In this document: positions 1 to 64,000 of the stretch, piece by piece
Numbering within the stretch: the first letter of the stretch is position 1
Layout: every line of letters starts with the position of its first letter
DNA from: a virus
Taxonomy: Duplodnaviria; Heunggongvirae; Uroviricota; Caudoviricetes
Direction: 5' to 3' (one strand)
Length of the DNA stretch: 64,000 nt
Virus record (IMG/VR): IMGVR_UViG_3300037313_000454
Location: 33,490-97,489 of that record
Notes under the pieces: model-generated
Told to the model about the DNA's origin: nothing
The model's database searches: none
What the model saw: the letters and a program-made list of their open reading frames with translations, nothing else
Made by a program: the position numbers and the translations under genes

Positions 1-159
1 GTGTTTGGTTTATCTGACGCACTGGCCGCGAGACTAGGTATATCACATAACACAACCAACAACATTAACGTTACAGTTACGGTTAGTGGTTTGAATGGTA
101 GCGGTGGCTTAGGTGATGAGATTGCTGACGCTATTAACAGAGGAATGCGAGTTCTATAA
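1..159 (+). CDS. 3' end of a structural (tail) protein gene, partial
   Basis: Frame 1 is open from the window edge to TAA at 157-159. Translation ends ...NINVTVTVSGLNGSGGLGDEIADAINRGMRVL. Same strand as the tail fiber gene that follows. Confidence 0.4.
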   Translation: MFGLSDALAARLGISHNTTNNINVTVTVSGLNGSGGLGDEIADAINRGMRVL

Positions 160-522
160 ATGCGTGATTTCAACGCAACGCACATAGATGCGAATTGTGA
201 GGACGTTTCGGGCTTCCATGAGAACGAACTATTCTTCAACTGTATGTTCAAGAAACTAAATGGACTTACACTGAAGAACTGCGACTTAAATCGCAGCCAG
301 TTCAATCCAGAGGAAGTCCGAGACGCTCTCGGATTTACTGTGACACTTGATTGTCATAGCTTTGCCGACGTGAAGTTAAATCCGTTGGCTTTTGATTTAA
401 TTCTCTGCCTGCTCATTAAGAGTGCAGGTAACGACACGAAACGTCGCAAGCTTGTGGATGTCATTGGTAAGGACAGACTACTCGCTTTGCTAAAGGAAAT
501 GTCTACACTGGAAGGTAACTAA
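160..522 (+). CDS. hypothetical protein (tail module)
   Basis: 120-aa ORF starts right after the upstream stop. Its stop overlaps the tail fiber start (TAATG). No recognisable motifs. Confidence 0.45.
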   Translation: MRDFNATHIDANCEDVSGFHENELFFNCMFKKLNGLTLKNCDLNRSQFNPEEVRDALGFTVTLDCHSFADVKLNPLAFDLILCLLIKSAGNDTKRRKLVDVIGKDRLLALLKEMSTLEGN

Positions 523-3500
523 TGCCGTTAACTTTTACAACTACTGCCGCAGGAGCTTCCTCGGATTATATCCGTTACTTGGAAGGTAAAGCAAAGAAGG
601 TGGATAAGCAGGGTCAACCGACCACGCTAGAATTCACCCTTGTCCCGGTGGATGGTTCGTTCGTCAAGCTGGTGCGCGGCAACTATATAAAGTTTGACAC
701 AGTCACCTATCCCAACTGGTTCACTGGCTTCATCACTAACGCCCCGGAATATGAATATCTAGGCACCAAGAGTGGTGTGCCTACTTGGGGATACCGCTAC
801 AAGGCAGTCAGTGACGAATATCTTTTAAATCTAAAACCCATCGGTCTTGTTCCCCCGTTTGTGAACATGACCATGGGAGCTATCCTACGTTACCTCGTCG
901 GTGTGCTGGCTCCCGGTCTGTATACCACGACTGGTATCCTAGATGGCCCGACGATATCTCGGTATGTCCCCGACCCTGAGAAGACCTTTTCTCAAATCGT
1001 GCAGGACTTCTGCGACAAGGCCCAATACAAGTTCCGTGCTAACAACATGGCCTTGACGTTCAAGCCGCAGGACTCCGGTGCTATCGGTATCACGGTGGAT
1101 GGCAGCAACAAACATTTCAGCCCCAACCTGCTAGACATTACGCCTAGCACTGACCCGGTGATTAACGAGGCAGTGGTTATGGGTGCGGTTGAGCCACAGA
1201 ACTACATCAATGAGTACTGGTATGGCGATGGTCTAACTGGTACGTTCCCGCTGCTTGAAAGTATCTATGGTACTGACCGGACGCTACTTCTTGATGAAGT
1301 CTTCTCCGGCAACACTCTGGATAGCTCTAAGTGGACAGAATTTGACGATGCCAATGATTGGCTCAAAGTAGCCAACGGTTACTTGAATGCGTTGGGCGGT
1401 AACTTTGACCACGCTTTCAACCGTTATGTCACATCTGCCAATCTGATTCCACTTGAAGGTACTTTACGTATAACTCACGGTGAATGGGATTTTGTTAATA
1501 CGGGAACTGTTAACCGTGTACAGGGTATTATTGGTGGGTTGTGGACTACAACACCTAACTACGGAGATGGCGCTAATAATTTCCCCGGCTGCATTTTTGG
1601 TATTCGCGTTATGCGTTGGAGTGATGGCACCGTTCATGTCACGCCATTATACAACAGTGTACTTAACGGAGGTCAAGACCTTCAAGTAGACACGACCAAA
1701 CGGTATATCATCCGCACTATGTTAGTGGCTGACCAAGCGGCCAGAACCACTACAGCGCAGAACTATCTCAGTAGCTCTGGTGTTGTGACATCAGTCAGCG
1801 GTACAAATCTGTCAACTGCTGTGACTATGACCACAACCTTGACGGAAATAAATCCGTCAACCGGAGCGGTTACTAATACCACGACTTGGACTAGCTCGAC
1901 CACGCTAAACTCTGCGCAGCTATATGCGTACTACGTCCCGATGGTTACGGACGACTTACATGCTACTGTAAGCGGAATCACCATCAGCAAGCCGATGGAG
2001 ATATTCCTTGAACAGAAACCTAGCGGTGGCTCGTTCAGCACAAAGTATGTTGGCCCTAATGACCTAGATTCATTCGACGGTACACAACCTATTGCTACCA
2101 TTACCAGTAGCAACAGTGGTGCCGTGACCAGAAGCTCTATGCTGGGAACTCGTCAGTACAATCCCGGCAGCGCGTCACTGACTTATTTCAAAGACACCAC
2201 GAAACAGATAAGCTATGTTCCCGGTGTAGGCGAATTGATTCATCTTCGCTATCGCAGTGCAGGTGCTTCTACGGCCCGTGTCCGTGACAATAGCAGTATT
2301 AGTTCAGAGGCATCGCTGTGGGGAGACAACGGTGTTCGTAGCAAGGTATTTACCAAGCTCGACCCACTACCGCGTACTAGCGTAGACTGTGAAGCAACGG
2401 CGTCAGCTATCGTTGGTGATAACAATTATCAACGTTACCAAGGCTCGTTTACACAGGTATCCACGTTCTTTACGGCGGAGCCGTATTCCGGTGGAATCCT
2501 GAGCTTCACCAACTTACCTTCAGGATTGTTGTCAGTTCCGTCATTGGAAGTTAACACGGTTGAGACTGAGATGATTTCGTCCAGACCGTCAGAATTGTTC
2601 AGTCACAAATTAAGCTTTGGACAGAAGGATGTGGTTAATCGCTTTGTCAATCAGTATAGACAACCGACGGATGTATTCGCGCCGGAAGACTCTGCCGAAA
2701 TACCTTCGTATATTAACCCGGCAGGTGTTGGGCTAGCGTTTGCGCCGGATGTTATCGCGCCTACGTTTACCAGCTTAACCTCTACTGACTTAAGCTTTAA
2801 TACCAATCAAGCTGCACCGACTGTTCCTAACCTATTGCTTTGGACGCAAGCCTTCGATAACGCTGCGTGGTCTACGTCTGGTGGAGTTATTCTACCGACG
2901 ATTACCGCCAATGCAGCTACAGCCCCAGATGGCACGGCCACTGCGGATGTATTAGTGTGGGCGGGTGCAACTACAAGTTATGGTATCGGCCAACAAATTA
3001 CTCCTACGGCAGATATTCTTGTTGCTGGACAAAGATTTACTTTTAGCTGTTGGATGAAGGTGGCTAGCGGTACAGCTAACCTTTCATTGCTGTTAGAAGA
3101 CCAAGCCTTTGGTTTTGTAACAACGACTGCATTCGCTCTAACAACGTCATGGCAGCGGTTCTCTATCACAGGAACGATGCTATCTACATCAACGGGCATT
3201 AAGGCGTTTTTGTATAACCCATCCAGTGCTGCTGCTACCTACCATGTGTGGGGTGCGCAGTTGGAAGCTGGAAATGTTTGTACGCCGTATTTCAAAAATG
3301 ACGGCTCACGCACAACCGCTGGTGGTTTTGAAGTTCGCTATAGTGACGAATCTTGGGGGGTAGATGACGCCAAGAACTTAATCACTAGAACTTCTTCGCA
3401 GACATTCTCTATACCGCGTAGTGTACGCGGACGTATAGCTTATGTTAAAGCATATGATGCCCGTAACTACCTGAAGAATTCAGAGGACTTAACTGGTACG

Positions 3501-5648
3501 GGATGGAGCGTCAACGGTGCGGTGACTAGAACTAACTCGTCACAAACCGACCCTGACGGTAATACTTCGACTGTTACTTCAGTGGCGTTTCCGGCTAGTG
3601 CAGCGGCAAACATATTTCAGATTTCCACTGTTCCTGCACAGGGAAGCACTGCCTGCTTCTCTATTAGCATGAAAGGTACGGCGGGTAATCAAGTTCGTAT
3701 CCGCATAGAATCTGAAACCAGCCCGTTTCCCGGCACTAACTTAACAGTTACGTTTAACGGTAAATGGCAAAGAGTTTCGGTATCTAATGCATGGGCAGCT
3801 AGTGACCCATATGGTTTGATTACTGTCATTGTTCAGAATTTTACTGGTGTAGCACAAACGGTTCTTATGACGAGAGCTTCTGCGGAAGCTGGTTCATCTG
3901 AGACAGTTTATTGTAAAACTCTGACGACAGCATACGGTGCTAACTCACGGTTTGCTGCCGGGTTGCGTTGTAGCTTTCCGTTGGTTCCGTCTGCACCTAC
4001 CAGTGCGACGATAGATATAACCGATTACATCAATCCAAAGATTACTGTAGGGTTACCGACTAACCAACAGGACATCTGGGGTATTGAGGTTAGAGCCAGC
4101 GACAACAGTACTGTGTTGTATAAGAAAGACTTAGTAGCGGCAGAATTTAACCCAGTCATTACGGTGGCTGGTAACAACAAATTCTCATTAAGCTATTTTG
4201 TCTATTTTTATAATTTGCTGGGTGAGTATAGCTCTAGCTATAACGCGACTACGACGCTTCCGACCATCTTGTTGGAAAAAGCCACTACAGGTAAGAACGC
4301 TGTTTACAATCCTAGCTTTGAACTGAATAATACTGGCACTGTACACAATAACAGTACGTATTACACGACTGAAGCTATCTATCTCTGTGATGACTGGTAC
4401 AATGAATCACCAAGCAATACGATGTGGAGATTCCATTTAGACAGTCCTTCGTATACTGGTGATACTTCAGCATCATATAGTGGTAACTACTCCTTCCGAG
4501 CGGAATTGAAACCCAGCTTGGCTATTCCTAACGGAACAACTAACTCTGAGTTTCGCGTAAAAAGTAACTTGATTAAAGTTACACCGGGAGACACAGTAGT
4601 TGTGGCCGCTAGGATGCGTTGGGATGCAAACACCTTTTTCCCTGCGGGTGTCAGCGCAATTCAACGTATTGGAATTGTTTTCCGACAAGCTGATGGTACG
4701 GATATCAGTGAACACGTAGCAGACCTAACTGGCGGTGTAGGTTGGACTTTGAAAGCGAAGGCTGCTGTAGCCCCGTCCAATGCTGCTTATGCTGAAGTTG
4801 AGCTAGCTGCCTTTGTTAGCAACAGCAGTGGTAGTACTTTCAATACCAGCACTAACATATACGCGCAGTTGCGCTGGGATGATATATATTTTGCATCCCA
4901 GTCTACGACGTTAGAGCATTCCGGTGTCAATACCGGAAATACTCCGAGTCCAAATCCGTTATCGCAGTCAGGTACGGCGACAACGATAAACGTATCTTCA
5001 TTCTCTATATACTATGGTTTCGGCACAGTGTCCTATAACTCAGGCTCTATAACCGGATTGGCATATGGGGTTAAGTACTATGTCTTCGTTGATGACCCGT
5101 CATATAGTGGCGGCTCTGTATCTTATCAGCAAACCACTAATAGTCGTGACCTAACTAATCAGGAAGGCCGCATTTACATAGGCAGCATCACTCTTTCAGC
5201 GGGTGGTGGCGGTGTAGGTGGTGGTGGTGGTTCTGGTGCCTGTCTGGTTGCTGGTACACCCATACGGCTATTCAACGGTACGGAGAAGCCTGTAGAGACT
5301 TTAACGTTGGGTGACGTACTGATGTCTCCTTATGAGACAGAAGGTGCCGAATTCCAGAGCATGGATGTTGTTGAAGACGTACAGCTTTATCGTATCACAC
5401 TGTCCGATGGTAGGAGCATTACCTGTTCCGGTAAGCATCACATTCTAGTCAATGGTTTGTGGCTGCGTGTCGAGGATGTGTATTGGCCGAATGCCAAGGT
5501 CTGGTGTGAAGGTGAAGAAATCGGTCTTCCCGCTACATGCGAGACGTTGGGTACAGGAACGGTGTATCGACTACACCTAAGCAGCCCCCATATTTATTTG
5601 GGCGGCGGTGTCTGGTCACATAACATGATTGACCCGAGTAACAAATAA
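522..5648 (+). CDS. tail fiber / host-specificity protein with three carbohydrate-binding-like repeats and a C-terminal Hint (intein-like) domain
   Basis: 1708-aa ORF. Three jelly-roll carbohydrate-binding-module-like repeats, for example ...WGAQLEAGNVCTPYFKNDG and NPSFELNNTG...WDDIYFAS. A Gly-rich linker GGGGVGGGGGSGA is followed by C-LVAGTPI...TCSGKHHILV...VWSHN, which carries the Hint block A Cys, TxxH and terminal HN. Confidence 0.85.
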   Translation: MPLTFTTTAAGASSDYIRYLEGKAKKVDKQGQPTTLEFTLVPVDGSFVKLVRGNYIKFDTVTYPNWFTGFITNAPEYEYLGTKSGVPTWGYRYKAVSDEYLLNLKPIGLVPPFVNMTMGAILRYLVGVLAPGLYTTTGILDGPTISRYVPDPEKTFSQIVQDFCDKAQYKFRANNMALTFKPQDSGAIGITVDGSNKHFSPNLLDITPSTDPVINEAVVMGAVEPQNYINEYWYGDGLTGTFPLLESIYGTDRTLLLDEVFSGNTLDSSKWTEFDDANDWLKVANGYLNALGGNFDHAFNRYVTSANLIPLEGTLRITHGEWDFVNTGTVNRVQGIIGGLWTTTPNYGDGANNFPGCIFGIRVMRWSDGTVHVTPLYNSVLNGGQDLQVDTTKRYIIRTMLVADQAARTTTAQNYLSSSGVVTSVSGTNLSTAVTMTTTLTEINPSTGAVTNTTTWTSSTTLNSAQLYAYYVPMVTDDLHATVSGITISKPMEIFLEQKPSGGSFSTKYVGPNDLDSFDGTQPIATITSSNSGAVTRSSMLGTRQYNPGSASLTYFKDTTKQISYVPGVGELIHLRYRSAGASTARVRDNSSISSEASLWGDNGVRSKVFTKLDPLPRTSVDCEATASAIVGDNNYQRYQGSFTQVSTFFTAEPYSGGILSFTNLPSGLLSVPSLEVNTVETEMISSRPSELFSHKLSFGQKDVVNRFVNQYRQPTDVFAPEDSAEIPSYINPAGVGLAFAPDVIAPTFTSLTSTDLSFNTNQAAPTVPNLLLWTQAFDNAAWSTSGGVILPTITANAATAPDGTATADVLVWAGATTSYGIGQQITPTADILVAGQRFTFSCWMKVASGTANLSLLLEDQAFGFVTTTAFALTTSWQRFSITGTMLSTSTGIKAFLYNPSSAAATYHVWGAQLEAGNVCTPYFKNDGSRTTAGGFEVRYSDESWGVDDAKNLITRTSSQTFSIPRSVRGRIAYVKAYDARNYLKNSEDLTGTGWSVNGAVTRTNSSQTDPDGNTSTVTSVAFPASAAANIFQISTVPAQGSTACFSISMKGTAGNQVRIRIESETSPFPGTNLTVTFNGKWQRVSVSNAWAASDPYGLITVIVQNFTGVAQTVLMTRASAEAGSSETVYCKTLTTAYGANSRFAAGLRCSFPLVPSAPTSATIDITDYINPKITVGLPTNQQDIWGIEVRASDNSTVLYKKDLVAAEFNPVITVAGNNKFSLSYFVYFYNLLGEYSSSYNATTTLPTILLEKATTGKNAVYNPSFELNNTGTVHNNSTYYTTEAIYLCDDWYNESPSNTMWRFHLDSPSYTGDTSASYSGNYSFRAELKPSLAIPNGTTNSEFRVKSNLIKVTPGDTVVVAARMRWDANTFFPAGVSAIQRIGIVFRQADGTDISEHVADLTGGVGWTLKAKAAVAPSNAAYAEVELAAFVSNSSGSTFNTSTNIYAQLRWDDIYFASQSTTLEHSGVNTGNTPSPNPLSQSGTATTINVSSFSIYYGFGTVSYNSGSITGLAYGVKYYVFVDDPSYSGGSVSYQQTTNSRDLTNQEGRIYIGSITLSAGGGGVGGGGGSGACLVAGTPIRLFNGTEKPVETLTLGDVLMSPYETEGAEFQSMDVVEDVQLYRITLSDGRSITCSGKHHILVNGLWLRVEDVYWPNAKVWCEGEEIGLPATCETLGTGTVYRLHLSSPHIYLGGGVWSHNMIDPSNK

Positions 5649-5650
5649 CT

Positions 5651-5893
5651 ATGGCGCATGAAGCAAAAATTGTAGGTGACCCGGTAGAGTTAGCTGACGG
5701 AGCTATTGCGGTGACGGTTCGTTGTTGTGACGACCCGTCCACCGACTCTGTCCTAACTCTATATGGGTTACATGAACTTTCGACAAATGACGTGATTCGG
5801 CATGTCCGCGACCACCAAGCAAATGTCGAGATTAAACACGTTGCCAAGCAGCGAGGGCGGTTGGCAATCGACGCTATTAAAGCCCTGCAATAA
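5651..5893 (+). CDS. hypothetical protein (possible fiber-associated)
   Basis: 80-aa ORF starting 3 nt after the fiber stop. Confidence 0.45.
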   Translation: MAHEAKIVGDPVELADGAIAVTVRCCDDPSTDSVLTLYGLHELSTNDVIRHVRDHQANVEIKHVAKQRGRLAIDAIKALQ

Positions 5894-5911
5894 TAAACTA
5901 GGAAAAGACCT

Positions 5912-6229
5912 ATGGACTTAAACACCGGGGTCACAATCGCAAGTACGATAATCAGTAGCGGGGCTGTAGGATACATTTACAAATCTGCTGTGAGACTTGA
6001 AGTTCTTGAGCGTCTCTTTGAGGAAAAAAAGACTGCGGTTGATACTCTAAAATCGAGTCACGACAATATGGACAAGCGCCTTGCTCTCGTCGAGCAAGCT
6101 GTGGTTGGCCTAAACGAATGTCTCCCAGAGATGCGGAAATTCGGACAGGTTGCAGAGCGTCTAGCCCTTCTCGTAGAGATGGGCAATAAACGACTCGACA
6201 ACTTGGAAGAGAAGGCAGCACAGAAGTAA
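5912..6229 (+). CDS. membrane-anchored coiled-coil protein
   Basis: RBS aggaaaag precedes the start. N-terminal TM segment GVTIASTIISSGAVGYIY, then a coiled-coil region. Type II membrane topology. Confidence 0.5.
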   Translation: MDLNTGVTIASTIISSGAVGYIYKSAVRLEVLERLFEEKKTAVDTLKSSHDNMDKRLALVEQAVVGLNECLPEMRKFGQVAERLALLVEMGNKRLDNLEEKAAQK

Positions 6230-6240
6230 GTAGTTATTAC

Positions 6241-6269
6241 TTGACAAACAGTACTTTTTATGTTATAAT
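6241..6269 (+). promoter_or_regulatory. sigma70-type promoter, TTGACA-17-TGtTATAAT
   Basis: ttgaca at 6241-6246, a 17-nt spacer, then tataat at 6264-6269 with TGn extended -10. Both hexamers match consensus perfectly. Sits upstream of the 6355 operon. Confidence 0.7.
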
Positions 6270-6354
6270 AGATACTGTTAGCAAGAATTCCACGAAACAA
6301 TGGGGGTAGGTTCTGCACACTGTGCAACGACCGCCCCCGTCTGTTTGGAGATGA

Positions 6355-7491
6355 ATGACTGAACCGCTAAAACGTGAGGAGCTACTTCGCCGCCAGCTTG
6401 AAAAAGCCCGGATGGAGCTAGCTGACCAACGTTCTTTGAATAAGCGGCTGATGCGCAATCAAGGGGTAAGCTTCGAGCAAGTTATCGAAGAACTCCGTAA
6501 CTGTGCCAACAGCCCTGAACCGTTCCAGATTACTCCTGTCCCTGTAAGTAAACTCAAGGCGAAATCTATTCCCCCTGTGTCAGCGGGACACTCTGAAACG
6601 GCGACGTGTATTTTGTCAGATTGGCACACGTCAGAAGTAGTAAGAGAAGAGGAGTCAAACGGAATCAATGCGTATAACAGCATGATTCTATCCAATCGTG
6701 TTTGGGAGTTGGTGCAGACCATCAAACAGATTCTTGGACTCCATTTAACAATGTATAAGCTCGACAAGATATGGCTACCCATTCTTGGCGACATGATTAA
6801 CGGGTCTATCCACCCTGAGTTGGCCTTGACCAACGATTTGACCGACCCTGCGGCTACTGTCCTTGCCGCCCGTCTACTCCAAATGTTGATTGTAGAACTG
6901 AAGGTTCTCGGTCTACCCATTGAGATTGACTGCGTCGTCGGAAACCATCCCCGTCTCCTCGCAAAGATGCCTACCAAACGGCAGGCTCACCTATCCTTTG
7001 ACTGGATTGTGTACGAGATGTTGGCGGATATGTTCAAAGGTGACGACCAGATTAAAATTACCATCCACACCGGACAGCTTGGAATCGTGGAACAGTACGG
7101 TCACCGCTTTGTGGTTGAACACGGTATTGACGTGTCCAGCGGTAAAGAGGAGCAGATTGAAGACCGTCTCCGCGCCTTGTTTGATGACCCTGTCTATCGT
7201 AAGGCTACGGGCTTGAAAGGCTCGGCTTTCGACATGATTCTTCAGGGTAATATGCACAAGCCCAAGATGCTTGAGCGTACCATCATCAACGGTTGTCTCA
7301 CTGGACAGAACGAACTTGGCATGGGTTGGCGATTGAAGCCAATCAAATGCATCCAGCAAATGTTCGGTATCAGTGAAGGTCACGTTACTACGTGGCACTA
7401 CCCTGTGGATGTTACGTCCGTTAAGTCGGACAAAGCACAAAACCCCTTCAGCGATTATACGCGCTGGTATATGAAGCGTCACGGACGTTAA
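6355..7491 (+). CDS. putative calcineurin-like metallophosphoesterase
   Basis: Ordered motifs ILSDWH, ILGDMING, VVGNHPR and GHRFVVEHG resemble the MPP motifs DxH / GD / GNH / GH. N-terminal coiled coil. Confidence 0.45.
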   Translation: MTEPLKREELLRRQLEKARMELADQRSLNKRLMRNQGVSFEQVIEELRNCANSPEPFQITPVPVSKLKAKSIPPVSAGHSETATCILSDWHTSEVVREEESNGINAYNSMILSNRVWELVQTIKQILGLHLTMYKLDKIWLPILGDMINGSIHPELALTNDLTDPAATVLAARLLQMLIVELKVLGLPIEIDCVVGNHPRLLAKMPTKRQAHLSFDWIVYEMLADMFKGDDQIKITIHTGQLGIVEQYGHRFVVEHGIDVSSGKEEQIEDRLRALFDDPVYRKATGLKGSAFDMILQGNMHKPKMLERTIINGCLTGQNELGMGWRLKPIKCIQQMFGISEGHVTTWHYPVDVTSVKSDKAQNPFSDYTRWYMKRHGR

Positions 7492-7506
7492 GGACTTGAC
7501 AAATAA

Positions 7507-8190
7507 ATGAGTATAGTAGTCGGATTCGGGTATAAAGCCCGAAATGGCAAAGATACAGTTGTACAGACAATCATCGAGAAGTTCGGCAAAGACTACGACA
7601 TTCGTCGCTACGCCTTCGCTGACGCTCTTAAACGTGAAGCAAATTCGGCTGCCGCTCAGTGCGGTGGCTTTCCGCAGCTAATCGAATGGCTGCGTCGTGA
7701 AGTGGGACTGCCTGACTGGGTCGAGCTAGACACCAATCCAGACATGACTGACCCGCTATGTCCACTGGGTAAACACAGGAAGCTGTTGCAGTGGTGGGGT
7801 ACTGAATACCGCCGCTCCAAAGACCCGTACTACTGGGTGAAGCAGCTAGAGAAGACCATCAAGGAAGATAATCCGATGGTCGCTCTCATCTCCGACATGC
7901 GCTTTAAGAACGAGTTCTACTGGGTCAAGTCCTTCAAAGAAGAGGGCTGGACAGTGAAAGTCGAGCGTGTGGGATATGGTGCTGACAATAACAACGAACA
8001 TGCATCTGAGAAAGACCTTGACGGTATGCAGTTCGACGCGGTGATTTCTGCTGGGGATGGAGAAGTAGACCACCTGAAGCAGTGTGCCGTGGCGTTGTTT
8101 GAGAAACATATTAAGAAAGCATATGACGTTGACGAGTCGGAACTTGATTTCAGCGTCCCTATTGCAGAGGAGAAAAATGGCTCTAATTAA
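7507..8190 (+). CDS. deoxynucleoside monophosphate kinase-like P-loop protein
   Basis: N-terminal VGFGYKARNGKDT resembles the T4 gp1 P-loop GVKRSGKDT. WGTEYRR and ISDMRFKNE blocks follow. Confidence 0.5.
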   Translation: MSIVVGFGYKARNGKDTVVQTIIEKFGKDYDIRRYAFADALKREANSAAAQCGGFPQLIEWLRREVGLPDWVELDTNPDMTDPLCPLGKHRKLLQWWGTEYRRSKDPYYWVKQLEKTIKEDNPMVALISDMRFKNEFYWVKSFKEEGWTVKVERVGYGADNNNEHASEKDLDGMQFDAVISAGDGEVDHLKQCAVALFEKHIKKAYDVDESELDFSVPIAEEKNGSN

Positions 8191-8407
8191 GAAGTATACA
8201 GGTGACACCTTCCGTAACCTAATCCGTCAATACTCGTTCGACCGTATGGCATACGACCCTCAGTACCGTCGTGCTGTACGCAAGGCGAAGGCCGAGAAAA
8301 AGGCTGCGAGGGCAGCCAAGGTGTCAAATGAAAAAGCTAGCTCTCCTTCTAGCTCTACTAGTGGCGGGTTGTCACGCCAAGCCACAAACGAAACCCAAGC
8401 CTCGTAA
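8177..8407 (+). CDS. small basic hypothetical protein
   Basis: ATG at 8177 with RBS gaggagaaaa. In frame with the longer 8084 ORF. Lys/Arg-rich. Confidence 0.35.
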   Translation: MALIKKYTGDTFRNLIRQYSFDRMAYDPQYRRAVRKAKAEKKAARAAKVSNEKASSPSSSTSGGLSRQATNETQAS

Positions 8408-8972
8408 TCAAGCCGCCCTATCCTCTGTTCAGTTGGTTATGGAACGAGAGGACGGTAAAGAGGCTACGTGTACAGCCACTATAGTTGGTTCCCACGCACT
8501 TATCACAGCCCAGCACTGCACGGCTGTTATTACAGCGGATATCAAAGTATCGGTAGGGAATTATCCAATCACAGTGGATGAGATTATACCTCTTAAGTAT
8601 GACCAAGCTTTTATCCTTGAAAGCGGCGTAGAGTTCCCGGCGATGTACATAGCGCCGATGGACTTGAATAACATTCATCAAGAAGATGTCCTAAAGGGTT
8701 ATGGTAACCCTAAAGAACTTACGAGAATGTACCGACAAGGTGTGGTCATGGGGTTTGATACCAAAGACGGTGTTCCATGCGCCATCATAGACATGCATGT
8801 TGCTCCCGGTGATTCGGGAATGGGTCTGTTTAAAGATGGTAAGTTGGTAGCCGTAGTGAGTGGAGTACTAGGGTGGGATGAAACCCCCAGTTTGATTCCG
8901 GTGTACGTAGAACGAATCGACGCTACTCCTGAGCAGATTAAGAAAGTAACAACCTATGCCGGACGTAAGTAA
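8331..8972 (+). CDS. trypsin-like serine protease lipoprotein
   Basis: MKKLALLLALLVAGC has a lipobox. Catalytic triad context TAQHC ... D ... GDSGMGL. The track ORF 8271..8972 is in frame; the likely start is 8331. Confidence 0.7.
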   Translation, partial: KKLALLLALLVAGCHAKPQTKPKPRNQAALSSVQLVMEREDGKEATCTATIVGSHALITAQHCTAVITADIKVSVGNYPITVDEIIPLKYDQAFILESGVEFPAMYIAPMDLNNIHQEDVLKGYGNPKELTRMYRQGVVMGFDTKDGVPCAIIDMHVAPGDSGMGLFKDGKLVAVVSGVLGWDETPSLIPVYVERIDATPEQIKKVTTYAGRK

Positions 8973-9657
8973 TTATTTGAACGTGGTGCGCTCTGAGGCC
9001 GATAGCCTTAAAGCGCATCATGTTACCCTTAGCTGGTTTCGACTAGCTGAGATTGCCTTGTGCCTAGCGATTATCGGTGGAATGTACGTGCACAGTGTGC
9101 GTAAGGATGCCGAGAACCTAGGACGGTTCCAAGCCATGTTTGAAGAGTATCGGGCGGACTCAAAGAAGGCTGCCGAGGATATGAAGGCTAGTTTTGAACA
9201 GCGGCTTAAAGAAGCCGAGACTCGGAGTAAGACCGAGGTTGTTGTGGCGAACCGCACCAAGGACAACGATAAACATAAAGATGAAGTCCTGAACAATCAG
9301 GACAAGGTTCAAGCGCAGACTGACTTCTACGGGGCGTATAAGCGGTCGGTGGTCATCGTGCCGGAAGGCTTTACGATGGACTTGGACACGTTGAAACAAA
9401 CCATTGTAGCCAAACTGGACGCTGGTACTTTGAAGGCGAACTTCGAGGACACCCAGAAGAACTACGAGTCTGCCAAGGCATCTCTGGCTAGCGCCGAGAA
9501 AGACCTAGATACACAGAAAGGCTTGACCGCGCAGTGCGATGCTTCGCTTGCGCAGTTGAAGAAAGTAAAGACACCTTCCAAATTCAGAAAGGCATTGGGC
9601 GATGCTTTGAAGTTTGGACTGGGTGTACTTGTTGGAAAGGGCTTGGGGGCACTATAG
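8956..9657 (+). CDS. membrane-anchored coiled-coil protein
   Basis: TM segment WFRLAEIALCLAIIGGMYVH, then a long charged coiled-coil. C-terminal GLGVLVGKGLGAL. Confidence 0.5.
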   Translation: MPDVSNYLNVVRSEADSLKAHHVTLSWFRLAEIALCLAIIGGMYVHSVRKDAENLGRFQAMFEEYRADSKKAAEDMKASFEQRLKEAETRSKTEVVVANRTKDNDKHKDEVLNNQDKVQAQTDFYGAYKRSVVIVPEGFTMDLDTLKQTIVAKLDAGTLKANFEDTQKNYESAKASLASAEKDLDTQKGLTAQCDASLAQLKKVKTPSKFRKALGDALKFGLGVLVGKGLGAL

Positions 9658-9662
9658 CCCCC
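9645..9662. terminator. GC hairpin between convergent genes (possible bidirectional terminator)
   Basis: gggggc-actata-gccccc lies exactly between the stop of 8956..9657 (+) and the stop of 9662..9880 (-). There is no strong U-tract. Confidence 0.3.
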
Positions 9663-9880
9663 TAGTCCAAAAGTGTCTTAAGGTTTCTGAACATTCTGTT
9701 CTTCGCCTCTCGAAACATCTCCCGCGCTATTGCCCTTCCTTTTTCAATCGAGTACTCCGTGAGTATCTCGGTGAACTGCTCTTTTTGTTCCGCTGACAAC
9801 CCCTTCCCGAACGTCTTTATTTTCTCCGTCAATTCAGGACTAGGCTGCACCATGTGCAGAATTATCAGTTCGTGCTTCAT
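9662..9880 (-). CDS. hypothetical protein
   Basis: 72-aa ORF. First gene of the long minus-strand block, read convergently. Confidence 0.45.
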   Translation of the reverse strand: MKHELIILHMVQPSPELTEKIKTFGKGLSAEQKEQFTEILTEYSIEKGRAIAREMFREAKNRMFRNLKTLLD

Positions 9881-10115
9881 CGGCCTGCTCCTGTTCGTAG
9901 GCTAGCTTTTCAGCGATGTCCCGCAGAACAAACGCCGCACGTTCTTGTTGAGCGCGTAGTTTACTATGTTCGTCACGGATGGGCTTTGCCTTGCGGTTGT
10001 GCGCGGCTAAAGCCCCCATAGACTCCTTGTTAGCTACGTAGTAGTCAACGCGTCTACGTGCCGCTGTTGCGTAATTACGAGCAGCAACCAATACCTCTTC
10101 TTCAAGCGGCTTCAT
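9840..10115 (-). CDS. hypothetical protein
   Basis: 91-aa ORF in the minus-strand series. Confidence 0.4.
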   Translation of the reverse strand: MKPLEEEVLVAARNYATAARRRVDYYVANKESMGALAAHNRKAKPIRDEHSKLRAQQERAAFVLRDIAEKLAYEQEQADEARTDNSAHGAA

Positions 10116-10371
10116 CGACGTTCTCCTCTAAAGCAGGGATGTCATCCCGGTCAACCAAGATAGTATCCTGCCCCAATGCGCGACATAGATACATGTGGTG
10201 CCGCACCCTGAGACGCACTAGCTTACGTTGAATGGCGTCTCGCTCCGCAATGAGCTTGTCAAACTCCTCAGAGCCAGACGAGACTTTCTCCCATTCATTC
10301 TTAGCCTCTGTCTGCGACATCGCTTTGATATCAGCATCCAGAGGCCAATTCTGCGAACGCGGTTTAGCCAT
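10102..10371 (-). CDS. hypothetical protein
   Basis: 89-aa ORF, tandem with its neighbours. Confidence 0.45.
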   Translation of the reverse strand: MAKPRSQNWPLDADIKAMSQTEAKNEWEKVSSGSEEFDKLIAERDAIQRKLVRLRVRHHMYLCRALGQDTILVDRDDIPALEENVDEAA

Positions 10372-10373
10372 GA

Positions 10374-10619
10374 CTAAGCCGCCTGTTGGGTCTGACCGGA
10401 CATAGCGCGTTCACGCTCACGCCGACGCTGTTGAGCCTCAGAGAGCTTCCGGCGCGTCTCAGCGGATAGCCGACGACGACCTGTGCGCTTCTGCTTGTTT
10501 CGATTGTGGATAGGGGTAGGTGCTACGGGCTGTAGCTGCCGAGGGGCGATGAGGTCAGCCGCCTTGATGAGACGGTCTGCCTCTGCCCTCATTTGACTTG
10601 CGATTTCGATGGTATTCAT
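10374..10619 (-). CDS. hypothetical basic protein
   Basis: 81 aa. Arg-rich C-terminus. RBS aaagaaaggacgg before the ATG. Confidence 0.45.
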   Translation of the reverse strand: MNTIEIASQMRAEADRLIKAADLIAPRQLQPVAPTPIHNRNKQKRTGRRRLSAETRRKLSEAQQRRRERERAMSGQTQQAA

Positions 10620-10677
10620 ATACCGTCCTTTCTTTAGGTACGGTACATTAGATGTGTCCCTGTGTCAAGGGTTGTAT

Positions 10678-10926
10678 TTAAAAAGCGTCGCCGTAGCTGT
10701 AATCTACGCGGTCTAACTTCTCCAAGACCTTACGAATGTCCTTTGCCACTTGCATACCACAGTACGAACAGAACTTGTCGTAATAATTTCGTGGCATACC
10801 GCAAGGACAGCTATTTGGTTTGGGGTCTAATTCAGTACCACAGAGATTGCAGAACTTCTCCCCATTGTATCGCTGCACTACGCATTTGGGGCAGTACTTG
10901 ATTCGCCTATCTACATAAACTGCCAT
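10678..10926 (-). CDS. double zinc-ribbon protein
   Basis: CPKC...CNLC...CPC...CSYC, four Cys pairs. Confidence 0.5.
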   Translation of the reverse strand: MAVYVDRRIKYCPKCVVQRYNGEKFCNLCGTELDPKPNSCPCGMPRNYYDKFCSYCGMQVAKDIRKVLEKLDRVDYSYGDAF

Positions 10927-11111
10927 ATAAATCCTTTCCTTTCAGCGGGGTACTTCGCCGCTTCCTTCCTGCTTTTCCCCCACCGTAGAATAAGACCACC
11001 CCCTCGTTAGTAAGATACAATCGTTTTTCTGGTTCCCCAGCTACCGCCTTGCCATCCACCACCGAGGTAATAATTACTCATAAGGGTAGTCTCCTTTCTT
11101 GAACGCAGTAG

Positions 11112-11735
11112 CTACGTGCGCTCAATCTTCTCCACGGCCAGACACACTTCTAACGATAACTCATAGGGAATCAATGACTTGATTGCAGGGTCGTTAGACG
11201 CTTGTGTACCTGTACGTGAGCCTCTGGGTGCTGCCTCATGGCATGGGTCACCCTTACGGCACGGGGGCCGGAATGAAAACCCCTCTGGCATCTTGTGCCA
11301 TAAATCTGTAGGCTTCATACGCCGTTCTCCATACTGGCAATACGTCACCGTACTACGTGGGAACTGCTTTAAAACCTCTACGTTCCGCATCATTCCACGC
11401 GGATTCTCAATCACCCAATACTTGGGGTTGGCCTGTTCTATGAGCCGGACAGTATGCTCTATAATGGCGATACCGTTAAGCGCCCCGTAGCTCTTGGGGG
11501 TCTTGTCCGGGTTCCAATGTTTGCTAATGGACTGTACGCTGAAAGCTGTACAAGGTGGGCTGGCTAAGATGATGTCACACTTTGGCAGTGCATCCACCAT
11601 AAGGATGTCGGCACAGATATCAGGCTTGAACCGTGATTCGTAGTCCAGAGTGATGACCTTGTGCCCCCTATCCCTAAATGCCTTGCCCCAACCACCTAAA
11701 CCACAGAACAGGTCTAAGACCTGTAGTGTCAGACC
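11112..11735 (-). CDS. DNA cytosine-5 methyltransferase-like protein
   Basis: Motif IV ASPPCTAFS and motif VI ENPRGMM lie in the canonical ORF 11112..11600. Motif I LDLFCGLGGWGKAF is in frame upstream of the first ATG, with no stop back to 11735. The only start-like codon there is CTG at 11730-11732, overlapping the thyX TGA. Confidence 0.5.
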   Translation of the reverse strand, partial: GLTLQVLDLFCGLGGWGKAFRDRGHKVITLDYESRFKPDICADILMVDALPKCDIILASPPCTAFSVQSISKHWNPDKTPKSYGALNGIAIIEHTVRLIEQANPKYWVIENPRGMMRNVEVLKQFPRSTVTYCQYGERRMKPTDLWHKMPEGFSFRPPCRKGDPCHEAAPRGSRTGTQASNDPAIKSLIPYELSLEVCLAVEKIERT

Positions 11736-12616
11736 TTAATACCTGTCTTGTTCATAACAGCACGAAGCTGCTTTAGTTCTTCGTCATTCCAGCCGTTTAG
11801 ATGAACCTGCGGCATAACCGACAGGAAGTAGCAGCGCAGAGCTTCTACCTCACTGGCACTGAGCGAAACCGCTTTAAGAACGTGTTCATCAAACGCCGCC
11901 CAAGCCCACGGGAAGGCTTCCTGAACCACCTGAGCAAGAGCATTGGCATACTGTCGAATCTCCCACTGAGCGTGAGAGTCCATACGCAGCCTGAGGAAGT
12001 GCAAGAGGTTGTGTAGGTCGCATTGCCAAACCCACTTGGTATAAATACTGAGGGGTAAATCAATACGCGCCGTTTCTTTAGCGATTCCAGATTCCAGCAT
12101 GGATTCATAGTCAGCATAGACTTTCTTTACATTCTCCTCATGCAGATACAGGAACGTCTCCCGCGCTTCAGCGGGTAGCTCACCTTCTGAACCCTGCTTA
12201 TTAGTCTTCCCCTGCCCCATAATCCGTTCAGCAGTGGGGGTATAGACTTCGAACGGTAGCTGCGTGTAGCGGCCTGACATCTCGTTGAGACGGGCGGTAC
12301 GATGACGCACCCATTCCCGAGCCACGAAAATAGGCATCTTACACTCGAAGGTAAGAACGCACTGCTCGAACGGTGAGGTATGCTTGTTACGGAGCAGGTA
12401 GTTAATCAGCCCCTTATCCTTGTCCTCACCCTTGCTACCCTGATTGTAGGACACACGGGCCGCGTTAGCGATACTGGTGTCAGTACCTAAGTAGTCTACT
12501 AGAGTTACGTAGCCCCCATTCAGAACTGAAATCTGATGGTAAAGCCACTTCTCTGCGCCCGGATTGACGGGACGCTTCGTAATCCCCGCATCCACTGAGG
12601 GGCTTGCCGTAAGCAT
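11729..12616 (-). CDS. thyX: flavin-dependent thymidylate synthase ThyX
   Basis: ThyX signature RHRTARLNEMSGRY (RHRx7S) and overall ThyX architecture. Confidence 0.85.
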   Translation of the reverse strand: MLTASPSVDAGITKRPVNPGAEKWLYHQISVLNGGYVTLVDYLGTDTSIANAARVSYNQGSKGEDKDKGLINYLLRNKHTSPFEQCVLTFECKMPIFVAREWVRHRTARLNEMSGRYTQLPFEVYTPTAERIMGQGKTNKQGSEGELPAEARETFLYLHEENVKKVYADYESMLESGIAKETARIDLPLSIYTKWVWQCDLHNLLHFLRLRMDSHAQWEIRQYANALAQVVQEAFPWAWAAFDEHVLKAVSLSASEVEALRCYFLSVMPQVHLNGWNDEELKQLRAVMNKTGIKV

Positions 12617-12983
12617 AATCTTCTCTTCCTAAAATTTGTATTGTGACTAATCCAGTCCCTTTGCCAAGAATCCCGATTTTGTTGGCAGCAGCGTAGCTCA
12701 GGTCTAACTCACGGCCCTTTACATAGGGGCCACGGTCGGTTATCTGAACCACTGCATCAGTACCAGTCTCCACGTTTGTTACTAGGACACAGGTGCCAAG
12801 CGGCAAGGTCTTATGCGCGGCGGTCATGGCATACATATTGAACTTCGTTCCCGAAGCTGCCTTCCTACCGTGATGAGGTTTGCCGTACCAACTCGCTCGT
12901 ACCGACTTTAGGGTGGACGCGCCAAGTGTGGCGCACACGCCTAATATGAAAGCCAGTACGTAGGCGTTAACCCGGTTTAACAA
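12480..12983 (-). CDS. RlpA-like DPBB (lytic transglycosylase-like) exported protein
   Basis: Signal peptide MLNRVNAYVLAFILGVCATLGAS. Motifs SWYGKPHHGRK...AAHKTLPLGT...ITDRGPY...DLS. The 3' end overlaps the thyX start by about 137 nt. Confidence 0.65.
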   Translation of the reverse strand: MLNRVNAYVLAFILGVCATLGASTLKSVRASWYGKPHHGRKAASGTKFNMYAMTAAHKTLPLGTCVLVTNVETGTDAVVQITDRGPYVKGRELDLSYAAANKIGILGKGTGLVTIQILGREDYAYGKPLSGCGDYEASRQSGRREVALPSDFSSEWGLRNSSRLLRY

Positions 12984-13233
12984 TACCCTTACCTTCGTAA
13001 GAGCATGTATCAGGATTAACTACTCTCTTGGCAGCCGGACTCGGCTTGTAATAACCTTCAGGAGAACCATGCAGATGCGCCGGGAATGGAATCCCTAGCT
13101 GCTTGCCTGCCCTTTGCTTGCACTTCGGACAATCAATAAAGTCCGTGGCCTCGGCTTCCTTAAAGGTTAGAAATACCTTTTCGGTTGTATGCCCCTTAGG
13201 ACATGTAAAGTCGAATATTGGCATTGCGGCCAA
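12967..13233 (-). CDS. FmdB-family zinc-ribbon protein
   Basis: MPIFDFTCPKGH...CPKC pattern typical of the FmdB zinc ribbon. Confidence 0.5.
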   Translation of the reverse strand: MAAMPIFDFTCPKGHTTEKVFLTFKEAEATDFIDCPKCKQRAGKQLGIPFPAHLHGSPEGYYKPSPAAKRVVNPDTCSYEGKGIVKPG

Positions 13234-13837
13234 CTCCTAGAATCATGGTGTATAAACCCATTTGGAATATTTCCTTCTGCATTAGTTCATACCCATTGAA
13301 TTTGAACCAGTTCTCAAAGTCTTCTTCACTGAAAGACCATTGGTGTTCACCCGCTGCAATCAGCGAGTCCACTGGTTCGTTAAGTGGATGACTGATGACT
13401 GCATAGTTTGCATTCACCATCCACGGTTTGATTAGTTTGAGCGGGTCTTCCATGTGTTCAAGGAACTCACACATAATTAGCACGTCGCTCGGTATAGGTT
13501 CCGCCTCAGTTACGTTCTTGAGGCAGGTGGTCATGTCAGGAAACCGCTCCTTGGCTTTATCAAGGGCAGGCTGACTGGCGTCAATACCAATAACCTTGCA
13601 CTTGCGCCGTGTGAACGGGCCACTAATATCTGCCGTACCACAACCCAGTTCGACAACAACAAGCGGGTTGGTACGCAAAGGAAAGGTATGTAAGTACTCT
13701 GACAATGCTTCAGTGACCATCACCTGAGCGCGGATTATTCTGTCCCGCTGGATAGGGTCTTCACTGTACACACGTACTGGGATAGAACGATGTTCCTGAA
13801 ATCCCTCGTCCGCTGTTCTTTGCTTCATCGACTGCAC
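13196..13837 (-). CDS. class I SAM-dependent methyltransferase
   Basis: Motif I VVELGCGTAD with downstream IGID. The start may be at the internal Met, 117 nt downstream. Confidence 0.6.
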   Translation of the reverse strand: MQSMKQRTADEGFQEHRSIPVRVYSEDPIQRDRIIRAQVMVTEALSEYLHTFPLRTNPLVVVELGCGTADISGPFTRRKCKVIGIDASQPALDKAKERFPDMTTCLKNVTEAEPIPSDVLIMCEFLEHMEDPLKLIKPWMVNANYAVISHPLNEPVDSLIAAGEHQWSFSEEDFENWFKFNGYELMQKEIFQMGLYTMILGVGRNANIRLYMS

Positions 13838-14699
13838 GTTTGATACCTTCTTCTAAGGTGATTTTGGCCGTCCATCCAAAGTGGGCAGCTTGCTTCGTAT
13901 TGGCTACACGGCGTGGGCTGGACTCAGCCTTAAACGACAGAGCCTCAATGTGGGGTACATATCCAACCTCGTTAGCCATCTTCCGGGCCAAGTCCATAAA
14001 GTTAGTTCCTCGGCCCGTACCAATATCAATCGGCACACCGGACGGGAAGCATTTAATACCGTGCATGAATGCATCGGTCAGGTCATCAATGTGAACGAAG
14101 TCACGAACCTGTAGACCGCTACCCCACACCTGTAATGGATTCTCCTGCTTCAACGCCCGACCAAGGATGGCAGGGAATGGATAGCTCAAGGCTTGGTCAC
14201 CGCCGTAGCCACTGAATGGACGCAGCATGACCGTTCTAATCCCTTGCTTGTCAAGGCATTTGAACAGTCGCTCACCCGTCAACTTCACCCAAGCATAGGG
14301 GTCATCCGGGTTATCCACCGCACAGCTAGTCGGCCAGACAAAGGCTTCCTTGGGTGGGTTCTCCATAACAAATTCTGCCACCACCATGTCAAGCTGTATG
14401 TCAGAGTATGTGTAGATACCACCTTTAAGGCGTTTATCTACGTCTTCAATATTCGCTCCAAGGTGGACAATTACGTCATAGTTGAAGACATCATTCGCGG
14501 CTCCGGCGACGAGTGACCAACTGCCAACTCGATGAACCCAGTTCTCAAATGTAGTATTAAAGAACCAGTAGTTATCCCCATCACGCATAGCATCATACTT
14601 AGGGTCTACAGACTCTACGTAATATCCAGCAGCCATTAGCTTAGGAATAAGATGGCGTCCAACAAATCCTGCCCCGCCAATCACCAATGCTTTTTTCAT
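13761..14699 (-). CDS. NAD-dependent epimerase/dehydratase (SDR family)
   Basis: Rossmann motif VIGGAGFVGRHL. 312 aa. Typical nucleotide-sugar epimerase/dehydratase organisation. Confidence 0.7.
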   Translation of the reverse strand: MKKALVIGGAGFVGRHLIPKLMAAGYYVESVDPKYDAMRDGDNYWFFNTTFENWVHRVGSWSLVAGAANDVFNYDVIVHLGANIEDVDKRLKGGIYTYSDIQLDMVVAEFVMENPPKEAFVWPTSCAVDNPDDPYAWVKLTGERLFKCLDKQGIRTVMLRPFSGYGGDQALSYPFPAILGRALKQENPLQVWGSGLQVRDFVHIDDLTDAFMHGIKCFPSGVPIDIGTGRGTNFMDLARKMANEVGYVPHIEALSFKAESSPRRVANTKQAAHFGWTAKITLEEGIKRAVDEAKNSGRGISGTSFYPSTCVQ

Positions 14700-15586
14700 T
14701 AAAAGAATCCCATCCTATCAATCACGTCCTGTAGACGCTGGTCTAGTCGATGCTTGTCCCTAATCTCTCGTACTGCGGATGCTGACATCGCCTCAGCTTC
14801 TTCTGGGTGGTCAAGTAGATACTTAGCCATGCTTGCCCCCGTCAAAGCCGTATGGTAGTAGAGTAGCTGTCCGCCGGGAAAGAAGGATTGCATGTTAGCT
14901 TCTCCACCCTCGGGTATAGGTGTTACAAGCGGTACACCGCAGGCCATAACCTCTGTAACCTTGGTCACTAGCAGCCTAGACAGCGACGGCAGGTTTATAA
15001 ATACCTTACAACGCTGGTATGCGTCTGCTAGGTTATAGGTAGTAGCAAAATCATTGTAGCTAAATGGTGCTTCAATCTTCTTTACGGGAAGGTGAAGGGT
15101 TAGCTGGTTCCAAAAGTCTTTACGCTTATCGTATAGATTACCAATGAAGCCTACATCATAAATCTTCTCTACAGGCCGTGGGTAAAATATGCTCACATCT
15201 ACACCGAACGGCAACCACTCGCCATTGTACTTCTCCGCGTCCTGTATAGCAGGAAAGAAGTGTACATTCGCTAGGTCTTTGAACTTCTCAAAATCCCAGT
15301 CCCGGTCATCTCGGTGTAAGGACTCATGGTATAACGCAGCCATCGGCGCTAGGTCACGCAGGTTTGTATCGTAATAGCTGCGAACTGTTTCGTAACACCA
15401 CTCCAAACCGCTGAAGATAATCAGGTCAGGCTTGAAGGCTATAAGCTCGTCGTAGTGGGGGAATCGGTCGTTGACATTAATGTCAAAGACTTCGTGCCCC
15501 ATGCGCTTGAGGGTGTAGGGGATACCGCCAGCCACCGACCATGCAGCCCCCAACACACCCCCAACTCTAAATACTACTATCTTCAT
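14699..15586 (-). CDS. glycosyltransferase (GT-B / GT1-like)
   Basis: C-terminal motif TEVMACGVPLVTPIPEGGE resembles the GT1 E-x7-E / AMAxGxPVV block. Confidence 0.55.
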   Translation of the reverse strand: MKIVVFRVGGVLGAAWSVAGGIPYTLKRMGHEVFDINVNDRFPHYDELIAFKPDLIIFSGLEWCYETVRSYYDTNLRDLAPMAALYHESLHRDDRDWDFEKFKDLANVHFFPAIQDAEKYNGEWLPFGVDVSIFYPRPVEKIYDVGFIGNLYDKRKDFWNQLTLHLPVKKIEAPFSYNDFATTYNLADAYQRCKVFINLPSLSRLLVTKVTEVMACGVPLVTPIPEGGEANMQSFFPGGQLLYYHTALTGASMAKYLLDHPEEAEAMSASAVREIRDKHRLDQRLQDVIDRMGFF

Positions 15587-15812
15587 CGTTTGAAATTTTC
15601 TCTAGCCAAACTAGGTCTATGAGTTCATCTGACGCATAGATTGTTTTCATGATACGCTGGGCTACAACCCAGTCGTAGGCTATGTTTTCCTGACCCTGCT
15701 CACGGGCATACTTCTCGTTGTACTCCATAATCTTGAGTACTTCCATCAAGAATTCGCCGCGAGTTAGTGTTTCGTATGGGTCACGGAAGCCATCACGCGA
15801 TGCGTTTATCAA
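15567..15812 (-). CDS. hypothetical protein
   Basis: 81-aa ORF. Confidence 0.4.
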   Translation of the reverse strand: MINASRDGFRDPYETLTRGEFLMEVLKIMEYNEKYAREQGQENIAYDWVVAQRIMKTIYASDELIDLVWLEKISNDEDSSI

Positions 15813-16290
15813 TCTCAGCCCACACCGTCGGCAAGCCGCCGTGCGAGTAAAGTAGATTAGCCTCGTTCAAAGTAAGGCCCATAGTAAGTTCTACGTGCGG
15901 ATAGTCCTTAAGAGACTTCCAGAAACCACCCCAGTCCAGCCCTACCATCTTGGCAAAGTCGCCAATACGTAGGTAGTCTGCGGTGTTTGACCAGTCCCAT
16001 TGGACACCCACTTTATCAGGGTCGCCGTCTTCGACGAGGTCAACGGCCAATCCAAAATTATGCCATGATTGTCCACCCCTAGCATTCGTAACGCGATTGC
16101 CCGGTGTAGTACGTCCTTTAGCATAAAGTGCGTCCTGTTCTTCTATGGTGCGCAGTCCCATGAAGGCTGCGAAGTATAGGCCATTAGCTGCTAACAGCTT
16201 GATTAGTGCGTTCGTCTTCAGGCGTACCGTCGGATGAACTTGTGCCAGTGCTTTCTGACTGGCTATCAGCATTTCTGATTCGCTGCTCAT
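15793..16290 (-). CDS. endolysin, peptidase M15 (L-Ala-D-Glu peptidase / VanY-like)
   Basis: Zn-binding motifs SWHNFGLAVDL and DYPHVE. Confidence 0.75.
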   Translation of the reverse strand: MSSESEMLIASQKALAQVHPTVRLKTNALIKLLAANGLYFAAFMGLRTIEEQDALYAKGRTTPGNRVTNARGGQSWHNFGLAVDLVEDGDPDKVGVQWDWSNTADYLRIGDFAKMVGLDWGGFWKSLKDYPHVELTMGLTLNEANLLYSHGGLPTVWAEIDKRIA

Positions 16291-16732
16291 TTAGCTTGTT
16301 CTGCAATTCCTCAAATTCTTCAGCGGTGTAACTTGGCTTCTTGCGGCTGTATCCGGCATAGCGGACATACTTACCCAAACGACTCGGCTTCTGCTTCTTA
16401 GGGCGGTTAGCCTTGTCCCTGCACGGTGTGCAGAGGAAACGCTTATAGTTCGGGTCAGGATTAAACTCCTCACCATTTATGCCGACCGACACCATGACTT
16501 GCTTATGCTCTGCGAACATGTAGCACTCGGCACACTTCTGTTGGAAAACCTTATCGCCAACCGTATATCCGAATTCACTCTCGTCCATCGGAACATACTC
16601 AAACCGCTGAACTGACCACGCGCCTGTACCCTTGAACGCAGGGAATACAACCTTGGCTTGGTCTTTAAGCTGCTGAGTTTCCTCGGGGGTTGAGCCTAAT
16701 AGTTCTGAGATAGGTACTGACGCTGGTTGCAT
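16184..16732 (-). CDS. hypothetical protein
   Basis: 182 aa. TAAATG coupling with the upstream small ORF. Overlaps the endolysin start by about 107 nt. Confidence 0.45.
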   Translation of the reverse strand: MQPASVPISELLGSTPEETQQLKDQAKVVFPAFKGTGAWSVQRFEYVPMDESEFGYTVGDKVFQQKCAECYMFAEHKQVMVSVGINGEEFNPDPNYKRFLCTPCRDKANRPKKQKPSRLGKYVRYAGYSRKKPSYTAEEFEELQNKLNEQRIRNADSQSESTGTSSSDGTPEDERTNQAVSS

Positions 16733-16897
16733 TTAGATTTTCATTCCTTGTCCCGGCGTGGGTGGAACCACACTCGGTTCATTAAAGTGTTTGTCAAGGA
16801 TTTCCTTGATACGTTGCTGACGAAGGTGGTAAGCGACGCCGCCGATAGCAGCGTCAATCTCTTCGGCAATATGCTGGTTCTTAGGGATAGCCATTAT
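16733..16897 (-). CDS. small hypothetical protein (about 54 aa)
   Basis: MAIPKNQHIAEEIDAAIGG... ATG overlaps the holin-like stop (TAATG). Ends TAA immediately before the ATG of the 16732 ORF. Below the track cutoff. Confidence 0.3.
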   Translation of the reverse strand: MMAIPKNQHIAEEIDAAIGGVAYHLRQQRIKEILDKHFNEPSVVPPTPGQGMKI

Positions 16898-17205
16898 CGA
16901 CCTTTCTTAATTAGAATCTTCATCATATGGACAGAGCCTTCGGTGGTCGAAATGACATAGACCAACCCGGTCAGCCCGACAATAAAGAAGTTGCCTTTGG
17001 TAAGGGCAGCCCACATGGTGCCCCAGATAGTCACCTGCATGATGTACCAAACTCCGTTGGAACACCAAGCGGCCTTGCGATGCTCGTCCGGGTCATTCTG
17101 ATTGCGGGTGCGGCTTGACCAAGTAAAGGCCATGTTCTGGAAGTATCCAAGAACGCCTAGCACCGCGAGAAGCCCGACCGTGCTTAGAATATTTGTGATT
17201 GACAT
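16894..17205 (-). CDS. holin-like small membrane protein (3 TM)
   Basis: 103 aa with three hydrophobic segments. Lies in the lysis neighbourhood. The ATG sits about 8 nt downstream of a consensus -10, so the transcript is leaderless. Confidence 0.5.
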   Translation of the reverse strand: MSITNILSTVGLLAVLGVLGYFQNMAFTWSSRTRNQNDPDEHRKAAWCSNGVWYIMQVTIWGTMWAALTKGNFFIVGLTGLVYVISTTEGSVHMMKILIKKGR

Positions 17206-17213
17206 TGTAGAGT

Positions 17214-17242
17214 ATTATAGCAAAAAATCTTTGATTTGTCAA
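17214..17242 (-). promoter_or_regulatory. sigma70-type promoter, TTGACA-17-TGcTATAAT (minus strand)
   Basis: Reverse complement of 17237-17242 is TTGACA and of 17214-17219 is TATAAT. 17-nt spacer. Extended -10 TGC. Confidence 0.7.
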
Positions 17243-17243
17243 G

Positions 17244-17277
17244 TAAAAAAGGCGGGGCTATTAACCCCGCGCTTTTT
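17244..17277 (-). terminator. rho-independent terminator (hairpin usable on both strands)
   Basis: gcgggg-ctattaa-ccccgc flanked by an A-run and a T-run. On the minus strand it reads stem + UUUUUU after gene 17276..17518. Confidence 0.65.
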
Positions 17278-17518
17278 AAGATTCTGCTGGCGTAAAGTCC
17301 ACGTAGTAGGCTTTACCAAGCTCGAACTGCTTGGCAGCTTCCTCGTTCACCGTTCCAAGTTCAATAGTTCCGCTTGGCGTTGCCGCGTAGAACGATTTGT
17401 TCTCGTCGCTGCCTGACGTTACAGGCATCAGTTTAATCGTCTGAACTTCGCCTTTATTAGCGTCCCAGTGTTTAGTGCGGGTGATACTGTTGACAATAAA
17501 TTTAGCTCGTACTGACAT
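17276..17518 (-). CDS. hypothetical protein
   Basis: 80-aa ORF ending at the terminator. Confidence 0.45.
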   Translation of the reverse strand: MSVRAKFIVNSITRTKHWDANKGEVQTIKLMPVTSGSDENKSFYAATPSGTIELGTVNEEAAKQFELGKAYYVDFTPAES

Positions 17519-17660
17519 TACTTCTCCAATTTAAATCCGCAATGAGTCTCTACGACCTTGCGCAATTCTAGTCTTTGTTTTTCTATAGTCACCGATTGAT
17601 ACGCAATAATCCATACCAATGTTAAGACTATAAAACACACGGCAAGCTGTTCTCCTACAC

Positions 17661-19526
17661 CTACCTTACGGGACATACGCCGCCTTCACATTCCATACCA
17701 TCCAGCATCCCGCCCTCGACAACATCGTCGTCTTGTATAGGCTTAATCTTACTGGACAGCTTGTCATATTCCTCGGCAGTGATAGGCTCTTTCGGAGCCT
17801 GTACGAAGCCATGTCCGCTGTACTTAAGAAAGCTGATAGTCTTGATTTCACTCAAGTTGTTAGCCAGCCATTCCTTAATCAACGGGATTTCCTCGGCCTT
17901 GTAGTACACGGTCACCGACACAGACTGGTCAGCCCAGTGCTTCTGTGCCATCTTGAGTACTTCAAGCTGCTTCCAAGTATCCCAGCCCGTCTCCACCGTG
18001 GGTGCGCCTTGCGGTGCTGCCACGTAGAAGTCCACTACATAGGTACGCGGGTCAACCGAACCGTCAAAGTTCCTGAGCGGTTCCATATGGTGACCAGCCG
18101 CCTTTAGCTTAGGAAGCTGTGGGTCGGTAGCTGCGAATTGTACGCGCTGGATAATGTACGGAGCGAGTGCGGCGTGGATTCCTTCTTCACCTTCGCAATC
18201 GTGTACCTTACCCATCGTGCCGGACGGCTTCACGACCGTATGGCGTATGCTTAGAGGAGTTCCAAGCTCAGTGGAGTACTTCCTGTCCTCGTCCAGAATC
18301 GCGCCATACACTCTGTCGAGTACGTCACCCCGGAAAAGTCGGCTGGAAAGACACCCTGTAATACCAACTCCCACACGCCTGTTTCGTTTAATGACTTCAT
18401 CGCATAGTTCGTGATGGTAATTCTCAAGCGTAACCCTTTTACCAGCGCGGAAGCATAGTCGAGCAACTCGCTCAAACTCATCTTCTGATTGGAGATTACA
18501 CAGCGGAATTTCGAGAAGGTTGCAGGGTTCGCCATTTTCAAGTGTCGCCTCAGCGCAGGGGTTTACACCCTCTGCGGTATCTTTCATTAACTCACCCATG
18601 CGTCCATACTTCTGGATGTTCTTACGGTTGACGATGCCATACGGTTCACCAATCTCGTAGGTCTTCCAGAACGACGGGTGCAAGTCTTCAATGTCGTCAC
18701 AGACGACTGAATAGTTTGCACGGGCACGGTGGGCGGGTAGAGTCTGTAAATCCCACCGCTTGGCTTTAAGGTACTCTTTGTCCCACGGGTCACCGAGGAT
18801 GATGATGGCGGAACGACGAACGTTACCTGCCACAACCATCTGACCAATACTGGTCATTACATCGGCACAATCTATAGGCCGTAAATGCTTTCCCTCGCGT
18901 CCCACAAGGATGGTGCATAAGTTCGTGACGAATTCGACGAGGGGAATCGCACCACTAGCAATTCCGCCAAAGCCTTTAATTGGCTCTCCAAAACCACGGA
19001 GACAAACGGTAGAGTAAGTAAATGACTTGCCACTGACGAAGAAACTTTCAAGGACACGTCGGGTGAGTTCACACCATCCTTCTCTACTGTCAGGGACAAT
19101 GAAATCCGCGTCGTTGGTTGGCTTGTGGATGATTGTGACATTCTTCTTGACTTTCGGTAGTTTGCTTGAGAATCTGTGTTCAACGCTAAAACCGACACCG
19201 CCCCCTAGCATGAGCAGGTCTTGGGCTATCACAAAGTGATACCAGTCTGACGCGTTGAGATACCAGCAGTTGTTAAGGGCGACACCACCAATGCGGTAGT
19301 GTGCAGGGCTGCCTGAGAACCAGTAGCCCCGGCCAGCGAAGCCGCCCTTACGTTCCTTGCAAATCTTGAGGAACTCTTTTACTTCTGCTTCTGGCACGTT
19401 GCGGCCCCGGACGTTTCCGGCGACCGCACGTTCACAAATCTCGTCCCAGTTTTCTAATGTACCGTTATCCTTTCGGGCGTAGGTACGACGCATTACAATC
19501 TTGGCTAGGTTTGACCAAGGTTTCAA
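17661..19526 (-). CDS. ribonucleotide reductase, class II-like (monomeric)
   Basis: Active-site block [21 protein letters not shown] (NPCGE...CNL). C-terminal Cys pair CEGGVCPVR. 621 aa. Confidence 0.7.
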
Positions 19527-20518
19527 TTATCTGCTTTTATTAGTTCGTTATATAACTGCTCGAACTTCTTTGGGTTGTCGAGGAAATACTGTCGAGCTTG
19601 AAGTCTTCCCTGACCAATACGTTCGCCCCCGTATGAATACCATGCGCCAGATTTCTTAACGATTTCTCGTTCAGCGGCAAGGTCGAGGACATTCCCCACT
19701 GAATCAAAACCACTGTCGAACAGCAGATTGACGGTGGCTTCTTTGAATGGGGCAGCTACCTTGTTCTTGGCAGCTTTGATTTTTACTTGGTTACCAATGA
19801 TGACTTCACCATCTTTGACGGCACCGATACGGCGCACATCTAGACGGATACTGGCGTAGAACTTCAGCGCACGGCCACCAGTGGTAGTCTCCGGGTTACC
19901 GAACATGACACCAATCTTTTCCCTCACCTGATTGATGAAGATAAGGGTGGTGTTGCTCTTGTTAACTGCTCCGGTTAGTTTGCGTAGGGCTTGCGACATG
20001 AGCCTAGCTTGTAGACCCATATGACTGTCGCCCATCTCGCCTTCTAGTTCTGCCCGAGGTACAAGCGCAGCAACAGAATCAACGCCAACGACGCCAAAGG
20101 CACCAGACCTGACAAGTACATCGGCAATTTCAAGGGCTTCTTCTCCGCAACTGGGCTGAGAAACCAATAACTCATCTACGTTTGCTCCATTGATAGCAGC
20201 CCACTGGGGACTGAATGCGTGTTCAGCATCTATGAGAGCGCATTTCTCTCCGTTCTTCTGTGCGGTGGCGATGGCTCGAAGGAGCATCGTGGTCTTGCCA
20301 CCCGCCTCTGGCCCGAATATCTCAATCACACGGCCACGCGGGAAACCACCTACACCAAGTACCTTTGTATCTATGTCGTAGATACCAGTAGCGATAGACG
20401 GTACAGGTAATGCTACGCGCTCACCTAGCTTAACGATGGAGCCTTTACCATATGTAGTTTCAATGGTGGCTACAGCGTCAGCGGCGGCTTTATCTTTGTC
20501 TGCCTGTGTGCGCGGCAG
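19523..20518 (-). CDS. recA: RecA recombinase
   Basis: GPEAGGKTT Walker [36 protein letters not shown]. The canonical GTG start is at 20329. However a clear RecA N-terminus ([16 protein letters not shown]...[15 protein letters not shown]) continues in frame upstream to 20581 with no ATG/GTG/TTG. The candidate start is CTG at 20516-20518. Confidence 0.8.
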
Positions 20519-20532
20519 TTCAACCGCTATAC

Positions 20533-21099
20533 TTATGCTCTTGCTCCATATAGCTGCTTGAACCTCAGCAAGAAGTTCTGTTCAGCTACGTAAGGTGACC
20601 ACGGTTTAATGTGGAATGAGTAAGGTTCTACACCCATGCGCTCGACCATAAGCTTTAGAATCTCAGGGTCACCGGGACGAAGGTCGCGCTGCTCAGTGCA
20701 GAGCATACGATTGTCCGCTTCCTTAACGCTGGGATGCATCTCCAAAGGTAAGCCGTATTTCATGTTGATGACATTCTGCACGTTCTCTTCAATCTCGCGG
20801 TAGCCTGACATGGCGGTGCAATACTTGAGGGGACGGGGAATGTCAACAATGTAAGCTTCTGAGGCGTCATGCATAAGAAACTCAAACGCATATTCCTCAG
20901 GAACTTCAAAGCTGCCACGGACACTGTGTTCCGCAACGCTATAGAAGTCTCGTAAGTGTCCCGCGAAACGACAACCCAATGACAGTGCATGGGCTATGTC
21001 CTCGATACAGATATCCTCTGGGCGAGGGTCTAGCGGGTAGAACCGTTTGCACGTATACGTTGAGTAAAACGAGCCACGGTCTTGTGGTGTAACTATCAT
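20533..21099 (-). CDS. HD-domain phosphohydrolase
   Basis: H...HD motifs [13 protein letters not shown] and [10 protein letters not shown]. Confidence 0.55.
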
Positions 21100-21521
21100 C
21101 GTAAGTCTTTTGGACGTAGGTACTTAGCGATGGGGTACATACCCCGTGCCTTGAACGCTAGTCCCATCTTTTCCTGAACTGTATGTTTCAGTTTATTAAA
21201 TTTATTGTCCGGCGATTTGTCTTCCAGTAGCCCGATAATCTCTGCGTCTTTCTGTAGATATACCAGCTTGAAGAACCGATGTTCTTCTTTGGTGAGGACA
21301 CGACGGGCCGCTAGTTCAAGGTCGCAGATGAAGTCTGACGGTGTGGCACGGACAACGCGGGGATTGAACTTACCGCCGTTGGTGCCTTCCCTTGATAGTG
21401 CCTTGTAGAATCCCTCACATGAATTAGTCCCGTGTGACGATTTAAGCTCGTCATAGTAGGACATTACTTTACGAAAGACTGAACGCCAGAACTCTTTTTT
21501 ATTGCGTCTGGGCTGTTCCAT
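21096..21521 (-). CDS. hypothetical protein
   Basis: 141-aa ORF. Confidence 0.45.
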   Translation of the reverse strand: MEQPRRNKKEFWRSVFRKVMSYYDELKSSHGTNSCEGFYKALSREGTNGGKFNPRVVRATPSDFICDLELAARRVLTKEEHRFFKLVYLQKDAEIIGLLEDKSPDNKFNKLKHTVQEKMGLAFKARGMYPIAKYLRPKDLR

Positions 21522-21867
21522 TGGTCGCTGCTAGTTGTAGCAGACTTAGAAGGTCTTCCCACCGTAGCGTAGCCAAAGTGAGTGACCTGTTTTTACTATG
21601 AATAAGTAGTTTAAGTGCTTTGCTGTCCTTATACTTCTCGTAATGCTCCGTGAATATCTTATGGACGTTAAGAGTCTCACAGTTTTTTGCTTCGATGGCT
21701 AGGTCAAGGATACGTCGGGCGGCTGGCGACAGGATAACGTCTACCCCCGCTTGGCCCATACCCCTTGATTCACAGTCGCCGTCTTCTAGCTTGTACAGAA
21801 GTCTCAGGTCATCCCTGATTTTCTGTTGAAGCCGCCGACCCTTAGCCTTAGCTGAGGATGTTTTCAA
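21499..21867 (-). CDS. putative PD-(D/E)XK nuclease-like protein
   Basis: GVDVIL...LDLAIEAKN matches a D...ExK pattern. Confidence 0.3.
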   Translation of the reverse strand: MKTSSAKAKGRRLQQKIRDDLRLLYKLEDGDCESRGMGQAGVDVILSPAARRILDLAIEAKNCETLNVHKIFTEHYEKYKDSKALKLLIHSKNRSLTLATLRWEDLLSLLQLAATNGTAQTQ

Positions 21868-22151
21868 AGCCTATCGTCGATACTTGCCAAGAACATACTT
21901 AGGTCATGAATACGAACACTAGCGTCAGTTAGCAGAGAAGGAATAGTATCCTTCTGCTTATCTGTACAATTTTTTGCCTCCGAAGCATACGTAGGCAAAC
22001 CTAGTTTATTGACAATACTTAAGGCAATCTCGGTTGTCTTAGCAATGTCTTGGTTCAGACGCCGTGACTGGTCAAATACCGTGTCAGGCTTAATCGTCTC
22101 CACCTTCTCACCAATAATAGCGGTAGCGGTGGGATATTTTTTATCGTACAT
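21864..22151 (-). CDS. hypothetical protein
   Basis: 95-aa ORF. Confidence 0.4.
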   Translation of the reverse strand: MYDKKYPTATAIIGEKVETIKPDTVFDQSRRLNQDIAKTTEIALSIVNKLGLPTYASEAKNCTDKQKDTIPSLLTDASVRIHDLSMFLASIDDRL

Positions 22152-22530
22152 ATCCAGAATCCTCGTCTATAACTGTTTTTCCAATGTGTTTGTTGGACGG
22201 TCGGTTCTCACTGCCGACCCGTTCTCCGGTGTCTTTAATCACCTGTACAGCCCGGTCATCCCAAAGCTGATACATACTGTAGTCTTTATCACACCTGACA
22301 GGCAGAGCCTCACCAATATACTTCAGGCACCACTCCTGTACATGCTTACGCTGGGCTTCAATGTCCCAATTGTCAGCGGTGCGAGGACTCACACGGGCGG
22401 TTACGATATGTACAGGAATACCTAGACTACGCCAGCGTTTAACTCGTTCGACCATTGCTGGGATAGGGCTGCTATCCGCGTCCATGGCCAGTGTACCGTC
22501 GAAATCTACTCCAATCCATCCCATATTCAT
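22141..22530 (-). CDS. HAD-superfamily phosphatase-like protein
   Basis: Motif I GVDFDGTLA (DxDGT). Confidence 0.5.
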   Translation of the reverse strand: MNMGWIGVDFDGTLAMDADSSPIPAMVERVKRWRSLGIPVHIVTARVSPRTADNWDIEAQRKHVQEWCLKYIGEALPVRCDKDYSMYQLWDDRAVQVIKDTGERVGSENRPSNKHIGKTVIDEDSGYVR

Positions 22531-22742
22531 CGTGGCTCCACAAAATGTGCTGTACTACGCAGTTCATCGGCCTGATTATCACTTAATCCTAAACGAGCCT
22601 GTGCATCAGGAACAATAACCTCTTTGAAATACTTCATCTCTTCTTCAACGGTATTCTGGCCGCTCACCCATTCAACTAGCTGTTCGCCATTCGCAGTCGA
22701 GCAACCACCGATTACTACTGTAGCTTTTTTATTCATCCTCAT
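22527..22742 (-). CDS. hypothetical protein
   Basis: 71-aa ORF. Confidence 0.4.
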   Translation of the reverse strand: MRMNKKATVVIGGCSTANGEQLVEWVSGQNTVEEEMKYFKEVIVPDAQARLGLSDNQADELRSTAHFVEPR

Positions 22743-23004
22743 CTACTTCTACTAAGAATCTAGGCTGAACGAATACGGCGTATTTGATGTTCTTACCTTC
22801 CTCAATACCGAACAGTGTGCAGCGAACACCTTTTCTGGTGTACTGCTCTCGGGCGTACTTCATCAAGGCTTCGATGCCTTCCTTGCGGAACTCCCATACT
22901 GTCGCTCGATTCTCTTCTCGAATCGGTATACCGTCTACAATCTCTCCCCAGACCCCTGTCTTAATTCCCTGCCTGTCGGCCCAACTCTTACGTCTAGGGA
23001 GCAT
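22729..23004 (-). CDS. hypothetical protein
   Basis: 91-aa ORF. Confidence 0.4.
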   Translation of the reverse strand: MLPRRKSWADRQGIKTGVWGEIVDGIPIREENRATVWEFRKEGIEALMKYAREQYTRKGVRCTLFGIEEGKNIKYAVFVQPRFLVEVDEDE

Positions 23005-23260
23005 ACTTATCGTATACGTACCTCGCGTTCCCTATGACCCCGGTAAAGCCGCATGAACAAGAAGCGTCTTGTCCTTGCGGATTAACTACCAACTCACACT
23101 CGGACGTATGTACCGCGTAATTACTCATCAGTGCCATTGTGTCTCGGAGTGCTTCAATATCTTTGCGCGTATAAAGCTGGATAATCTTTGCCATTGTAAG
23201 GTGAAAGGGGATGCGACCAACATCCCCCTTCGGTTTTTTCCCATGTAACACAACGTACAA
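22994..23260 (-). CDS. hypothetical protein
   Basis: 88-aa ORF downstream of a consensus promoter. Confidence 0.4.
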   Translation of the reverse strand: MYVVLHGKKPKGDVGRIPFHLTMAKIIQLYTRKDIEALRDTMALMSNYAVHTSECELVVNPQGQDASCSCGFTGVIGNARYVYDKYAP

Positions 23261-23291
23261 CTTGGGGGCGAGTTCCCCCCTTCTTCAATCT

Positions 23292-23320
23292 ATTATACCA
23301 CAAAGTGCCTTATTTGTCAA
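23292..23320 (-). promoter_or_regulatory. sigma70-type promoter, TTGACA-17-TGgTATAAT (minus strand)
   Basis: Reverse complement of 23315-23320 is TTGACA and of 23292-23297 is TATAAT. Spacer 17 nt. Confidence 0.7.
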
Positions 23321-23324
23321 GCAC

Positions 23325-23891
23325 TTAATTGCGTTTATAACTAAATTTCTTACCGAACTTCTGGGTAATCAAGGCGTGAGAAATGGCGTTAATCGCCTGT
23401 TCTACGTCTCGCTCCCGAGTATCCTTACCTTCACACCATGCAAAAGGAATGTGGAGTAGTTCATGAACAATGGTATGTTCCACAGCCATCTGGTCAGGTT
23501 CACCATATCCGGCTGGGTCAAAGAACTTAGGGTGAAGAATCTTAATCAAAGCACCACGATGTTCTATGGAAGGCTGACATTCTCCAATACGTTCAGGCGC
23601 ACCCATATGACAAGGCTCTGCCCACGCTACGTGAATCTCCCAGTCGGCCAGCTTGAGTAGTCGTTGCCATTCTCCGGCGGTATCCTGAAGCCACGTACCC
23701 TCATAGAACGGGACGGCTTTCTTCTTCGCCTTGGCCCGTGCTACAGCGGCGGACGTACCCTTAGACAGCTTGCTTTTCTTCTTCAACTTGTATACCCCCA
23801 AATGATGGCTTCGGTAGGTTATCCAACTCATCAGGGTTGAACTCACGTACCGTGCTGATATGTCCTTCCATGAGCAGGGTAGTGATACCAC
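23325..23891 (-). CDS. hypothetical protein with HExxH motif
   Basis: IVHELLHIPF suggests a zinc metallopeptidase-like fold. The 5' end overlaps the primase-helicase gene. Confidence 0.4.
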   Translation of the reverse strand: MVSLPCSWKDISARYVSSTLMSWITYRSHHLGVYKLKKKSKLSKGTSAAVARAKAKKKAVPFYEGTWLQDTAGEWQRLLKLADWEIHVAWAEPCHMGAPERIGECQPSIEHRGALIKILHPKFFDPAGYGEPDQMAVEHTIVHELLHIPFAWCEGKDTRERDVEQAINAISHALITQKFGKKFSYKRN

Positions 23892-25605
23892 CCGGCCCGT
23901 ACCTATTCAAGTCCACCTTCACCATCATCTGTGGTTCAAAGGTAGACTCTGTGTCCATGAAGCCAAAGAAGTCATTGTCTTTAACCTGCCCGATACGCTT
24001 CCTGTGTAGGGCAATCATAGAGTCTACATCCTTTTCTATGGCTGAAGAACCATGAGCATTTCTCGCACCCACGATTTCACCTTCTCGAACTCTGTTGGGC
24101 TGCACCACAAGCAATATGACAATTCCAAGTTCCATTGCCAGTTCTTTAAATTGCTTCGTGATGACACTGGTTTCCTGAGCGGAATGGTCAATTGAGCGGC
24201 ACAGCAATTGCAGGTTATCGAAACATACGACTTTAATTCCATACAATCGAACGGCGCTTCGTATTGTATCGAACACGACATCTTTACTAACCCCTCGGGT
24301 GTACCCGAAAAGAAGGTCGGCATCTCGTCCAAGGGCAATTTGTTTAGCTGCTCGTATACTGTCTTTACAAAGTTGACTCCTGCCGGGAGTGTCGTCTGTA
24401 CTTGTAACAAAACTGCACCACTTTCTAGCAAGACGTTTGGGTAGCATCTCAAGGCAGTACATCATGCAAGGGATACCCTGCTTGACGTAGTAATCCAGCC
24501 AGTTGAGACAGAGGGTGGTCTTGCCAATCTTACCCTCAGCGATGATACCGATTAGGTCACCCCACTCGGCTCCACCCAGTTTGTTGTCAAGTGATTTCCA
24601 AGGTGTCTTGAGTGTCGGTTCTAGGGTGCCACGCTGTTCTAGCTCGGCCTCAATCTCGTCCAAGGCTGCAACGATGTTGCTGACACCTTCAACGGGAAAG
24701 GGCTTGGCCTGTGCCAGTAGGATAGAGAACTCTTCCGGTGTGCCCCCAGCCTTCCACCACTCATTGATATCCTTGACCGCAACCCCGTTAACCTCGGTCG
24801 GTAGAACCACGTTAACGCAGCGTTCAAGGCCGATACGCTTGGCTATTTCCTGAGCAGCCTTCTGCCCTACCTTGTCATTGTCATAGAGGAGATAGACCTT
24901 CTTGGTCGCCTCGACCACGCGCTGAATCCACGTTGCCTTCTTGACGTTGGCACCGGGGACACCGACCACGTTGGACACATGGTTAGATAGGCATGATAGA
25001 CAGTCTGCCTCGCCTTCAACCATGATTAGCTCTTGAGTCTCACCGATACAATCGGCGTTGAATAGCCCAGCCTCACGCCCAGCCAACGCTCGGAAAGCCT
25101 TCTCCGCAGGAGGCAGGGAACGATACTTGACGAAGGTAACATTCTCCTTAGAGATGTAAGGAATGACTAACCACTTGATAGAGTTGAACATCTCAACCCC
25201 TAGCTGGTACTTCTCAATCACTTCGATAGAGAAGCCGCGTTCACCAACTAGATAATCAAGTGCCTCTTCATCATCCATTAACGCTTTATGGAACGCAGCG
25301 ATGTTCGGGATTCGCTCCGGTGTTTGCAGGCCAGCCGATGCCTCTTTCATGGACATCACGCCCTGCAAAGAATCCCCTTGCTGCTCCATTAGCTTGTGTA
25401 GGTTCCCTGCCTCATTGCATACAAAGCACTGCCACAGACCATCCTTCTTATCCCCGCCAACATTGATATAGAACTTCCAATTGTCGTTGGGACAGAAAGG
25501 ACACTGCCGAATTTTGATTTGGTCTACGCCACTCTTTTCATAGTCCCAGCCTTTGGATAGGACATAGTTAAGTGTGCGTGACTCAACAGGAATTTCTGTT
25601 TGCAT
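23761..25605 (-). CDS. bifunctional DNA primase-helicase (T7 gp4-like)
   Basis: Zinc finger CPFCPNDNW...CFVCNEAGN. Toprim block LIMVEGEADCLS. DnaB-like Walker A GIIAEGKIGKTTL. Confidence 0.85.
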   Translation of the reverse strand: MQTEIPVESRTLNYVLSKGWDYEKSGVDQIKIRQCPFCPNDNWKFYINVGGDKKDGLWQCFVCNEAGNLHKLMEQQGDSLQGVMSMKEASAGLQTPERIPNIAAFHKALMDDEEALDYLVGERGFSIEVIEKYQLGVEMFNSIKWLVIPYISKENVTFVKYRSLPPAEKAFRALAGREAGLFNADCIGETQELIMVEGEADCLSCLSNHVSNVVGVPGANVKKATWIQRVVEATKKVYLLYDNDKVGQKAAQEIAKRIGLERCVNVVLPTEVNGVAVKDINEWWKAGGTPEEFSILLAQAKPFPVEGVSNIVAALDEIEAELEQRGTLEPTLKTPWKSLDNKLGGAEWGDLIGIIAEGKIGKTTLCLNWLDYYVKQGIPCMMYCLEMLPKRLARKWCSFVTSTDDTPGRSQLCKDSIRAAKQIALGRDADLLFGYTRGVSKDVVFDTIRSAVRLYGIKVVCFDNLQLLCRSIDHSAQETSVITKQFKELAMELGIVILLVVQPNRVREGEIVGARNAHGSSAIEKDVDSMIALHRKRIGQVKDNDFFGFMDTESTFEPQMMVKVDLNRYGPGGITTLLMEGHISTVREFNPDELDNLPKPSFGGIQVEEEKQAV

Positions 25606-25840
25606 TCACTCGGTCGTAAATCTTGGTAAGACGTTCTAATTTATAAGGAACGTCAGCGAAGGTGTGATTGTATTTACCATGAGGGTCAAGTAAAAACTTT
25701 AGTTCATTTACGGTAAAGTTACGCGACCCCATCTTACATAGTTCTTCGTATTTGCGCTGTGCTTCACGCTCTGCTTTACCGAACTCTCGTTCCCAACGCT
25801 CTTTCTCTTGGTCGGCGGCCCAGTCTAAAATACTTCCCAT
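25583..25840 (-). CDS. hypothetical protein
   Basis: 85-aa ORF. Confidence 0.45.
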   Translation of the reverse strand: MGSILDWAADQEKERWEREFGKAEREAQRKYEELCKMGSRNFTVNELKFLLDPHGKYNHTFADVPYKLERLTKIYDRVNANRNSC

Positions 25841-26022
25841 GTTACCTCACAGTGATGAGTCGATTTCATCTACGATGCCTTCTTCTTCCATCTGGGTGGC
25901 TAGGTTACGCAGTGCCTCAGCACTGGTCTTACCTACGCCTACCGTTCCATCGTGTAAATCTTGGCCGTATAGAGCGCAGACCTGATTCCCTTCTCGAAAT
26001 AGAAGTACTGCTGTTTGCTCGT

Positions 26023-27753
26023 TCATTGTCCCACTCCTACCGCCTTGGTTAGCTTCTTATCAATCAGCGCCGATGCTTCGCCTCGACTGAGGTTGGGAAT
26101 CATAGCTAGAATCTGCGGGTCGTACTTATACAGTTGCTTAATAAGTTCTCTTTGGGGCGTGGATATTGTATTCTTGTGCCACTTCGCCTCTCGACGCAGC
26201 AGCTTTAGTAAATGCCTACCGTGTATCTGCACGAAGTTGTCCGCTTGCGTGAACGCTTCTTGCAGGTTCGGTAAGTCTTTGATTTCAAACGTGTTACCGT
26301 TTACTGTTCCCTTTACATTCCACTTATCGAGCAAGTCTTGAGTAAGGGAAACGTGTTCTTTATTGGGTAGGTTGAGTGCGTAGCCGTCGTTCGATACCTT
26401 CTGCCACCGTAGCTTACTGTTGGTGGCTACCTCTTCCGGTATCTTGAACTCGAATAGCTCGACCTTTTGTACCTGTGCCTGAATGTCGTCAACAGTTTCA
26501 ATCTTGTCAACGTCCAGCGATGGGTACTTCTCTAAAGCCTCATCAATCTTTTCCTTGGCATAGACAATCGACTTACCTTTAAGGTCAGTCTTAGCCCCAA
26601 GGCCGAAGAGAGAGGCCAGAGTTACTAAGGAGTGGCGACCAGTATTGTCCACCACGTCCATTAGTATACAATCTTTTTTCGGAATTGTCAAGCCCTTTGT
26701 TTGGGCTTCTAGTAAACTTATTCCGTCGGGAAAGTCGGGAATCCTAGTTCCGCGACCAGCCATTTGTACAAAGAGTAGTTGGCTCTTTGTAGGTCGGGCC
26801 ATGATGACGCAACCAATTCGCCAGTCGTCGTACCCCTCAACAAGTACTCCACAATTGGTGAGGACTTGGAGTGCCCCAGACTTATGCAGACGCAACTTCT
26901 CTCGTCTATCTGGGTCTGTTCCCCAAATAGCTTCGGCAGATACGCCATAAGCTTTGAAGGTGTCAGCGAGTCGTTTGGCGTGGGCGATATCCACACAAAA
27001 CGCGATTGTTTGACGGGATTCTCCACGTACAAGCCAGTTCTGTACAATGAGATGGTTACGGGCATCCACATTGACGGCGGCTTCAAGCTCTCCTGTTGCA
27101 AAGTCTCCAGCCCGGACATGAACTCCCGATAGGTCAACGGTGGACTGGACTTTGAATCCTCTGACATCAGAGAGCCAACCATCCTTGATAGCGTCAAGGA
27201 TGGACATTCGGTATATGATTTCGTCATAGACCTGTCCTAATCCCTGCCCGTCCCCACGATTCGGTGTTGCGGTAACTCCGAGGAGTAGTTTCCCAAGAGG
27301 TAACGAATCTCCTGTAGCTCCATCTCCGAATCCGAAGTGGTCGAACACTCGCTTGTATGTTGGTGCAATGGCATGGTGCGCCTCGTCACAGACGACCGCG
27401 TCGAATGCACCGGGGCTAAAACGCTCGATTCTCCGGTTTGCAATCGAGCCGATACTTTGGACAGAAGCAACCACGACATCGTCGTTATTAGAAGCACTGC
27501 GCTCACCCATCTCGACGCCGACGCGAAAGGACGGGTTCCAATGAGAGATTTTATCAGCCGCTTGGTCAGCGAGTTCCTCGCGGTGTACGAGGACGAGCAT
27601 CCGGTTGTCGAAGCAGTGGTGGGCTTTGAGGTTGGCGAAGACGGCTGTTTTACCAGTCCCGGTAGGTAATTGAATAAGCTGTCTTTGTATTCCATCCTTT
27701 AACCTCTGTTCGGAGATGTCCAAACAATCAACTTGGTATGGGCGTAGGGGCAT
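26023..27753 (-). CDS. SF2 DEAH-box helicase
   Basis: Walker A LPTGTGKTAVF and motif II VVCDEAHH. Confidence 0.75.
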   Translation of the reverse strand: MPLRPYQVDCLDISEQRLKDGIQRQLIQLPTGTGKTAVFANLKAHHCFDNRMLVLVHREELADQAADKISHWNPSFRVGVEMGERSASNNDDVVVASVQSIGSIANRRIERFSPGAFDAVVCDEAHHAIAPTYKRVFDHFGFGDGATGDSLPLGKLLLGVTATPNRGDGQGLGQVYDEIIYRMSILDAIKDGWLSDVRGFKVQSTVDLSGVHVRAGDFATGELEAAVNVDARNHLIVQNWLVRGESRQTIAFCVDIAHAKRLADTFKAYGVSAEAIWGTDPDRREKLRLHKSGALQVLTNCGVLVEGYDDWRIGCVIMARPTKSQLLFVQMAGRGTRIPDFPDGISLLEAQTKGLTIPKKDCILMDVVDNTGRHSLVTLASLFGLGAKTDLKGKSIVYAKEKIDEALEKYPSLDVDKIETVDDIQAQVQKVELFEFKIPEEVATNSKLRWQKVSNDGYALNLPNKEHVSLTQDLLDKWNVKGTVNGNTFEIKDLPNLQEAFTQADNFVQIHGRHLLKLLRREAKWHKNTISTPQRELIKQLYKYDPQILAMIPNLSRGEASALIDKKLTKAVGVGQ

Positions 27754-27965
27754 TAGTAATCGAAGTCATCTTTTTGTTGCGCCCACTCTTCAATGTGGGC
27801 TTGCTTGTCGGTGCTATCTTTAAAATCTGCAAAATCAGGACGACCAGCAGAATCCCTGACCACAAGCCAGTCGTATCCTTCAGCCTCTATTCTCTTATCA
27901 TCATAAGAATCGCGGCCAAAATAACCATTACAATAACCATGTAAAACTCTACCGACGTTACTCAT
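27753..27965 (-). CDS. hypothetical protein
   Basis: 70-aa ORF. Confidence 0.4.
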   Translation of the reverse strand: MSNVGRVLHGYCNGYFGRDSYDDKRIEAEGYDWLVVRDSAGRPDFADFKDSTDKQAHIEEWAQQKDDFDY

Positions 27966-27973
27966 AAGTGCTC

Positions 27974-28162
27974 CTAATAGTTGTCTAGACCGCAGTCAAG
28001 GCATTTATCGAGCAACGCGCCTTTTTCCCATCGTTTATGGGGACAGGTCTTCTGTGCTTTGTACAGTCTGGCGTATGCTTTCTTACGTCTTACTTCTAAC
28101 TGTTCTTGGATAGCGTCCAAAGCATCTATTACTTCATAACATTGTTCAAGAGGAGTCTTCAT
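27974..28162 (-). CDS. hypothetical protein
   Basis: 62-aa ORF. Confidence 0.35.
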   Translation of the reverse strand: MKTPLEQCYEVIDALDAIQEQLEVRRKKAYARLYKAQKTCPHKRWEKGALLDKCLDCGLDNY

Positions 28163-28371
28163 AGTCGCTCCTTAGTTGCCTCACCTAGTAAGCTGGGTGT
28201 AACATATGGTGCATTGTAGCAGACAGGACAATTTAAATACCTGTAGTACATCTTGTTGCATTTATTGCAAAAGAAACCACAGCTATTCCACCACAATCTA
28301 ACTAGCCAACGTTGACCGCACGAATCAATGAATGTGTAGGTGATATCTTCACAGTCTACTTTTAGCATCAC
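28159..28371 (-). CDS. Cys-rich zinc-finger protein
   Basis: CNKCNK...CPVC clusters. Confidence 0.4.
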   Translation of the reverse strand: MMLKVDCEDITYTFIDSCGQRWLVRLWWNSCGFFCNKCNKMYYRYLNCPVCYNAPYVTPSLLGEATKERL

Positions 28372-28615
28372 TCACTAGCTCGGGCGGGTAATGGTCTTCT
28401 AGGTCAGACCCGCAGCATACAGTAGGACAGATGGCGAAGTAAGGTGCTTCAGTTGCTTCGTCAGGGAATTTATCACATAGACGCGACAACTCCTTCTCCA
28501 TCATGTCGTAGTCATAGTCCGAGATTACCGGGCGTGAAAAGACATAGTAAAGGATACGGTTGATGATACACTCTTTACGGAGCCATTCAATACGCTGACG
28601 GACTGTGTATGCCAT
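28349..28615 (-). CDS. hypothetical protein
   Basis: 88-aa ORF. Confidence 0.4.
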   Translation of the reverse strand: MAYTVRQRIEWLRKECIINRILYYVFSRPVISDYDYDMMEKELSRLCDKFPDEATEAPYFAICPTVCCGSDLEDHYPPELVSDAKSRL

Positions 28616-28852
28616 CTAGATTATCTCCGATAATAGCTTATGAACAGCCTTATAGTTCTCGGTTACCCAAATATCTTGGTCGGCATGGGCTAAAGTGATA
28701 GCTGTAAATTCATCACCGTCGAAGTTAACAACGGGAAAAACAGCAACTATCATAGCGGTATTTATCGAAATGGGAACGTCTTCTTTAACTCCACCATTTC
28801 TAGTTTTTCTTTGATGAAAAACAATCATCGTACCGTCCTCTTGGGCTTCCAC
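28616..28852 (-). CDS. hypothetical protein
   Basis: 78-aa ORF. Confidence 0.4.
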   Translation of the reverse strand: MEAQEDGTMIVFHQRKTRNGGVKEDVPISINTAMIVAVFPVVNFDGDEFTAITLAHADQDIWVTENYKAVHKLLSEII

Positions 28853-29151
28853 CCATTAACACGCAGAATCTTTATACCTTCGTCGGCGTTCACCGGGTCA
28901 TCCGGCTTGCCAGATTTGGCGAGAATGATTACGTAGCGACTGTGTATGGCTTCGTGGCAGTCCGAACAGACCGTCACAAGGTTGAATGTGGCATCTGGCC
29001 CACGTTGAGAGCGGAACACGATGTGGTGGGCGTGTAGGTCTTGTCTGAACCTGCACACCCTGCACTTCCATCCATCACGCTCATGAACCAGTTCACATAG
29101 TTTCTTGTATTCTTTTAGGGGCAACCGGACACGACTGCGTTTTGACCCCAT
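28825..29151 (-). CDS. HNH endonuclease
   Basis: CRVC...HAHHIV...CSDCHEAIH, an HNH motif with zinc ligands. Confidence 0.7.
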   Translation of the reverse strand: MGSKRSRVRLPLKEYKKLCELVHERDGWKCRVCRFRQDLHAHHIVFRSQRGPDATFNLVTVCSDCHEAIHSRYVIILAKSGKPDDPVNADEGIKILRVNGWKPKRTVR

Positions 29152-29154
29152 TGT

Positions 29155-29469
29155 TTACATCTTCCATTCCGGTTTAGGTTTCGGGGCAGGAGACGGCTCG
29201 TCTTCCTCGTCTTCGTCGTCCTCATCAATCGGGCCATCACCATCCGTGACGGTGATGTGCTTACAGATAGTCTTGCTGACCGCTGCTGCACCCTTAGCCA
29301 AGGTGGACACTTCGGTGGGGCTTAGGTCAAAGCCGCTGTGCATCATCTCTTTAGAGGTAGCATTAGCTTGCGCCACGGTAATCTGTTTCAGCACATTCAT
29401 CATGGCCTTGAACTCAACCGCGTCAAAAATGGTGTGGACATTACGTCCGTCGAACTGGGCGATAATCAC
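29155..29469 (-). CDS. hypothetical acidic protein
   Basis: 104 aa with an Asp/Glu-rich tail DEDDEDEEDE. Confidence 0.4.
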   Translation of the reverse strand: MIIAQFDGRNVHTIFDAVEFKAMMNVLKQITVAQANATSKEMMHSGFDLSPTEVSTLAKGAAAVSKTICKHITVTDGDGPIDEDDEDEEDEPSPAPKPKPEWKM

Positions 29470-29657
29470 TTTGCTTTGTACCTCTTAAGGATGTCAAAAT
29501 AATTGAAGCGTACATCGTCACCGCAGCGTATGTGCAGGGGCGTACCTGCTCCGTTACGTAAGCGTGAGAACGCCTCGTCAAGTGCTGAGTTCTCGTCTAG
29601 GAAGTTCGCTTCTTGAACTCCACCTTCATAGATATACCGCAATGCCCACTGGGTCAT
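29466..29657 (-). CDS. hypothetical protein
   Basis: 63-aa ORF. Confidence 0.35.
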   Translation of the reverse strand: MTQWALRYIYEGGVQEANFLDENSALDEAFSRLRNGAGTPLHIRCGDDVRFNYFDILKRYKAK

Positions 29658-29660
29658 TGA

Positions 29661-30371
29661 CTACTCCGCGTCGATGATTGCGTAACTGTCTTCTTGTTGT
29701 TCTCGAATCTGCATCTTGGCTTCATCTAGAAACATCGGGGCGATTACGTCGGCCAACAGTGTGCCGTCGGTCGCCTCTCGAACTTCTCCATCAGGCAGGA
29801 CGACTTGACCGTAGAGCATCCGCGCCATCTCTAGCGCGTTAGCAATCATCTCAGCTTGGGTGTCCGTGACACGGAAGTTACACCAGCGAGTGGCTTCAAG
29901 TCCCCCTTTCTGGCGAATTTCGTTGACACGGGTGCGAACCTTATCCAGCGTCATGTCCGCAGACTGTGCAACCAATTCTTTGATTTGTTCAGCATTTACT
30001 GCTGGGTCAAGGGCAAAGATTTCCTTGAGCTTAGATAGCTTAGAGGCTTGGAGTAGGTCGCGGTCGATACCTAACGCTCGGCTATTGTCTACGATTTTGA
30101 CGAGGTAGTAGGCTTGCCGCTCCGACATGTCCAGCCCGGATGATTCCAGCCACTCACCGAATGACTGGAAACCAAGCAGTTCTGGGTACGAGTTCGCACG
30201 GGCTTCGGACAATAGCTCTCCCAGATAGAGCATATTGTCCACCAGTGACGACTTGATGCGCTTGATTTCGTTGGTGACTTCTGATGCGCGTTCTTTACTA
30301 ATCGTTAAGGCAGTGGTCATTTCCAATTCCGTCCAGTTGGAACGCATGAAAGGCTGTAAATACCGTTCCAA
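29661..30371 (-). CDS. hypothetical protein (possible regulator)
   Basis: 236 aa, helical, no catalytic motifs seen. Confidence 0.45.
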   Translation of the reverse strand: MERYLQPFMRSNWTELEMTTALTISKERASEVTNEIKRIKSSLVDNMLYLGELLSEARANSYPELLGFQSFGEWLESSGLDMSERQAYYLVKIVDNSRALGIDRDLLQASKLSKLKEIFALDPAVNAEQIKELVAQSADMTLDKVRTRVNEIRQKGGLEATRWCNFRVTDTQAEMIANALEMARMLYGQVVLPDGEVREATDGTLLADVIAPMFLDEAKMQIREQQEDSYAIIDAE

Positions 30372-30562
30372 CGACCAGTGCAGACAAATTCCAGTCCACT
30401 CTCTTTGTCATGTACCGCACTCACAATCAAGTCCGAGATAGGAGCGTTGATATATTCCTGTCGTTTTAGTTCAAACCGTGGCCCCTGTTCTGCACGGGCT
30501 ACACTGTATCCTACAACCAGAGCCAAAGCAAGCCCTAGGATATACTTAAGTTTTTTGTTCAT
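30317..30562 (-). CDS. small secreted protein
   Basis: Signal peptide MNKKLKYILGLALALVVGYSVARA. Confidence 0.4.
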   Translation of the reverse strand: MNKKLKYILGLALALVVGYSVARAEQGPRFELKRQEYINAPISDLIVSAVHDKESGLEFVCTGRWNGIYSLSCVPTGRNWK

Positions 30563-31082
30563 TGAAGCAACCTCTAATCTGGAAGATTTGTTTGGCTTCC
30601 TCTAAGCTAATCGGCGTGTAATCAATGACTTCCACAGATACGTTGAGATAGTTGGGGCCGAAGTGAAGCGGGGATACATTGTTGTGGACGTGTCCGTGGA
30701 TGTTTACCCCGCGCCCCATCAGACTCTCAGGGTGGACAGGGATATGGGACAGCAGCATATTGTCTAGTAGCCGCGTGGCATATATCTCCTCGAAGAACGG
30801 TAGATACAGCTTGATGCTGTGGTCATCGTGGTTACCCCGCACCAGCCGTTTGTGACCATTGCAGCGGCCCACCAAGGGGATGTCCCGCTTGTGCATAGCC
30901 ACATCACCCAGATGGTATACCTTGTCCTCAGGCTTGACCACCTTGTTCCACCGCTCAATCATCATCTCGTTCATCTCATCGACAGAAGCAAAGTCACGAA
31001 CCTTACCGCCGTCCCGAGTGGTGAAGTTGAGGATGTTAGCGTGGCCGAAGTGGGTGTCAGATACTAGAAAGATGTTAGCCAT
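30546..31082 (-). CDS. calcineurin-like metallophosphoesterase
   Basis: VSDTHFGH, HLGDV and RGNHDD motifs. Confidence 0.7.
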   Translation of the reverse strand: MANIFLVSDTHFGHANILNFTTRDGGKVRDFASVDEMNEMMIERWNKVVKPEDKVYHLGDVAMHKRDIPLVGRCNGHKRLVRGNHDDHSIKLYLPFFEEIYATRLLDNMLLSHIPVHPESLMGRGVNIHGHVHNNVSPLHFGPNYLNVSVEVIDYTPISLEEAKQIFQIRGCFNEQKT

Positions 31083-31345
31083 TGACAGACACTTTCTCCT
31101 ACACCTTTTAAAAGGAAGAAGCTAGCCGTACCAGCACCACCTAAAACTAGTGTTAGCAGCACAGCCAGCAGTGTTGCAGCACTTCTATATATCACTCTGT
31201 CAGCTAAGTCGCGTTTAAGGAAACTAGACTTTATTTCGTAGCCAAAGTGTCTATCCATGAAGAAATTACCAAACGGAAAAAACACTAGGTAAACTACAAA
31301 GAACACCACGACTACCGATGTAAGACCACAGAGGAATGTACTCAT
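31064..31345 (-). CDS. small membrane protein
   Basis: Two hydrophobic segments. Confidence 0.4.
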   Translation of the reverse strand: MSTFLCGLTSVVVVFFVVYLVFFPFGNFFMDRHFGYEIKSSFLKRDLADRVIYRSAATLLAVLLTLVLGGAGTASFFLLKGVGESVCQWLTSF

Positions 31346-31542
31346 CGGTCATCCTTATAATCAGAGCCATCACAAAACGGTTCAAACTCTAACTGGCTCC
31401 TGTCAATAAACGTCTGCGTATAATGTCCGTTGATACCCTTGAACATGAACCAGAGACGCTTACACGCTAGACAGTCAGCCGTTGGTTTACGCCATGCTGC
31501 ATAACGTGGGTGCTTTTTACAGAACACTTCTACTTTAATCAT
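31342..31542 (-). CDS. hypothetical protein
   Basis: 66-aa ORF. Confidence 0.35.
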   Translation of the reverse strand: MIKVEVFCKKHPRYAAWRKPTADCLACKRLWFMFKGINGHYTQTFIDRSQLEFEPFCDGSDYKDDR

Positions 31543-31548
31543 AATATT

Positions 31549-31634
31549 TGGTGGTCAATGTAGGAATCGAACCTACACGTCCGAAGACACTAGCTCCTAA
31601 GGCTAGCGCGTCTGCCAATTCCGCCAATTGACCG
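31549..31634 (-). tRNA. tRNA-Leu (anticodon UAG), type II with long variable arm, CCA encoded
   Basis: Minus-strand GGTCAATTGGCGGAATTGGCAGACGCG-CTAGC-CTTAGGA-GCTAG-TGTCTTCGGACGTG-GTAGGTTCGATTCCTAC-ATTGACC-A-CCA. Acceptor stem is a perfect 7 bp. D-arm closely matches E. coli tRNA-Leu. Anticodon loop is C-U-UAG-G-A. Confidence 0.8.
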
Positions 31635-31642
31635 TGACAGGC

Positions 31643-31894
31643 TTACGCCTGTGCTGCGCCGTCGGCTTGGTCTAGTGCCTCAGCTAGCTCATCGGGGATT
31701 TCGATTTCAACAATCTCTTCCTTGATGCTAAAGCTGACGACACGGTACACATCCATGTCTCCATTGACCGGGATGACAGCGATGATGTTTGCATTCGCTT
31801 CTGCTAGCGAATTTAGTCGCGTATCCAGTGCTTCGCCCTTAACAATCTCGGACGCGAACACCTTGCTACGCTTAATAGTATTAGTCTTGGCCAT
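31643..31894 (-). CDS. hypothetical protein
   Basis: 83-aa ORF. Confidence 0.4.
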   Translation of the reverse strand: MAKTNTIKRSKVFASEIVKGEALDTRLNSLAEANANIIAVIPVNGDMDVYRVVSFSIKEEIVEIEIPDELAEALDQADGAAQA

Positions 31895-31901
31895 TATTTC
31901 C

Positions 31902-32156
31902 TTACAGCAGCGAGTTAACCGCCGCTAGCTTATCGGCAATCTTGCCGCTTTCATTGTGGACAGCCTCAGCCGCCTTCTGCAATTCATCCAGAACCGCGTG
32001 TTCCGCTTTGTGGGCGGCTTCGATGGCGATGACCTTGCCTTTGGCTTCGAGAATCTGCACTTCGCGTTCAGCAATCTTAACGAAGGCTGACCCCTTGGCT
32101 ACGGTCTGTCCGGTAACTTTACGGAACAGGTTGCGGAGAAAATTAAAATTAAACAT
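31902..32156 (-). CDS. hypothetical coiled-coil protein
   Basis: 84 aa. RBS gaaggtg before the ATG. Confidence 0.45.
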   Translation of the reverse strand: MFNFNFLRNLFRKVTGQTVAKGSAFVKIAEREVQILEAKGKVIAIEAAHKAEHAVLDELQKAAEAVHNESGKIADKLAAVNSLL

Positions 32157-32870
32157 CTATACACCTTCAGTGTTGGGTTGTACTAAACTTATACTCGCTG
32201 CCGTGGATTCCCCACTTTATCCACCACGGACGCCTCTTCATTCACACCGTTCGAGGCTAGGTCTGTGAAATACGGCCTTGCGACCGCCCGTCTAAACCTA
32301 GTGTCTACTTTTTCCAACCTTATCTACCCCCAACCAGTTCTGCGTAGCAGATGTATACGTTTTAGGGAGAGCCACAGTTGGCATGGTCTATTGCACCACA
32401 GCGAGTTGATATGGCCATGACGTAATCAGCAGGACATGCTGCGACAGAGGACTTGGCCGTATGACGTTGGTAGGCAGTGTCTTATTGACGACTCCACTTA
32501 TCACGGTCTTTTACCGTGCCTACCAAAATGGTTCCGTAAGGGCTGAGTTCCACGTTACTTACATTCCCTCGCTAGCAAGGGCAGCCACCATGTTATCTCA
32601 ATTAAGCGGAGTTTTACCGCGCTATCCTCTTACGGAAATTTTGTGCGGGGAACAAGCGACTACAGTTGTTTTGGTTTTCATAGGCAATGAAAGAAGTAAC
32701 TGTAATCTACACCACCGCAACTAAACTTTTATACACGGGACGGCTAATCTTAGCTGTTATGTACGATTCAATCGGTTCCAAACCGTAGATTTATTCTGAC
32801 CGGAGCGGCTACGGGTCGCCAGTCAGCTACATTACCGAACTACCTGCCGTTACACAGCCCGTGTATCTTG
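32157..32870 (-). ncRNA. noncoding region with repeat units related to the Y-RNA-like modules
   Basis: A 714-nt ORF-free stretch between minus-strand genes. It contains TATAAAAGTTTAG-TTGCGGTGGTGTAGATTACAGTTACTTC...GCTTGTTCCCCGCACAA and GTATAAGTTTAG, the same stem module and junction motif as the 53.7-54.5 kb array. Confidence 0.35.
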
Positions 32871-33629
32871 TTAGACTTCTACGTTAGTCGCAGAGTCAAA
32901 CTCTTGGTCAACTGCTTCGTCCGCAGTCTCCGGCGTAGCTTCTTGTGCGCGTTTGACGAACATCTCGTACATCGCACCGAATTCACCCGGATTCTGAATC
33001 TTACGCAGTTCGACAAAGGTCAGTTCGTAGTAATTGCCCTTCCGACCCTGTACCGAAATCGGCTGCATCTTGAAGGTAAAGTCATAGATGCTGCGAACTT
33101 CGCCCTGCATCTTGAGCTTCAGTACTTCACGGAAGATTGCCGCCTTGAGAGCCTTCAGTTGGCTGATGCTCTTACCGCTAATGGTAATCCAGTAGGGCAG
33201 CCCCGTCTCACGGTCAATGAAAAGCATCCGTGCTTTCTCTTGACAGTCGGGCTTCTTACCTGTCGAGCGGTAATTTGCCCAGTTCTTGGGGCCGAAGTCA
33301 CAGGTCGCACACTTGGGGGACTGTGGTGCCTGCGCAGTCGGAGACGGAACCACACCATCGTCAGAGCGACACAGAGGTTCCGCGCCTAGCTCACCGCCCG
33401 GTGGGAAGAGTACTCGTCCCATGCGGATAGCCAGAGGCACAACCTGCATGGACTCGTAGTTGGTCTTGGAAAGCGTGTCAAACAGCTTCCCTTTGACCGC
33501 GCCTTCGTCCGTGGTGGTGTTCTGTACCAGCTTCATCTGGGCTGGTTTGAGATAAAAGTCCTCAAGACCTTCGCCAGCGACCGCCAGAGCAGTGCTACCA
33601 GCAGGTTGAATCTTTACTAAATCGGACAT
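32871..33629 (-). CDS. hypothetical protein
   Basis: 252-aa ORF. RBS gagaaagga. Downstream of a consensus promoter. Confidence 0.5.
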   Translation of the reverse strand: MSDLVKIQPAGSTALAVAGEGLEDFYLKPAQMKLVQNTTTDEGAVKGKLFDTLSKTNYESMQVVPLAIRMGRVLFPPGGELGAEPLCRSDDGVVPSPTAQAPQSPKCATCDFGPKNWANYRSTGKKPDCQEKARMLFIDRETGLPYWITISGKSISQLKALKAAIFREVLKLKMQGEVRSIYDFTFKMQPISVQGRKGNYYELTFVELRKIQNPGEFGAMYEMFVKRAQEATPETADEAVDQEFDSATNVEV

Positions 33630-33655
33630 TGCAATCCTTTCTCGATTGTGACAAC

Positions 33656-33684
33656 ATTATAGCACGAAATGGTTTATTTGTCAA
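33656..33684 (-). promoter_or_regulatory. sigma70-type promoter, TTGACA-17-TGcTATAAT (minus strand)
   Basis: Reverse complement of 33679-33684 is TTGACA and of 33656-33661 is TATAAT. Confidence 0.7.
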
Positions 33685-34325
33685 GTTAAATCTACCACCA
33701 CAGGGCTGTTTACTACCGAGTAAATCTCATTCACCACGGAAGCATTAACAAAATGCGTACCGTTAAAGAACTGTTCCCCGGCAGAGCCGTGAATGTGCCC
33801 GAATACGTGCAATTTGGGCTTAACCCTATTTACAACGCTCATCAAATCCTCACAGCCCACACGGTCGTGCTTTCCGAATGGCCTGTCCCCAAAACCATAC
33901 GGTGGCCCGTGAGTGATAAGTACGTTGGTATTGTCTGGGATTAAATTCCAGTGTTCCTTAATCTCGGCACCACGCATCCGGTTAAATGCCCAGTTATGGA
34001 ACCAAGGAGTGATAGGCGACCCCCAGAACTTAACTCCATCAATCTCACAGCCGGAATCATTCAGGTATGTAATACCCTTCTGTGCCATGAGTTCAGCTAT
34101 TCCTTCCACGTAACTGTGGTTATCAGGGTCAAATCCAAAGTCATGGTTTCCCGCAATCATCACCTTGTGCTTATGAGGAAGAGACGCCAGCCAATCTGTA
34201 GACCGTTCAATGGCTAGCTGGTCACCACGATAAGTGAGGTCACCAGCGTGTACCAGAACATCACCGTCAGGTACGTTTACCTTATAGTGCTGCTCATGGG
34301 TATCGGATATACAGACTATCTTCAT
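33681..34325 (-). CDS. calcineurin-like metallophosphoesterase
   Basis: ISDTHEQH, HAGDLTYRGD and AGNHDF motifs. Confidence 0.7.
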   Translation of the reverse strand: MKIVCISDTHEQHYKVNVPDGDVLVHAGDLTYRGDQLAIERSTDWLASLPHKHKVMIAGNHDFGFDPDNHSYVEGIAELMAQKGITYLNDSGCEIDGVKFWGSPITPWFHNWAFNRMRGAEIKEHWNLIPDNTNVLITHGPPYGFGDRPFGKHDRVGCEDLMSVVNRVKPKLHVFGHIHGSAGEQFFNGTHFVNASVVNEIYSVVNSPVVVDLT

Positions 34326-34344
34326 TTACCAGTCTCCGTCTGAA

Positions 34345-34653
34345 TCAATGTGGTTTACCGTCCCATTTACCATCCATGATGTTGTTGATTTCAGCGGCCA
34401 TTTTAGTAGCTTGCTCTAACGACTGGGGCTTACTCAGTAACGGGTCAGTCCCGATAGCTCCGATGTATACACAATATTGTCCTTTACACGGAGCTACATA
34501 GGCAGTGTAGGGAAATTCAGGTATAAAGCCAGTAATCAATACCAGCCCTATCACTAGCCCAAACAGAAAAGCTAACCACAGAGGCCCACTACTATTATCG
34601 TTTTTCACTTGACAAACTCCTAATTTTGTGCTATAATAAAACCACTTCGTCAA
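34345..34653 (-). CDS. small membrane protein
   Basis: TM segment LWLAFLFGLVIGLVLITGFI. Confidence 0.4.
   Translation of the reverse strand: MTKWFYYSTKLGVCQVKNDNSSGPLWLAFLFGLVIGLVLITGFIPEFPYTAYVAPCKGQYCVYIGAIGTDPLLSKPQSLEQATKMAAEINNIMDGKWDGKPH
34609..34637 (+). promoter_or_regulatory. sigma70-type promoter on the plus strand (antisense to the local genes)
   Basis: ttgaca at 34609-34614, a 17-nt spacer, TGc then tataat at 34632-34637. Both hexamers are perfect, but the promoter points into minus-strand gene 34687..35628. Confidence 0.5.
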
Positions 34654-34686
34654 CGTCGGTAATATATACCTTGTTCTCTCCGGCGT

Positions 34687-35628
34687 TTAACCATTGCTAG
34701 CCTGAGTATCAGCCCGTTCGTTCTGTAATACACGTTCTAAGGCATCCCATTCAACAAACTCGTCATACACACTTGGTACGGGGTTTGGAGCCGGAGTGGG
34801 TGCTGGAATAGTTTCTGTATCAAATACATAACGGTACGTTGTATTACCGTTGACACGACGAACAGGTATAGCACGGGGCGTTGCGTGTATATTTACGTTT
34901 GCCCAATTACTGACTTCATTACTGACCTCAACTACTCTTTTCTTCGCCTTGCTAATTTTACCTACACAGTTGAGACAAGTTTGTTTCATCCGTTTGATAC
35001 ATTGCGGGGCGAAGCAGCGATGTACTTGTCTGCACCGTGTGCAGAGATGGTGATGGTGGTGTACCCCTGTGGTATAATCATAAGAATCCCAAGCACTTAA
35101 ACACTGTACTTTAATATACTTATATAAAATACCGTCGAACCTAGAAGGCACTGTATTCCAGTTAATCGTCGCTGGTCTGTAGGTGTGGTCGTAAACCTGT
35201 ACTTGGATAACTGATTCATTTGCAGACAGCGGTGAACCTAGCCATGAGAGGTCAGAAAGCATAGTCGCCATTCGACCATCCCGCATGATGTAATGCTCTG
35301 CGACTTGTCCTTCCTGATAACCTTTGGCCTGTACTTTATACACGACTGCATTATAGGGACGGTCAGGGTTCTCCACTACAAACCGCAGCCAATCGACACT
35401 GGTAGGTATATCTTTTATGTCGTCAACGAAAAACTCTCTGATATAGTATGCTCCGTTACGAATAGCAGACGGCCCTTCATGTGACCAATCGCTGAACAGG
35501 TCGTAATAGGCGTCCGGGAAGTGCTTGTGAAACCACCGCTGATTAACACTCTTTACCACCCACGGATGTCCGCAGAGATATGAGTTCTCACTGATGTCGA
35601 AAATGAGTGGCCGCTGATGTGATGGCAT
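34687..35628 (-). CDS. hypothetical protein with His5 run and Cys-rich segment
   Basis: 313 aa. Contains ...GVHHHHHLCTRCRQVHRCFAPQCIKRMKQTCLNC... Confidence 0.5.
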   Translation of the reverse strand: MPSHQRPLIFDISENSYLCGHPWVVKSVNQRWFHKHFPDAYYDLFSDWSHEGPSAIRNGAYYIREFFVDDIKDIPTSVDWLRFVVENPDRPYNAVVYKVQAKGYQEGQVAEHYIMRDGRMATMLSDLSWLGSPLSANESVIQVQVYDHTYRPATINWNTVPSRFDGILYKYIKVQCLSAWDSYDYTTGVHHHHHLCTRCRQVHRCFAPQCIKRMKQTCLNCVGKISKAKKRVVEVSNEVSNWANVNIHATPRAIPVRRVNGNTTYRYVFDTETIPAPTPAPNPVPSVYDEFVEWDALERVLQNERADTQASNG

Positions 35629-36206
35629 TAGAAGCTCCGGCTGAGAGTGACCTGCATTACGATACCAATACGTTTGTCGTGGGGATTATCGGTGTAATGG
35701 AACAACATGACCCCGTACTCTGGCTCGAAGTTAAACTTGTTGGGCAGAGTGAGTCGTACCCCGCTGGTGATTTCCCGCACACGATTACGGTTGTCATTAC
35801 CCGATAAAATGTACCGACCAAATACCAACGAGTCCCTTGTATCGTTGAATTTAAAGAACTTACCCACTTCGACGACAGGGTGGTAGGCGTTCTTTGTGTA
35901 CTGCTCAACACGAAGTTCAGACCACAGGATGCCACCACCTACGTAGGTTTGTTTTCCTACGCTGACATGGATGCGTCCTTCCCCGCCCCACGTCACGCCT
36001 TTACCACCGTCTTGTTTGCTACTGTACAGGGCTTTGCCGGACGTGGCGAACCACAATCCCTTGGCCCGGATATCAGAGTTCAGCGACATACCGATACTGG
36101 GTGCAGTATACCCAGCATTGGCGGTGTAGTTGACGGGCACACCGACCCGGAAATCTTTCTGCGCGAACGCAGATACCGTGAGGATAAACAACAACAGTTT
36201 TTTCAT
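35628..36206 (-). CDS. outer-membrane beta-barrel protein (OmpX/OmpW-like)
   Basis: Signal peptide MKKLLLFILTVSAFA. Alternating amphipathic strands. C-terminal aromatic ...TLSRSF. Confidence 0.55.
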   Translation of the reverse strand: MKKLLLFILTVSAFAQKDFRVGVPVNYTANAGYTAPSIGMSLNSDIRAKGLWFATSGKALYSSKQDGGKGVTWGGEGRIHVSVGKQTYVGGGILWSELRVEQYTKNAYHPVVEVGKFFKFNDTRDSLVFGRYILSGNDNRNRVREITSGVRLTLPNKFNFEPEYGVMLFHYTDNPHDKRIGIVMQVTLSRSF

Positions 36207-36208
36207 AC

Positions 36209-36736
36209 TTACTCCTCTGTGAGAATTCTCATGGCCTTTTTGTAACGCTCTACAATACCCCGCTCGTTGGGTGGTAGCTTATCTAGCCGCGCTGGACTCA
36301 TATTGTGCGTCAGGTCAGCTATCTTTACTCGGACAGCAGCAGGGCCGTAGCTCTTAGTGCGCCGGACAAAGTCAAAGTACTTCTCACCTTCGCGCCGTGT
36401 GAGGGCATCCACAATGTAGACCACAGGTTCAGGGAACCCCTCTTTACGAAGCCCATCCAGAGTCACACCGCAATCTTCCACCACGTCATGAAGTAGGGCT
36501 GCGGCTTTCTCTACTTCGTCGTCGAGCATGGCAGCGACAGCGATGGGGTGATAGATATAATCCACCCCACTCTTGTCTTTCTGCCCACGGTGTGCTTCCC
36601 AAGCAAAGTCTAATGCCTGCTGATATAGTGAGTCATACACTCGTCGCTTCACGTATACCTTCTTTAATGGCAGAGATAATTCGTTCTCGCAGATTATGGA
36701 TAGTCTGACTATGACTACACGGCCAGCACCAATCAC
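36209..36736 (-). CDS. small alarmone hydrolase (RelA/SpoT-type HD domain)
   Basis: HPIAVAAML...AALLHDVVEDC matches the ppGpp hydrolase HD signature. Confidence 0.6.
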   Translation of the reverse strand: MIGAGRVVIVRLSIICENELSLPLKKVYVKRRVYDSLYQQALDFAWEAHRGQKDKSGVDYIYHPIAVAAMLDDEVEKAAALLHDVVEDCGVTLDGLRKEGFPEPVVYIVDALTRREGEKYFDFVRRTKSYGPAAVRVKIADLTHNMSPARLDKLPPNERGIVERYKKAMRILTEE

Positions 36737-36807
36737 CCATACAACCTACTGCCGAACATAAATTTATCGTTGCTGCGTGTTTTTCTGCTAACTGCTGTAT
36801 CTCATCA

Positions 36808-37983
36808 TCACTCAACAGGGATGGCATCATCTACCTCCACCACTCTCTTCTCACCTGTCGTCAGGTTGTATTTGTCACACGCTTCCCTGACTTGGTCAGG
36901 GCAGTAGCCGTCGCACTTCCATAGGCGCATCTCAGGCGGACACATCGGTGGCATTTCGCCGTTATTGAACGCCCGAACCAAGATAGGCACGGTCTTTAGG
37001 ACGAACTCTTCGATTTCATCAAGAGGTAGAAGTGGTACATCAGGCACGGCATAAGTAAGCTTGAACTTACGATATGTTTTAAGCTCGTAATCATCCGGCG
37101 TAGCCGTCGCATGTCGTTTGCCTTTCTTGAGAACCATCTTCTCGTTCTCACCAAGCACGTAGGGTTCCCCTACCATGTTGGGGTGCGTGGTCGGGTCGCT
37201 GACCCGCCAATCCGTGTTCTCGGTGAGCAGACCACCCGTTTTAACCACCTGCATCATGGTCATGTAGAAGGCGACAATCTTGTCAATCTTAATGGGCTTG
37301 TATGTCTCGCGCTGGCCGACCGGGTATCCCCGTTCGACAAGGAAGCGATACATATTGAACTGCATGATGTGGTCTTTCTTCGCCCCATCCTTGATGATGC
37401 CTAAACCCTTGTCACCAATGGTCTTATAGTCATACATCTCGCCCGACTCTGGGCGTAGCACGTCAATTGTACCGCGCAGATAGCGCATCTTCCCGTCGAT
37501 TTCACCGATGGGGTACTCGTATTCCGTCTCTGCCTGCCAGTTTGGAATCTCATACTTGGGTAGCAGTTCAGCTAGGTCGAATAACTTGGCCTCAATTTCA
37601 ATCCAACGCTGCTCAATATCATCGCGGTTACCTTCGCCCTTTTTCAATAGGCGGTATACCTCAGAGCGCATGTCCTCAATCTGAGAGACAAGGCCGGGGT
37701 TCTCAAGCAGGCGGTGCAGGATAGAACCACGCAGACTCCACCACGACTTGGGCGGCTCCACATAGTAGTCAATGGTGCGCTCCAAGTATAGCTGCCGGAG
37801 ACAGCCGAGCAGACTGGTGACCGAGATGTAGTCCCCGATGTGCTTGTCGGTGCGTCGCTGGTTTTCGATATGCACCAAGACAGAGGCCGGGACACACTGA
37901 TGGTCACACGATTTGAGACAATAGCCGGACTCGAAGGTGTGGTACTCGTTAAGACCGGGGCATTTGTTACCGATTTGGGCCAT
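36808..37983 (-). CDS. PD-(D/E)XK exonuclease with Fe-S cluster cysteines (Cas4/RecB-like)
   Basis: IDVLRPESGEMYDYKT matches the D...E.YDYK motif. An N-terminal Cys and a C-terminal C...C..C...C cluster are present. Confidence 0.55.
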   Translation of the reverse strand: MAQIGNKCPGLNEYHTFESGYCLKSCDHQCVPASVLVHIENQRRTDKHIGDYISVTSLLGCLRQLYLERTIDYYVEPPKSWWSLRGSILHRLLENPGLVSQIEDMRSEVYRLLKKGEGNRDDIEQRWIEIEAKLFDLAELLPKYEIPNWQAETEYEYPIGEIDGKMRYLRGTIDVLRPESGEMYDYKTIGDKGLGIIKDGAKKDHIMQFNMYRFLVERGYPVGQRETYKPIKIDKIVAFYMTMMQVVKTGGLLTENTDWRVSDPTTHPNMVGEPYVLGENEKMVLKKGKRHATATPDDYELKTYRKFKLTYAVPDVPLLPLDEIEEFVLKTVPILVRAFNNGEMPPMCPPEMRLWKCDGYCPDQVREACDKYNLTTGEKRVVEVDDAIPVE

Positions 37984-38234
37984 CAGTATTCCTTATTTAA
38001 AAGGTAAAACCTTACGAACGATAGTAATTCTTCCCCGAACTCAGTGGGAACCATGCCTGTTCCTTTACACTTAGGGCACCTTTCTCCACTCTTTTTAACA
38101 CTGCGACCGTAGACCTTGCCCTCACGACAACATTGCCAATCGTACACGCCTTTGGATACTTCAACGTAGTTAGAGTAGTCGCATTGTTTTTCTAAGGAAA
38201 TGCTAATGTCAGGCATAGAGTACCACGAAATCAC
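37983..38234 (-). CDS. zinc-ribbon protein
   Basis: CCREGK...CPKCKGTG. Confidence 0.4.
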   Translation of the reverse strand: MISWYSMPDISISLEKQCDYSNYVEVSKGVYDWQCCREGKVYGRSVKKSGERCPKCKGTGMVPTEFGEELLSFVRFYLLNKEY

Positions 38235-38565
38235 TTTCTTGTCAAGTTGTTTCTACCAGCGATAGGAAGGATAGCGTTCTTGGCGCTGCTGCACAGTTCT
38301 CCCGCAGTCATAGTAGCCACAGTCGATGTAGGTTCCCGGCGGCGGTTTCTTGAACACACGCACTCGCCACCCACAGGCTTTGCACTTCACGGTTTTAAAC
38401 AGCTTCTTTGTTTTAGTCTTAGCCATGTTTTATTTCTCCGTCCGCACCCCGGTGGCCTCTATGTGTTTTTGTCCATCCATTTGTCGTATTCCTCTTCTGG
38501 GTCTGGTAGCTGCCAGTAAACGACTAGCGCGATGATTGCGAACAGAGCTAATGCGATTAGGATTT

Positions 38566-39210
38566 TCATTCGGGCGCTTCCTGCTGTCGGGCGGGGGAGG
38601 GGGCCGGATTGTGTTCACACGGAAACTGTGGACACCAGCAATGAATCGCGGCGCGGGGCGGCTCTGGCGCGAACGTTTTGCAATCACAGCGATGCGTATG
38701 TCCTGGCGCAGATGTAAGGCAGCTATCGCGCTGCTCGGTGCAGACAATCCCGCCGGTAACGCAACCGGAGTCGATATGCGCAAAGTTGATGTGACCACAA
38801 TTCGCGCAGGTCGCTTGCGGGGCGGCGCACGCTTCTTCCGCTGCCATCACTGTAAAACCGTCGCCATCTTGGGCGGGTGCTGCCGTTGCGGAGTCGCGGC
38901 GGGCGGGAAGTTCAGCCAACGGAATGACCTGTAGCTTTCCTTCGGCCAAGTCCTTCAGCTCTTGGTCGTCAAACTGCATCGCGTGGCCCGTCTTGCGGTT
39001 TTGGAGAAACAGCGTCCGACCTTGCGTAATCGGCGCAGCCTCAGGAACGTGCTTCAATTCCCAATCGCTGGCCGCTACCGGGGTAGAGTCCTGAAGGGCG
39101 GCGGCGATTTTCCGCAAGTCATCCTTCGTTCCGTCCGACATCACGCGCTCATTGGCGATTTGAAGGATTTCGGCGGCGATGCGCTGCTCTCTAGTCTGTT
39201 CGTTAGGCAC
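38566..39210 (-). CDS. hypothetical Cys-rich protein in a GC-rich island
   Basis: Local GC is about 60% against about 48% elsewhere. GTG start. Several overlapping long ORFs, as expected for GC-rich DNA. Confidence 0.4.
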   Translation of the reverse strand: MPNEQTREQRIAAEILQIANERVMSDGTKDDLRKIAAALQDSTPVAASDWELKHVPEAAPITQGRTLFLQNRKTGHAMQFDDQELKDLAEGKLQVIPLAELPARRDSATAAPAQDGDGFTVMAAEEACAAPQATCANCGHINFAHIDSGCVTGGIVCTEQRDSCLTSAPGHTHRCDCKTFAPEPPRAAIHCWCPQFPCEHNPAPSPARQQEAPE

Positions 39211-39439
39211 AACAGCCTACCTTTCTCCATAATGGCTTAGAGTCAATCGGGACTCCACCAATGGTCAGCATAGTGTACTCCCTAGTCTTGGTATTGACTA
39301 GGAAAGAGTCGCCGGGAGTAGACCACGCCTCTACCCAGCCATGTCCCCATTCCGAATCAACATACGCACGGGTCAACGGCATGTTAATCATGCTAGCCAC
39401 TTTGTAAGTCTTCTTGATTGAAAGTCGTTGTCTTGCCAT
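39203..39439 (-). CDS. hypothetical protein
   Basis: 78-aa ORF. Confidence 0.4.
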   Translation of the reverse strand: MARQRLSIKKTYKVASMINMPLTRAYVDSEWGHGWVEAWSTPGDSFLVNTKTREYTMLTIGGVPIDSKPLWRKVGCCA

Positions 39440-39990
39440 TTAATTTTTCCTACGCGGGGACTTTTCTGCACATTGTGCAGTCTTACCATCGAGTTTACGT
39501 ATGATTCGACGCACTTCGTTTCTGAATAAGTGCATGTCACCATCTTTACCGCCGAATCGCCAGAACGTCTTTGTGATTGCGTCTACTGCTTCAGAAGCGC
39601 TCATACAAATCCTTAAAAAATAGGTGGGATAGCCTCATCATCGCCGCTGCGTATTCGCCGGGAACTGGACAGGTTCTTTTAGAAGCTTCCGGTTACTGAG
39701 GCAACTCGATTCTGCTGGACTTATTGCCATTGCCAGACAATCAGCTAGATGAACGATTTGACACTGTCCATGCTTCTCGTAACTAGCTACCCCACCATCT
39801 AGGGTAAAAACTCTTTATACTTCTTCTCTACAAGCCGCTTGGAAGTAGCTTATAAAGTACCAGAGAACTTGTTTAGCAATAAATCGACATTGACTACAAT
39901 CTTTGAATTTTTCAGGCCGAATAGGACAAGCCTTATTGCAGTCATGGATTATGATTGTTAGCCTATCTAGAATTTTATCTTTCATAAACT

Positions 39991-40370
39991 TTGGGGTGAC
40001 AGACGGGGCTTGAACCCGTAACCATCTGTGTCACTTTGTTGTGCACACTGTGCGGGGGTATTGTCCGCCCAGTCTGAATAACAAATGGTAAGGACTTACG
40101 TATTGCCTTACCGCAGTGCTTTACCTCGACTCGCCATAGTAGTAGACGGAATTCTAGCTGGCCAATGCTGCATCACCGGACGCTAACAGTGAACTTCAGG
40201 GAGTGGTTTGAATCTGTTTGCCAAACAATGGGCCGCGTCCTTGACCTACTACTAACTAGTGTCACGGGGCCTTGCACCCCCGCCGACTGCATTTTCAAAG
40301 GTCTTCGCCAGTATACACCTAATTACGCGGTAATGCACCACTCGATGTAAACTGATTAAGCTACTGTCAC
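39991..40370 (-). ncRNA. tRNA-like-bracketed structured RNA (Y-RNA-like family), about 380 nt, CCA encoded
   Basis: 5' GTGACAG at 40364-40370 pairs perfectly with the 3' CTGTCAC that follows T-arm ACGGG-TTCAAGC-CCCGT. Discriminator C and CCA are at 39991-39993, followed by AAGTTTATG. Confidence 0.45.
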
Positions 40371-40378
40371 CATAAACT

Positions 40379-40628
40379 TGGTGTAGGCAGTGGGACTCGA
40401 ACCCACTTACTGCTTTAATCCGCGCTGTTCTATAGAGACTTATTCTAATGCCCATAGGGACTCACATAGTTACGTCTCTATCTACGCATGGCGGGGACGT
40501 TACAACCACGAACTACTCCGAAGAACAGGCTCGAAAGCGTGACTTCAAGGACGAGAGGCCGAAGCGTCTCTAATAGTGCGTGTTTTGTCGTTGTAACCAC
40601 AGTGTTTTAACCTAATAAACTATGCCCA
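40379..40628 (-). ncRNA. tRNA-like-bracketed structured RNA (Y-RNA-like family), about 250 nt, CCA encoded
   Basis: 5' GTGGGCA-TA-GTTT-ATTAGGTTA-AAAC has a D-arm-like start. The 3' end is GTGGG-TTCGAGT-CCCAC-TGCCTAC-A-CCA. The acceptor pairs 7/7 with one G-U. A UUCG-capped hairpin is inside. Followed by AGTTTATG. Confidence 0.45.
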
Positions 40629-40636
40629 CATTTTGG

Positions 40637-41092
40637 CTACGTGTAGGATTCGTTGACAAGCTCTCTACACTGCTCTAACAAAAACTCTTTTTCTTCCTTT
40701 TCCGTCTCGAACGCTTCTGTCATGTTATAGGCGTGTTCGTTTTCGCCAGTGCGTTCACGGGTAAGGTGGCTGTCGTCGCCCAGTGCCACGTCAAAGGCAT
40801 CGTCAGGGGCGGGTTCGGTATTGACACGGCGCATTTGCCGTTCTATCGCTTTGTTCTTCGTAAAATGAGTGCTGATGAGGTCGCCGGATGGAGTGTATTC
40901 ATCGTAGCGGCGAAGTGGAAGGACATCCCCTTTAATTTCAAGGCAGGGGACACATTGCTCGGCGCGGGGATTCGCTTTCAGACGTTTATCTGACAGCGGT
41001 TCCCCGCACTCAGAGCATGACCGACCTGTTCCAACCATACTCCCGTTGGAATCTAGGGCGTTGCTTACTACTGCTAACGATGGTGAGGCCAT
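40637..41092 (-). CDS. DksA/TraR-family C4 zinc-finger protein
   Basis: CSECGEPLSDKRLKANPRAEQCVPC fits C-x2-C-x17-C-x2-C. Confidence 0.6.
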   Translation of the reverse strand: MASPSLAVVSNALDSNGSMVGTGRSCSECGEPLSDKRLKANPRAEQCVPCLEIKGDVLPLRRYDEYTPSGDLISTHFTKNKAIERQMRRVNTEPAPDDAFDVALGDDSHLTRERTGENEHAYNMTEAFETEKEEKEFLLEQCRELVNESYT

Positions 41093-41326
41093 GTGCCTTC
41101 ACTCTCTTTCGTTTTTGGAGTATACAGCAGACCGATTCACTTGCTTTTCATCCTTACACCGTCGAATCAGTGGTAAAGCCGGGGTAAGGTGTGACTGATG
41201 AGTCAGTCATTCGGTGTTTCATCGGGGTTCTCCTTTCGTATGAGAACTTTATATATTCTCTGCTCTCCCGTTCAGCCTCTCGCCAAGCTGTTGGTTGAGA
41301 ACCCCAGTTACCGATTTAGTGGACTC

Positions 41327-41355
41327 ACTATATCACAAATTTAGTTGTTTGTCAA
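41327..41355 (-). promoter_or_regulatory. sigma70-type promoter, TTGACA-17-TGaTATAGT (minus strand)
   Basis: Reverse complement of 41350-41355 is TTGACA and of 41327-41332 is TATAGT. Long leader of about 230 nt carrying a small uORF. Confidence 0.55.
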
Positions 41356-41587
41356 GCACTTTTTGCGCTCTAACCCATGCACAATCTGTTTGGTGAGGGT
41401 CTGTCTCGTAGCTATTGCACCATAAACAATATCCCCATTCTTCTCCATAAGGTACAGACGGATTTGCCGCGCCTGTTAATAGCGCACGAAGTGCTTCAAG
41501 TGCTTCATTCATGCTAGCTACCACGGCGGACATAACCCAAGTCCACCCATTTCTTGATTTTGTCGGCCAGTTTCTTGATGCCCTCAC
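41333..41587 (-). CDS. hypothetical protein
   Basis: 84-aa ORF. Confidence 0.35.
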   Translation of the reverse strand: MRASRNWPTKSRNGWTWVMSAVVASMNEALEALRALLTGAANPSVPYGEEWGYCLWCNSYETDPHQTDCAWVRAQKVLDKQLNL

Positions 41588-42305
41588 GGGTCAACCCAGC
41601 CACACCCGGCGCGGTATTGACTTCAAGGACATAGAATCTACCGTCCTTACCTTTGAGGATGTCCACCGCACCGAAGTCCAGTTCCATCGCCGCGACCGAC
41701 TTAGAGGCCAACTCGAACGCTTCGTTCGGCAATTCAGCGAAGGGTACGAACTTGAATGCAAAGCCGTTGCGATAGTTGCACCCGATGAACCGATACTTGT
41801 CAGGGTACACCATCTCTTTTTCGTATGCGCCAAGGTGACGCTTACGATATACCCAAAGACGATACTCCGTCAAGCGGGGAATGTACTCGGTAAAGAACGC
41901 TGCCCCAGCCGCCATACGCCACGACAGTTCTTCGGGTTGGAAGACAGGCATGATGTCCTTGCCGTGCATATGCGTTTCCTTACGCGCCAGCAATGGATAG
42001 GTGGGGGCGTCGTTGCGGTAGTCCCCACCAAGCTGCTCAAGCGACAGGGAACCATCGTCAACTTTCGGAACCCAGACTGGTACGGTACGAATACCACGAC
42101 GAACCAGTATTCCCAGTTCATCGAGCTTCGTGCGTCCGCCTGAATTGGCGTTGAGAGCAGGTTTGCTCCCTGTATACTTCACGCCATAGTTGACGACGGC
42201 ATCCCCGTCGCTATTCACGATTGACAAGCCGCGCTCACGCAGCAACTCGGCCAAAATGCGACCAGTCGGCTGACAATTCGCGGCAACGCGCAGTTCAATA
42301 CTCAT
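41514..42305 (-). CDS. ATP-grasp ligase (RimK-like)
   Basis: ELDFGAVDILKGKDGRFYVLEVNTAPGVAG is the ATP-grasp C-terminal signature. Confidence 0.65.
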   Translation of the reverse strand: MSIELRVAANCQPTGRILAELLRERGLSIVNSDGDAVVNYGVKYTGSKPALNANSGGRTKLDELGILVRRGIRTVPVWVPKVDDGSLSLEQLGGDYRNDAPTYPLLARKETHMHGKDIMPVFQPEELSWRMAAGAAFFTEYIPRLTEYRLWVYRKRHLGAYEKEMVYPDKYRFIGCNYRNGFAFKFVPFAELPNEAFELASKSVAAMELDFGAVDILKGKDGRFYVLEVNTAPGVAGLTREGIKKLADKIKKWVDLGYVRRGS

Positions 42306-42525
42306 TTCGTCTCCATCTCAGCGGCTTCTTGTAGCCGCATGAGCAGTTAAACTTGGGGTCGTAATACTCAGAAACGGTTGGCAGCGCGTCGTATACTTTA
42401 CGACCGCATGAGGGACAGTAGATACGTACTACTGGCCACGGTTTACGCGACGGCGGCTTGGAGGTTGGGTGTTTTGCCATAAGGGAAGCCACCTTTCGTA
42501 CCGACATCCATGCCGGAACTGGCAT
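42295..42525 (-). CDS. zinc-ribbon protein
   Basis: CPSCGRK...CSCGYKK. Confidence 0.4.
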   Translation of the reverse strand: MPVPAWMSVRKVASLMAKHPTSKPPSRKPWPVVRIYCPSCGRKVYDALPTVSEYYDPKFNCSCGYKKPLRWRRNEY

Positions 42526-42724
42526 AGGTACATTTCAGGCAACCCATATACATATGGTACAGGCCGTCTGAGTCAGCGATAGGGAGACGCTTCACAACCA
42601 AGTCATGGTCGCAAAACTGTTCCTCAATGTAGTTAATAATTTTGGTTATCAAAGTAGACACTCGCAAGGTTAGGGAAATTGTTCTTAAGCACTTGACGGA
42701 CGCGGCCAGCGTGGTAAGTGGCAT
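42443..42724 (-). CDS. hypothetical protein
   Basis: 93-aa ORF. Confidence 0.35.
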   Translation of the reverse strand: MPLTTLAASVKCLRTISLTLRVSTLITKIINYIEEQFCDHDLVVKRLPIADSDGLYHMYMGCLKCTYASSGMDVGTKGGFPYGKTPNLQAAVA

Positions 42725-42869
42725 GGAACTTGGTTCCCACGTTTTCAGACGGCTTTACCAAGGTACGGCAGGCAATAGCCGAACTGATTTGTAACGTCTG
42801 GAAATCGCCATACGGCATTCCCAAGACACGGCGGCTGAAAAAGTCACGGATTGCGTATTTAATCTTCAT
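42633..42869 (-). CDS. hypothetical protein
   Basis: 78-aa ORF. Confidence 0.35.
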   Translation of the reverse strand: MKIKYAIRDFFSRRVLGMPYGDFQTLQISSAIACRTLVKPSENVGTKFHATYHAGRVRQVLKNNFPNLASVYFDNQNY

Positions 42870-43345
42870 AAAAACTCCTCTTCATCAGGCGTTTCTGTAA
42901 ACGTGGGTACGTCGTTCCAGCTTCCAAAGCTGGCACTAAAAGTATTCTTCTTTGGTGTTCCAGCGCGTTTGGTTACAACCGCATCTTCAAACACCACGAC
43001 TACACCACGCTCGGCTAAGAATTTATGAATCTTGGACTCACGCTCATCTTCTTTAAGATGGGGGTCATCATTCAGCCGGATAAGCTCTAGTACATCCGCA
43101 GTATCGGCATGGGAGCGGGTCACCATCCAGTGTAGTGGCGGTGCGAACATCTCATTGCGTTGCAACACTTTGTGGGCAACGATAGAAGGTAACCGCTTCT
43201 TATCGCAGTAGTTAGCATAACCCATGTCGCCCAAGATGAATCCGACGATATCGAATTTCTGCGTTTCGGAGTTATACAGGTAGGCGTCTTTTTCAGCCGC
43301 TTCCTTACCGCGATGCCAGCGATTGCGCTGTACGTGCAAAGTCAT
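42866..43345 (-). CDS. hypothetical protein
   Basis: 159-aa ORF. Confidence 0.45.
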   Translation of the reverse strand: MTLHVQRNRWHRGKEAAEKDAYLYNSETQKFDIVGFILGDMGYANYCDKKRLPSIVAHKVLQRNEMFAPPLHWMVTRSHADTADVLELIRLNDDPHLKEDERESKIHKFLAERGVVVVFEDAVVTKRAGTPKKNTFSASFGSWNDVPTFTETPDEEEFL

Positions 43346-43354
43346 GACCGTTCC

Positions 43355-43714
43355 TTAAAGTATGGCATTATAAGGCTCGTTTGGGGTGAGGTTTAGAACT
43401 GTGTAAATCAGTTCCGGTTTGAGGGCAAATGGGTACATACCCTTTTGGCAACGTTTGACAGCCATTTCGCGCACATTGTCGTGAATGTCCGTGAGGAGTC
43501 TTTCCCGCTCTTTGTCGGGAAGACGCACGTTTGACTGGTTGGAGAACACAAGGTACTGGAATTTTGTGACCAATCCCTGTGGGAAACCTTCCCAATCTTC
43601 AGGTTTTTCGCTCTTAAGCATGTTGACCACCTGCTGGGCTTCCATGCAAAGGACAGCTTCCTTCTGTTGCCGTTCAAGCGCGAGGAAGGTGCATAAACAT
43701 TGATTTCTTGTCAT
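43355..43714 (-). CDS. hypothetical protein
   Basis: 119-aa ORF. Confidence 0.45.
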   Translation of the reverse strand: MTRNQCLCTFLALERQQKEAVLCMEAQQVVNMLKSEKPEDWEGFPQGLVTKFQYLVFSNQSNVRLPDKERERLLTDIHDNVREMAVKRCQKGMYPFALKPELIYTVLNLTPNEPYNAIL

Positions 43715-43812
43715 GTGATTTTTGTCACTCCATCAGGGGCAGGGTATCTCTACCCCGCCCCCAACTGTCCATCAGCGTAAGGACTTTAAGAATCCAATAG
43801 CCACTCGCCTTA

Positions 43813-45396
43813 CTAGTGACTTTGCTCGAAAGGGACGACTTCTCCGGGGGTGGATGGCTTATCCACTTCAACTTCCTGATAATGCAGCGGCAGTTTACCG
43901 CCATCATCAGTCATGCGTTCCAACTCTTCCAGCCGTTCTTTAGCGCGTTCCTGATAGGCTTCGTCAGCGGCAGCCGCTTGTTTTTCATAGTCAGCGTCCT
44001 CTTCTGGCGTCTCACCACCCGGAACAACGCCATCGCTGCCGTCGTCCGTGCCCATAGAGAAGCACTGCATACACATGAACGTCTTGTCTTGCGTAGCAAC
44101 CACCATGTCAGAGCCTTCGAGAACGTCGCCACACCCGTCACAATCCATCTTCTGGATTTCATCCGACTTGAACAGAGAGGTCACCATCATAACATCTTCC
44201 GGCAACCGATTCAAGCGGTATCCAGCAATGGTGTCAGGATACTGATTGGCACATGCTTCGCAAGCGAACTCGTCATTCTCCATGACATAGTAATAATCGC
44301 CATCGAAGATTTTGATGCCGCAGTAACCGCACGGCCAATTGTCCTTGGAGTGTTGATGACTGATGTCCTTGGCGGCATTTTCAATCATCCTCTTGATGCG
44401 CTCCGTGGAACTCATGTAGCGGTACTGCGCGTCCGACGTTTTGTCTTCGGTTTTAACAAGCGGTCGGTTATCGGTTCCCATAACGACCACTTTGTCGCTG
44501 CTTTGGCCTTGTGAAAGACGGGGCGTCTGGTTAGTCACAAAGTTCTGACCTGTGGTGCTGTCATGCACCCAGCGGCGTTTCTCAACGCCTTCACTGTCCT
44601 TGTAATTTTCCCAGTGCCCATTCACGTTGTCGTTCTTGCTGTTGCCGAGATTGTGCCAATAGGACTCATTCTCCCAGTCCTGCTCGGTGTAAACGCCATA
44701 CGAAGACTTGGAATTGTCCTGCCACGTACCATACTTACGGGTATCGTAGTCGGCAAATTCAAGCTTCATGTCACGGAAAAGGGAGTTGCCTTCCAAGCGA
44801 TAAAGCTGGTTCTCTTTAAGCTTGAACCACACTGCCCCTTTGAGCAGCCCCGCCATACGCAGTGCGACTTCCAGCGAATCTTTCGTGCTGGCGAAAATCC
44901 ATGCATTCTCGGTACGGGCAAGGGTTAACTCGCCCCCATTGAACCGTCCCAGATAGAGCTTATCGTCCTTCCAAAAGACGATTGCACCGTATGCAGAGAT
45001 TTCGGACAACGGACGTTCTTCTGCGATATGGTAGAAGATATGCTCGGAGTCAACTTCACACTTCCGCTCATATTTCTTCTGCAACTCATCGTGATTGCGC
45101 ACGACCCCATTGTGCATCCCCAGTACGTTCTTGATACGGAATGGGTGAGAGTTGTCCTTCACGGTTGCGCCCGTGGTTGGCTGCCGAGTATGGAGGGCAG
45201 CTTGTTTATGTCCAAGGAAAGTAGCGTTCATTCCCTCAGTGATTTCACCGAGAGATTTGATGATTTGCTCCTTTCCATCCGTCCAACCCCAAGATTTCCT
45301 ACCGCGAGTCTCCATATAAATCGCAAGGATGGGGTATGCAATGTTAATCCTGCTGTCGTACTGGTTCCAGCAAGAGTAGCCAGCTATTCCACACAT
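43813..45396 (-). CDS. class II (Ntn) glutamine amidotransferase with C-terminal zinc fingers
   Basis: N-terminal MCGIAG is the Cys nucleophile after Met. C-terminal CxxC...CxxC pairs follow. Confidence 0.6.
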   Translation of the reverse strand: MCGIAGYSCWNQYDSRINIAYPILAIYMETRGRKSWGWTDGKEQIIKSLGEITEGMNATFLGHKQAALHTRQPTTGATVKDNSHPFRIKNVLGMHNGVVRNHDELQKKYERKCEVDSEHIFYHIAEERPLSEISAYGAIVFWKDDKLYLGRFNGGELTLARTENAWIFASTKDSLEVALRMAGLLKGAVWFKLKENQLYRLEGNSLFRDMKLEFADYDTRKYGTWQDNSKSSYGVYTEQDWENESYWHNLGNSKNDNVNGHWENYKDSEGVEKRRWVHDSTTGQNFVTNQTPRLSQGQSSDKVVVMGTDNRPLVKTEDKTSDAQYRYMSSTERIKRMIENAAKDISHQHSKDNWPCGYCGIKIFDGDYYYVMENDEFACEACANQYPDTIAGYRLNRLPEDVMMVTSLFKSDEIQKMDCDGCGDVLEGSDMVVATQDKTFMCMQCFSMGTDDGSDGVVPGGETPEEDADYEKQAAAADEAYQERAKERLEELERMTDDGGKLPLHYQEVEVDKPSTPGEVVPFEQSH

Positions 45397-45408
45397 AATT
45401 GTTCGTCC

Positions 45409-47076
45409 TTAATCGTTCGTATCTAGGGATTGGTGCGCAAAAGCATCTTGTATCATCTGCTTAAAGCGCGGCATTTCATTGTCCTGCTGTTCCCACTTCG
45501 TTTTTGCATATTCTTGCAATTCACGGGGCAGGATAGCAAGTAAAGCTTCTCTCGAATCACGCGGCAACTGTCGAATCTGCTGCTCACTCATCTTGGAAGC
45601 GGCTTCCACTACATGACCGCAGATGAGTGCCCAGTTGACAATCTCGTTGTAATCCGTAGTTCCTTCTTTGTGTCGGAATTCCACCGTACCACGCATGAAG
45701 AAACTATGCAAGTTCAACGCCTTGTAGCGGACATCCTCATACTTATGAGACTTTGTCTTTGCCAACGCCGCGCCAATCTTGCGATATTCCTCTGACTTCT
45801 TTCGTTCGGGAACCATTGCGTACACTGGCGCACCAGTCTCGTCATAGCGAATCAGTTTACGCACTTTCTTGACGGGGAGCTTCTTCTTGTCTTTGCCACG
45901 AGTGTTCTCCGGCAACTTTGCTCCGTCCCGGTACATCTTGCTCAATTGTTCCTTACGGAAATCTTTCGGGTTCGTCTGCTTGGTCAGGTAGAACCTGCCA
46001 CAAGGCCGCGAATAACGGCTTTCCAAGCGGACAGGGTTAACCAAGCCAAACATAGCCTGCTCAACCCTGTAATACAGCATCACCAAACGCCGCAAGTCAT
46101 AATGGGTATATGCCGAACGCTGGTCATACACCATATCGCCTTGCGAGTTAGTGATTACCGTACCATCGTCCTTGACCAATGGAGTTCCTTTGACATTGAT
46201 GTGAACGTGCATACCGCAGGAAGTAGAACAGCCCGCCTTGATGTCAGCCAGACCGTCGCACAGTTCCTTAATATGCGTCAGGAACATATCACCGTTGCAA
46301 GGGTTAGTGTTAATCTCGAAACCGCCTTCATCGAGTGAACCGTCGCGCACCACCGGGTCTTTCCACTTGTTAATGGCGTTGTTGACCTTTGTACTGCGGC
46401 GGTTACGGTCTACTTTATCGACTTCCATCTCGACGGAGATGTGACGGCGCAATGGGTTGCGTTTAAACTGTCCTTTAGCAAATACCGAGTGGAACATCTG
46501 GAATTTGCCGTTGCGGAAGTCAACTCCGGTCATGTTACATGCACAACACCTGTGGCATAGACCACACGGCCTTTCTTCAGTGAAGTCATACCGTAAAGAG
46601 GTATGGAAATTGCTCTCAGACATCTCGGTGTAGCGGCGATTGCACTGTTCACAACGTACACAAGCGCAATGGTCTTTACACTGCTGGCAAGACTGGCAGA
46701 ATCCCCTGCGACTGGTCGTATGCATACTGTTATGCTGACACACAAGCTCTGCGCAGTGATTATGACAATGATGGCAATAGTTGCACCATTCTTCAGTCCG
46801 CTCTTTGTACGTGTTACCTTCAGGACACTTGGGACAAATCCAGCATTTGCAACACTTACCGAGACACAGTAAGCAGTTCTGACATAACACATCACTGCTG
46901 CGGGAAACCATGGTAAGGCAGGCACGACACGCCATACAGTTGCAGCAAGACTCAGCACAACGGCCACAGCCGGGGCACAGTTCTTCTGGTCGATAAGTGA
47001 TGCCGCAATTGCTACACGTACTGCATTCTGTGCATTGCGGTAGCCCACAACCGAGACAGTTTTCAAGTACAGGCAT
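45409..47076 (-). CDS. Cys-rich protein with C-terminal amidoligase-like (GS-fold) domain
   Basis: About 200 aa N-terminal with more than 60 Cys. The C-terminal part has EGGFEINTNP...GMHVHIN, resembling ORF 48604..49491. Confidence 0.4.
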   Translation of the reverse strand: MPVLENCLGCGLPQCTECSTCSNCGITYRPEELCPGCGRCAESCCNCMACRACLTMVSRSSDVLCQNCLLCLGKCCKCWICPKCPEGNTYKERTEEWCNYCHHCHNHCAELVCQHNSMHTTSRRGFCQSCQQCKDHCACVRCEQCNRRYTEMSESNFHTSLRYDFTEERPCGLCHRCCACNMTGVDFRNGKFQMFHSVFAKGQFKRNPLRRHISVEMEVDKVDRNRRSTKVNNAINKWKDPVVRDGSLDEGGFEINTNPCNGDMFLTHIKELCDGLADIKAGCSTSCGMHVHINVKGTPLVKDDGTVITNSQGDMVYDQRSAYTHYDLRRLVMLYYRVEQAMFGLVNPVRLESRYSRPCGRFYLTKQTNPKDFRKEQLSKMYRDGAKLPENTRGKDKKKLPVKKVRKLIRYDETGAPVYAMVPERKKSEEYRKIGAALAKTKSHKYEDVRYKALNLHSFFMRGTVEFRHKEGTTDYNEIVNWALICGHVVEAASKMSEQQIRQLPRDSREALLAILPRELQEYAKTKWEQQDNEMPRFKQMIQDAFAHQSLDTND

Positions 47077-47085
47077 ATCTATCCT

Positions 47086-47322
47086 TTATGCGAAGAGAAC
47101 CCGTTGTTTAATGACTTTTCCATCAGGTAAGGTCGTAATTTTGAGTAACCGATGGTCGCACTGGGTACAACCCTCTAATATCTTGCCGTACACTTCAGCA
47201 AGGCGGCGATTAGGCCACGCATTGGAGTCATTTTCCCAATGTTTGTGCTTCTTGCTCTTACGTTGCCATTGGTAATGAACGGTAGGTTTCATAGAAATCT
47301 TGTGTACAGATGGCGAATACAC
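47086..47322 (-). CDS. hypothetical protein
   Basis: 78-aa ORF. Confidence 0.35.
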   Translation of the reverse strand: MYSPSVHKISMKPTVHYQWQRKSKKHKHWENDSNAWPNRRLAEVYGKILEGCTQCDHRLLKITTLPDGKVIKQRVLFA

Positions 47323-47386
47323 CCGCTGATTTGGGGTATACAGTTACAGACAAACTGTAGGGCTGATGGAAGAATGACGGTTTCGA

Positions 47387-47710
47387 TTACGCACATGCCT
47401 TGTCTTCGACCTCATGGAGACGATGGACGTTAAGGAAAAGTTCCAGTGGATTGTCGGCGCGATAATAGCCGACAGTTTTGCCGTACTGCCGTATGACCTC
47501 ATACCACTTCCCGTCTTCGTCGAACCGGATGTAGCCAAACCACATCTTTTTGGTATGATGATTAGCTACCTTAGACGTATCGTTTTCCAATTCGTCTACC
47601 TTGGCTAAGTCAATCTGCATCTCGGTGCTGTCGAAGATTGTTCCAGCCGTTGGTCGTTTCAAGAACTGGTCAAACGTGTTATCTTCGATAGGTAATGCTT
47701 GGAAACTCAA
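47387..47710 (-). CDS. hypothetical protein
   Basis: 107-aa ORF. Confidence 0.4.
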   Translation of the reverse strand: MSFQALPIEDNTFDQFLKRPTAGTIFDSTEMQIDLAKVDELENDTSKVANHHTKKMWFGYIRFDEDGKWYEVIRQYGKTVGYYRADNPLELFLNVHRLHEVEDKACA

Positions 47711-47730
47711 GGGATTACTCCTGATTGTTG

Positions 47731-47760
47731 GTTATACCGCAACAACTAGTTCTTTGTCAA
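47731..47760 (-). promoter_or_regulatory. sigma70-type promoter, TTGACA-18-TATAAC (minus strand)
   Basis: Reverse complement of 47755-47760 is TTGACA and of 47731-47736 is TATAAC. Confidence 0.4.
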
Positions 47761-48595
47761 GTGAATTCAATAGCGGTTGTTTAGCTAGCTCGAAGGCCGC
47801 TCTAGCCGCTATGTAAGATTTGGTCTGAACTTTGGCACGATGGGTTATACGACCGCGAGTGGAGGAAATAACGTAACCCTCAAAGTTATCTCTCGTCTCT
47901 TCCGCCAAGTTAGTGAAATCCTTGGCGGCATAACAGCGGGGCATAGGAACACGGTATTCGTTAGCCCAACGACGTTGGTCAATCCTAGACCATTCAGACG
48001 AATCCAGCGTGAACGATATCAATACCAGCCCTTGGTAGGGATAATTGACTACTTTCTTAGTCTGTTCAGACAGTATTTCAAAGGTTGGATACGCCGAACG
48101 CGCCCATTTTATACCGTTATCATTAACCCATTTGGTAGCCCATTCTGATACAGGGTCTTCAAATCCACGGCGAGTGACCACGCCATAGTGTGTGCGGTAA
48201 CCGTTGGTGGTGTACTGCCAACCCAATCCCTGCTCACCGTCTACTTTTTCGTATACCTGAACGTAAGACGGGTCTTCTTCTTTCCATTCTTTATAGGTGC
48301 GAAGTGTAGTACAGCGGGATTTTAGCACAGGGTCGTTAACCGCACCGCGAAGCGGGTAGATACGCGATATGGCGCGAGAGATGATGTTATGACGAAGGTC
48401 GCTCTCTTCGCCATGGTACATCAGCATGTCAAACTTATCTAAATGCGGCCCCCACGAGCGGGATTTATCAACCGCTTCCCTGTCAACAACCAACAGAGTC
48501 AGCGGCAGGTTTGGGTGCTTGAATTTCTTGTACCAGCCACTAGCCACATATTGGTCGAGAACGGCTGGGGCGTAAATGTCTTCCAACCAAGGCAT
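47732..48595 (-). CDS. putative ATP-dependent RNA/nucleic-acid ligase (nucleotidyltransferase motifs)
   Basis: Motif I-like EKVDGEQG (KxDG), motif IV-like EGYVISS and motif V-like HRAKVQTK. Confidence 0.4.
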   Translation of the reverse strand: MPWLEDIYAPAVLDQYVASGWYKKFKHPNLPLTLLVVDREAVDKSRSWGPHLDKFDMLMYHGEESDLRHNIISRAISRIYPLRGAVNDPVLKSRCTTLRTYKEWKEEDPSYVQVYEKVDGEQGLGWQYTTNGYRTHYGVVTRRGFEDPVSEWATKWVNDNGIKWARSAYPTFEILSEQTKKVVNYPYQGLVLISFTLDSSEWSRIDQRRWANEYRVPMPRCYAAKDFTNLAEETRDNFEGYVISSTRGRITHRAKVQTKSYIAARAAFELAKQPLLNSLDKELVVAV

Positions 48596-48603
48596 CGTCG
48601 CTC

Positions 48604-49491
48604 CTAAGCGATGTGCTTAAAGTTTTCCCAACGGGGTTTCATGTCTTCGTCGAGACGGGGCGCGAACTTCTCAAGCGTCTCCATCTTGTCGTTCTTGAGG
48701 ATGCGCTTGGCCACCACAGCCGCGTCGAAATCGACGTTCTGGTAAGCCCGGAAGAACTTGACCAGCTTTTGGAACTTAGCTTCCTTCGTTCCCCGCAGCG
48801 GCAGCATCGTCTTGGCGAAGCCGGGATTCAACGCCGCCAACTTGGTCGCCGTGAGCATAATCATGGCGTTGTGCGGGTCAAACAACCAACTGCACGGTGT
48901 GCGGTACTCGGTGCGGTAGAAATGCGTTCCGTCCGCACTTTGCGTCTGTGTGTTTGCAATCGCCGTAGCGCCGAACTGACCGTAACCAGCCGGGTCAGTA
49001 CGCCGTCTGTCAGATTCTTCGCCGGGAAGCAAGTCGATGCTTTCCATGACTTCCGTGATGCGGTCACAGGCGTTCAGCCGCTCATCGAACACCTTGTCGG
49101 GGACACCATGCTTGCCTTTGAACGGCAGTTCCAGATGGATGTGGCCACCAATGGACATGTGACGTGGCGACCGAGAATATTCATCTTCCACCGGGGCGTT
49201 GGTATGTGTCACGACAGACGTGTACGGCACAAACGCTCCACTACGCCAGCGGAACTTACGGAACGGGCGTCCGGTCGGGCTTTCAAGGATGTCCTTGAGT
49301 TCATTGACGATGTCGGACGTGAAGTAACTGGCTGGGGGACGAAGCTCCACGCAATAGCCGCCGTGGTCTGCCCCGAAGCCCGATGAATTCACGTTACCGA
49401 CGGTGATGAGAGTGGTCGGGTTCTGCGGGTCTACCACGCAGAATTCCGGGTCACAACCCACTTTAAACGGGTTGACGTGCATTTTTTGCAT
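48604..49491 (-). CDS. amidoligase-like protein (glutamine-synthetase fold)
   Basis: VGCDPEF, GYCVELRP and GGHIHLELP blocks. Paralogous to the C-terminus of 45409..47076. Confidence 0.4.
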   Translation of the reverse strand: MQKMHVNPFKVGCDPEFCVVDPQNPTTLITVGNVNSSGFGADHGGYCVELRPPASYFTSDIVNELKDILESPTGRPFRKFRWRSGAFVPYTSVVTHTNAPVEDEYSRSPRHMSIGGHIHLELPFKGKHGVPDKVFDERLNACDRITEVMESIDLLPGEESDRRRTDPAGYGQFGATAIANTQTQSADGTHFYRTEYRTPCSWLFDPHNAMIMLTATKLAALNPGFAKTMLPLRGTKEAKFQKLVKFFRAYQNVDFDAAVVAKRILKNDKMETLEKFAPRLDEDMKPRWENFKHIA

Positions 49492-49642
49492 ACGCTGTGT
49501 CCTTTGGGAAAAGGTTTCATTGTCAAGCGGTTAGCCGCTTCGTGAGACACTGAATTCCTCACAATCTTAAACGGTTGCGACCCGTTTTAAAAGAAAGGTG
49601 TACTCTCAGTGACTCACGCAGAGGCTAACTCTGCGCTGGTTG

Positions 49643-50449
49643 TTACTTAACCGGAAGCGTCGGCACTGCATTCCCGCCGACTAGGAACGTACAAGTCGAA
49701 TGCGAACAGGCGTCGCGCTGCATCTTGATTGTCTCAAGGGCAATGTATTGCTGGGGACTCAGTTGCATGGCGACACGATAGGCATTGTCAGCTTCAGCAC
49801 GGCTCAACTCTGCCGCTTTACGCTGGTCTTCAGCCAATTTGCGCTGTTTCTCTGTGTTCACCCGTTGTTCTTGTGCCGCCGTCTCGATACGCTGGCTCTT
49901 GATAGAGTCCGGGGGATTGGCTTTTCCGACCGTGACCTGAATCAGCTTGATAGGCAGACCGGAGTCTCGGATGTACTGTTCCATTGCGCCGGACACTTCA
50001 TTGTCGATGGCTTCAATGGCCGTGGTACTGATAGCGGTTTCGTTCATTCCGTGTTTTCGCACAGCTTGTCGGACACGGTTGCGGAACTCCATCTCCACGT
50101 TTTTGTCATACCACTTGTCACCGAATTTACTGATAAGAGTTACGGAGTCAGTGACTTGCAGTCGGATGATTCCATCGAAGTCCAGTGGTACACCGTCGGA
50201 CGACATCAAGTCGTCGAAGTGTACGGAGAACTGTTGCGGCTGCATGTTCACCACTACCTCTTCTGTGCTGATGGCGATAACCTGCCGACCAGCCTTGACG
50301 GGCTGGGGGTCAACGCCACCGCTGCCGAAGATGTAGGGCTTTTTGATAAGCACCGCTTCATGCCCCGCATCGGGGGCTGAGAATCCACAGCCGATGAGTG
50401 ACAGAGACAGCACCAAGATGAAGGTGAGAGTTGTCAGTGTTTTTGTCAT
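49643..50449 (-). CDS. SPFH/band-7-like lipoprotein
   Basis: Lipobox LSLSLIGC. Central SPFH-like region. C-terminal coiled coil. Confidence 0.45.
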   Translation of the reverse strand: MTKTLTTLTFILVLSLSLIGCGFSAPDAGHEAVLIKKPYIFGSGGVDPQPVKAGRQVIAISTEEVVVNMQPQQFSVHFDDLMSSDGVPLDFDGIIRLQVTDSVTLISKFGDKWYDKNVEMEFRNRVRQAVRKHGMNETAISTTAIEAIDNEVSGAMEQYIRDSGLPIKLIQVTVGKANPPDSIKSQRIETAAQEQRVNTEKQRKLAEDQRKAAELSRAEADNAYRVAMQLSPQQYIALETIKMQRDACSHSTCTFLVGGNAVPTLPVK

Positions 50450-50483
50450 TGTTTTCCTTTTCTACCACAAAATCTTTATTTTG

Positions 50484-50729
50484 TCAAGCTTTTTCTAGAC
50501 CCAGCTTCTTGCGCCTGTTGTGCCACCGCCTAGCCGCCCGTCTAGCGGCTTGTTCATCATAAGGCTTACCTTGGCCTTCTCTATGCTTCGCACACAGGTT
50601 TACGACCACCGTATCCGCAGGCTTACCGTGGTAGATTTCATGCTCACCGTGGAAGATGAACAGGGGTTCGGCGTGAATCTCAGTGCAACGCACTAAGTCT
50701 TCATCTAATGCTTGGCATCTGGTACTCAT
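50484..50729 (-). CDS. hypothetical protein
   Basis: 81-aa ORF. Confidence 0.4.
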   Translation of the reverse strand: MSTRCQALDEDLVRCTEIHAEPLFIFHGEHEIYHGKPADTVVVNLCAKHREGQGKPYDEQAARRAARRWHNRRKKLGLEKA

Positions 50730-50974
50730 GCGGCTGGTTCTCCAAATTCAATAGTGCCATCGTCGTTTATACAGAGCCAAATCTCTTCGTCACCAAAGTC
50801 TAAATGAAGCCACAAACTAGACCGTTCTCCTTTTAGACCGGAGACACGACATAGATGTGGGTTCTGGATGAATTCCCTTAGCGATTTCTTAAACTCTTCC
50901 ATGTTGTTACCATTCAACATGAAACAGGTGTTAGCTTTTGGTTCTATTTTGCCGTAAAAGTGCGTGATTGCCAT
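50726..50974 (-). CDS. hypothetical protein
   Basis: 82 aa. Its ATG is the ATG of the AACTTTATG motif that follows the upstream tRNA-like RNA. Confidence 0.45.
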   Translation of the reverse strand: MAITHFYGKIEPKANTCFMLNGNNMEEFKKSLREFIQNPHLCRVSGLKGERSSLWLHLDFGDEEIWLCINDDGTIEFGEPAA

Positions 50975-50983
50975 AAAGTTATT

Positions 50984-51234
50984 GGGGTGACCGACGGGAA
51001 TTGAACCCGCGTAACGTCGGTAATAAGTAGCTTCCCTGTAATCAGGGACGAAAAGCTGTTTACGGAATGAGCCGGATTAGCACTTGGACATTGTCACAGG
51101 CGTTCACCATGAATCTTGAGCGGTTACTAGCTTTCGGAACTAGTCACTCGGCATTACGGTCTGACCGCATAACTTACTTCTTTTCAACTACTTATGACCG
51201 ATATGTTGTCTTCACCGTTTAAACGACGGTCACC
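50984..51234 (-). ncRNA. tRNA-like-bracketed structured RNA (Y-RNA-like family), about 250 nt, CCA encoded
   Basis: 5' G-GTGACCG at 51227-51234 pairs with the 3' CGGTCAC that follows T-arm GCGGG-TTCAATT-CCCGT. Discriminator C and CCA are at 50984-50986. An extra 5' G faces C73. Confidence 0.45.
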
Positions 51235-51239
51235 ATACC

Positions 51240-51614
51240 TTAATTCGTGAAATGTTGAATGCCCTTGTAAACCCCGTCCGCTATGAGAATGTCATGTTGC
51301 GACAAGTCACGTACCTCACCGACGTAAGCCAGTGCCTCTACAAAAGTATCCCCGACCAAAACTTTGACCGGGACTTTGTGATACCCAATCTCAAGGCGGT
51401 CGATGTAATGCATTGCCTTGTCTGTGACTTCGTAAAGTTCACCCTTTACTTTGTATGAGTCGTATGGTATCGCGGCTGGTACGCCGCCGTAGATAAGGAA
51501 AAGAGCGTAGTTACGAAGGGTGGCTTCCCCTAGGAAGCGGGACTGGGTGAGGGACAGGTACTTGTGATTGGCGTAATGCCGTTTGAGAGTGCCGTAGACA
51601 AAGAGCTTGGTCAT
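51240..51614 (-). CDS. gamma-glutamyl cyclotransferase (AIG2/GGCT-like)
   Basis: N-terminal FVYGTLKR, the YGTL signature. Confidence 0.6.
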   Translation of the reverse strand: MTKLFVYGTLKRHYANHKYLSLTQSRFLGEATLRNYALFLIYGGVPAAIPYDSYKVKGELYEVTDKAMHYIDRLEIGYHKVPVKVLVGDTFVEALAYVGEVRDLSQHDILIADGVYKGIQHFTN

Positions 51615-51694
51615 AGGCGGCTTTTTACGAAGGCTCTAAGCCCTCATCGGGGTTGGATGGATGTGGTGCTGGGGTGTAGTTTTTCATAAAGGAT

Positions 51695-51901
51695 TTAACC
51701 GGGGTAGACGCAATTTATCGCCACAGTGTGTAAGACATCTTTGCCAAAATACTCGTCTTGGCGTGTGACTTCGACTTCGATGCAGTCAACCTTTGTTAGA
51801 ATCTCTTCAACAAGAGCCATTAGCTGTTTTTTAGCCGCTTCATGCTGTTGCTTTCTGCGTTCATCGTCACCGCCGCAGAAGTCATAACTGTCATAAGTCA
51901 T
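51695..51901 (-). CDS. hypothetical protein
   Basis: 68-aa ORF. Confidence 0.35.
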   Translation of the reverse strand: MTYDSYDFCGGDDERRKQQHEAAKKQLMALVEEILTKVDCIEVEVTRQDEYFGKDVLHTVAINCVYPG

Positions 51902-52791
51902 GCGTAGAACTCCAAGTGTACGTCCGCTATCAGCTTCGATATAGCGGCACGGTCTACTTTTTCAGGTAGGGAAGATTTGTCACGGGCTTTCTCAGCCTCA
52001 GCGCGGATTTGCTCACCCATTTCCTGTAGCTCGGTCAGCTTGTACTTACCGCGCCGAATATCTTTTAACACTTCGACTTCAGGCCGGGGATAGGTGATTC
52101 GTCCATCTTCCATCAACTCTTTCGCCTCAGACAGCAGCCGGATGATGTGCATGGCATACTTGGTATCGTAGCCATACAAATCAACGAGCTTATCGCGGTT
52201 GATATTCTTCTGTCCCCTGAGTCCCATGAGGCGTTCCATCTGGTCTTGGGCGTAATAGATGAACGGCCAGTAATGGGACTTGGCAAGGAAAATCAATGTA
52301 TTGTCGAGAATACGTTGCCATGGTTCCAGTACAAGTTTTTCTTCGCCGTCACCGTCACATACAGTACAAGGTTCAACATCATAGGATGTTTCGCCAGCAC
52401 CGTAACAACGGTAGCAAATATCGTTATGCTCTTTTGTGTACTGGAACTCTAAGGTGGAAAACAGGAAGCTGAGGACGGTGGGATTGCCCTTAGCCACCAT
52501 ACCAGCCCACTTCTGCAAACTGTGCAGGGCAATGTCTACTTCGCCCGGTTCGCGTTCACCACGACTACGTTTGGTAGTGTCGCCGGGATAGACGAAATGC
52601 TCGAACGCGTCGATGCCCAGCGTCTTCTCTTTGGGTGGGATGAAGATACCGTAGTAATCGGTGTCGCTCTGACCGCCACAATCATCAGCCCGTGCCCCAT
52701 GTTGCGTGGAGCCGCCGATAAAGGCCATGATGAGATTGTCAGGGTAAGGAAAGCCGTGTTTGGCTAGGATTTCTTGAATGGACATATTCAC
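51898..52791 (-). CDS. Pol-beta-superfamily nucleotidyltransferase
   Basis: GGSTQHGARADDCGGQSDTDYYGIF is the hG[GS]...D.D nucleotidyltransferase signature. C-terminal Cys cluster. Confidence 0.5.
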   Translation of the reverse strand: MNMSIQEILAKHGFPYPDNLIMAFIGGSTQHGARADDCGGQSDTDYYGIFIPPKEKTLGIDAFEHFVYPGDTTKRSRGEREPGEVDIALHSLQKWAGMVAKGNPTVLSFLFSTLEFQYTKEHNDICYRCYGAGETSYDVEPCTVCDGDGEEKLVLEPWQRILDNTLIFLAKSHYWPFIYYAQDQMERLMGLRGQKNINRDKLVDLYGYDTKYAMHIIRLLSEAKELMEDGRITYPRPEVEVLKDIRRGKYKLTELQEMGEQIRAEAEKARDKSSLPEKVDRAAISKLIADVHLEFYA

Positions 52792-52994
52792 CTTCCCGGT
52801 GACATGTTAATGTACATCATTTCACCGCACTCACAGCGCACGTCAATGTCACTAATCCAGTTTGCTAACTCTGGAAAAACATGGATGATACCACATTTTT
52901 GACATCTACGTTCAAAACCTGTTTGCCCGTGGTCAACCATACGGACTGGTTCACGTTTACCGTTGATAAGAGCGGTGACAGAAAAGACTCTCAT
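52788..52994 (-). CDS. zinc-ribbon protein
   Basis: CQKCGI...CECGE. Confidence 0.4.
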   Translation of the reverse strand: MRVFSVTALINGKREPVRMVDHGQTGFERRCQKCGIIHVFPELANWISDIDVRCECGEMMYINMSPGR

Positions 52995-53239
52995 CCTGTT
53001 TTCCTTGACGGGCCAGTGATACAGGGTGGTAATGTACCTTCATACAAATCCACCCCGAAGTTACCATCATCGTCCCAGCAAAAGCGCAACTCCCCACCAG
53101 CTTTCAGCGGGAAACACACTTGTAGTGCAAAACAGCCGTGGTATTCATAGCCGCCGGGAATGGTGGCAAGGCCACGAAGTATCTTGCGAATTAAATCCTC
53201 TGGCATCTCGCTGAGGTCGAAGTTAGGCGGTGTTTTCAT
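52991..53239 (-). CDS. hypothetical protein (internal Met start preferred)
   Basis: The track ORF 52991..53476 overlaps 53328..53651. The internal Met at 53239 removes the overlap. Confidence 0.3.
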   Translation of the reverse strand: MKTPPNFDLSEMPEDLIRKILRGLATIPGGYEYHGCFALQVCFPLKAGGELRFCWDDDGNFGVDLYEGTLPPCITGPSRKTG

Positions 53240-53327
53240 ATGAGTGCATACTGTGCGGGAACAAACGGGCACGGTGTATTTTCGTAAAAGGAAGTAACCG
53301 AGTCCTTCACCACGCACAGTGAGGTTT

Positions 53328-53651
53328 TTAAAGCCCTGCGGCGGAAATGGAAACGCCAAGCCAATAACCAGCGGCTTGACGGGTGCGCTGCGGCATTTCT
53401 TTGTTCTTGTAGATGTTCTCCAAGACGCGGGTCTTGACCCCCATACCACCATCGACAACGCCAGTGAACTTGTCACTGTTCAGACGGGCTACGGCGATGC
53501 CACGGCCACGTTCTTTGTTAAAGTTGTCAAGGGGATTGCGGGTGGCAACGGCGAACTTGATTTTTCCGTCTTCGAGAAGGGTGGAAGCGACCGCAGCCAC
53601 AGGGTGGCCGTGGAGATTGCGGAGATAGAACAGCTTTACTTTCTGAGGCAT
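53328..53651 (-). CDS. hypothetical protein
   Basis: 107 aa. RBS aacaggag. First gene downstream of the Y-RNA-like array. Confidence 0.45.
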   Translation of the reverse strand: MPQKVKLFYLRNLHGHPVAAVASTLLEDGKIKFAVATRNPLDNFNKERGRGIAVARLNSDKFTGVVDGGMGVKTRVLENIYKNKEMPQRTRQAAGYWLGVSISAAGL

Positions 53652-54553
53652 AGAACTCCTGTTAGCTCTACTTTACAGCTTATGGGATTATTGCCGACGG
53701 GAACAGGCGAAAACGGATATTTTCGTGTGCTACCGTTACACTAACGCCCTACCGATTAGGCAGGACGTATGGGAGTCGAACCCATACCACGTCATCCAGA
53801 GTGAAGTAACCGTTCTCTTCACCACGTCAGCAAACTTTAAGGGCGGGAACAGGCGACAAGGCTCTTTTTGCCGATTGCTCTACCAGACTGAGCTATCTCC
53901 CTCACATTCTTAGGGAGAGTGGGATTCGAACCCACGACCCATCGTTCCGATTGAAGTATTCCTTATCTACACCACGCCCAAACTTTAAGTGAAGGGAACA
54001 TTTGGTAACAGGTATGCCGTGTCCTTTGGCGATTCTTTACCCCTTGCGGGGCGGGGACGGACTCATACCCTTCGCATGTAAGAAGTAACTGTTACACATC
54101 ACCACTTCACAAACTTATGCGTGACCCCGTTATTCAGGCAATCAAAGCCCGATTAAAATGCCAGCACCAAGCCTTTCGACAAGGGGGAGGCCAACATGCG
54201 TTATGGGTTCTAGGGACGATTACTCTCCATACATCGTCACCAAAGGTCACGCTTGGCAGGGCAAGTCATAAGCTTCCTATCCCTGCAAACTTAGCTTAGG
54301 AGAACAAGCGACACGGCACGTTTATTCACCAATTGAAGAAGTATCCGTATCTTTCACTACCTAAGCAGAATTTACTCGGGGCACTCGGATTCAGTTGAGT
54401 CTGAGCTAGGTGAGGTTACGGATTAGCCTAGCTTTTGTAGCTCTTGCACCACCGTAACGATACGGCAAGAGACGTACTTACAGAGTAACTGTCGTCTCGA
54501 ACGCTTTTACACTAGCCCCGAACTTTGAAGTCCCGCAGTGTATCCAGTTGCGC
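53652..54553 (-). ncRNA. tandem array of Y-RNA-like tRNA-mimic modules (at least 4 units)
   Basis: 900-nt ORF-free region. Units are delimited by (T)TAAAGTTTG at about 53831, 53979, 54110 and 54286. Two units carry T-arm (GTGGG-TTCGAAT-CCCAC; ATGGG-TTCGACT-CCCAT) plus 3' acceptor strand, then 8-10 nt, then the complementary 5' acceptor strand plus D-arm (AGGGAGA-TA-GCTC-AGTCTGGTA-GAGC; AGGGCGT-TA-GTGT-AACGGTA-GCAC). Unit ends pair with each other. Confidence 0.5.
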
Positions 54554-54874
54554 TTATGCTCCTGTTTTTTGAGAACCTATTAACGCTGATACATCTGACC
54601 AAGACTTATTATTGCGAAGATGATAGGTGCTGTCTTCACATCCTTCACAATAACTAATCACCTTATTATCTACCAAGATATCTACTTGCTCATTCGTGAC
54701 TATGCGCCATACATAAGGCACAGTCTCGCTGGCAATTACTGCGTCATATGGATATTTATCCCACGGTAATTCAGGAACATATCCTATGACTTTCTCTTTG
54801 TAGATAAGAGGTAGCATTCGTCTGAACATTGTATCGCCACACAAACTTTTATCTGTAGAGGAACAAGCGAACAC
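54554..54874 (-). CDS. hypothetical protein
   Basis: 106-aa ORF between the Rsr-like gene and the ncRNA array. Confidence 0.45.
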   Translation of the reverse strand: MFACSSTDKSLCGDTMFRRMLPLIYKEKVIGYVPELPWDKYPYDAVIASETVPYVWRIVTNEQVDILVDNKVISYCEGCEDSTYHLRNNKSWSDVSALIGSQKTGA

Positions 54875-54999
54875 AGTGTTTTGTCGTCTTTGATTGTCGA
54901 AGTAACTGTGTTCTTCACCATCTACAGGTATTTCATGATGCGGCGTTCATCTAGCCCCTATGGTGGGGCACATGGTCATTACTAACCGCACCATGAAAC

Positions 55000-56355
55000 T
55001 TAATCTTCGTTCTCAGTGGCCAGAATGAAGTCTACCACAGCTTCAGACCATCCGTCCACATGCTTCCATTTGCCGTAACCGACGCCATTCTGATAGGCAG
55101 CCACGTTGATAACGTAGCCCTTGTCGGTCAACGGGTTGGACAACGCCTGATGCGACTGCTCATCCGTGAGGATGATAAGGCGGTCATAGCCTTCCTTGTC
55201 CGCAACCAGCTTGGCGCGTTCGGTATACGTACCACCACCGAACTGACGCATGATAGCGTCACGCAAGGCAAATCCACGCCGTGCCGGAACCAGCTTGGCA
55301 TCGTTGGCGAACGTGTACACAACCACGCTCTCGCAAATCTCTCGGAGCAGGATAGCCAATCCGTTCGCAGCGTCGATACGGCTCAACTCCGACTTACTGG
55401 AGATAGCCGAAGTCATCGAACCCGATACGTCAATGAGCAGCACCGTCTTGCCCTTGAGTTTAGGGGCATCGGCCACACACTTGAACATGGCCTCTTCCAA
55501 GTACGGCTCAAACTTGGGTGCATACTTTGCAGCCGAGATGAACCGGAACGGCAACACACGCTCGGTGTTCATGGACTGCAAGCCATCGACAATGACGCGC
55601 TCCTCAACGCCCGACTGAATCATGTTCCGCAGGTTACGGAGCATGGCCAGCGCACCCAGCTTCTTCTCTTGGATGAGGCGAGTGAACGTAGCAGCTTTGT
55701 CTGCACCAGCGGACAGGGCGACTTCCCATGTATCCGGCGACGTAAGTGTGTTCTCGGCCAACATCTTGTACGTCTCGATGCATGGCGCGGTATCTCCGAC
55801 TTCCGGCCCCCAACCCGGAGTACGCTTTTCTTTGCGCGGGTCAGGATGCGTCAAGAACATAACGTCCCGCAGCTTCACAGCCCCATCACGGTTGTACTTG
55901 GCAAGGCTGTAGCGGTTGAACTTGTAGAACGCCCGTGCCAAGCCCTTCTTCACCTGTGCCGAAAGAGGCTGACGGCCATCCTTCCAATAGATGGCAAGGA
56001 ACTCGGTCAGTTCATCGGGACGCTGAATGATGCGCTCCAACGTGTCTGCTACCAACAGACGGGCTTCTTTGCTCCCCCGCGCCAATTCACGGGCAAGGAA
56101 CAGCGGTACGTGACGCAGCTTGAACTTCTCACGCGCCTCTACCGCGACATTAGCCACATCTTGGGGCTTGTTGTTCTTGATAGCCTCAGCCAGCACTTGG
56201 GCGTGGCTTTGGCCGTCGATGTAGAAGCTGTCTTCCCACAGAAGGCAGCACATCACCAACCGACGAAGCTGTTGGAGCGGGTTGATTCGCTTGGCCACCG
56301 CACCCTCATAGGTGCGCGGAGCAGCCGTAGCGATACGTTTATTCAGGGTCGCCAT
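55000..56355 (-). CDS. rsr: Ro60/Rsr ortholog (TROVE domain + von Willebrand A domain)
   Basis: TROVE-like blocks LRRLVMCCLLWEDSFY, PLFLARELA and MLRNLRNMIQSGV. vWA MIDAS motif LLIDVSGSM. 451 aa. Encoded just upstream of the tRNA-mimic RNA array. Confidence 0.7.
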   Translation of the reverse strand: MATLNKRIATAAPRTYEGAVAKRINPLQQLRRLVMCCLLWEDSFYIDGQSHAQVLAEAIKNNKPQDVANVAVEAREKFKLRHVPLFLARELARGSKEARLLVADTLERIIQRPDELTEFLAIYWKDGRQPLSAQVKKGLARAFYKFNRYSLAKYNRDGAVKLRDVMFLTHPDPRKEKRTPGWGPEVGDTAPCIETYKMLAENTLTSPDTWEVALSAGADKAATFTRLIQEKKLGALAMLRNLRNMIQSGVEERVIVDGLQSMNTERVLPFRFISAAKYAPKFEPYLEEAMFKCVADAPKLKGKTVLLIDVSGSMTSAISSKSELSRIDAANGLAILLREICESVVVYTFANDAKLVPARRGFALRDAIMRQFGGGTYTERAKLVADKEGYDRLIILTDEQSHQALSNPLTDKGYVINVAAYQNGVGYGKWKHVDGWSEAVVDFILATENED

Positions 56356-56386
56356 AGATTCTCTCTTTTTCTAGGAATGGAACTAC

Positions 56387-56415
56387 ATGATACCACAAAA
56401 AACTCGTTTTGTCAA
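56387..56415 (-). promoter_or_regulatory. sigma70-type promoter, TTGACA-17-TGgTATCAT (minus strand)
   Basis: Reverse complement of 56410-56415 is TTGACA and of 56387-56392 is TATCAT. Followed by an RBS and the rsr-like ATG. Confidence 0.55.
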
Positions 56416-56660
56416 GGACAAAGTGTACATGGGTAATCTTCGTGAGGCTCAAAATGTACAGGAAAGGCGGTAGTGTTCATCGCCATCATGAGTCTTTGAA
56501 CTTTCTGCCTATTCTCTTTAGTGTTATGTGTAGCGCACAACACCGAGTTGGGCCAGATAGTTTCACGCCTTGAGTCAAGATACCCGAAAAATTTATCGTT
56601 CATATGCAGGCTCAAACTTGTGATGGTCTTGGGGAGCTTTACAAGAGAAGCCAGCACCAC
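56412..56660 (-). CDS. hypothetical protein
   Basis: 82-aa ORF. Confidence 0.3.
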   Translation of the reverse strand: MVLASLVKLPKTITSLSLHMNDKFFGYLDSRRETIWPNSVLCATHNTKENRQKVQRLMMAMNTTAFPVHFEPHEDYPCTLCP

Positions 56661-56835
56661 CAGACTTACTACACTCTTCCATGGTCATGTGGAAGTTGCC
56701 CTTAGCCCCCTGCTCACACTTTTTACATACATCGGTGAATGGCTCAAGGGCATCGTCAACTTCTTTGAGCATCCCGTTTATCTGCATTTTCAAACGCAGA
56801 AGGAAGTCGAGTGAAGCGTGTTGTTCGTCGGTCAT
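56593..56835 (-). CDS. hypothetical protein
   Basis: 80 aa. Overlaps the 56412 ORF. Only one of the two may be real. Confidence 0.3.
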   Translation of the reverse strand: MTDEQHASLDFLLRLKMQINGMLKEVDDALEPFTDVCKKCEQGAKGNFHMTMEECSKSGGAGFSCKAPQDHHKFEPAYER

Positions 56836-56836
56836 A

Positions 56837-57091
56837 CTACTCCTTCAAAATTACGATAGGTTCAGGGAATGGGCAGCCATCCACGGTCATGACGATTCCC
56901 CTATCAGGCACTACACGCGGGGCCATCTTGCCTGTGCATTTTACCGCGCGGCCATCTTCGCGCCAGTACCACTTCCACTTCTTTTTGGGGGCGGTTTGAA
57001 CCTTGACCACATAGCGTAGCTCGACAGGCTTACGCTCCGGCAATAACTGTGGCTTACCGATGGACATGAACAAGGCAAGGGTTAGAATCAT
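56837..57091 (-). CDS. hypothetical protein
   Basis: 84-aa ORF. Confidence 0.4.
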   Translation of the reverse strand: MILTLALFMSIGKPQLLPERKPVELRYVVKVQTAPKKKWKWYWREDGRAVKCTGKMAPRVVPDRGIVMTVDGCPFPEPIVILKE

Positions 57092-57549
57092 TCTTTTGTC
57101 CTGAACTTAGCGGCCAGACTACGCTCTTTGTCTTCGACTTCGGCGCGATTGGGGGTAGCCACGGGTTTCCATTCCCAGTATTCCCTTAAACCGGGCGTCT
57201 GAATCCACTTTTTCCATTCGATGGGAAGTATACAGTTTGACGGCGCGAACATGAAGAAAGGTGCAATATAAGGGTCTTTGTACCCCGCTAAACCACACCC
57301 AATCCGACTGACCTTGAACCGATACCGTGGCTTAGACTCCGCATAGTCGAGGAACACATGGATGTGATGACGGATTCTGTCCAAAGACATGGTTTTGATA
57401 TTCATGTCCTTGGTGGGAATAGCGTAGGCTGAACCAGTACGCCCGATACCCTCACCCATCACGGCATGGCAGTTCTCATGCGCCCATTTCGCCGCACCTG
57501 CACCGTGGATACCTGCGAGATTGCTACCGAATACGAAGATTTCACTCAT
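57088..57549 (-). CDS. hypothetical protein
   Basis: 153 aa starting MSEIFVFGSNLAGIHGAGAA. Confidence 0.5.
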   Translation of the reverse strand: MSEIFVFGSNLAGIHGAGAAKWAHENCHAVMGEGIGRTGSAYAIPTKDMNIKTMSLDRIRHHIHVFLDYAESKPRYRFKVSRIGCGLAGYKDPYIAPFFMFAPSNCILPIEWKKWIQTPGLREYWEWKPVATPNRAEVEDKERSLAAKFRTKE

Positions 57550-57749
57550 TAAAGTTCTCCAATACCAAACGGGTTTGACTCCCGATACCGTTCCACTTGG
57601 CTGAAGGCATCATTTGCCATGCGGAAGATTTGCTGAATTTCTGGCATGAAATGACCACCCGCCATCACCGTGGCCATGAAATTAGCCACAAAGGTTGCGA
57701 TAAAGTCTTCTCGGTTCATAAGAGTCCTGCGGTCGTTCGATTCTTGCAC
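57549..57749 (-). CDS. hypothetical protein
   Basis: The track start is GTG. An internal ATG at 57719 lies immediately downstream of the 13-bp palindrome. Confidence 0.35.
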   Translation of the reverse strand: MQESNDRRTLMNREDFIATFVANFMATVMAGGHFMPEIQQIFRMANDAFSQVERYRESNPFGIGEL

Positions 57750-57948
57750 ACTGTGCGGGTTGCTTCTCCGGTTACATCGTTTTCACGGGTGAGTGTGGAA
57801 GCAATCGCGGGTAATGTACACCGCATACACTCAGCCGTAGCTATGTCGCTGGTTTGTCTCTTGAACACGCCGAGCAAATGACCACGCATCTCAGCTTGTT
57901 CACGGGCTTTGTTCTGTACAAACGCCAAATTGTAGGGCAAGGGGTCAC

Positions 57949-58131
57949 CTAGTTGTATTGAATAGCGTAGTAAATAACGTAGAACCATCCAAAGATACCA
58001 TGCAGGATAGCCCACAAGATGCTGTGCCATTTTGCATAGGAGATGACCATTGCAAGGCAAGCACCAAATCCAATTCCTTCACTCACATGGGAGTTGTCAG
58101 ACATATGTTTCCTTTTTAGCCATAAGGCCAT
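57949..58131 (-). CDS. small membrane protein
   Basis: 60 aa with two hydrophobic segments. Confidence 0.3.
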   Translation of the reverse strand: MALWLKRKHMSDNSHVSEGIGFGACLAMVISYAKWHSILWAILHGIFGWFYVIYYAIQYN

Positions 58132-58237
58132 GTTTTACCTCATGTAACGCGGTTCGTCGTAATCCCGGCTTTTGGTGCGGATTACCATGTCCAACTGGAT
58201 ACGGTCAAGCGGGTCTTTCAGGTCGTACCCGTCCGTA

Positions 58238-58537
58238 TCAATGGACAACAGCGTTGATTGTGAGTTTTCTTTTGGTGGGTACGTTGTGGACGGGATTGCT
58301 TTCTGCATAGGTCGGGGCTTCTCCATCTAAGACGATGCCAAGGTCATGCACAAAGTCATGTAACGCCGCGCTACTAGTGAAATACACTTGTACGGGCTGG
58401 CCGAAAGAATCCGTTAGCTCGATGAACAAGGAATCATCAGGGGCGTCGGTGTCAACGTGTTCGATGCGCGGGTTACAAATCACTTGAAGCAACTCCCATC
58501 TTTGTTGTGTTTGCTTTCCCAACCCATACACTTCCAA
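58238..58537 (-). CDS. hypothetical protein
   Basis: 99-aa ORF. Confidence 0.35.
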   Translation of the reverse strand: MEVYGLGKQTQQRWELLQVICNPRIEHVDTDAPDDSLFIELTDSFGQPVQVYFTSSAALHDFVHDLGIVLDGEAPTYAESNPVHNVPTKRKLTINAVVH

Positions 58538-58866
58538 CAGTGTGACTGAGGGATAGGAGCAGGCTGAATGTAGCCTTTCATCAACAAGTCGTTAGCTTCC
58601 GCTAAAGTCTTGGGAGTGAATATCTGATACCCATGCGCAACTTCTCGAATGAAGTGCGTGTGACGCTTGGGCATACCTTCCCATGCAAAAACTGTGCCAG
58701 ATTTCGGAAGCTGATAAGGTTCTTTCTTATCAAGGTCGTAGATGATTTGCTCTGAGTAGTACATGTTTATCTCCATCTCGGTGGCAAAGGGGCTTTGCTG
58801 ACACGGTGGCGATACTTCTTCACACGGCGCAAGAATACGAACATCAAACCGCCGAAGAATACCCAC
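58480..58866 (-). CDS. hypothetical protein
   Basis: 128-aa ORF. Confidence 0.4.
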   Translation of the reverse strand: MGILRRFDVRILAPCEEVSPPCQQSPFATEMEINMYYSEQIIYDLDKKEPYQLPKSGTVFAWEGMPKRHTHFIREVAHGYQIFTPKTLAEANDLLMKGYIQPAPIPQSHCWKCMGWESKHNKDGSCFK

Positions 58867-59370
58867 GGGAAGAAGATGATGAACAAACCAAGTGTTTTCA
58901 TTCGAATCTGTCCTCTAATTCGATTATCTTGAGCCGATTCAACTCTGCAAGTTGTGCAGCTATCTCAGCCAACAGATAATTGGTAAGACGCACATCTGAC
59001 GTGCCTGAGGATTCCTTTTGCACGAATTCACGAATCTCTTTAGCGTCCATTGAAGAACAACCTCATTTGTTTGGGTTTGGCCTGACACACAGAGATGAAA
59101 ATGTTATGGGGTGTGACCATCATGACCTTACCACAGAAACGGTGGTCACCTTTACAGCATTCAACCGTGGTGAGCCAGCGTTTAGCTCTGGGCGTCAAGG
59201 TCGAGTAGGAAGTCGATGACTTGCTCTCGTTCTTCTGGGGTGCTAATCGGCTTACATGCTGCGATGTGTTCAGCATCGTCTTTGGCTCCGATAGTCCATG
59301 CGGCTTGTTGCATTTCCAACAGTTCTTCGTTGGACTTAGCCTCCAACATCTCTCTGGTTAGCTCCACAAG

Positions 59371-59643
59371 CTATCTCCTAAGCCTCAATTCTTCAAGGGC
59401 TTGGTCGCAATACACGGTGATGCACAGCCCAATCACCCAGAACATACCGAACAGGGCGATGTTGGGGAAGTTGAAATCAATGACCCACAATGCCCACTCA
59501 ATGAGCATGGTAATGAACACGCCGAACGCAAAAGCATAGACCATGCTAATGACTCTGCGTAAGTTGTTGATTCGGTCGATTTCATTCCAGTGAGGCAGAC
59601 AATATCCACTAGGCAGATACTCTTCACATTCACCGTGACACAT
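59371..59643 (-). CDS. small membrane protein
   Basis: 90 aa. TM segments FAFGVFITMLIEWALWVI and MFWVIGLCITVY. Confidence 0.4.
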   Translation of the reverse strand: MCHGECEEYLPSGYCLPHWNEIDRINNLRRVISMVYAFAFGVFITMLIEWALWVIDFNFPNIALFGMFWVIGLCITVYCDQALEELRLRR

Positions 59644-59774
59644 AAGCCCTCCATTGGATATTGGGTAGCATTATCTGCGGCTATTGATTCACGCAACAGC
59701 ATTGCCGATTGCCTTGCGGATTTCTCAGACTCACACACCCAATATCCAATGCAGGGCTTAACCCTGCACGAAAC

Positions 59775-60245
59775 TTACACCGACTGAAGCAGAGTGACGT
59801 ACTCGCTGCCCATGTCGAGTTCGAGCGTCTCGTCCTTGGCCAGCTTCAGGATGAGAAGCTGCTTCTCATACAGATTCGGCTTCGGAATGGCGGCGCTGTC
59901 CTTGATGCCAAGACGCGAAAGGAGCGTAGTGACCGATGCTTGCACGTCTCCTTTGGTATAGCCCGGACGATTGAGCGTGTTTGGAGAGGTGAATTGCTTG
60001 TCGATGACAGCTTTTATCGCTGTCACCAACGAACCTTCCACATCATTGGCGGCTGCGGCAACGGCTGCATCGTATGCAGCTTGGTTGCTTTTCGCCTTGT
60101 CTTCGATGGCCTTGATAAGCTCAAGGCGATTGACGTTGATTTTAGTAGACATAGTTTCCTTTTTGCTGATGGATTTTGTTAAGCCCTGTACGAACTTAGT
60201 TCTTACCGAAGCCGATGTTCCATTCGATGTTACTCTCATGGTCAC
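59775..60245 (-). CDS. hypothetical protein
   Basis: 156 aa. Low-complexity N-terminus. The start may be at an internal Met. Confidence 0.4.
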   Translation of the reverse strand: MTMRVTSNGTSASVRTKFVQGLTKSISKKETMSTKINVNRLELIKAIEDKAKSNQAAYDAAVAAAANDVEGSLVTAIKAVIDKQFTSPNTLNRPGYTKGDVQASVTTLLSRLGIKDSAAIPKPNLYEKQLLILKLAKDETLELDMGSEYVTLLQSV

Positions 60246-60897
60246 CAGCCTGTTGCCAATACCGCACCTTCACCTTGTCCCCAGCATGGACTTGGAATAC
60301 GTGTCCATTGGCGGACTGTAGGTCTTCAGTGTGACCGTCGGCATCCACACCACGGGTGATAGTGTGAATCAACTGCCCGTTGATGTAATACTCAACCCGG
60401 CCAGATTGGTCACTGTTTCGTGTACCAATGGTGTCCGTATCGTCGATAGTGAAGTTGCCAATCCATCCATCTTCGGGGATGACTACTCCACCATTGACAT
60501 CAGGGGTAGTGCATCGCCCATCAAGGCGATTACCCAAGCCAAAGGGGACAACGGCTGCCACACTAACGGGTGGATTAGGCAATGTACCGCAAAAGCCCGA
60601 GATGTTGTTCCGGCCAATGGTTGGTACAGATGGGGCTTGCGCATTCGCCGTAGGTACAAGGCTCCAATTGAAGTCTTGTGCCACTGTCTTCTTTACCGAT
60701 TGCGTGGCATAGAAGAACGTCTTGCTTGGAGACATGCGAAATAGCTGTTTGACTACGGTGATTGTCGAACCACCGCCGCCATTGCTGGGTGGATTGTTGG
60801 GGTTTTGCGACGTTCCACCGCCGCCACAAGCGGCGATGAAAGCCACAAGGAGAAGCACCATGACCGCCGAGGTCAGGATGCGACGTACTGTGTTCAT
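60196..60897 (-). CDS. secreted lipoprotein
   Basis: Signal plus lipobox LLLVAFIAAC, then GGGGTSQNPNNPPSNGGGGS. Confidence 0.5.
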   Translation of the reverse strand: MNTVRRILTSAVMVLLLVAFIAACGGGGTSQNPNNPPSNGGGGSTITVVKQLFRMSPSKTFFYATQSVKKTVAQDFNWSLVPTANAQAPSVPTIGRNNISGFCGTLPNPPVSVAAVVPFGLGNRLDGRCTTPDVNGGVVIPEDGWIGNFTIDDTDTIGTRNSDQSGRVEYYINGQLIHTITRGVDADGHTEDLQSANGHVFQVHAGDKVKVRYWQQAGDHESNIEWNIGFGKN

Positions 60898-60914
60898 ATT
60901 GTCCTTATTGTCCG

Positions 60915-61139
60915 CTAGTTGCGGGGAACTGGGTCATACGCATAATCCCACTCATGAACGAGATAGGATATTGCGTCGGCTTCTCGCTGTGTATGGAGAT
61001 AGCCTTGAACTTTGGGACGAATCATGCCCTTGTCAATGGTGAAATTATCCTCAAGGACATCAAGGGCTTCAGAGTCGTCGCCGGGAAACTTATCACGCAA
61101 CCACTGTGGGGCTTGCGGCATATTTATTGCATCTCCCAA
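60915..61139 (-). CDS. hypothetical protein
   Basis: 74-aa ORF. Confidence 0.35.
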   Translation of the reverse strand: MGDAINMPQAPQWLRDKFPGDDSEALDVLEDNFTIDKGMIRPKVQGYLHTQREADAISYLVHEWDYAYDPVPRN

Positions 61140-61384
61140 CGGTCAGGATTAGGGATACCGCCCTTGTCATCTTCACCCCAAAACTGGGGCACTTTCCAAC
61201 ATGGTTCACAATTCTGGAACATCACCCAGTTATTGTACGCATCAGCGTACTGGCGATGGGTGATACGGTCAAGCGCGGCTTGCGCTTTGTTCCACAGCCA
61301 CATACGAATAGAATCCATTACGCCGCCTTTGCCATCGCTGAAACGCAGAGATGGGGATTGTCGCACGTCAAACACCCGGTACAT
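61124..61384 (-). CDS. hypothetical protein
   Basis: 86-aa ORF. Confidence 0.35.
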   Translation of the reverse strand: MYRVFDVRQSPSLRFSDGKGGVMDSIRMWLWNKAQAALDRITHRQYADAYNNWVMFQNCEPCWKVPQFWGEDDKGGIPNPDRWEMQ

Positions 61385-61539
61385 CTAGGGCAAATGTCGT
61401 GTTCAAGATGGGGATAATACTTAGACAGCACTCGCTCCACAATATCGTGGACAGTCTTTGGCCGTTGATGCGGGGCTGTCCAAACCAACGCGAGAGGTTT
61501 AGGACGGGCCATGGTTACTACCTGCTTTCTGAGGGTCAA
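61318..61539 (-). CDS. hypothetical Cys-containing protein
   Basis: 73 aa with CPRCTGCLTC. Confidence 0.35.
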   Translation of the reverse strand: MTLRKQVVTMARPKPLALVWTAPHQRPKTVHDIVERVLSKYYPHLEHDICPRCTGCLTCDNPHLCVSAMAKAA

Positions 61540-62040
61540 TTACAACGTATTGGCGAGTGGTCGCTACTGGGACACAAAGACCAGTACTCATCGCTGGTTT
61601 TGGGAGGTTCCGCTATAGCAGGATACTCCCTCTATCAATGTGTCCTAGTAGCCCCACTCGCTCAAAAATGAGGCTACTTACTGCTTACTACACACAATTT
61701 CAACTGTAATTCACACAATTAACTCATTTGGTTAACGGTATCGCATGGTCGTTTCTCCGTGTCGCTTGACGTTGTTTGCGTTACTGGTTTAGGGATTTAC
61801 CGTATCTGAACGGAGTTACCCCATCTGTATGACCGCAGAAATTCCCCTAGGGCGTTCCGCGTCCCGCCGACGTTTCATCCGACCTCACCCATTGATTAAA
61901 TAGATTTATCGGGTTATCAGGAATATATGCGGTCATTTGGACACTCTACTCAGTCCCTACTCAAAGGGGAAGATGGTTAATCCAATCGCGGCTGGATACT
62001 GAGCTATCCAATTAAGATTGTAGCATCTTCAAGAGTGCCC

Positions 62041-62070
62041 AAAAAACCGCACACTATGCAGTGTGTGCGG
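62041..62070 (-). terminator. rho-independent terminator (minus strand)
   Basis: ccgcacac-tatgcagt-gtgtgcgg is a perfect 8-bp stem. On the minus strand a T6 run follows it. It lies just downstream of gene 62094..62408. Confidence 0.6.
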
Positions 62071-62093
62071 CTGCGCATCATCGCGCAGAGGTT

Positions 62094-62408
62094 TTACGCG
62101 GCGACTTCGGTGGTCTTCTTGAACGAGAGGCTGCTGCGGTTCGCTTCGATGAACTGACCGATGGGCGATGCGGCAAACTGCTCGTGCGTGAGGCCGAAGG
62201 CTTCTTTGGCAACACGTTCCGCAGCCTGCGGATACATGTTGATGGGGAAGCGTCCCGTGCCGTAGATGCTGACGACGCCCTTGTTTTTGCTGGCCTTATA
62301 GGACAGTTTGGGGGCAACGCCAGCCTTTTTCTTCTGCGCTTCGGCAAGCGCAGCCTGCGTTTCGGCAAGCTGTGCTTCCAACTGCGCCCGAGTCAAACGG
62401 GTGGACAT
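62094..62408 (-). CDS. hypothetical protein (right-most minus-strand gene)
   Basis: 104 aa. Strong RBS aaggagaaacaaat before the ATG. A palindrome and a hairpin lie upstream. Confidence 0.5.
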   Translation of the reverse strand: MSTRLTRAQLEAQLAETQAALAEAQKKKAGVAPKLSYKASKNKGVVSIYGTGRFPINMYPQAAERVAKEAFGLTHEQFAASPIGQFIEANRSSLSFKKTTEVAA

Positions 62409-64000
62409 ATTTGTTTCTCCTTCGCTGATTGGACTGTGTACAGTCCATACCCCACCCTGAGGATGGGGTACACACTACACACAAGGAAGAACAATAGGCC
62501 ATCACACTCTTAGCCTAGCTAACCCACTAGTAGCCGTCCGCACCGGAGCGCATCAAACGACTGGTCGAGCCAGTGTGCTAGTGGTATCTAACGCAACGCG
62601 AGCGTTAGTAAAGTTGGGGATTGGCGCGACTTAGGGTATAGTGCATGAGTACCCAGTCAATGCCTAGGATTCTGCAATAGCCTGAGAATCCCTCAAAGTA
62701 ATAGAACTCTGATTCGTTGTGGGAAGCGAGAATCCATCGCTTCCAGAGGTAAAACAAGGCACCAGCCGTATACATAGTTTCACCTGTATGAGTAAGTCTT
62801 AGGACATTTGGGACAGAGTACGCACATACAGAGCGTAGCAGCGTTCCTCAGTGCCCAACACGTACACGGTACAGTCTTTGTACTCGTAGTACGAGAGAAG
62901 TCTGCCAAACTTAATTGGCGGCGGTAGCGGCATAATTCACCTGTATGGGCGATATGTTTTGGGTGGTTTATACGTAGGGAATTCCACCCACTTGCCCGGA
63001 TTCATCTCTGCCCTATATACCAGCGCAGAGACATCGTAATCCCCTATTTGCTCCAAGTCGAACTTACCCACTAGACACACTATGCCCGTGGGATTGCGAA
63101 CTTCAAAAGGCTTGGGAGCAAGGGGGTCGGCCATGCGTATAGCCATAGTTGCCATATGGTACACCCCTGCGTGAGTAAGTGACACAATCGCTTATCAGTC
63201 GCTTATGCGGCTTCGGACGTGGCCACAGGTTCCTGCGTGGTCAGTACAAGCATAGCTCACGTTAGTTGTAAGATAGTGTCACTTACACACGCCACGCACA
63301 GACCGTCCGCTAGGGCACTCTGCTGTGCGTGTACGTAGTGTTACCAAAGGGAAATTCACAGACATTGGTCGTGTCTGACTACTGCATTGGGGGTTAGGTT
63401 GGAATAATGGCCTACTCGATAGTCTGAGTCGCAACGTTTCCAGTCACCTATAGCCAATGGTTCATTAGCATTTTGTGACTACCGGAATTGTAGTCGCTTT
63501 ACGGGGCTGTATTGTCCGGTGCCATAGAGGGTAACGTATCGCCAGTGGCCTACTCCGTTACCATACGCATACATCGTGATTCCAGTATGGCTATCAGCCA
63601 TATCTTCACGCCGTATACTTACGACAGACTGCTTGCGTCTGCCGTGGGTGTTCGCTCACACCCATCCCTTATGTAGAAGGGACTCATCCCCACTTTTGGC
63701 TAGTGGAGGCGACCAGTCAATACAGCATGTGACACTCTCATCGTGCGTGTTAGGCACATTTCGGCGTTTCCCTAACCGACTCAACGTGATAGGGGATACT
63801 ATAGGCAAGCCAGAGGCGTATTACTGCCTCTAAGAGTCCGTTATTTCGGAGTAGGGGAGTGCCCCTACCTGTCGGTAGACACTTATCCGATAGCTGTTTC
63901 TGTGCAGGTCAGGGACTCTTAGTTGCGTCCACGAAGGATAGTGGGTACTAAACACATTCCCCCCTTATGGTGGCCGTTCCCGTTCGTGCGCCGTTTTAAT

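What the first reader, a model, noticed from the sequence alone, without database searches (positions are those of the whole stretch)
41514..51614. Peptide-ligase / amidoligase style gene set
Within 10 kb on one strand there are an ATP-grasp ligase (41514..42305), a class II glutamine amidotransferase starting MCGIAG (43813..45396), two paralogous amidoligase-like GS-fold proteins (the C-terminus of 45409..47076, and 48604..49491, sharing G.E.E...G.H.H blocks), and a gamma-glutamyl cyclotransferase (51240..51614, YGTL). The 45409 protein also has an extraordinary N-terminal domain of about 200 aa with more than 60 Cys. This enzyme combination is characteristic of systems that build or remove peptide or gamma-glutamyl tags on proteins or metabolites. 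Its target in a phage is unknown.
Basis: partly seen in the sequence, partly recalled or inferred. Interest (0 to 1): 0.6.

Follow-up and report, generated by a model that had tools for sequence, protein, structure and literature searches.

The report
Phage amidoligase module with cysteine-rich ligase
This uncultivated soil-type phage carries the phiEco32-type set of amide-bond-forming enzymes, known by computation since 2009 and still untested, here with an unusual cysteine-rich metal-binding domain on the central ligase and with RNA-repair genes scattered through it.

Summary
They are a RimK-like ATP-grasp ligase, a class II (Ntn) glutamine amidotransferase, an Amidoligase_2 ligase, a phiEco32-type COOH-NH2 ligase and a GGACT cyclotransferase. 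One detail is wrong: the N-terminal domain has 39 Cys in 200 aa, not more than 60.

The set is not new. Gene content and gene order match the phiEco32 and LUZ24-like module. In 84 viral loci the amidoligase is usually followed directly by the amidotransferase.

- **Cys-rich domain.** Repeats of CxxCxxCxxxCCxCxxCxxC are conserved in frame. They occur in 31 of 77 non-redundant phage amidoligases, and 30 of those 31 sit next to an amidotransferase (p = 4e-9). The phiEco32 prototype lacks the domain, and no Pfam or PDB match explains it.
- **Distant relationship.** The two GS-fold ligases are related only at superfamily level.
- **Mosaic region.** The 10 kb also holds an Rnl1-like RNA ligase and Band_7. 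RlaP, a TROVE protein with a YrlA-like RNA, and three odd tRNA-like RNAs lie beside it.

The substrate is still unknown. My best guess is ATP-dependent addition and trimming of a Glu/Gln-derived amide on a macromolecule. I classify it as a new variant of a known kind, of moderate interest.

The parts
51240..51614 (-). GGACT/AIG2-like gamma-glutamyl(amine) cyclotransferase, 124 aa. It counts as part of the module by precedent (phiEco32 gp77, UFV-P2 ORF29). Here it lies 4 kb upstream of the core rather than after the ATP-grasp gene.
   Evidence: Pfam PF06094 8.8e-21; PHROG 2520 2.3e-12; phmmer against phiEco32 gp77 2e-4; YGTL at 7-10 and GEL at 58.
48604..49491 (-). phiEco32-type COOH-NH2 ligase type 2, 295 aa, a GS/GCS2-fold carboxylate-amine ligase.
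   Evidence: PF14395 4.1e-6, 26.7 bits against a cut-off of 25. Ten homologues all carry PF14395; invariant DPEF, ELRP, GGHxH and EYRT blocks. AF2 pLDDT 89.6. Foldseek YbdK 1r8g 2.6e-6, then many glutamine synthetases.
45409..47076 (-). Central ligase, 555 aa. Residues 1-195 form the Cys-rich repeat domain. Residues about 196-555 form the Amidoligase_2 GS/GCS2-fold catalytic domain.
46492..47076 (-). Cys-rich N-terminal domain of the ligase. It has 39 Cys in about five repeats of roughly 31 aa, pattern CxxCxxCxx(x)[C/H]CxCxxCxxC. It is predicted to bind metal, probably zinc.
43813..45396 (-). Class II (Ntn) glutamine amidotransferase-like protein, 527 aa. It has an N-terminal glutaminase domain and a long C-terminal tail with two CxxC...CxxC zinc ribbons. 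It starts 12 nt after the ligase stop codon.
   Evidence: GATase_6 2.2e-7; NCBIfam PurF and GlmS N-terminal hits from model position 1; MCG at 1, HTRQ at 69, HNG at 95, DSE at 116; Cys pairs at 356/359, 379/382, 419/422, 442/445; phmmer against phiEco32 gp83 1.6e-10.
43355..43714 (-). Conserved small ORF g119, function unknown, between the GATase and ATP-grasp genes.
   Evidence: Homologue in the same slot in L003 (124 aa) and L086 (127 aa). No Pfam or PHROG hit.
42866..43345 (-). Conserved small ORF g159, function unknown, with an acidic C-terminus ...PDEEEFL.
   Evidence: Homologue in L003 (187 aa) and L086 (169 aa) in the same slot. No family hit.
42633..42869 (-). Conserved small ORF of 78 aa, function unknown.
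   Evidence: Called as a gene in L001 and L002. A positional homologue is present in L003 and L086.
42295..42525 (-). Small zinc-ribbon protein g76 (CPSC...CSC). Its stop overlaps the ATP-grasp start by 11 nt.
   Evidence: Sequence. Conserved in L003 (...CPACKRRVYEALPTVSEY...CACG...). Overlap.
41514..42305 (-). RimK-like ATP-grasp amino-acid (glutamate-type) ligase, 263 aa.
   Evidence: PF08443 1.1e-5; PHROG 2599 3.4e-20; NCBIfam MptN, CofF and RimK C-terminal hits, all far below the equivalog cut-offs; PDB RimK 5zct 5.4e-5, aligning VDIL and EVN; phmmer against phiEco32 gp80 2.3e-11.
47732..48595 (-). Interleaved gene that probably belongs to the RNA-repair set, not to the amidoligase chemistry. 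It is an Rnl1-family RNA ligase, 287 aa, with the nucleotidyltransferase domain only.
   Evidence: PHROG 562 6.5e-8. 30% identity, E 3e-24, to the PF09511 protein in the same slot of L003. KVDG at 117, EGYV at 239, KVQTK at 255.
49643..50449 (-). Interleaved SPFH/Band_7 protein with a lipoprotein signal (…LSLIGC). Whether it belongs to the module is uncertain.
   Evidence: PF01145 1.4e-16; PHROG 200 'lipoprotein' 2.1e-22; N-terminus. Absent from relatives L003 and L086.

Best explanation
This is a phiEco32-type phage amidoligase module, expressed among early and replication-region genes.

**Proposed chemistry.** Three ATP-dependent carboxylate-amine ligases activate a carboxylate and join it to an amine. 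They are the Cys-rich Amidoligase_2, the COOH-NH2 ligase and the RimK-like ATP-grasp enzyme. Together they would build a small Glu/Gln-derived amide or isopeptide moiety.

**Core unit.** The conserved core is the Amidoligase_2 ligase plus the class II glutaminase encoded just downstream. I infer that the two work as one complex. Either the glutaminase supplies ammonia to the ligase's acyl-phosphate, giving glutamine-dependent amidation as in MurT/GatD or GatCAB. Or it hydrolyses a gamma-glutamyl amide that the ligase made, as in EgtA/EgtC. GGACT would release 5-oxoproline from gamma-glutamyl-amine intermediates.

**Likely target.** The ligase carries a large poly-Cys domain and the glutaminase carries zinc ribbons. 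For that reason I favour a macromolecular target, a host or phage protein first, over a free metabolite.

**Shown versus inferred.** Shown: family and fold of each enzyme, intact catalytic motifs, conserved gene order, co-conservation, and the link between the Cys-rich domain and the GATase. Inferred: complex formation, reaction order, the metal bound, and the target.

**Separate module.** The Rnl1-like ligase, Band_7, RlaP, and TROVE with its YrlA-like RNA most likely form a separate RNA-repair module that shares the same stretch of genome.
For: - Family assignments.
- GS/GCS2/PafA fold of both ligases.
- Catalytic motifs present: Cys2, Arg71, Asn96-Gly97 and Asp116 in the GATase; D215 and E228-x-N in the ATP-grasp enzyme; ExE, GxHxH and E(F/Y)R in both GS-fold ligases.
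- Same content and order as phiEco32 gp86-gp77 and UFV-P2 ORF21-29, with significant pairwise matches to gp80, gp83, gp84 and gp77.
- Across the loci fetched (84 IMG/VR amidoligase loci plus relatives and phiEco32), the ligase is immediately followed by a GAT-II gene in 39 pairs. Thirty-one of those gaps are 42 nt or less, and several overlap.
- COOH-NH2_lig almost always comes with the ATP-grasp gene.
- Cys-rich N-domains occur in 31 of 77 non-redundant ligases. Thirty of the 31 are adjacent to a GAT-II gene, against 15 of 46 Cys-poor ligases (Fisher p = 4e-9).
- The partner GATases are the MCG type with C-terminal CxxC ribbons.
- Only 6 weak relatives turned up in 185,579 species genomes, so the family is essentially viral.
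- Neighbouring genes in many loci are replication or recombination genes.
Against: - No enzyme of this module has been characterised in any paper I could search. All chemistry here is by analogy.
- The founding paper (Iyer et al. 2009, PMC3268129) is not held. I know its content only through citing papers and from memory.
- The ammonia-supply and gamma-glutamyl-hydrolase roles for the GATase cannot be told apart from sequence.
- GCS2/YbdK-type ligases usually join amino acids rather than ammonia.
- Relatives L003 and L086 keep only the ligase, GATase and ATP-grasp genes. They lack COOH-NH2_lig, GGACT and Band_7, so the five-enzyme pathway is not obligatory.
- GGACT lies 4 kb away here, separated from the core by RNA-repair genes.
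- Zinc ribbons do not prove a macromolecular substrate.
- The ATP-grasp and COOH-NH2_lig Pfam scores are close to threshold.
Confidence: 0.55

Rival explanations
1. The module is a small-molecule pathway. The ligases gamma-glutamylate or amidate a free amine or acid, such as a polyamine, an amino acid or a short peptide. The GAT-II protein and GGACT remove the gamma-glutamyl handle, as in PuuA/PuuD or EgtA/EgtC. The product would be an auxiliary metabolite, or a host metabolite would be destroyed.
For: - The closest solved structures include enzymes that gamma-glutamylate small amines: gamma-glutamylmethylamide synthetase, 1-naphthylamine GS, GCL and YbdK.
- NCBIfam gives a weak EgtC hit for the GATase.
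- The ATP-grasp enzyme's best NCBIfam hits are the cofactor-tail glutamate ligases MptN and CofF.
- Seventeen of 46 Cys-poor ligases pair with GGACT, whose known substrates are small gamma-glutamyl amines.
Against: - A 190-aa poly-Cys domain on the ligase and zinc ribbons on the GATase are unusual for enzymes that act on metabolites.
- No transporter or other metabolic genes are linked to the module.
- The family is nearly absent from cellular genomes, which is odd for a metabolic pathway.
Confidence: 0.2
2. The module is a DNA base hypermodification pathway. The ligases and amidotransferase decorate a modified pyrimidine or purine in phage DNA with an amino-acid-derived group, which would help the phage evade restriction.
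For: - Lee et al. 2021 (PMC8989533) report amidoligase and glutamine amidotransferase Pfam domains co-occurring with thymidine-hypermodification genes in viral metagenome contigs.
- The module lies among replication and nucleotide-metabolism genes: ThyX, RNR, dNMP kinase, methyltransferases.
- CxxC-rich domains can bind DNA.
Against: - No 5-hmdU kinase, aGPT-Pplase, ThyA-like dUMP hydroxymethylase or TET/JBP was found among the 50 window ORFs scanned. Only ThyX was seen.
- The recurrent neighbour families across the viral loci are generic replication genes.
- phiEco32 and LUZ24, which carry the module, are not known to me to have hypermodified DNA (from memory).
Confidence: 0.1
3. The amidoligase genes and the interleaved RNA-repair genes form one system that acts on tRNA or tRNA-like RNA. 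It might reinstall or alter an amino-acid-derived base modification, or amidate an RNA-bound amino acid in the manner of GatCAB.
For: - An Rnl1-like ligase sits 8 nt after COOH-NH2_lig.
- The Rnl1-then-ligase adjacency is kept in L003 and L086, together with PNKP and RlaP.
- TROVE lies within 10 kb of the module in L013 and L015. L013 also has an RNA ligase downstream.
- Three tRNA-like RNAs and a YrlA-like RNA bracket the block, and they are conserved in position in L003 and L086.
Against: - phiEco32, LUZ24-like phages and most of the 84 viral loci have the module without any RNA-repair gene.
- The window, L003, L086 and perhaps L013 may simply share ancestral gene order.
- None of the enzyme families has a known RNA substrate.
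Confidence: 0.08
4. The genes are unrelated and merely lie next to each other. There is no functional module.
For: - Intergenic gaps of 150-340 nt and foreign genes break up the run.
- Relatives lack three of the five enzymes.
Against: - The same five families occur in the same order in phiEco32 and in LUZ24-like phages.
- There is strong ligase-GATase adjacency and a strong Cys-domain/GATase association.
Confidence: 0.03

Closest known systems
phiEco32 gp86-gp77 and LUZ24-like (UFV-P2 ORF21-29) amidoligase module. This is the prototype for Pfam PF14395 'Phage phiEco32-like COOH.NH2 ligase-type 2' and for PF12224.
   Same: - It has the same five families: COOH-NH2_lig, Amidoligase_2, GAT-II, RimK-like ATP-grasp and GGACT.
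- The order is the same: ligase2 - x - Amidoligase_2 - GATase - small ORFs - ATP-grasp.
- Both lie in the early or replication region.
   Different: - The window's Amidoligase_2 carries a 195-aa Cys-rich domain. phiEco32 gp84 has only 13 residues before the catalytic domain.
- GGACT has moved upstream.
- An Rnl1-like ligase and Band_7 are inserted.
- Sequence identity is very low. COOH-NH2_lig against gp86 is not significant pairwise.
Pupylation enzymes PafA (Pup ligase) and Dop (deamidase/depupylase)
   Different: - No Pup-like small protein ending in GGQ or GGE is present. The small ORFs end in NAIL, EEFL, NQNY and RNEY.
- The partner is an Ntn glutaminase, not a Dop paralogue.
- YbdK, GCL and GS are closer structurally.
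Two-component glutamine-dependent amidating ligases, such as MurT/GatD (peptidoglycan iGlu amidation) and GatCAB
   Same: An ATP-dependent carboxylate-activating subunit is encoded next to a separate glutaminase subunit, and the two genes are tightly coupled.
   Different: The folds differ: Mur ligase with class I GATase, or GatB with an amidase, against a GS fold with class II GATase here. Complex formation is only inferred here.
Gamma-glutamyl handle pathways: EgtA/EgtC (ergothioneine) and PuuA/PuuD (putrescine)
   Same: A GS/GCL-fold ligase adds gamma-glutamyl and a GATase-like hydrolase later removes it. EgtC is a class II GATase homologue and gives a weak hit.
   Different: Those act on small molecules in cellular metabolism. 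They have no Cys-rich or zinc-ribbon domains and no ATP-grasp partner.
RimK (ribosomal protein S6 poly-glutamate ligase) and the MptN and CofF cofactor glutamate ligases
   Same: The ATP-grasp C-terminal ATP/Mg site aligns (VDIL...EVN) with solved RimK.
   Different: Scores are far below the equivalog cut-offs, for example 27.9 against 143 bits for rimK_fam. The N-terminal half is divergent. It is not an orthologue.

Membership tests
phiEco32-type phage amidoligase module | Amidoligase_2 (PF12224) ligase present | tested here: met
phiEco32-type phage amidoligase module | Class II glutamine amidotransferase encoded immediately downstream of the ligase on the same strand | tested here: met
   The gap is 12 nt. 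The same adjacency occurs in 39 pairs across the loci fetched and in phiEco32 gp84/gp83.
phiEco32-type phage amidoligase module | Second GS-fold ligase of the COOH-NH2_lig (PF14395) family upstream | tested here: met
   26.7 bits against a cut-off of 25. Homologues are all PF14395. Fold confirmed. The pairwise match to gp86 itself is not significant.
phiEco32-type phage amidoligase module | RimK-like ATP-grasp ligase downstream of the GATase, after small ORFs | tested here: met
   phmmer against gp80 gives 2.3e-11. Four small ORFs lie in between.
phiEco32-type phage amidoligase module | AIG2/GGACT cyclotransferase adjacent to the ATP-grasp end of the cluster | tested here: inconclusive
   GGACT is present (8.8e-21), but it lies at the other end, 1.7 kb upstream of COOH-NH2_lig, with Band_7 in between.
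Class II (Ntn) glutamine amidotransferase | N-terminal nucleophile Cys directly after the initiator Met, plus the Arg, Asn-Gly and Asp glutamine-binding residues | tested here: met
   MCG at 1-3, HTRQ at 69, HNG at 95, DSE at 116. The PurF model aligns from position 1. Residue roles come from established knowledge of GlmS and PurF, not from an assay.
Class II (Ntn) glutamine amidotransferase | Fused acceptor (synthase) domain that uses the ammonia | tested here: not met
   The C-terminal 300 aa has no synthase domain, only two CxxC zinc ribbons. An acceptor would have to be a separate protein.
RimK / alpha-L-glutamate ligase equivalogs | Full-length match above the NCBIfam cut-off | tested here: not met
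   rimK_fam 27.9 against 143.4 bits; PRK10446 25.9 against 331 bits. Only the C-terminal 60 residues align.
Pupylation-like protein tagging system | Small disordered tag protein with C-terminal Gln or Glu encoded in the cluster | tested here: not met
   None of the conserved small ORFs ends in Q or E.
4Fe-4S polyferredoxin | Paired CxxCxxCxxxCP motifs with a ferredoxin fold | tested here: inconclusive
Thymidine hypermodification cluster (Lee et al. 2021) | 5-hmdU kinase, aGPT-Pplase, and a dUMP hydroxymethylase or TET/JBP nearby | tested here: not met
   None was found among the 50 window ORFs scanned with Pfam. Only ThyX was seen. Small ORFs were not all scanned.
Rnl1-family RNA ligase (for 47732-48595) | Nucleotidyltransferase motifs I (KxDG), IV (EGxV) and V (KxK), plus the C-terminal tRNA-specificity domain | tested here: inconclusive
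   Motifs I and IV are present. Motif V reads KVQTK. The C-terminal domain is absent: the protein aligns to residues 1-260 of a 399-aa PF09511 protein. There is no Pfam hit of its own.

The most novel reading that the evidence does not exclude
The Cys-rich Amidoligase_2 and its zinc-ribbon class II glutaminase together form a previously unrecognised, phage-specific kind of two-subunit glutamine-dependent amidotransferase or ligase. The poly-Cys metal domain would dock it onto a macromolecule. In this phage lineage that target would be tRNA or the tRNA-like RNAs that bracket the block, which would tie the module to the interleaved RNA-repair genes. This would be a viral enzyme system that chemically edits RNA-borne carboxylates or amino acids to escape or repair host anticodon-nuclease attack.
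Probability: 0.07. Interest if true: 0.85.

Novelty: new variant of a known kind. Interest (0 to 1): 0.42.

Why it matters
This module is widespread in phages, including the coliphage phiEco32, LUZ24-like Pseudomonas phages considered for therapy, marine OM43 phages and archaeal viruses. In the literature I could search, no substrate had been assigned some 17 years after its computational description.

This window adds a concrete handle. A poly-Cys domain is statistically tied to the glutaminase partner. That points to a defined ligase-glutaminase complex that can be purified and tested for metal content, activity and binding partners.

If the target is a host protein or nucleic acid, this would be a new type of viral takeover chemistry, comparable to phage ADP-ribosylation. 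If not, the finding remains one more member of a known but unexplained family.

Tried and rejected
- **DNA and protein similarity to isolates.** Megablast of the 10 kb against 50,697 phage records found nothing. tblastn of the ligase found only two 30%-identical Manatee Spring contigs. COOH-NH2_lig found nothing. No close cultured relative carries this version.
- **Close paralogy of the two GS-fold ligases.** Rejected by phmmer (E > 1) and by hhalign (probability 1%).
- **Polyferredoxin reading of the Cys domain.** The PDB hit is composition-driven, so I left this as inconclusive.
- **Spread of the Cys domain by single-sequence search.** phmmer against 1.84 billion representatives returned only two proteins. 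This understates the spread, because motif counting in viral loci found the domain in 31 of 77 ligases.
- **Pup-like tag among the small ORFs.** Not found.
- **Thymidine-hypermodification partners.** Not found.
- **Clues from recurrent neighbour families across the viral loci.** Only generic replication and recombination genes appeared.
- **Informative domains fused to long ligases in other phages.** Pfam sees only Amidoligase_2.
- **Cellular homologues.** Six weak hits in 185,579 genomes.
- **Literature.** Iyer et al. 2009 (PMC3268129) and Burroughs & Aravind 2016 (PMC5062991) are not held. Statements about them rest on citing papers or on memory. No experimental paper on PF12224 or PF14395 was found.
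- **Promoter and terminator scan.** No better than shuffled sequence.

Full report
**1. What is there**

The region lies in a long run of minus-strand genes. Read in the direction of transcription, from high to low coordinates:

| Coordinates | Product |
|---|---|
| 51614-51240 | GGACT |
| 50974-50484 | two small ORFs |
| 50449-49643 | Band_7 lipoprotein |
| 49491-48604 | COOH-NH2 ligase |
| 48595-47732 | 287-aa ligase-like protein |
| 47710-47387 | small ORF |
| 47076-45409 | Cys-rich Amidoligase_2 |
| 45396-43813 | class II glutamine amidotransferase |
| 43714-42295 | four small ORFs |
| 42305-41514 | ATP-grasp ligase |

A sequence search of the PDB aligns the ATP-grasp C-terminus with solved RimK.

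The expected catalytic motifs are present:
- GATase: MCG at 1-3, HTRQ at 69, HNG at 95, DSE at 116.
- ATP-grasp: VDIL at 214, EVN at 228.
- GGACT: YGTL at 7.
- Both GS-fold ligases: ExE or DPE, then GxHxH, then E(F/Y)R.

**2. Fold check of the two ligases**

The 295-aa protein has a pLDDT of 89.6. It matches YbdK at 2.6e-6, then many glutamine synthetases.

Both are therefore GS/GCS2-fold carboxylate-amine ligases. They are not close paralogues. phmmer gives E > 1, and hhalign of their family alignments recovers only the GxHxH block.

**3. The Cys-rich domain**

The first 200 residues hold 39 Cys, not more than 60. They form about five repeats of roughly 31 aa, with the pattern CxxCxxCxx(x)[C/H]CxCxxCxxC.

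Public gene calls had cut this region off. JGI starts the protein at Met182, and a Logan call put a 178-aa ORF in another frame. Fifteen metagenomic homologues at 31-57% identity keep the region in frame, with 16 invariant Cys. The domain is therefore real.

Its nature is unexplained:
- It has no Pfam match.
- A PDB profile hit to the polyferredoxin MvhB is dominated by composition bias.
- Cys and His interchange at one ligand position, which suggests zinc. This is an inference.

**4. Is it a known system?**

Yes. phiEco32 encodes gp86 (COOH-NH2_lig), gp85, gp84 (Amidoligase_2), gp83 (GATase), gp82, gp81, gp80 (ATP-grasp), gp79, gp78 and gp77 (YtfP/GGACT), in that order. The LUZ24-like phage UFV-P2 has the same series in ORF21-29 (PMC3890496).

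Window proteins match gp80 (2e-11), gp83 (2e-10), gp84 (8e-6) and gp77 (2e-4).

Later papers attribute the module's description and its proposed role to Iyer et al. 2009. That role is cell-wall or protein modification, or synthesis of a secondary metabolite. The same papers state that the function remains to be explored (PMC10580990, PMC11706807). I could not read the 2009 paper itself. I found no experimental work.

**5. Co-conservation**

I fetched 84 IMG/VR loci anchored on the amidoligase. I searched their ORFs with iteratively built profiles.
- The ligase is immediately followed by a GAT-II gene in 39 pairs across the loci fetched. The typical gap is 12-18 nt, and several pairs overlap.
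- GGACT occurs in about 36 of the loci fetched, the ATP-grasp gene in 13, and COOH-NH2_lig in about 10. COOH-NH2_lig nearly always occurs together with the ATP-grasp gene.

The core is therefore ligase plus GATase, with an accessory pair of COOH-NH2_lig plus ATP-grasp.

Relatives of the window phage (L003 and L086, 53-55% identity in the ligase) keep the Cys-rich ligase, the GATase, three small ORFs, the ATP-grasp gene and a DksA-type zinc finger. They lack COOH-NH2_lig, GGACT and Band_7.

Only six weak relatives exist in 185,579 species genomes.

**6. A new regularity**

Counting Cys upstream of the catalytic domain shows that 31 of 77 non-redundant phage Amidoligase_2 proteins have at least 8 Cys there, in the same CxxCxxC...CCxCxxC style.
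- Thirty of these 31 are adjacent to a GAT-II gene, against 15 of 46 Cys-poor ligases (Fisher p = 4e-9, odds ratio 62).
- None of the 31 is adjacent to GGACT, against 17 of 46 Cys-poor ligases.

The partner GATases are the MCG-type proteins with one to three C-terminal CxxC...CxxC ribbons. phiEco32 gp84 has no such domain.

The single-sequence search that returned only two proteins therefore understates how widespread the domain is.

**7. Mechanism**

By analogy with GS, GCL and PafA, each GS-fold ligase should form an acyl-phosphate and pass the acyl group to an amine. RimK-type ATP-grasp enzymes add glutamate to a carboxylate. GGACT cleaves gamma-glutamyl-amines to give 5-oxoproline.

The tight, conserved ligase-GATase coupling suggests a two-subunit enzyme. 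It would do one of two things:
- glutamine-dependent amidation, as in MurT/GatD or GatCAB; or
- gamma-glutamyl addition followed by removal, as in EgtA/EgtC or PuuA/PuuD.

The metal-binding extensions on both subunits make a macromolecular target more likely than a metabolite. This is an inference.

I found no 5-hmdU pathway genes that would support a DNA-hypermodification role, although Lee et al. 2021 noted such co-occurrence elsewhere. No Pup-like tag protein is present.

**8. The interleaved RNA-repair genes**

- 47732-48595 is 30% identical (E 3e-24) to a PF09511 Rnl1 protein that occupies the same slot in L003. It keeps KVDG and EGYV but lacks the C-terminal domain.
- 51898-52791 is RlaP.
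- 55000-56355 is a TROVE/vWA Ro60-like protein.
- A YrlA-like tRNA-mimic domain lies at 53873-53943 (41 bits, E 2.5e-7, below the gathering score).

RlaP and TROVE are described as RNA-repair components in phages (PMC7824862).

L003 and L086 add PNKP. L013 has TROVE and an RNA ligase near its module.

Because phiEco32, LUZ24-like phages and most of the viral loci lack these genes, I treat them as a separate module that shares the region. A functional link keeps a small probability.

**9. Context**

The window is a phage replication and early region. It holds ThyX, class II RNR, RecA, a primase-helicase, helicases, phosphoesterases, PD-(D/E)XK and HD proteins, a dNMP kinase and an M15 peptidase.

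The nearest isolates by primase-helicase are the Tunturiibacter (Acidobacteriota) phages Tunturi_4 and Tunturi_3, at 43% and 36% identity. Identical proteins occur on contigs of up to 97 kb from JGI and Logan metagenomes.

**10. Verdict**

The gene set is a new variant of a known, experimentally uncharacterised phage module. Its most useful new feature is the poly-Cys domain linked to the GATase partner.

Noticed in passing
window 50983-51233 (-) and 39992-40372 (-): Two paralogous long RNAs of 252 and 380 nt. In each, the 5' end (GGUGACCG or GGUGACAG) pairs with the 3' end (CGGUCACC or CUGUCACC), followed by CCA and preceded by a T-arm-like hairpin. The one difference in the closing stem is compensatory. 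The shared 26-nt 3' pattern occurs exactly twice in the window and never in 100 shuffles. The first RNA folds with z = -2.8; the second with z = -0.6. Together they bracket the whole Band_7-to-DksA block. The same 3' motifs sit at equivalent positions in relatives L003 and L086.
   Followed up: partly
window 40379-40629 (-): With introns allowed, ARAGORN calls a tRNA-Val(UAC) carrying a 166-nt insert after position 37. It lies directly downstream of the DksA-type zinc-finger gene. Rfam sees only its T-arm and no group I intron. L086 has a matching 3' end (...CGCCTACACCA) at the equivalent place. It could be an intron-bearing or expanded tRNA, possibly matured by the phage's own RNA ligase.
   Followed up: partly
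window 53873-53943 (-), downstream of 55000-56355 (-): A partial match to the tRNA-like domain of YrlA, the bacterial Y RNA (41.1 bits, E 2.5e-7, below the gathering score of 69). It lies downstream of a TROVE/vWA Ro60-like gene. This looks like a phage-encoded Ro/Y-RNA pair.
   Followed up: partly
window 47732-48595 (-): A shortened Rnl1-family RNA ligase of 287 aa, with the nucleotidyltransferase domain only. Motif V reads KVQTK instead of KxK. Relatives have a full 399-403-aa PF09511 protein in the same position.
   Followed up: yes
window 45409-47076 (-); loci L001 and L002: Public gene calls for this protein are wrong. JGI starts it at Met182 (374 aa), and the Logan call places a 178-aa ORF (window 46530-47066) in another frame over the Cys-rich region. 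Cys-rich coding sequence seems to mislead gene finders, so such domains may be under-reported in databases.
   Followed up: yes
IMG/VR loci L018, L022, L026, L029, L030, L034, L036, L053: Many viral contigs have two Amidoligase_2 paralogues flanking the GATase (ligase-GATase-ligase), often both Cys-rich. This is a different way of having two ligases from the Amidoligase_2 plus COOH-NH2_lig arrangement seen here.
   Followed up: no
window 11729-15586 (-) and 11112-11600 (-): ThyX, a SAM methyltransferase, an NAD-dependent epimerase/dehydratase and a glycosyltransferase lie in a row. A fragment-like C5 cytosine methylase ORF is nearby. This could be a sugar-modification cassette, acting on DNA or on the cell surface.
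   Followed up: no
window 522-5648 (+): A 1708-aa ORF on the opposite strand with no Pfam match at all.
   Followed up: no
loci L003 (3-2302) and L086 (1-1894): Relatives of this phage encode NAMPT (nicotinamide phosphoribosyltransferase) and a second phosphoribosyltransferase just upstream of the RlaP/PNKP/Rnl1 block. This is an NAD-salvage pair of the kind linked to counter-defence.
   Followed up: no

What the first reader, a model, noticed from the sequence alone, without database searches (positions are those of the whole stretch)
50984..51234. Third tRNA-like-bracketed RNA with extra 5' G facing C73, directly upstream of a gene start
Minus strand G-GTGACCG ...(about 220 nt)... GCGGG-TTCAATT-CCCGT-CGGTCAC-C-CCA. 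The acceptor stem is a perfect 7 bp. The extra 5' G opposite discriminator C resembles the tRNA-His G-1:C73 feature. CCA is encoded. The sequence immediately after CCA is ATAACTTTATG, and that ATG is the start codon of gene 50726..50974. This suggests tRNA-like punctuation: RNase P/Z processing would liberate a near-leaderless mRNA.
Basis: seen in the sequence. Interest (0 to 1): 0.6.

Follow-up and report, generated by a model that had tools for sequence, protein, structure and literature searches.

The report
tRNA-His-framed noncoding RNA in phage
A 252-base phage RNA keeps only the two ends of a histidine tRNA and carries about 190 bases of unrecognised folded RNA between them, sits in an RNA-repair operon full of Ro60-binding Y RNAs, and matches no catalogued RNA family.

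Summary
On the minus strand, 51234 to 50983, there is G-1, a perfect 7-bp acceptor stem, a canonical T-arm, C73 and an encoded CCA. Eight bases later comes the ATG of an 82-aa ORF. Such brackets do not arise by chance: 4 in the window against 0 in 100 shuffles.

The RNA is not a tRNA, a tmRNA or any Rfam family. Its 3' 28-mer matches ordinary bacterial tRNA-His 3' halves. The D-arm is degenerate, and a long helix with a multi-hairpin cargo replaces the anticodon arm.

It lies 3.8 kb downstream of a phage Ro60 gene, on the same strand. The same operon holds an array of YrlA-type Y RNAs, an RlaP nucleotidyltransferase, an RNA-ligase-like gene and amidoligases.

Two siblings (T1, T2) are in the window. 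One positional counterpart occurs in a related phage, with compensatory acceptor-stem changes. Other Ro60 phages carry about 130-nt Y RNAs in true tRNA topology, and 5 of 6 have the same G-1:C73 pair.

Best reading: a tRNA-processed, tRNA-scaffolded noncoding RNA of the Ro60/RNA-repair module. Cutting the mRNA ("punctuation") is a by-product. The cargo's function is unknown, because only strain-level variants of T3 exist.

The parts
50983..51234 (-). T3: complete 252-nt tRNA-His-framed RNA, from G-1 to CCA
   Evidence: No ARAGORN or Rfam family covers it.
51227..51234 (-). G-1 plus the acceptor 5' strand GTGACCG. With 50986-50993 it forms an 8-bp helix.
   Evidence: Positions 6:67 and 7:66 covary among T2, T3 and the L116 RNA.
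51216..51225 (-). Degenerate D-arm, CGTTTAAACG. It has the stem of T1's D-arm (GTTT/AAAC) but lacks the loop.
   Evidence: In the strain variant, C to T at 51217 gives a G-U pair.
51209..51215 (-). GGTGAAG. It is identical to the Ro60-motif variant in this phage's own Y RNAs and resembles GNCGAAG.
   Evidence: and PMC4201824. The evidence is weak, because the 8-mer GGYGAAGA occurs 17 times in the window, mostly in coding sequence.
51180..51201 (-). 5' strand of the long helix that stands in the anticodon-arm position. It pairs with 51019-51057.
   Evidence: Minimum-energy and centroid folds and the constrained fold. A to G at 51195 keeps the pair as G-U.
51058..51179 (-). Distal cargo: a multi-hairpin domain that includes the hairpin CTAGTTCCGAAAGCTAG. 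No known family matches it.
51019..51057 (-). 3' strand of the long helix, plus the hairpin CCCTG-ATTA-CAGGG
50994..51010 (-). T-arm, GCGGG-TTCAATT-CCCGT
   Evidence: It matches the T-arm of the Rfam tmRNA and mascRNA models only locally.
50983..50993 (-). Acceptor 3' strand CGGTCAC, C73 and CCA
   Evidence: The 28-mer pattern is that of ordinary bacterial tRNA-His genes.
50975..50982 (-). 8-nt A/U-rich spacer, ATAACTTT, with no Shine-Dalgarno
50726..50974 (-). 82-aa ORF that starts 8 nt after CCA. It is probably a real gene and overlaps the next ORF by ATGA.
   Evidence: An identical 82-aa protein and three distant homologues are in the protein library.
51240..51614 (-). Upstream gene, a GGACT gamma-glutamyl cyclotransferase. 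Its stop codon lies 5 nt before G-1.
   Evidence: A strain-level gene insertion lies exactly between this gene and T3.
40379..40630 (-). T1, a 252-nt sibling with U-1:A73, G3:U70, a canonical D-arm and CCA
39992..40371 (-). T2, a 380-nt sibling with G-1:C73 and CCA. It starts 7 nt after T1 and is followed 6 nt later by a 56-aa ORF.
55000..56355 (-). Ro60/TROVE protein gene, 3.8 kb upstream of T3 on the same strand
53693..54110 (-). Tandem YrlA-type Y RNAs just downstream of Ro60: about 54110-53989, 53979-53841 and 53831-53693
   Evidence: Rfam YrlA scores 41.1 and 19.4 bits, both below threshold. nhmmer and the covariance model R1 also hit here.
56387..56415 (-). Strong sigma-70-like promoter match upstream of Ro60. 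It is the likely start of the transcript that contains T3.
   Evidence: 11 of 12 positions match, with an upstream TG.

Best explanation
**What T3 is.** T3 is a genuine structured noncoding RNA built on a tRNA-His frame. It keeps only the parts of a tRNA that the processing and charging machinery reads:
- an 8-bp acceptor helix that includes G-1:C73;
- the T-arm;
- the encoded CCA.

The D-arm is vestigial. A long helix of about 20 bp, carrying a multi-hairpin cargo of about 120 nt, replaces the anticodon arm.

**How it is probably made (inferred).** It is transcribed inside the long Ro60 operon. RNase P releases the 5' end and leaves G-1, as it does for bacterial tRNA-His. An endonuclease cut followed by exonuclease trimming back to CCA makes the 3' end. 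The result would be a stable tRNA-mimic RNA that HisRS, the CCA-adding enzyme and EF-Tu could recognise.

**Probable role (inferred).** It acts in trans within the phage's Ro60 / Y RNA / RlaP / RNA-ligase module. It would resemble a Y RNA: a tRNA-like handle joined to a cargo that binds a protein or an RNA.

**Side effect.** Excision cuts the polycistronic mRNA and leaves the downstream 82-aa ORF with a leader of 8 nt or less.

**Shown versus inferred.** Shown: the anatomy, non-chance occurrence, genomic context, the paralogue and counterpart relationships, and the link to Y RNAs in tRNA topology. Inferred: processing, charging, and any partnership with Ro60 or the repair enzymes.
For: **Anatomy and significance.**

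**A discrete, conserved module.**
- A near-identical strain has an extra gene inserted 3 nt upstream of G-1, and T3 is retained.
- That strain's T3 differs at 6 positions. Three are unpaired, two become G-U, and one loses a terminal pair. The fold energy is unchanged.

**A small family.**
- T1 and T2 share the architecture: acceptor, D region, a stem in the anticodon position carrying cargo, and a T-arm.
- A related phage (L116-L118) has a 378-nt G|GTGACCA...TGGTCAC|C|CCA RNA at the syntenic place.
- Acceptor pairs 6:67 and 7:66 covary across T2, T3 and the L116 RNA.

**tRNA-His origin.** The 3' 28-mer pattern belongs to canonical tRNA-His genes in 117 of 120 bacterial hits.

**Context.** Ro60, several Y RNAs, RlaP, an RNA-ligase-like gene, Band-7 and amidoligases lie on one strand, with a single strong promoter-like site.

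**Link to Y RNAs.**
- Four other Ro60 phage loci hold six 127-134-nt RNAs with true tRNA topology. A Y module replaces their anticodon arm.
- 21 of their 29 pairs show compensatory changes.
- 5 of the 6 have G-1:C73, against 10 of 324 canonical-size tRNAs in the same collections.
Against: - No homologue of the T3 cargo exists beyond strain level, so there is no covariation support for the internal fold.
- The cores of T1, T2, T3 and the L116 RNA cannot be aligned.
- T3 does not score as a Y RNA. Rfam YrlA gives no hit. The model R1, built here from the tRNA-topology Y RNAs, gives 16 bits (E = 0.14), mostly from the T-arm and acceptor.
- The GGTGAAG motif is frequent in this phage's coding strand.
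- No expression data or transcript ends are available.
- More distant relatives, with Band-7 at or below 70% identity or RlaP near 45%, lack such RNAs.
Confidence: 0.55

Rival explanations
1. Punctuation is the primary function. T3 would exist to be cut out by RNase P and the 3' processing enzymes. That would separate the GGACT mRNA from a near-leaderless mRNA for the 82-aa ORF. The cargo would be incidental.
For: - There are no promoter-like or terminator-like sites around T3.
- The ORFs after tRNA-Leu, T2 and T3 all begin 6-8 nt after CCA without a Shine-Dalgarno. About half of the other genes have a strong one.
Against: - A 75-nt tRNA achieves the same result in this genome, so a 190-nt structured insert that is conserved between strains is left unexplained.
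- T1 abuts T2, not an ORF.
- In L116 the counterpart RNA is followed by a tRNA and then a gene with a 35-nt leader and a Shine-Dalgarno.
- Three ORFs without a Shine-Dalgarno is not statistically unusual, since about half of the genes lack a strong core.
Confidence: 0.15
2. T3 is a decayed tRNA-His gene. An insertion or rearrangement destroyed the D and anticodon arms, and the gene now has no function beyond being tolerated.
For: - The ends are ordinary tRNA-His sequence.
- The D-arm looks like T1's with the loop deleted.
- The region is a hotspot for gene gain and loss between strains.
Against: - Three such RNAs in one genome, plus one in a relative, all keep a perfect 8-bp acceptor, the T-arm and CCA. 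The acceptor shows compensatory changes.
- The insert folds much better than shuffles, with z = -3.7.
- Strain-level substitutions spare the structure.
Confidence: 0.1
3. T3 carries an amino acid. It would be charged with His, and T1 with Ala. The aminoacyl-RNA would then serve as a donor or scaffold for the neighbouring amide-bond enzymes (GATase, Amidoligase_2, COOH-NH2 ligase, a RimK-like ATP-grasp enzyme, GGACT). Alternatively, it would enter the ribosome in the manner of tmRNA.
For: - The identity sets present are the two read from the acceptor end alone: G-1:C73 in T2 and T3, and G3:U70 with A73 in T1. That these two sets suffice for charging is established knowledge of HisRS and AlaRS.
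- The RNAs are interleaved with amidoligase-type genes here, and the L116 RNA lies among the same kinds of gene there.
Against: - No aminoacyl-tRNA-dependent transferase domain was found in the ORFs scanned.
- There is no tag ORF and no tmRNA signal.
- T1's U-1:A73 pairing is common in ordinary tRNA contexts: 110 of 324.
- G-1:C73 may simply be an eighth structural base pair. It covaries to U:A in one tRNA-topology Y RNA.
Confidence: 0.06
4. T3 is a tRNA gene interrupted by a self-splicing or protein-spliced intron.
For: Both tRNA ends are present, with a long insert between them.
Against: - There is no Rfam group I or group II signal, even at E up to 10.
- No anticodon stem-loop or canonical D-arm can be rebuilt from the flanks.
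- ARAGORN, which allows introns, calls nothing here.
Confidence: 0.02

Closest known systems
YrlA-type bacterial and phage Y RNAs (Rfam RF02553; Chen et al. 2014, PMC4201824)
   Same: - Both are noncoding RNAs that mimic tRNA and are encoded within 4 kb of a Ro60 gene on the same strand.
- Both have a T-arm and an acceptor-like helix.
- In both, a long helix emerges where the anticodon arm would be.
- M. smegmatis YrlA is cut by RNase P and receives CCA.
- T3 carries GGUGAAG, the motif variant found in this phage's own Y RNAs.
   Different: - YrlA is circularly permuted: T-arm, then a closed acceptor hairpin, then the D-arm, with its ends in the Ro60-binding stem. T3 has true tRNA topology with open ends and an encoded CCA.
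- T3's D-arm is degenerate.
- T3 shows no recognisable Ro60-binding helix and no YrlA model hit.
Y RNAs in tRNA topology, found here next to Ro60 in IMG/VR loci L064, L068, L070 and L090
   Same: - True tRNA order of elements.
- An 8-bp acceptor with G-1:C73.
- A T-arm.
- CCA is encoded in some members.
- Cargo replaces the anticodon arm.
- All are in Ro60 phages.
   Different: - They are 127-134 nt long, with a canonical D-arm and a conserved Y module (CGCC-UGUUCUCC-GAAA-GGUAGCGAAG ... UUACUUCA).
- T3 is twice as long, and its cargo is unrelated in sequence. The model R1 gives it 16 bits.
tmRNA
   Same: - Both have a tRNA-like domain made of an acceptor, a T-arm and a reduced D region.
- Both continue into a long helix that leads to a distal structured domain.
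- In both, the charging identity lies wholly in the acceptor end.
   Different: - tmRNA has alanine identity (G3:U70), a tag reading frame and pseudoknots.
- T3 has His-type G-1:C73 and no plausible tag ORF.
- Neither ARAGORN nor the Rfam tmRNA model covers T3 beyond the T-arm.
Bacterial tRNA-His
   Same: - G-1:C73.
- The GUGACCG/CGGUCAC acceptor.
- The T-arm.
- The encoded CCA.
- The 3' 28-mer pattern is that of real tRNA-His genes.
   Different: T3 has no anticodon arm and no canonical D-arm. It is 252 nt long rather than 77, so it cannot decode.
tRNA punctuation of polycistronic transcripts, and engineered 'tRNA-scaffold' RNAs (from my own knowledge)
   Same: - A tRNA-shaped element inside an operon would be excised by RNase P and the 3' processing enzymes.
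- Cargo placed in the anticodon arm is how engineered tRNA scaffolds stabilise foreign RNAs.
   Different: Here the arrangement is natural and phage-encoded, and the cargo is unknown. Processing has not been shown.

Membership tests
canonical tRNA | A cloverleaf with an anticodon arm and a D-arm, detectable by ARAGORN or Rfam RF00005 | tested here: not met
   ARAGORN and Rfam find only tRNA-Leu at 31549-31633 in the window. At E up to 10 no tRNA hit falls on T3.
canonical tRNA | A 7-bp acceptor stem, a 5-bp T-stem with a TTCNANN loop, a discriminator base and CCA | tested here: met
tmRNA | Alanine identity, G3:U70 | tested here: not met
   T3 has G3:C70 and G-1:C73. Only T1 has G3:U70.
tmRNA | An internal tag reading frame that ends in a stop codon, detectable by ARAGORN or RF00023 | tested here: not met
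   No plausible tag appears in any of the three frames. ARAGORN finds nothing. RF00023 matches only the 18-nt T-arm, at 13.5 bits against a gathering score of 47.
YrlA / Y RNA | Encoded within about 4 kb of Ro60 on the same strand (criterion of PMC4201824) | tested here: met
   Ro60 is at 55000-56355 on the minus strand, and T3 starts at 51234 on the minus strand, 3.8 kb downstream.
YrlA / Y RNA | A Ro60-contact motif, GNCGAAN0-1G, near the 5' end | tested here: inconclusive
   T3 has GGUGAAG at positions 20-26, identical to the variant in this phage's own Y RNAs. However, GGYGAAGA occurs 17 times in the window, mostly in coding sequence, and no Y-type bulged helix can be drawn around it.
YrlA / Y RNA | Conserved T and D stem-loops in permuted order, scoring with the YrlA covariance model | tested here: not met
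   No RF02553 hit falls on T3 at E up to 10. The Y RNAs next to Ro60 score 41.1 and 19.4 bits.
YrlA / Y RNA | Physical binding to Ro60 | not testable with these tools
   This needs Ro60 immunoprecipitation or a gel-shift assay.
Y RNAs in tRNA topology (L090 type, defined here) | An 8-bp acceptor with a -1:73 pair, a T-arm, and true tRNA order of elements | tested here: met
Y RNAs in tRNA topology (L090 type, defined here) | The Y module (UGUUCUCC-GAAA-GGUAGCGAAG ... UUACUUCA) in the anticodon position, and a significant score with model R1 | tested here: not met
   R1 gives T3 16.1 bits (E = 0.14), T1 12.7 bits and T2 9.9 bits (E = 3.6, T-arm only). True members score 110-132 bits. nhmmer finds no hit on T1-T3.
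intron-containing tRNA | Exons that rebuild a full cloverleaf, and a recognisable group I or group II intron | tested here: not met
tRNA-like punctuation element | A tRNA-shaped element between cistrons of one transcription unit | tested here: met
   GGACT's stop codon is 5 nt upstream and the next ATG is 8 nt downstream. There is no promoter-like or terminator-like site between the one upstream of Ro60 and T3.
tRNA-like punctuation element | Transcript ends that coincide with the tRNA-like boundaries | not testable with these tools
   This needs dRNA-seq or 5'/3' RACE.

The most novel reading that the evidence does not exclude
T1, T2 and T3 may form a set of chargeable tRNA-mimic RNAs, His-type for T2 and T3 and Ala-type for T1. 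Their identity elements lie only in the acceptor end, as in tmRNA. Once aminoacylated, they would act in one of two ways. They could donate or present amino acids to the interleaved phage amidoligase, ATP-grasp and COOH-NH2-ligase enzymes. Or they could engage EF-Tu and the ribosome as a His-charged counterpart of tmRNA. More broadly, Ro60 phages would have turned the tRNA-His frame into a general chassis for noncoding RNAs, including Y RNAs.
Probability: 0.07. Interest if true: 0.9.

Novelty: new variant of a known kind. Interest (0 to 1): 0.6.

Why it matters
**What is new.** Bacterial Y RNAs are known as circularly permuted tRNA mimics with closed acceptor hairpins. This locus shows something different. 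One phage lineage encodes large RNAs (252-380 nt) that keep a complete tRNA-His acceptor and T minihelix with an encoded CCA, and carry unrelated cargoes in the anticodon position. Other Ro60 phages encode Y RNAs in the unpermuted tRNA form with the same G-1:C73 pair.

**What follows if these RNAs are expressed.**
- They would be a natural version of the engineered 'tRNA scaffold'.
- They would tie Ro60 and RNA-repair biology to the tRNA-His processing and charging machinery.
- They would offer new structured RNAs for biochemical study.

**Practical point.** tRNA finders and Rfam miss this class entirely.

Tried and rejected
**Known families.**
- ARAGORN and Rfam, at gathering thresholds and at E up to 10, find no family on T1, T2, T3 or the L116 RNA.
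- tmRNA is rejected. There is no tag ORF, and T3 has no alanine identity.
- An intron-bearing tRNA is rejected.

**Searches for homologues of T3.**
- blastn of the T3 and T1-T2 regions against GenBank phages found nothing.
- The GGACT neighbour has only a 97%-identical relative.
- The 81-aa neighbour has no homologues.
- A 3'-end pattern scan of IMG/VR returned only real tRNA-His genes and prophage att fragments.
- The same kind of scan of bacterial genomes returned only tRNA-His genes.
- Loci of RlaP relatives (23) and of Band-7 relatives (about 95 more) hold no such RNA, except L116-L118.

**A shared core among the siblings.**
- No k-mer motif exceeds chance, and nhmmer finds no cross-hits.
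- My by-eye alignment of T3's hairpin CUAGUUCCGAAAGCUAG to the Y-module apex was not borne out by nhmmer or by the covariance model.

**Other checks.**
- No antisense match of 12 nt or more was found between T1, T2 or T3 and RNAs read from the same (minus) strand of the window.
- T3 has an internal alternative 5' strand (GGTGAACG, giving a 126-nt inner unit). This is close to what chance would give for a 7-of-8 complement.

Full report
**Observation.**
- Read on the minus strand, the region begins with TAA, the stop codon of a GGACT-family gene (51240-51614). Five bases follow, then G(-1) at 51234 and GTGACCG at 51233-51227.
- About 215 bases later come GCGGG-TTCAATT-CCCGT (51010-50994), CGGTCAC (50993-50987), C73 (50986) and CCA (50985-50983).
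- Next is ATAACTTT, then the ATG of ORF 50726..50974.
- I wrote a scan for a strict T-arm followed by a 7-nt acceptor strand, any base and CCA, with a complementary 7-mer (at most one G-U) 100-700 nt upstream. It finds four brackets in the window and none in 100 dinucleotide-preserving shuffles. The fourth is a by-product of the one true tRNA.
- The RNA folds at -78.7 kcal/mol, z = -3.7, and none of 200 shuffles folds as well. The acceptor and T helices appear in both the minimum-energy and the centroid structures.

**What T3 is not.**
- ARAGORN finds only tRNA-Leu(TAG) at 31549-31633. Rfam at gathering thresholds finds only that tRNA.
- At E up to 10, the T3 region gives only an 18-nt T-arm match to the tmRNA model and a chance-level mascRNA match.
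- No frame holds a plausible tag peptide.
- No canonical D-arm or anticodon stem-loop can be rebuilt. So T3 is not a tRNA, a tmRNA or an intron-bearing tRNA.

**Anatomy.**
- After the 8-bp acceptor (G-1:C73 plus 7 pairs) comes a 3-bp/4-nt hairpin, CGUUUAAACG. It looks like the D-arm of the sibling T1 (GUUU-AUUAGGUU-AAAC) with the loop deleted.
- Next comes GGUGAAGAC. Then a long helix (UCGGU/ACCGA, AUAAGUAGUU/..CUACUUAU, GAAAAG/CUUUUC) pairs the region after the D remnant with the region just before the T-arm. That is the position of the anticodon stem.
- The helix carries a distal multi-hairpin domain.
- The 28-nt 3' pattern (T-arm, acceptor strand, CCCA) is that of ordinary bacterial tRNA-His genes. 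In a scan of one genome per species, 117 of the 120 hits returned are canonical-size tRNA-His.
- T3 is therefore a tRNA-His frame that keeps just the parts read by RNase P, the CCA-adding enzyme, HisRS and EF-Tu. That these enzymes read those parts is established knowledge, not tested here.

**Siblings.**
- T1 (40630-40379, 252 nt) has U-1:A73, G3:U70, a canonical D-arm with GG, and CCA.
- T2 (40371-39992, 380 nt) starts 7 nt after T1. It has G-1:C73 and CCA.
- All three have an 8-bp acceptor and a stem in the anticodon position that carries the cargo.
- Their cores share no sequence above chance.

**Context.**
- The window is phage-like. It encodes a primase-helicase, RecA, ribonucleotide reductase, ThyX and a helicase.
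- T3 lies in a long run of minus-strand genes headed by a strong promoter-like site at 56415-56387. No promoter-like or terminator-like site lies near T3.
- The run reads as follows:
  - Ro60/TROVE (55000-56355);
  - a stretch of about 900 nt without ORFs, holding tandem YrlA-type Y RNAs (Rfam YrlA 41.1 and 19.4 bits, below threshold, plus further Y-like units by eye);
  - RlaP nucleotidyltransferase (51898-52791);
  - GGACT;
  - T3;
  - two small ORFs;
  - Band-7;
  - COOH-NH2 ligase;
  - an RNA-ligase-like protein;
  - Amidoligase_2;
  - GATase;
  - a RimK-like ATP-grasp enzyme;
  - a DksA-like protein;
  - T1-T2.
- RlaP and Ro60 are described as RNA-repair components of large phages in PMC7824862.
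- By the criterion of PMC4201824 (same strand, within about 4 kb of Ro60), T3 is a positional Y RNA candidate.

**Variation and relatives.**
- Exact-protein look-ups recovered a near-identical strain, with GGACT 97% identical and the upstream DNA about 99% identical. In that strain another gene sits between GGACT and T3. Homology resumes 3 nt before G-1. T3 therefore behaves as a discrete module.
- That strain's T3 differs at six positions. Three are unpaired, two turn Watson-Crick pairs into G-U, and one opens a terminal pair. The predicted energy is unchanged.
- T1 and T2 are identical in the other assemblies.
- Band-7 proved a useful anchor. The closest relative (75% identity; L116-L118) has the same gene order: TROVE, Y RNAs, GGACT, then Band-7, COOH-NH2 ligase and amidoligase.
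- Just upstream of its Band-7 it has a 378-nt RNA, G|GTGACCA...GCGGG-TTCGACC-CCCGT-TGGTCAC|C|CCA, followed by a tRNA-Cys.
- Across T2, T3 and this RNA, acceptor pairs 6:67 (A:U or C:G) and 7:66 (G:C or A:U) change in a compensatory way. G-1:C73 and pairs 1-5 stay fixed.
- Its first 55 nt or so resemble T2 weakly. Otherwise the cores cannot be aligned, and Rfam sees nothing in them.
- About 95 more Band-7 loci (at or below 70% identity), 23 RlaP loci and the remaining look-ups contain no such RNA.
- The closest cultured phage is Tunturiibacter phage Tunturi_3 (Band-7 52% identical). It also has Y-like and permuted tRNA-like pieces upstream of Band-7.

**Link to Y RNAs.**
- Scanning 57 IMG/VR Ro60 loci with the bracket finder turned up six RNAs of 127-134 nt next to Ro60, in L064 (two), L068, L070 (two) and L090.
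- They have true tRNA topology: an 8-bp acceptor, a canonical D-arm and a T-arm. In place of the anticodon arm is a Y module: a helix, CGCC-UGUUCUCC-GAAA-GGUAGCGAAG, and UUACUUCA.
- This is the circular permutation of YrlA.
- 21 of the 29 predicted pairs show compensatory changes, including the -1:73 pair.
- Five of the six have G-1:C73. Only 10 of 324 distinct canonical-size tRNAs in all fetched loci do.
- T3 is nevertheless not a member of that family by sequence or structure. A covariance model built from the six gives T3 16.1 bits (E = 0.14), mostly from the T-arm and acceptor. True members score 110-132 bits. nhmmer finds nothing.
- T3's GGUGAAG equals the Ro60-motif variant of this phage's own Y RNAs. 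However, the 8-mer is common in the coding strand, and no Y-type helix can be drawn around it.
- Ro60 binding therefore remains a hypothesis.

**Punctuation.**
- Genes in this window usually carry a purine-rich Shine-Dalgarno. Of 50 genes, 26 have a strong core.
- The ORFs after tRNA-Leu (6-nt spacer), T2 (6 nt) and T3 (8 nt) have none.
- The 82-aa ORF looks real. It overlaps the next ORF by ATGA, and an identical protein and three distant homologues are in the protein library.
- But the effect is shared with a plain tRNA, is absent for T1, and is not conserved in L116. There, promoter-like hexamers (read by eye) precede the RNA, and Band-7 has a 35-nt leader with a Shine-Dalgarno.
- I therefore treat punctuation as a consequence and not the purpose.

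**Verdict.**
- T3 is a real feature and very probably a functional, processed noncoding RNA on a tRNA-His chassis. It belongs to a small lineage-specific set (T1, T2, T3 and the L116 RNA).
- It is related in design, and probably in origin, to Ro60-associated Y RNAs.
- The cargo's partner and function are unknown. Only strain-level variants of T3 exist, so the internal fold rests on thermodynamics alone.
- I found no description of such RNAs in the searchable literature.

Noticed in passing
window 53693-54560 (-), also 53240-53330 (-) and 32645-32725 (-): The stretch of about 900 nt downstream of Ro60 has no ORFs and holds a tandem array of Y RNAs. Each has the stem motifs 5' ..CG-UGGUG(A/U)AG..(G/A)UUACUUC and 3' ..C(C/U)UGUUCC-CG... 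Two have permuted tRNA-like modules of the YrlA type. Two further small Y-like units lie at about 53.3 kb and 32.7 kb. In all there may be 6-8 Y RNAs in one phage.
   Followed up: partly
window 40379-40630 (-) and 39992-40371 (-): T1 (Ala-like G3:U70 with A73, and a canonical D-arm) and T2 (His-like G-1:C73, 380 nt) lie in tandem between a DksA-like gene and a 56-aa ORF. Both are built like T3. They are identical in the other assemblies recovered.
   Followed up: partly
L090 9689-9816; L068 2375-2508; L070 7767-7894 and 7901-8032; L064 4973-5102 and 5204-5332: Six Y RNAs next to Ro60 have unpermuted tRNA topology: an 8-bp acceptor, a D-arm, a Y module in place of the anticodon arm, and a T-arm, with CCA in some. 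They show strong covariation, and 5 of 6 have G-1:C73. Rfam's YrlA model describes the permuted form, and I found no description of this form.
   Followed up: partly
L116 5497-5874 (also L117 and L118); L116 3281-3355: A related phage has a 378-nt G-1:C73 bracket RNA at the syntenic site, followed by tRNA-Cys. It contains an internal stretch, ACCAAGUUUUAUGGUGGGCAUAG, that resembles the T1/T2 junction and the 5' end of T1. A separate 75-nt G-1:C73 bracket with no D-arm lies just downstream of its Ro60 gene.
   Followed up: partly
window 51235-51239, compared with L052, L053 and L055: A strain-level gene insertion lies exactly between the GGACT stop codon and T3. The breakpoint is 3 nt upstream of G-1. 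The six substitutions in that strain's T3 all fall in its first 120 nt, next to the breakpoint.
   Followed up: yes
window about 53981-53988, 53832-53840, 32726-32735, 40372-40378 and 39986-39991; L116 about 5485-5495; L213 about 9528-9536: A short motif, (A)AAGUUU(A/G), recurs at the boundaries of the Y RNAs and the T RNAs in this phage and its relatives. It could be a processing or recognition signal, or just the usual intergenic context.
   Followed up: no
window 51098-51109 (-) compared with 51225-51236 (-): T3 contains an internal near-repeat of its own 5' end (AUGGUGAaCGcC against AUGGUGACCGUC). Paired with the 3' acceptor strand, with one mismatch, it would give an inner tRNA-like unit of 126 nt, about the size of the short tRNA-topology Y RNAs. 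It may be a vestige of duplication or simply chance.
   Followed up: partly
window 41514-51614 (-): A dense cluster of amide-bond enzymes is interleaved with the RNA-repair genes and the tRNA-like RNAs: GATase, Amidoligase_2, COOH-NH2 ligase, a RimK-like ATP-grasp enzyme and GGACT. The same pairing occurs in L116.
   Followed up: no
L073 13895-14030 (the same RNA occurs in L075 and L076): A 136-nt bracket RNA (U-1:A73, CCA, no canonical D-arm) contains GGCGAAUG, which matches GNCGAANG. It lies about 5 kb downstream of Ro60 in another phage group. It is another cargo on a tRNA-like frame.
   Followed up: no
L213 (Tunturiibacter phage Tunturi_3) 9190-9900: The unannotated 700 nt upstream of this phage's Band-7 gene holds three things. 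There is a permuted tRNA-like piece (T-arm, acceptor 3' strand and ACCA, then the matching 5' strand 25 nt later). There are Y-type UGUUCC-CGC motifs. And there is a tRNA-like gene with a 4-base anticodon call.
   Followed up: no

What the first reader, a model, noticed from the sequence alone, without database searches (positions are those of the whole stretch)
53652..56355. Ro60/Rsr ortholog next to a tandem array of permuted tRNA-mimic (Y-RNA-like) modules
ORF 55000..56355 has TROVE-like blocks (LRRLVMCCLLWEDSFY, PLFLARELA, MLRNLRNMIQSGV) followed by a vWA MIDAS motif (DVSGSM). That is the Ro60/Rsr architecture. The 900-nt ORF-free stretch 53652-54553 downstream on the same strand holds at least four repeat units separated by TTAAAGTTTG. 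In two units a canonical T-arm (GTGGG-TTCGAAT-CCCAC; ATGGG-TTCGACT-CCCAT) plus a 7-nt 3' acceptor strand (TCTCCCT; ACGTCCT) is followed 8-10 nt later by the perfectly complementary 5' acceptor strand and a canonical D-arm (AGGGAGA-TA-GCTC-AGTCTGGTA-GAGC; AGGGCGT-TA-GTGT-AACGGTA-GCAC). So the 3' half precedes the 5' half, a circularly permuted tRNA topology closed by a loop. The unit's outer ends (GCUGACG / CGUCGGC and GGGCGUGG / CC-CGCCC) pair as a terminal stem. This is the known design of bacterial Y RNAs such as YrlA, which bind Rsr. A phage-borne tandem array, with degenerate copies toward 54.5 kb, is unusual.
Basis: partly seen in the sequence, partly recalled or inferred. Interest (0 to 1): 0.8.

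Follow-up and report, generated by a model that had tools for sequence, protein, structure and literature searches.

The report
Phage Ro60 gene with Y-RNA array
This uncultivated phage carries a Ro60/Rsr RNA-binding protein gene followed by a string of seven small "Y RNAs", two of which mimic a rearranged tRNA; the system is real and clearly recognisable, but it is a known kind of system that turns out to be common in related phages and bacteria.

Summary
ORF 56355..55000 (-) is a full-length Ro60/Rsr protein. It passes the Pfam TROVE cut-off and aligns over residues 12-446 with the solved Thermus phage phiLo Ro60.

On the same strand I find seven Y-RNA units, not four:
- four short hairpins
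- one medium unit with a GCAA-capped hairpin
- two YrlA-type units whose middle is a circularly permuted tRNA (T arm, closed 7-bp acceptor hairpin, D arm)

Two of the seven lie outside the reported coordinates (53251-53319 and 32642-32721). Two further stretches of the array (U2, U4) match no model.

The fold is supported by compensatory base changes across 38 short and 43 long homologous units. A covariance model built only from other phage contigs finds the two tRNA-like units at E=2.5e-28 and 2.1e-25.

The claim that a phage-borne tandem array is unusual does not hold. In this Rsr clade, most of the 57 viral and 60 bacterial loci fetched have matches, typically 1-5 per locus and up to 8, always on the rsr strand. 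Examples include Caulobacter phage CcrColossus and 43-kb Xanthomonas phages. Rfam's YrlA threshold misses them, and two GenBank tRNA annotations lie inside such units.

Verdict: a new member of a known kind, of modest interest.

The parts
56387..56415 (-). sigma-70-like promoter candidate upstream of rsr (TTGACA-17-TATCAT with TG)
   Evidence: 11 of 12 consensus matches. It lies 32 nt upstream of the rsr ATG. This is a consensus match only; expression was not tested.
55000..56355 (-). rsr: Ro60/Rsr (TROVE + vWA) protein, 451 aa
   Evidence: PF05731 TROVE 2.4e-13 (50.5 bits, cut-off 23); VWA_2 and vWA_Ro60 are below their cut-offs; phrog_850 7.4e-51, full length. PDB 9KOP/9L5Y (phage phiLo Ro60) 1.7e-38 over residues 12-446, with DVSGSM conserved.
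54853..54927 (-). U1: short Y RNA (YrlB-like hairpin)
   Evidence: R2, a model built without window sequences, gives 53.9 bits, E=1.8e-13. R1 gives 67.9 bits, but U1 is a seed of that model. The MFE fold gives stem1, internal loop and stem2, z=-2.9.
54554..54829 (-). small ORF (87-106 aa depending on start) inside the array; coding status uncertain
   Evidence: One search lists the ORF. It has no Pfam or PHROG hit. One pipeline called it (87 aa in L123) and another did not (L122) on identical DNA. The longest (GTG) start overlaps U1.
54367..54522 (-). U2: divergent or degenerate unit. It has a closing stem, a 5' UAGUGUA motif, GUUACUC and a UAGCUCAG D-arm-like stretch, but no 3' UGUUCC motif.
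   Evidence: R1, R2 and Rfam do not match it. It folds with a terminal stem, z=-2.6. The assignment rests on sequence inspection only.
54294..54366 (-). U3: short Y RNA
   Evidence: R2 gives 39.5 bits, E=2.2e-9. R1 gives 52.7 bits, as a seed. Fold.
54117..54286 (-). U4: structured stretch of unknown class (small hairpin plus a 135-nt domain closed by GCGUGACC/GGUCACGC)
   Evidence: No model matches it. MFE -61.9 kcal/mol, z=-2.8. No homologue in the fetched loci.
53988..54111 (-). U5: medium Y RNA. It has the Y stem plus a non-tRNA module with a GC-rich GCAA-capped hairpin.
   Evidence: R1 gives 29.9 bits, E=3.6e-6, and U5 is not a seed. R2 gives 34.2 bits, E=7.4e-8. Fold.
53839..53981 (-). 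U6: YrlA-type Y RNA. T arm 53919-53935, closed 7-bp acceptor hairpin 53896-53918, D arm 53877-53893, Y stem at both ends.
   Evidence: R2 gives 105.9 bits, E=2.5e-28, model positions 1-135. Rfam YrlA covers the core at 41.1 bits, E=3e-7, below GA 69. The MFE fold contains all three arms. The re-permuted sequence is called a tRNA by ARAGORN.
53693..53831 (-). U7: YrlA-type Y RNA. T arm 53769-53785, acceptor hairpin 53744-53768 (7 bp, extendable to 10), D arm 53727-53741.
   Evidence: R2 gives 95.6 bits, E=2.1e-25. R1 gives 34.1 bits, E=2.3e-7, and U7 is not a seed. Rfam YrlA aligns full length at 19.4 bits, E=0.56. Fold z=-3.2.
53328..53651 (-). 107-aa ORF between U7 and U8; real gene of unknown function
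   Evidence: AGGAG lies 5 nt before the ATG. One homologue is known, 61% identical over 93% of the query. Both pipelines called it. No family hit.
53251..53319 (-). U8: short Y RNA, outside the finding's coordinates
   Evidence: R2 gives 48.8 bits, E=4.9e-12. R1 gives 69.3 bits, as a seed. It lies in the 88-nt gap between two called genes.
32642..32721 (-). U9: short Y RNA 21 kb from rsr, in an ORF-poor stretch
   Evidence: R2 gives 51.7 bits, E=7.6e-13. R1 gives 66.6 bits, as a seed. Fold z=-3.6. Context.
51898..52791 (-). RlaP-family nucleotidyltransferase (RNA-ligase-associated Pol-beta), a likely functional neighbour
   Evidence: PF10127 3e-17; phrog_388 3e-44. Its role is taken from PMC7824862.
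47732..48595 (-). possible Rnl1/gp63-like RNA ligase
   Evidence: phrog_562 6.5e-8. There is no Pfam hit, so this is weak.

Best explanation
The locus is a phage-encoded Ro60/Rsr ribonucleoprotein system.

Shown here:
- rsr is followed on the same strand by a set of Y RNA genes. Five recognisable units and two divergent stretches lie in one array with A-rich ...AAGUUUG linkers. Two more units lie further along the strand.
- Every recognisable unit has the same scaffold. The 5' and 3' ends pair (stem1). A one-base bulge and a G-G/C-C step follow. Then comes an asymmetric internal loop, 5'-UG(A/U)A on one side and 3'-GCYUGUU on the other. The 5' sequence across this step and loop (GGUGAAG or GGUGUAG in most units) is the clade's version of the GNCGAAN0-1G Rsr motif. 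A second 7-8-bp stem follows, and an apical region begins (G)UUACUUC.
- The apical region is a plain loop in four units and a GNRA-capped hairpin module in one. In two units it is a tRNA-like L-shape module in permuted order: variable loop, T arm, acceptor helix closed by a loop, then D arm.

Inferred from published work on Deinococcus, Salmonella, Mycobacterium and phage phiLo:
- Rsr binds the scaffold helix of each Y RNA.
- The apical modules act as adaptors or gates that tether the Rsr ring to a host partner. The documented partner elsewhere is the exoribonuclease PNPase. The effect would be to redirect degradation or repair of structured RNA during infection.
- The neighbouring RlaP nucleotidyltransferase and a possible RNA ligase fit an RNA-repair or counter-defence role.

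Inferred, not shown:
- Co-transcription from the promoter-like site upstream of rsr.
- Processing at the AG|UUU linkers, which resemble an RNase E site (from my own knowledge of that consensus).
- RNase P cleavage of the 7-bp acceptor helices, as happens in M. smegmatis YrlA.
For: Protein identity.

Scaffold:
- An alignment of 38 short units gives 92.9% standard pairs.
- 14 of 16 pairs show changes on both sides.
- No shuffle of 500 reaches the observed percentage paired or covariation score, and slid controls give 42-53%.
- Stem2 was not used to pick the units, so its covariation is independent evidence.

tRNA-like module:
- In 43 long units the T stem pairs in 97.6% of cells, the acceptor hairpin in 89.8% (7 of 7 pairs compensatory) and the D stem in 94.1%. 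Slid controls give 41-49%.
- Model R2, built from 33 units of other contigs, finds U6 and U7 full length at E=2.5e-28 and 2.1e-25. It finds the five other units through the scaffold.
- ARAGORN finds no tRNA in the native order but calls one after un-permuting.

Association with rsr: all 146 R1 matches in 57 viral loci and all 117 matches in 60 bacterial loci lie on the rsr strand, nearly all within about 1 kb of the gene.

Literature:
- The YrlA design and RNase P cleavage of 7-bp acceptor stems (PMC4201824; bioRxiv 10.1101/312249).
- Phage phiLo Ro60 binds two phage Y-like RNAs and host PNPase (PMC12135203).
- TROVE, RlaP and ligases are read as phage RNA-repair kit (PMC7824862).
Against: - No expression, processing or binding data exist for this phage.
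- The units fall below Rfam's YrlA gathering score.
- The strict GNCGAAN0-1G motif is absent from all window units and present in only 12 of 81 aligned relatives. Rsr recognition of the variant motif is therefore assumed, not shown.
- The short helix that should correspond to the tRNA anticodon stem is not supported at fixed alignment columns (50% paired).
- Stem1 pairing was a selection criterion in my first descriptor scan, so its covariation is partly circular.
- The RNA-ligase assignment is weak (with no Pfam hit).
- The partner protein (PNPase or another) is unknown.
Confidence: 0.85

Rival explanations
1. The tRNA-like units act mainly as free tRNA decoys or sponges, independently of Rsr. 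They would titrate host tRNA-directed defence nucleases, tRNA-modifying enzymes or RNase P. Their position next to rsr would reflect shared regulation only.
For: The modules keep the canonical tRNA elbow nucleotides (U8, A14, G18G19, the UUCGA T loop). 22 of 43 long units have tRNA-length 7-bp acceptor stems. The arrays often abut real tRNA or tmRNA genes. Several copies per locus are common.
Against: Every tRNA-like module sits inside the same conserved scaffold that the non-tRNA units carry, and that scaffold corresponds to the published Rsr-binding region (PMC4201824). The modules have no anticodon loop, so anticodon nucleases would have no target. All units lie on the rsr strand beside rsr in 117 loci.
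Confidence: 0.08
2. The units are permuted pre-tRNA genes. After end-joining of the terminal stem and cleavage of the acceptor loop by RNase P and RNase Z, they would mature into working tRNAs, as in Cyanidioschyzon.
For: The 3' half precedes the 5' half, with a closed acceptor helix. ARAGORN accepts the re-permuted sequence. A possible RNA ligase and an RlaP nucleotidyltransferase are nearby. This possibility is raised in bioRxiv 10.1101/312249.
Against: There is no anticodon loop. The would-be anticodon arm is a 15-bp bulged helix with invariant motifs shared with units that have no tRNA part. No bulge-helix-bulge splice motif or splicing endonuclease is evident. The phage has an ordinary tRNA-Leu gene elsewhere.
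Confidence: 0.02
3. The repeats are decayed tRNA genes or a non-functional repeat family (REP-like elements or terminators) that accumulated in an intergenic gap.
For: U2 and U4 look degenerate and match no model. ARAGORN and GenBank annotators call parts of related units tRNAs.
Against: Compensatory changes maintain five helices across phages and bacteria whose Rsr proteins are only 43-60% identical to the window's. Single-stranded motifs are nearly invariant. Strand and position relative to rsr are fixed.
Confidence: 0.03

Closest known systems
YrlA / YrlB Y RNAs with Rsr of Salmonella Typhimurium and Mycobacterium smegmatis (Chen et al. 2014, PMC4201824; Wang et al. 2018, bioRxiv 10.1101/312249; Rfam RF02553)
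   Same: - Y RNA genes lie beside rsr on the same strand, downstream of rsr as in the Salmonella rsr-yrlB-yrlA-rtcBA operon.
- A terminal stem is formed by the 5' and 3' ends, with a purine-rich Rsr motif near the 5' end.
- The YrlA-type units carry T arm, closed acceptor stem-loop and D arm in that order, i.e. a permuted tRNA.
- They are accompanied by short hairpin Y RNAs with a pyrimidine-rich loop (YrlB-like).
- The acceptor stems are 7 bp, as in M. smegmatis YrlA.
   Different: - Scores are below the Rfam gathering threshold (41.1 and 19.4 bits against 69).
- The motif is GGUGAAG/GGUGUAG rather than GNCGAAN0-1G.
- Extra clade-specific invariant motifs are present: apical (G)UUACUUC and 3' CGYYUGUUCC.
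- There are seven recognisable units rather than two, including a third module type (a GNRA-capped hairpin).
- Two small ORFs are interleaved with the units.
- The nearby genes include an RlaP nucleotidyltransferase and a possible Rnl1-like ligase. No RtcB or RtcA match was seen among the ORFs I scanned, though not every ORF was scanned.
Thermus phage phiLo Ro60 with Yrl1/Yrl2 (PMC12135203; PDB 9KOP, 9L5Y)
   Same: It is a phage-encoded Ro60 and the closest solved structure by sequence (E=1.7e-38, full length). Phage-encoded Y-like RNAs lie next to the gene. It is the published model for a phage hijacking host PNPase.
   Different: phiLo has two Y-like RNAs, upstream of the gene, found through CGAA motifs. 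No tRNA-like module is described for them. Here there are seven units, downstream, and two are tRNA-like.
Caulobacter phage CcrColossus and 43-kb Xanthomonas/Xylella phages (same Rsr clade)
   Same: Their Rsr is 45-47% identical to the window's. They carry the same scaffold and YrlA-type units in arrays beside rsr. In CcrColossus, at E<=0.01, the scaffold model finds six units and the long model five tRNA-like ones. In phage 10KY502B the counts are five and three. CcrColossus was already listed as encoding a Y RNA (PMC12135203, citing Chen 2014).
   Different: Their arrays lie upstream of rsr. The records annotate none of the units as Y RNA, and one unit in each is annotated as a tRNA. The window phage is otherwise unrelated: its primase/helicase is closest to Tunturiibacter (Acidobacteriota) phages at 43%.
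Metazoan Y RNAs / Ro60
   Same: A ring-shaped TROVE-vWA protein is paired with several small RNAs. Their paired ends form a bulged helix that binds Ro, and a variable distal module recruits other proteins. Two to four paralogous Y RNAs per genome.
   Different: Metazoan Y RNAs have no tRNA-like module, are separate Pol III genes, and have different motif sequences.

Membership tests
Ro60/Rsr (TROVE-vWA) proteins | TROVE domain above Pfam's curated threshold | tested here: met
   PF05731 scores 50.5 bits against a cut-off of 23, E=2.4e-13. The match covers only residues 204-278.
Ro60/Rsr (TROVE-vWA) proteins | Full-length similarity to a Ro60 of solved ring structure (HEAT-repeat ring plus C-terminal vWA) | tested here: met
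   phmmer against the PDB matches 9KOP/9L5Y (phiLo Ro60) at E=1.7e-38, query residues 12-446 of 451. phrog_850 matches over 9-449 at 7.4e-51. No structure was predicted here.
Ro60/Rsr (TROVE-vWA) proteins | vWA domain with a MIDAS DxSxS motif | tested here: inconclusive
   DVSGS is present and aligns with DVSGS of phiLo Ro60. However, Pfam VWA_2 (20.4 bits against 27) and vWA_Ro60 (17.9 against 27.7) are below their cut-offs.
YrlA-type Y RNA (Rfam RF02553) | Score at or above Rfam's gathering threshold (69 bits) | tested here: not met
   U6 scores 41.1 bits (core only, E=3e-7) and U7 19.4 bits (E=0.56). No unit in 14 related loci, including CcrColossus, reaches it either.
YrlA-type Y RNA (definition of Chen et al. 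2014) | Encoded within 4 kb of rsr on the same strand | tested here: met
   U6 and U7 lie 1.0-1.3 kb downstream of the rsr stop on the minus strand. All 263 R1 matches in related loci lie on the rsr strand.
YrlA-type Y RNA (definition of Chen et al. 2014) | Conserved T-like and D-like stem-loops separated by an acceptor-like stem-loop (order T, AS, D), i.e. a permuted tRNA-like domain | tested here: met
   Covariation over 43 units gives T 97.6%, AS 89.8% and D 94.1% paired, with no shuffle of 500 reaching the observed percentage paired or covariation score. R2 matches are full length. ARAGORN calls a tRNA after un-permuting.
YrlA-type Y RNA (definition of Chen et al. 2014) | GNCGAAN0-1G motif near the 5' end | tested here: inconclusive
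   The window units have GGUGAAG, GGUGUAG, AGUGAAA or GGUGAUG at that position, so the C is replaced by U. The strict motif occurs in 12 of 81 aligned relatives; the clade consensus is RGYGWAG.
YrlA-type Y RNA (definition of Chen et al. 2014) | Bound and stabilised by Rsr; carries tRNA modifications (pseudouridine 55, dihydrouridine) | not testable with these tools
   Needs co-immunoprecipitation or Northern blots and modification mapping in infected cells.
Short Y RNAs (YrlB / Yrn2 type) | Long hairpin formed by the RNA ends with the Rsr motif and a small pyrimidine-rich loop, next to rsr | tested here: met
   U1, U3, U8 and U9 have two stacked stems and an apical loop starting UUACUUC. R2 matches them at E from 2e-13 to 2e-9. 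U9 lies 21 kb from rsr, which departs from the 'next to rsr' rule.
Canonical tRNA genes | Detected by a tRNA finder or the Rfam tRNA model in native order | tested here: not met
   ARAGORN finds none in 53-55 kb. Rfam tRNA gives 17.4 bits against GA 29.
Permuted tRNA genes (Cyanidioschyzon type) | An anticodon stem-loop reconstituted on joining the ends, flanked by a bulge-helix-bulge splice motif | tested here: not met
   The ends form a roughly 15-bp bulged helix with invariant Y-RNA motifs and no 7-nt anticodon loop. The splice motif was judged by inspection only.

The most novel reading that the evidence does not exclude
The expansion into arrays has a function. Up to eight or so units per locus carry at least three module types: a plain loop, a GNRA-capped hairpin and a tRNA mimic with a full 7-bp acceptor stem. 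Each module type would couple the one Rsr ring to a different host enzyme.

The tRNA-type units would be cut by RNase P and given a CCA end. The resulting two-piece Y RNAs would serve as bait or adaptors for host tRNA-directed defence or repair enzymes. In this reading the phage carries a programmable set of adaptors rather than one Y RNA.

U2 and U4, which keep only the 5' half of the motif, would be further, unrecognised Rsr ligands.
Probability: 0.15. Interest if true: 0.65.

Novelty: new member of a known kind. Interest (0 to 1): 0.35.

Why it matters
Ro60 and its Y RNAs are conserved from bacteria to humans, and their cellular role is still only partly understood. Phage copies are natural experiments in what the system can be used for. 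This locus adds a clean example.

More usefully, it points to a whole clade of phages and bacteria whose Y RNAs escape Rfam's YrlA threshold. The hosts include Acidobacteriota, Planctomycetota, Caulobacter, Xanthomonas and crAss-like phage hosts. Two GenBank tRNA annotations lie inside such units, and ARAGORN makes similar false calls.

The two covariance models built here give a direct way to annotate these RNAs. They also give a set of 80+ aligned units with clade-specific invariant motifs that could guide Rsr-binding experiments. The finding does not change the current picture of what Y RNAs are.

Tried and rejected
- Rfam at gathering thresholds finds only the tRNA-Leu in the window. It finds no YrlA in 14 related loci.
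- The permissive Rfam scan aligned U7 in a shifted register, placing GGUUAC under GNCGAA. I rejected that register once the family alignment showed the motif lies 8 nt upstream.
- Megablast of the locus against 50,697 phage records gave no match.
- tblastn of the nine neighbouring ORFs against the 57 viral loci found no synteny. The single hit came from a spurious 161-aa ORF read across U8.
- blastn of U2, U4 and the U5 module against the loci found nothing significant.
- A 3-bp helix standing in for the anticodon stem was tested at fixed columns and is not supported (50% paired).
- I considered pairing of GAAG in the 5' motif with CUUC in the apical motif. I rejected it because GUAG variants keep CUUC (alignments).
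- The near-identical contigs from other samples (L122-L124) are 100% identical to the window, so they give no variation to analyse.
- The DNA of the only homologue of the 107-aa ORF could not be fetched.
- The 2020 Annual Review on bacterial Ro60 (PMC10870794) and the supplementary tables of Chen 2014 are not held. I therefore could not check whether multi-unit arrays in phages were tabulated there.


Full report
**Setting.** The genes of this region are on the minus strand. The window is phage DNA. It encodes a ribonucleotide reductase, a primase/helicase, helicases and exonucleases with PHROG matches. It has no close relative among 50,697 deposited phages. Identical DNA occurs in three other public assemblies. 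The primase/helicase is closest to Tunturiibacter (Acidobacteriota) phages at 43% identity. The closest cellular Rsr proteins are from Acidobacteriota (58%). An acidobacterial host is therefore a reasonable guess.

**The protein.**
- ORF 56355..55000 (451 aa) passes Pfam's TROVE cut-off (50.5 bits against 23).
- It matches phrog_850 'RNA-binding protein' end to end (7.4e-51).
- It aligns over residues 12-446 with the crystal and cryo-EM chains of Thermus phage phiLo Ro60 (9KOP/9L5Y, E=1.7e-38).
- The Pfam vWA models are below threshold, so the vWA assignment rests on the phiLo alignment.
- A strong sigma-70-like site (TTGACA-17-TATCAT, extended -10) lies just upstream.

**The RNAs in the window.** Reading the minus strand, each unit has the same frame:
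- a terminal stem of 5-9 bp made by the two ends
- a bulged U and a G-G/C-C step
- an internal loop (UGAA or UGUA opposite GCYUGUU)
- a second stem of 7-8 bp
- an apical region that begins (G)UUACUUC

Single-sequence folding returns this frame for all seven units. For U6 and U7 it also returns the T arm, acceptor hairpin and D arm.

ARAGORN finds no tRNA here. It does call a tRNA when the 5' acceptor-D half is placed before the T-3' acceptor half. That includes the real U6 sequence with the Y stem treated as an intron. This is a direct test of the 'circular permutation' reading. The anticodon arms in two of those constructs are my own insertions, so the amino-acid labels mean nothing.

**Comparative evidence.**
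- The Rsr protein retrieved 57 IMG/VR loci at 43-60% identity.
- A descriptor scan showed the same units beside rsr in nearly all of them.
- An alignment of 38 short units gave, with RNAalifold run blind, exactly the two-stem frame, with 14 of 16 pairs changed on both sides.
- The pair count was 92.9% paired. Slid controls gave 42-53%, and no shuffle of 500 reached the observed percentage paired or covariation score.
- Stem1 was a criterion of my scan, so only stem2 (90.1% paired, 7 of 8 pairs compensatory) is fully independent.
- An alignment of 43 long units gave T stem 97.6%, acceptor hairpin 89.8% with all seven pairs compensatory, D stem 94.1%, stem2 95.5% and stem1 89.7%.
- A 3-bp 'anticodon-like' helix was not supported at fixed columns (50%).

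**Models.** R1 is built from the short units, including four from the window.
- In the window it recovers non-seed units U7 (34.1 bits, E=2.3e-7) and U5 (29.9 bits, E=3.6e-6). U6 is recovered only weakly (10.7 bits), because of the long insert.

R2 is built from 33 long units of other contigs only. It finds:

| Unit | Bits |
|---|---|
| U6 | 105.9 (E=2.5e-28) |
| U7 | 95.6 (E=2.1e-25) |
| U1 | 53.9 |
| U9 | 51.7 |
| U8 | 48.8 |
| U3 | 39.5 |
| U5 | 34.2 |

- Nothing else in 64 kb reaches E<0.01.
- The window therefore holds seven recognisable Y RNAs. Two of them lie outside the reported span: U8 at 53251-53319 and U9 at 32642-32721.
- The stretches I call U2 (54367-54522) and U4 (54117-54286) fold with closing stems (z about -2.6 and -2.8). 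They keep a 5' U-RG-UGW-like motif but lack the 3' UGUUCC motif and match no model. They may be decayed copies or a different ligand class; this is unresolved.

**How common arrays are.**
- R1 gives 146 matches at E<=0.01 in the 57 viral loci, all on the rsr strand. Most loci have 1-4, and one (L050) has 8.
- It gives 117 matches in 60 bacterial loci, all on the rsr strand and usually 2-5 just upstream of rsr. Those loci are mostly Acidobacteriota, with some Planctomycetota and Desulfobacterales. One of them is the complete chromosome of Acidobacteriaceae ZG23-2.
- Cultured phages of the same Rsr clade include CcrColossus, CcrPW, Brevundimonas jumbo phages, Ralstonia RsoM2USA, Microcystis Mvi-JY20, 43-kb Xanthomonas/Xylella phages and crAss-like phages.
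- At E<=0.01, CcrColossus has six scaffold units and five tRNA-like ones, and Xanthomonas phage 10KY502B has five and three.
- None is annotated as a Y RNA. The 'tRNA-Gln' of CcrColossus and the 'tRNA-Thr' of 10KY502B lie inside YrlA-type units. ARAGORN makes similar false calls.
- Rfam's YrlA model reaches its gathering score in none of 14 loci tested.
- The array is therefore typical of the clade. The window sits near the top of the range in unit number.

**Relation to what is known.**
- Chen et al. 2014 (PMC4201824) reported YrlA-like RNAs next to rsr in 254 bacteria and 22 phages. They found at least two Y RNAs in each species studied, processing from one precursor in M. smegmatis, and RNase P cleavage plus CCA addition when the acceptor stem has 7 bp.
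- Wang et al. 2018 (bioRxiv 10.1101/312249) solved the tRNA-like domain and describe YrlAs as circularly permuted tRNAs with closed acceptor loops.
- The phiLo study (PMC12135203) shows a phage Ro60 binding two phage Y-like RNAs and host PNPase.
- The jumbo-phage survey (PMC7824862) groups TROVE proteins, RlaP nucleotidyltransferases and RNA ligases as RNA-repair equipment. Here an RlaP gene lies 0.5-2.3 kb beyond the units, and a weak Rnl1/gp63-like match lies 5 kb further.

**What differs here.**
- The clade-specific motif set is RGYGWAG instead of strict GNCGAAN0-1G, which occurs in only 12 of 81 units. It also includes the near-invariant apical G(U/A)UACUUC and the 3' CGYYUGUUCC.
- 22 of 43 long units have full 7-bp acceptor stems.
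- There is a third module type with GNRA or UUCG-capped hairpins.
- Small ORFs are interleaved with the units.

**Mechanism.**
- Shown: the protein family, the RNA folds, their conservation, and their fixed association with rsr.
- Inferred from homologues: Rsr binds the bulged scaffold helix, and the apical modules tether or gate the ring towards host enzymes, with PNPase the documented case.
- Inferred from sequence only: co-transcription with rsr, cleavage at the AG|UUU linkers, and RNase P cleavage of U6 and U7. The linkers resemble an RNase E site and also separate true tRNAs in locus L001.

**Verdict.** This is a real, well-supported Rsr/Y-RNA locus: a new member of a known kind. The practical by-product is that current annotation tools miss or mislabel these RNAs across many phages and bacteria.

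Noticed in passing
window 53251-53319 (-): An eighth Y-RNA unit (short type) sits in the 88-nt gap between the 107-aa ORF and the next gene, just outside the finding's coordinates. The 161-aa ORF listed across it is spurious in its N-terminal part.
   Followed up: yes
window 32157-32870 (-), unit at 32642-32721: A ninth unit (short Y RNA; R2 51.7 bits) lies 21 kb from rsr in a 700-nt ORF-poor stretch. The same AAAGUUU linker precedes it. Two further structured-looking stretches (32728-32872 and 32190-32640) flank it and have no Rfam match. The phage's tRNA-Leu(UAG) is 1 kb further on (31549-31633).
   Followed up: partly
L058 3173-3240 (CcrColossus NC_019406 109217-109284); L060 3822-3889 (Xanthomonas phage 10KY502B OQ622092 20624-20691): GenBank 'tRNA-Gln' and 'tRNA-Thr' features lie inside YrlA-type Y RNA units (R2 98 and 120 bits), so they are probably misannotations. 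The 10KY502B one even passes Rfam's tRNA gathering score (33.3 bits). ARAGORN makes similar false calls at L001 4702-4773 and L060 3601-3670.
   Followed up: partly
L058-L061 and L001, L003, L007, L016, L019, L024, L025, L047, L053, L055: Rfam's YrlA model (GA 69 bits) detects none of the Y RNAs in these 14 loci of the clade. This includes CcrColossus, which the literature lists as encoding one.
   Followed up: yes
window 54117-54286 and 54367-54522 (-): Two stretches inside the array (U4, U2) fold with closing stems and keep a 5' U-RG-UGW-like motif. They lack the 3' UGUUCC motif and match no model. They could be decayed units or a different RNA class.
   Followed up: partly
window 53831-54848 (-) linkers; L001 5094-5545: Units are separated by A-rich ...AAGUUUG linkers: 5 copies of AAGTTTG in about 1 kb. 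The same AAGUUUG separates genuine tRNAs in locus L001. It resembles the RNase E cleavage consensus, which I recall from the literature and did not test.
   Followed up: no
window 43813-51614 (-): A cluster of genes lies downstream of the locus: a glutamine amidotransferase-like protein, an amidoligase, a phiEco32-like COOH-NH2 ligase, an SPFH/Band 7 protein and a gamma-glutamyl cyclotransferase. This looks like a peptide or metabolite-modification module unrelated to the Y RNAs.
   Followed up: no
window 522-5648 (+): A 1708-aa ORF has no PHROG match at E<=1e-5.
   Followed up: no
L122-L124; P0001: The locus is 100% identical in a JGI metagenome (3300037423) and two Logan assemblies (SRR35147159, SRR35148478). 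A 97,489-nt JGI contig carries the 107-aa ORF, which suggests a genome of about 97 kb.
   Followed up: partly
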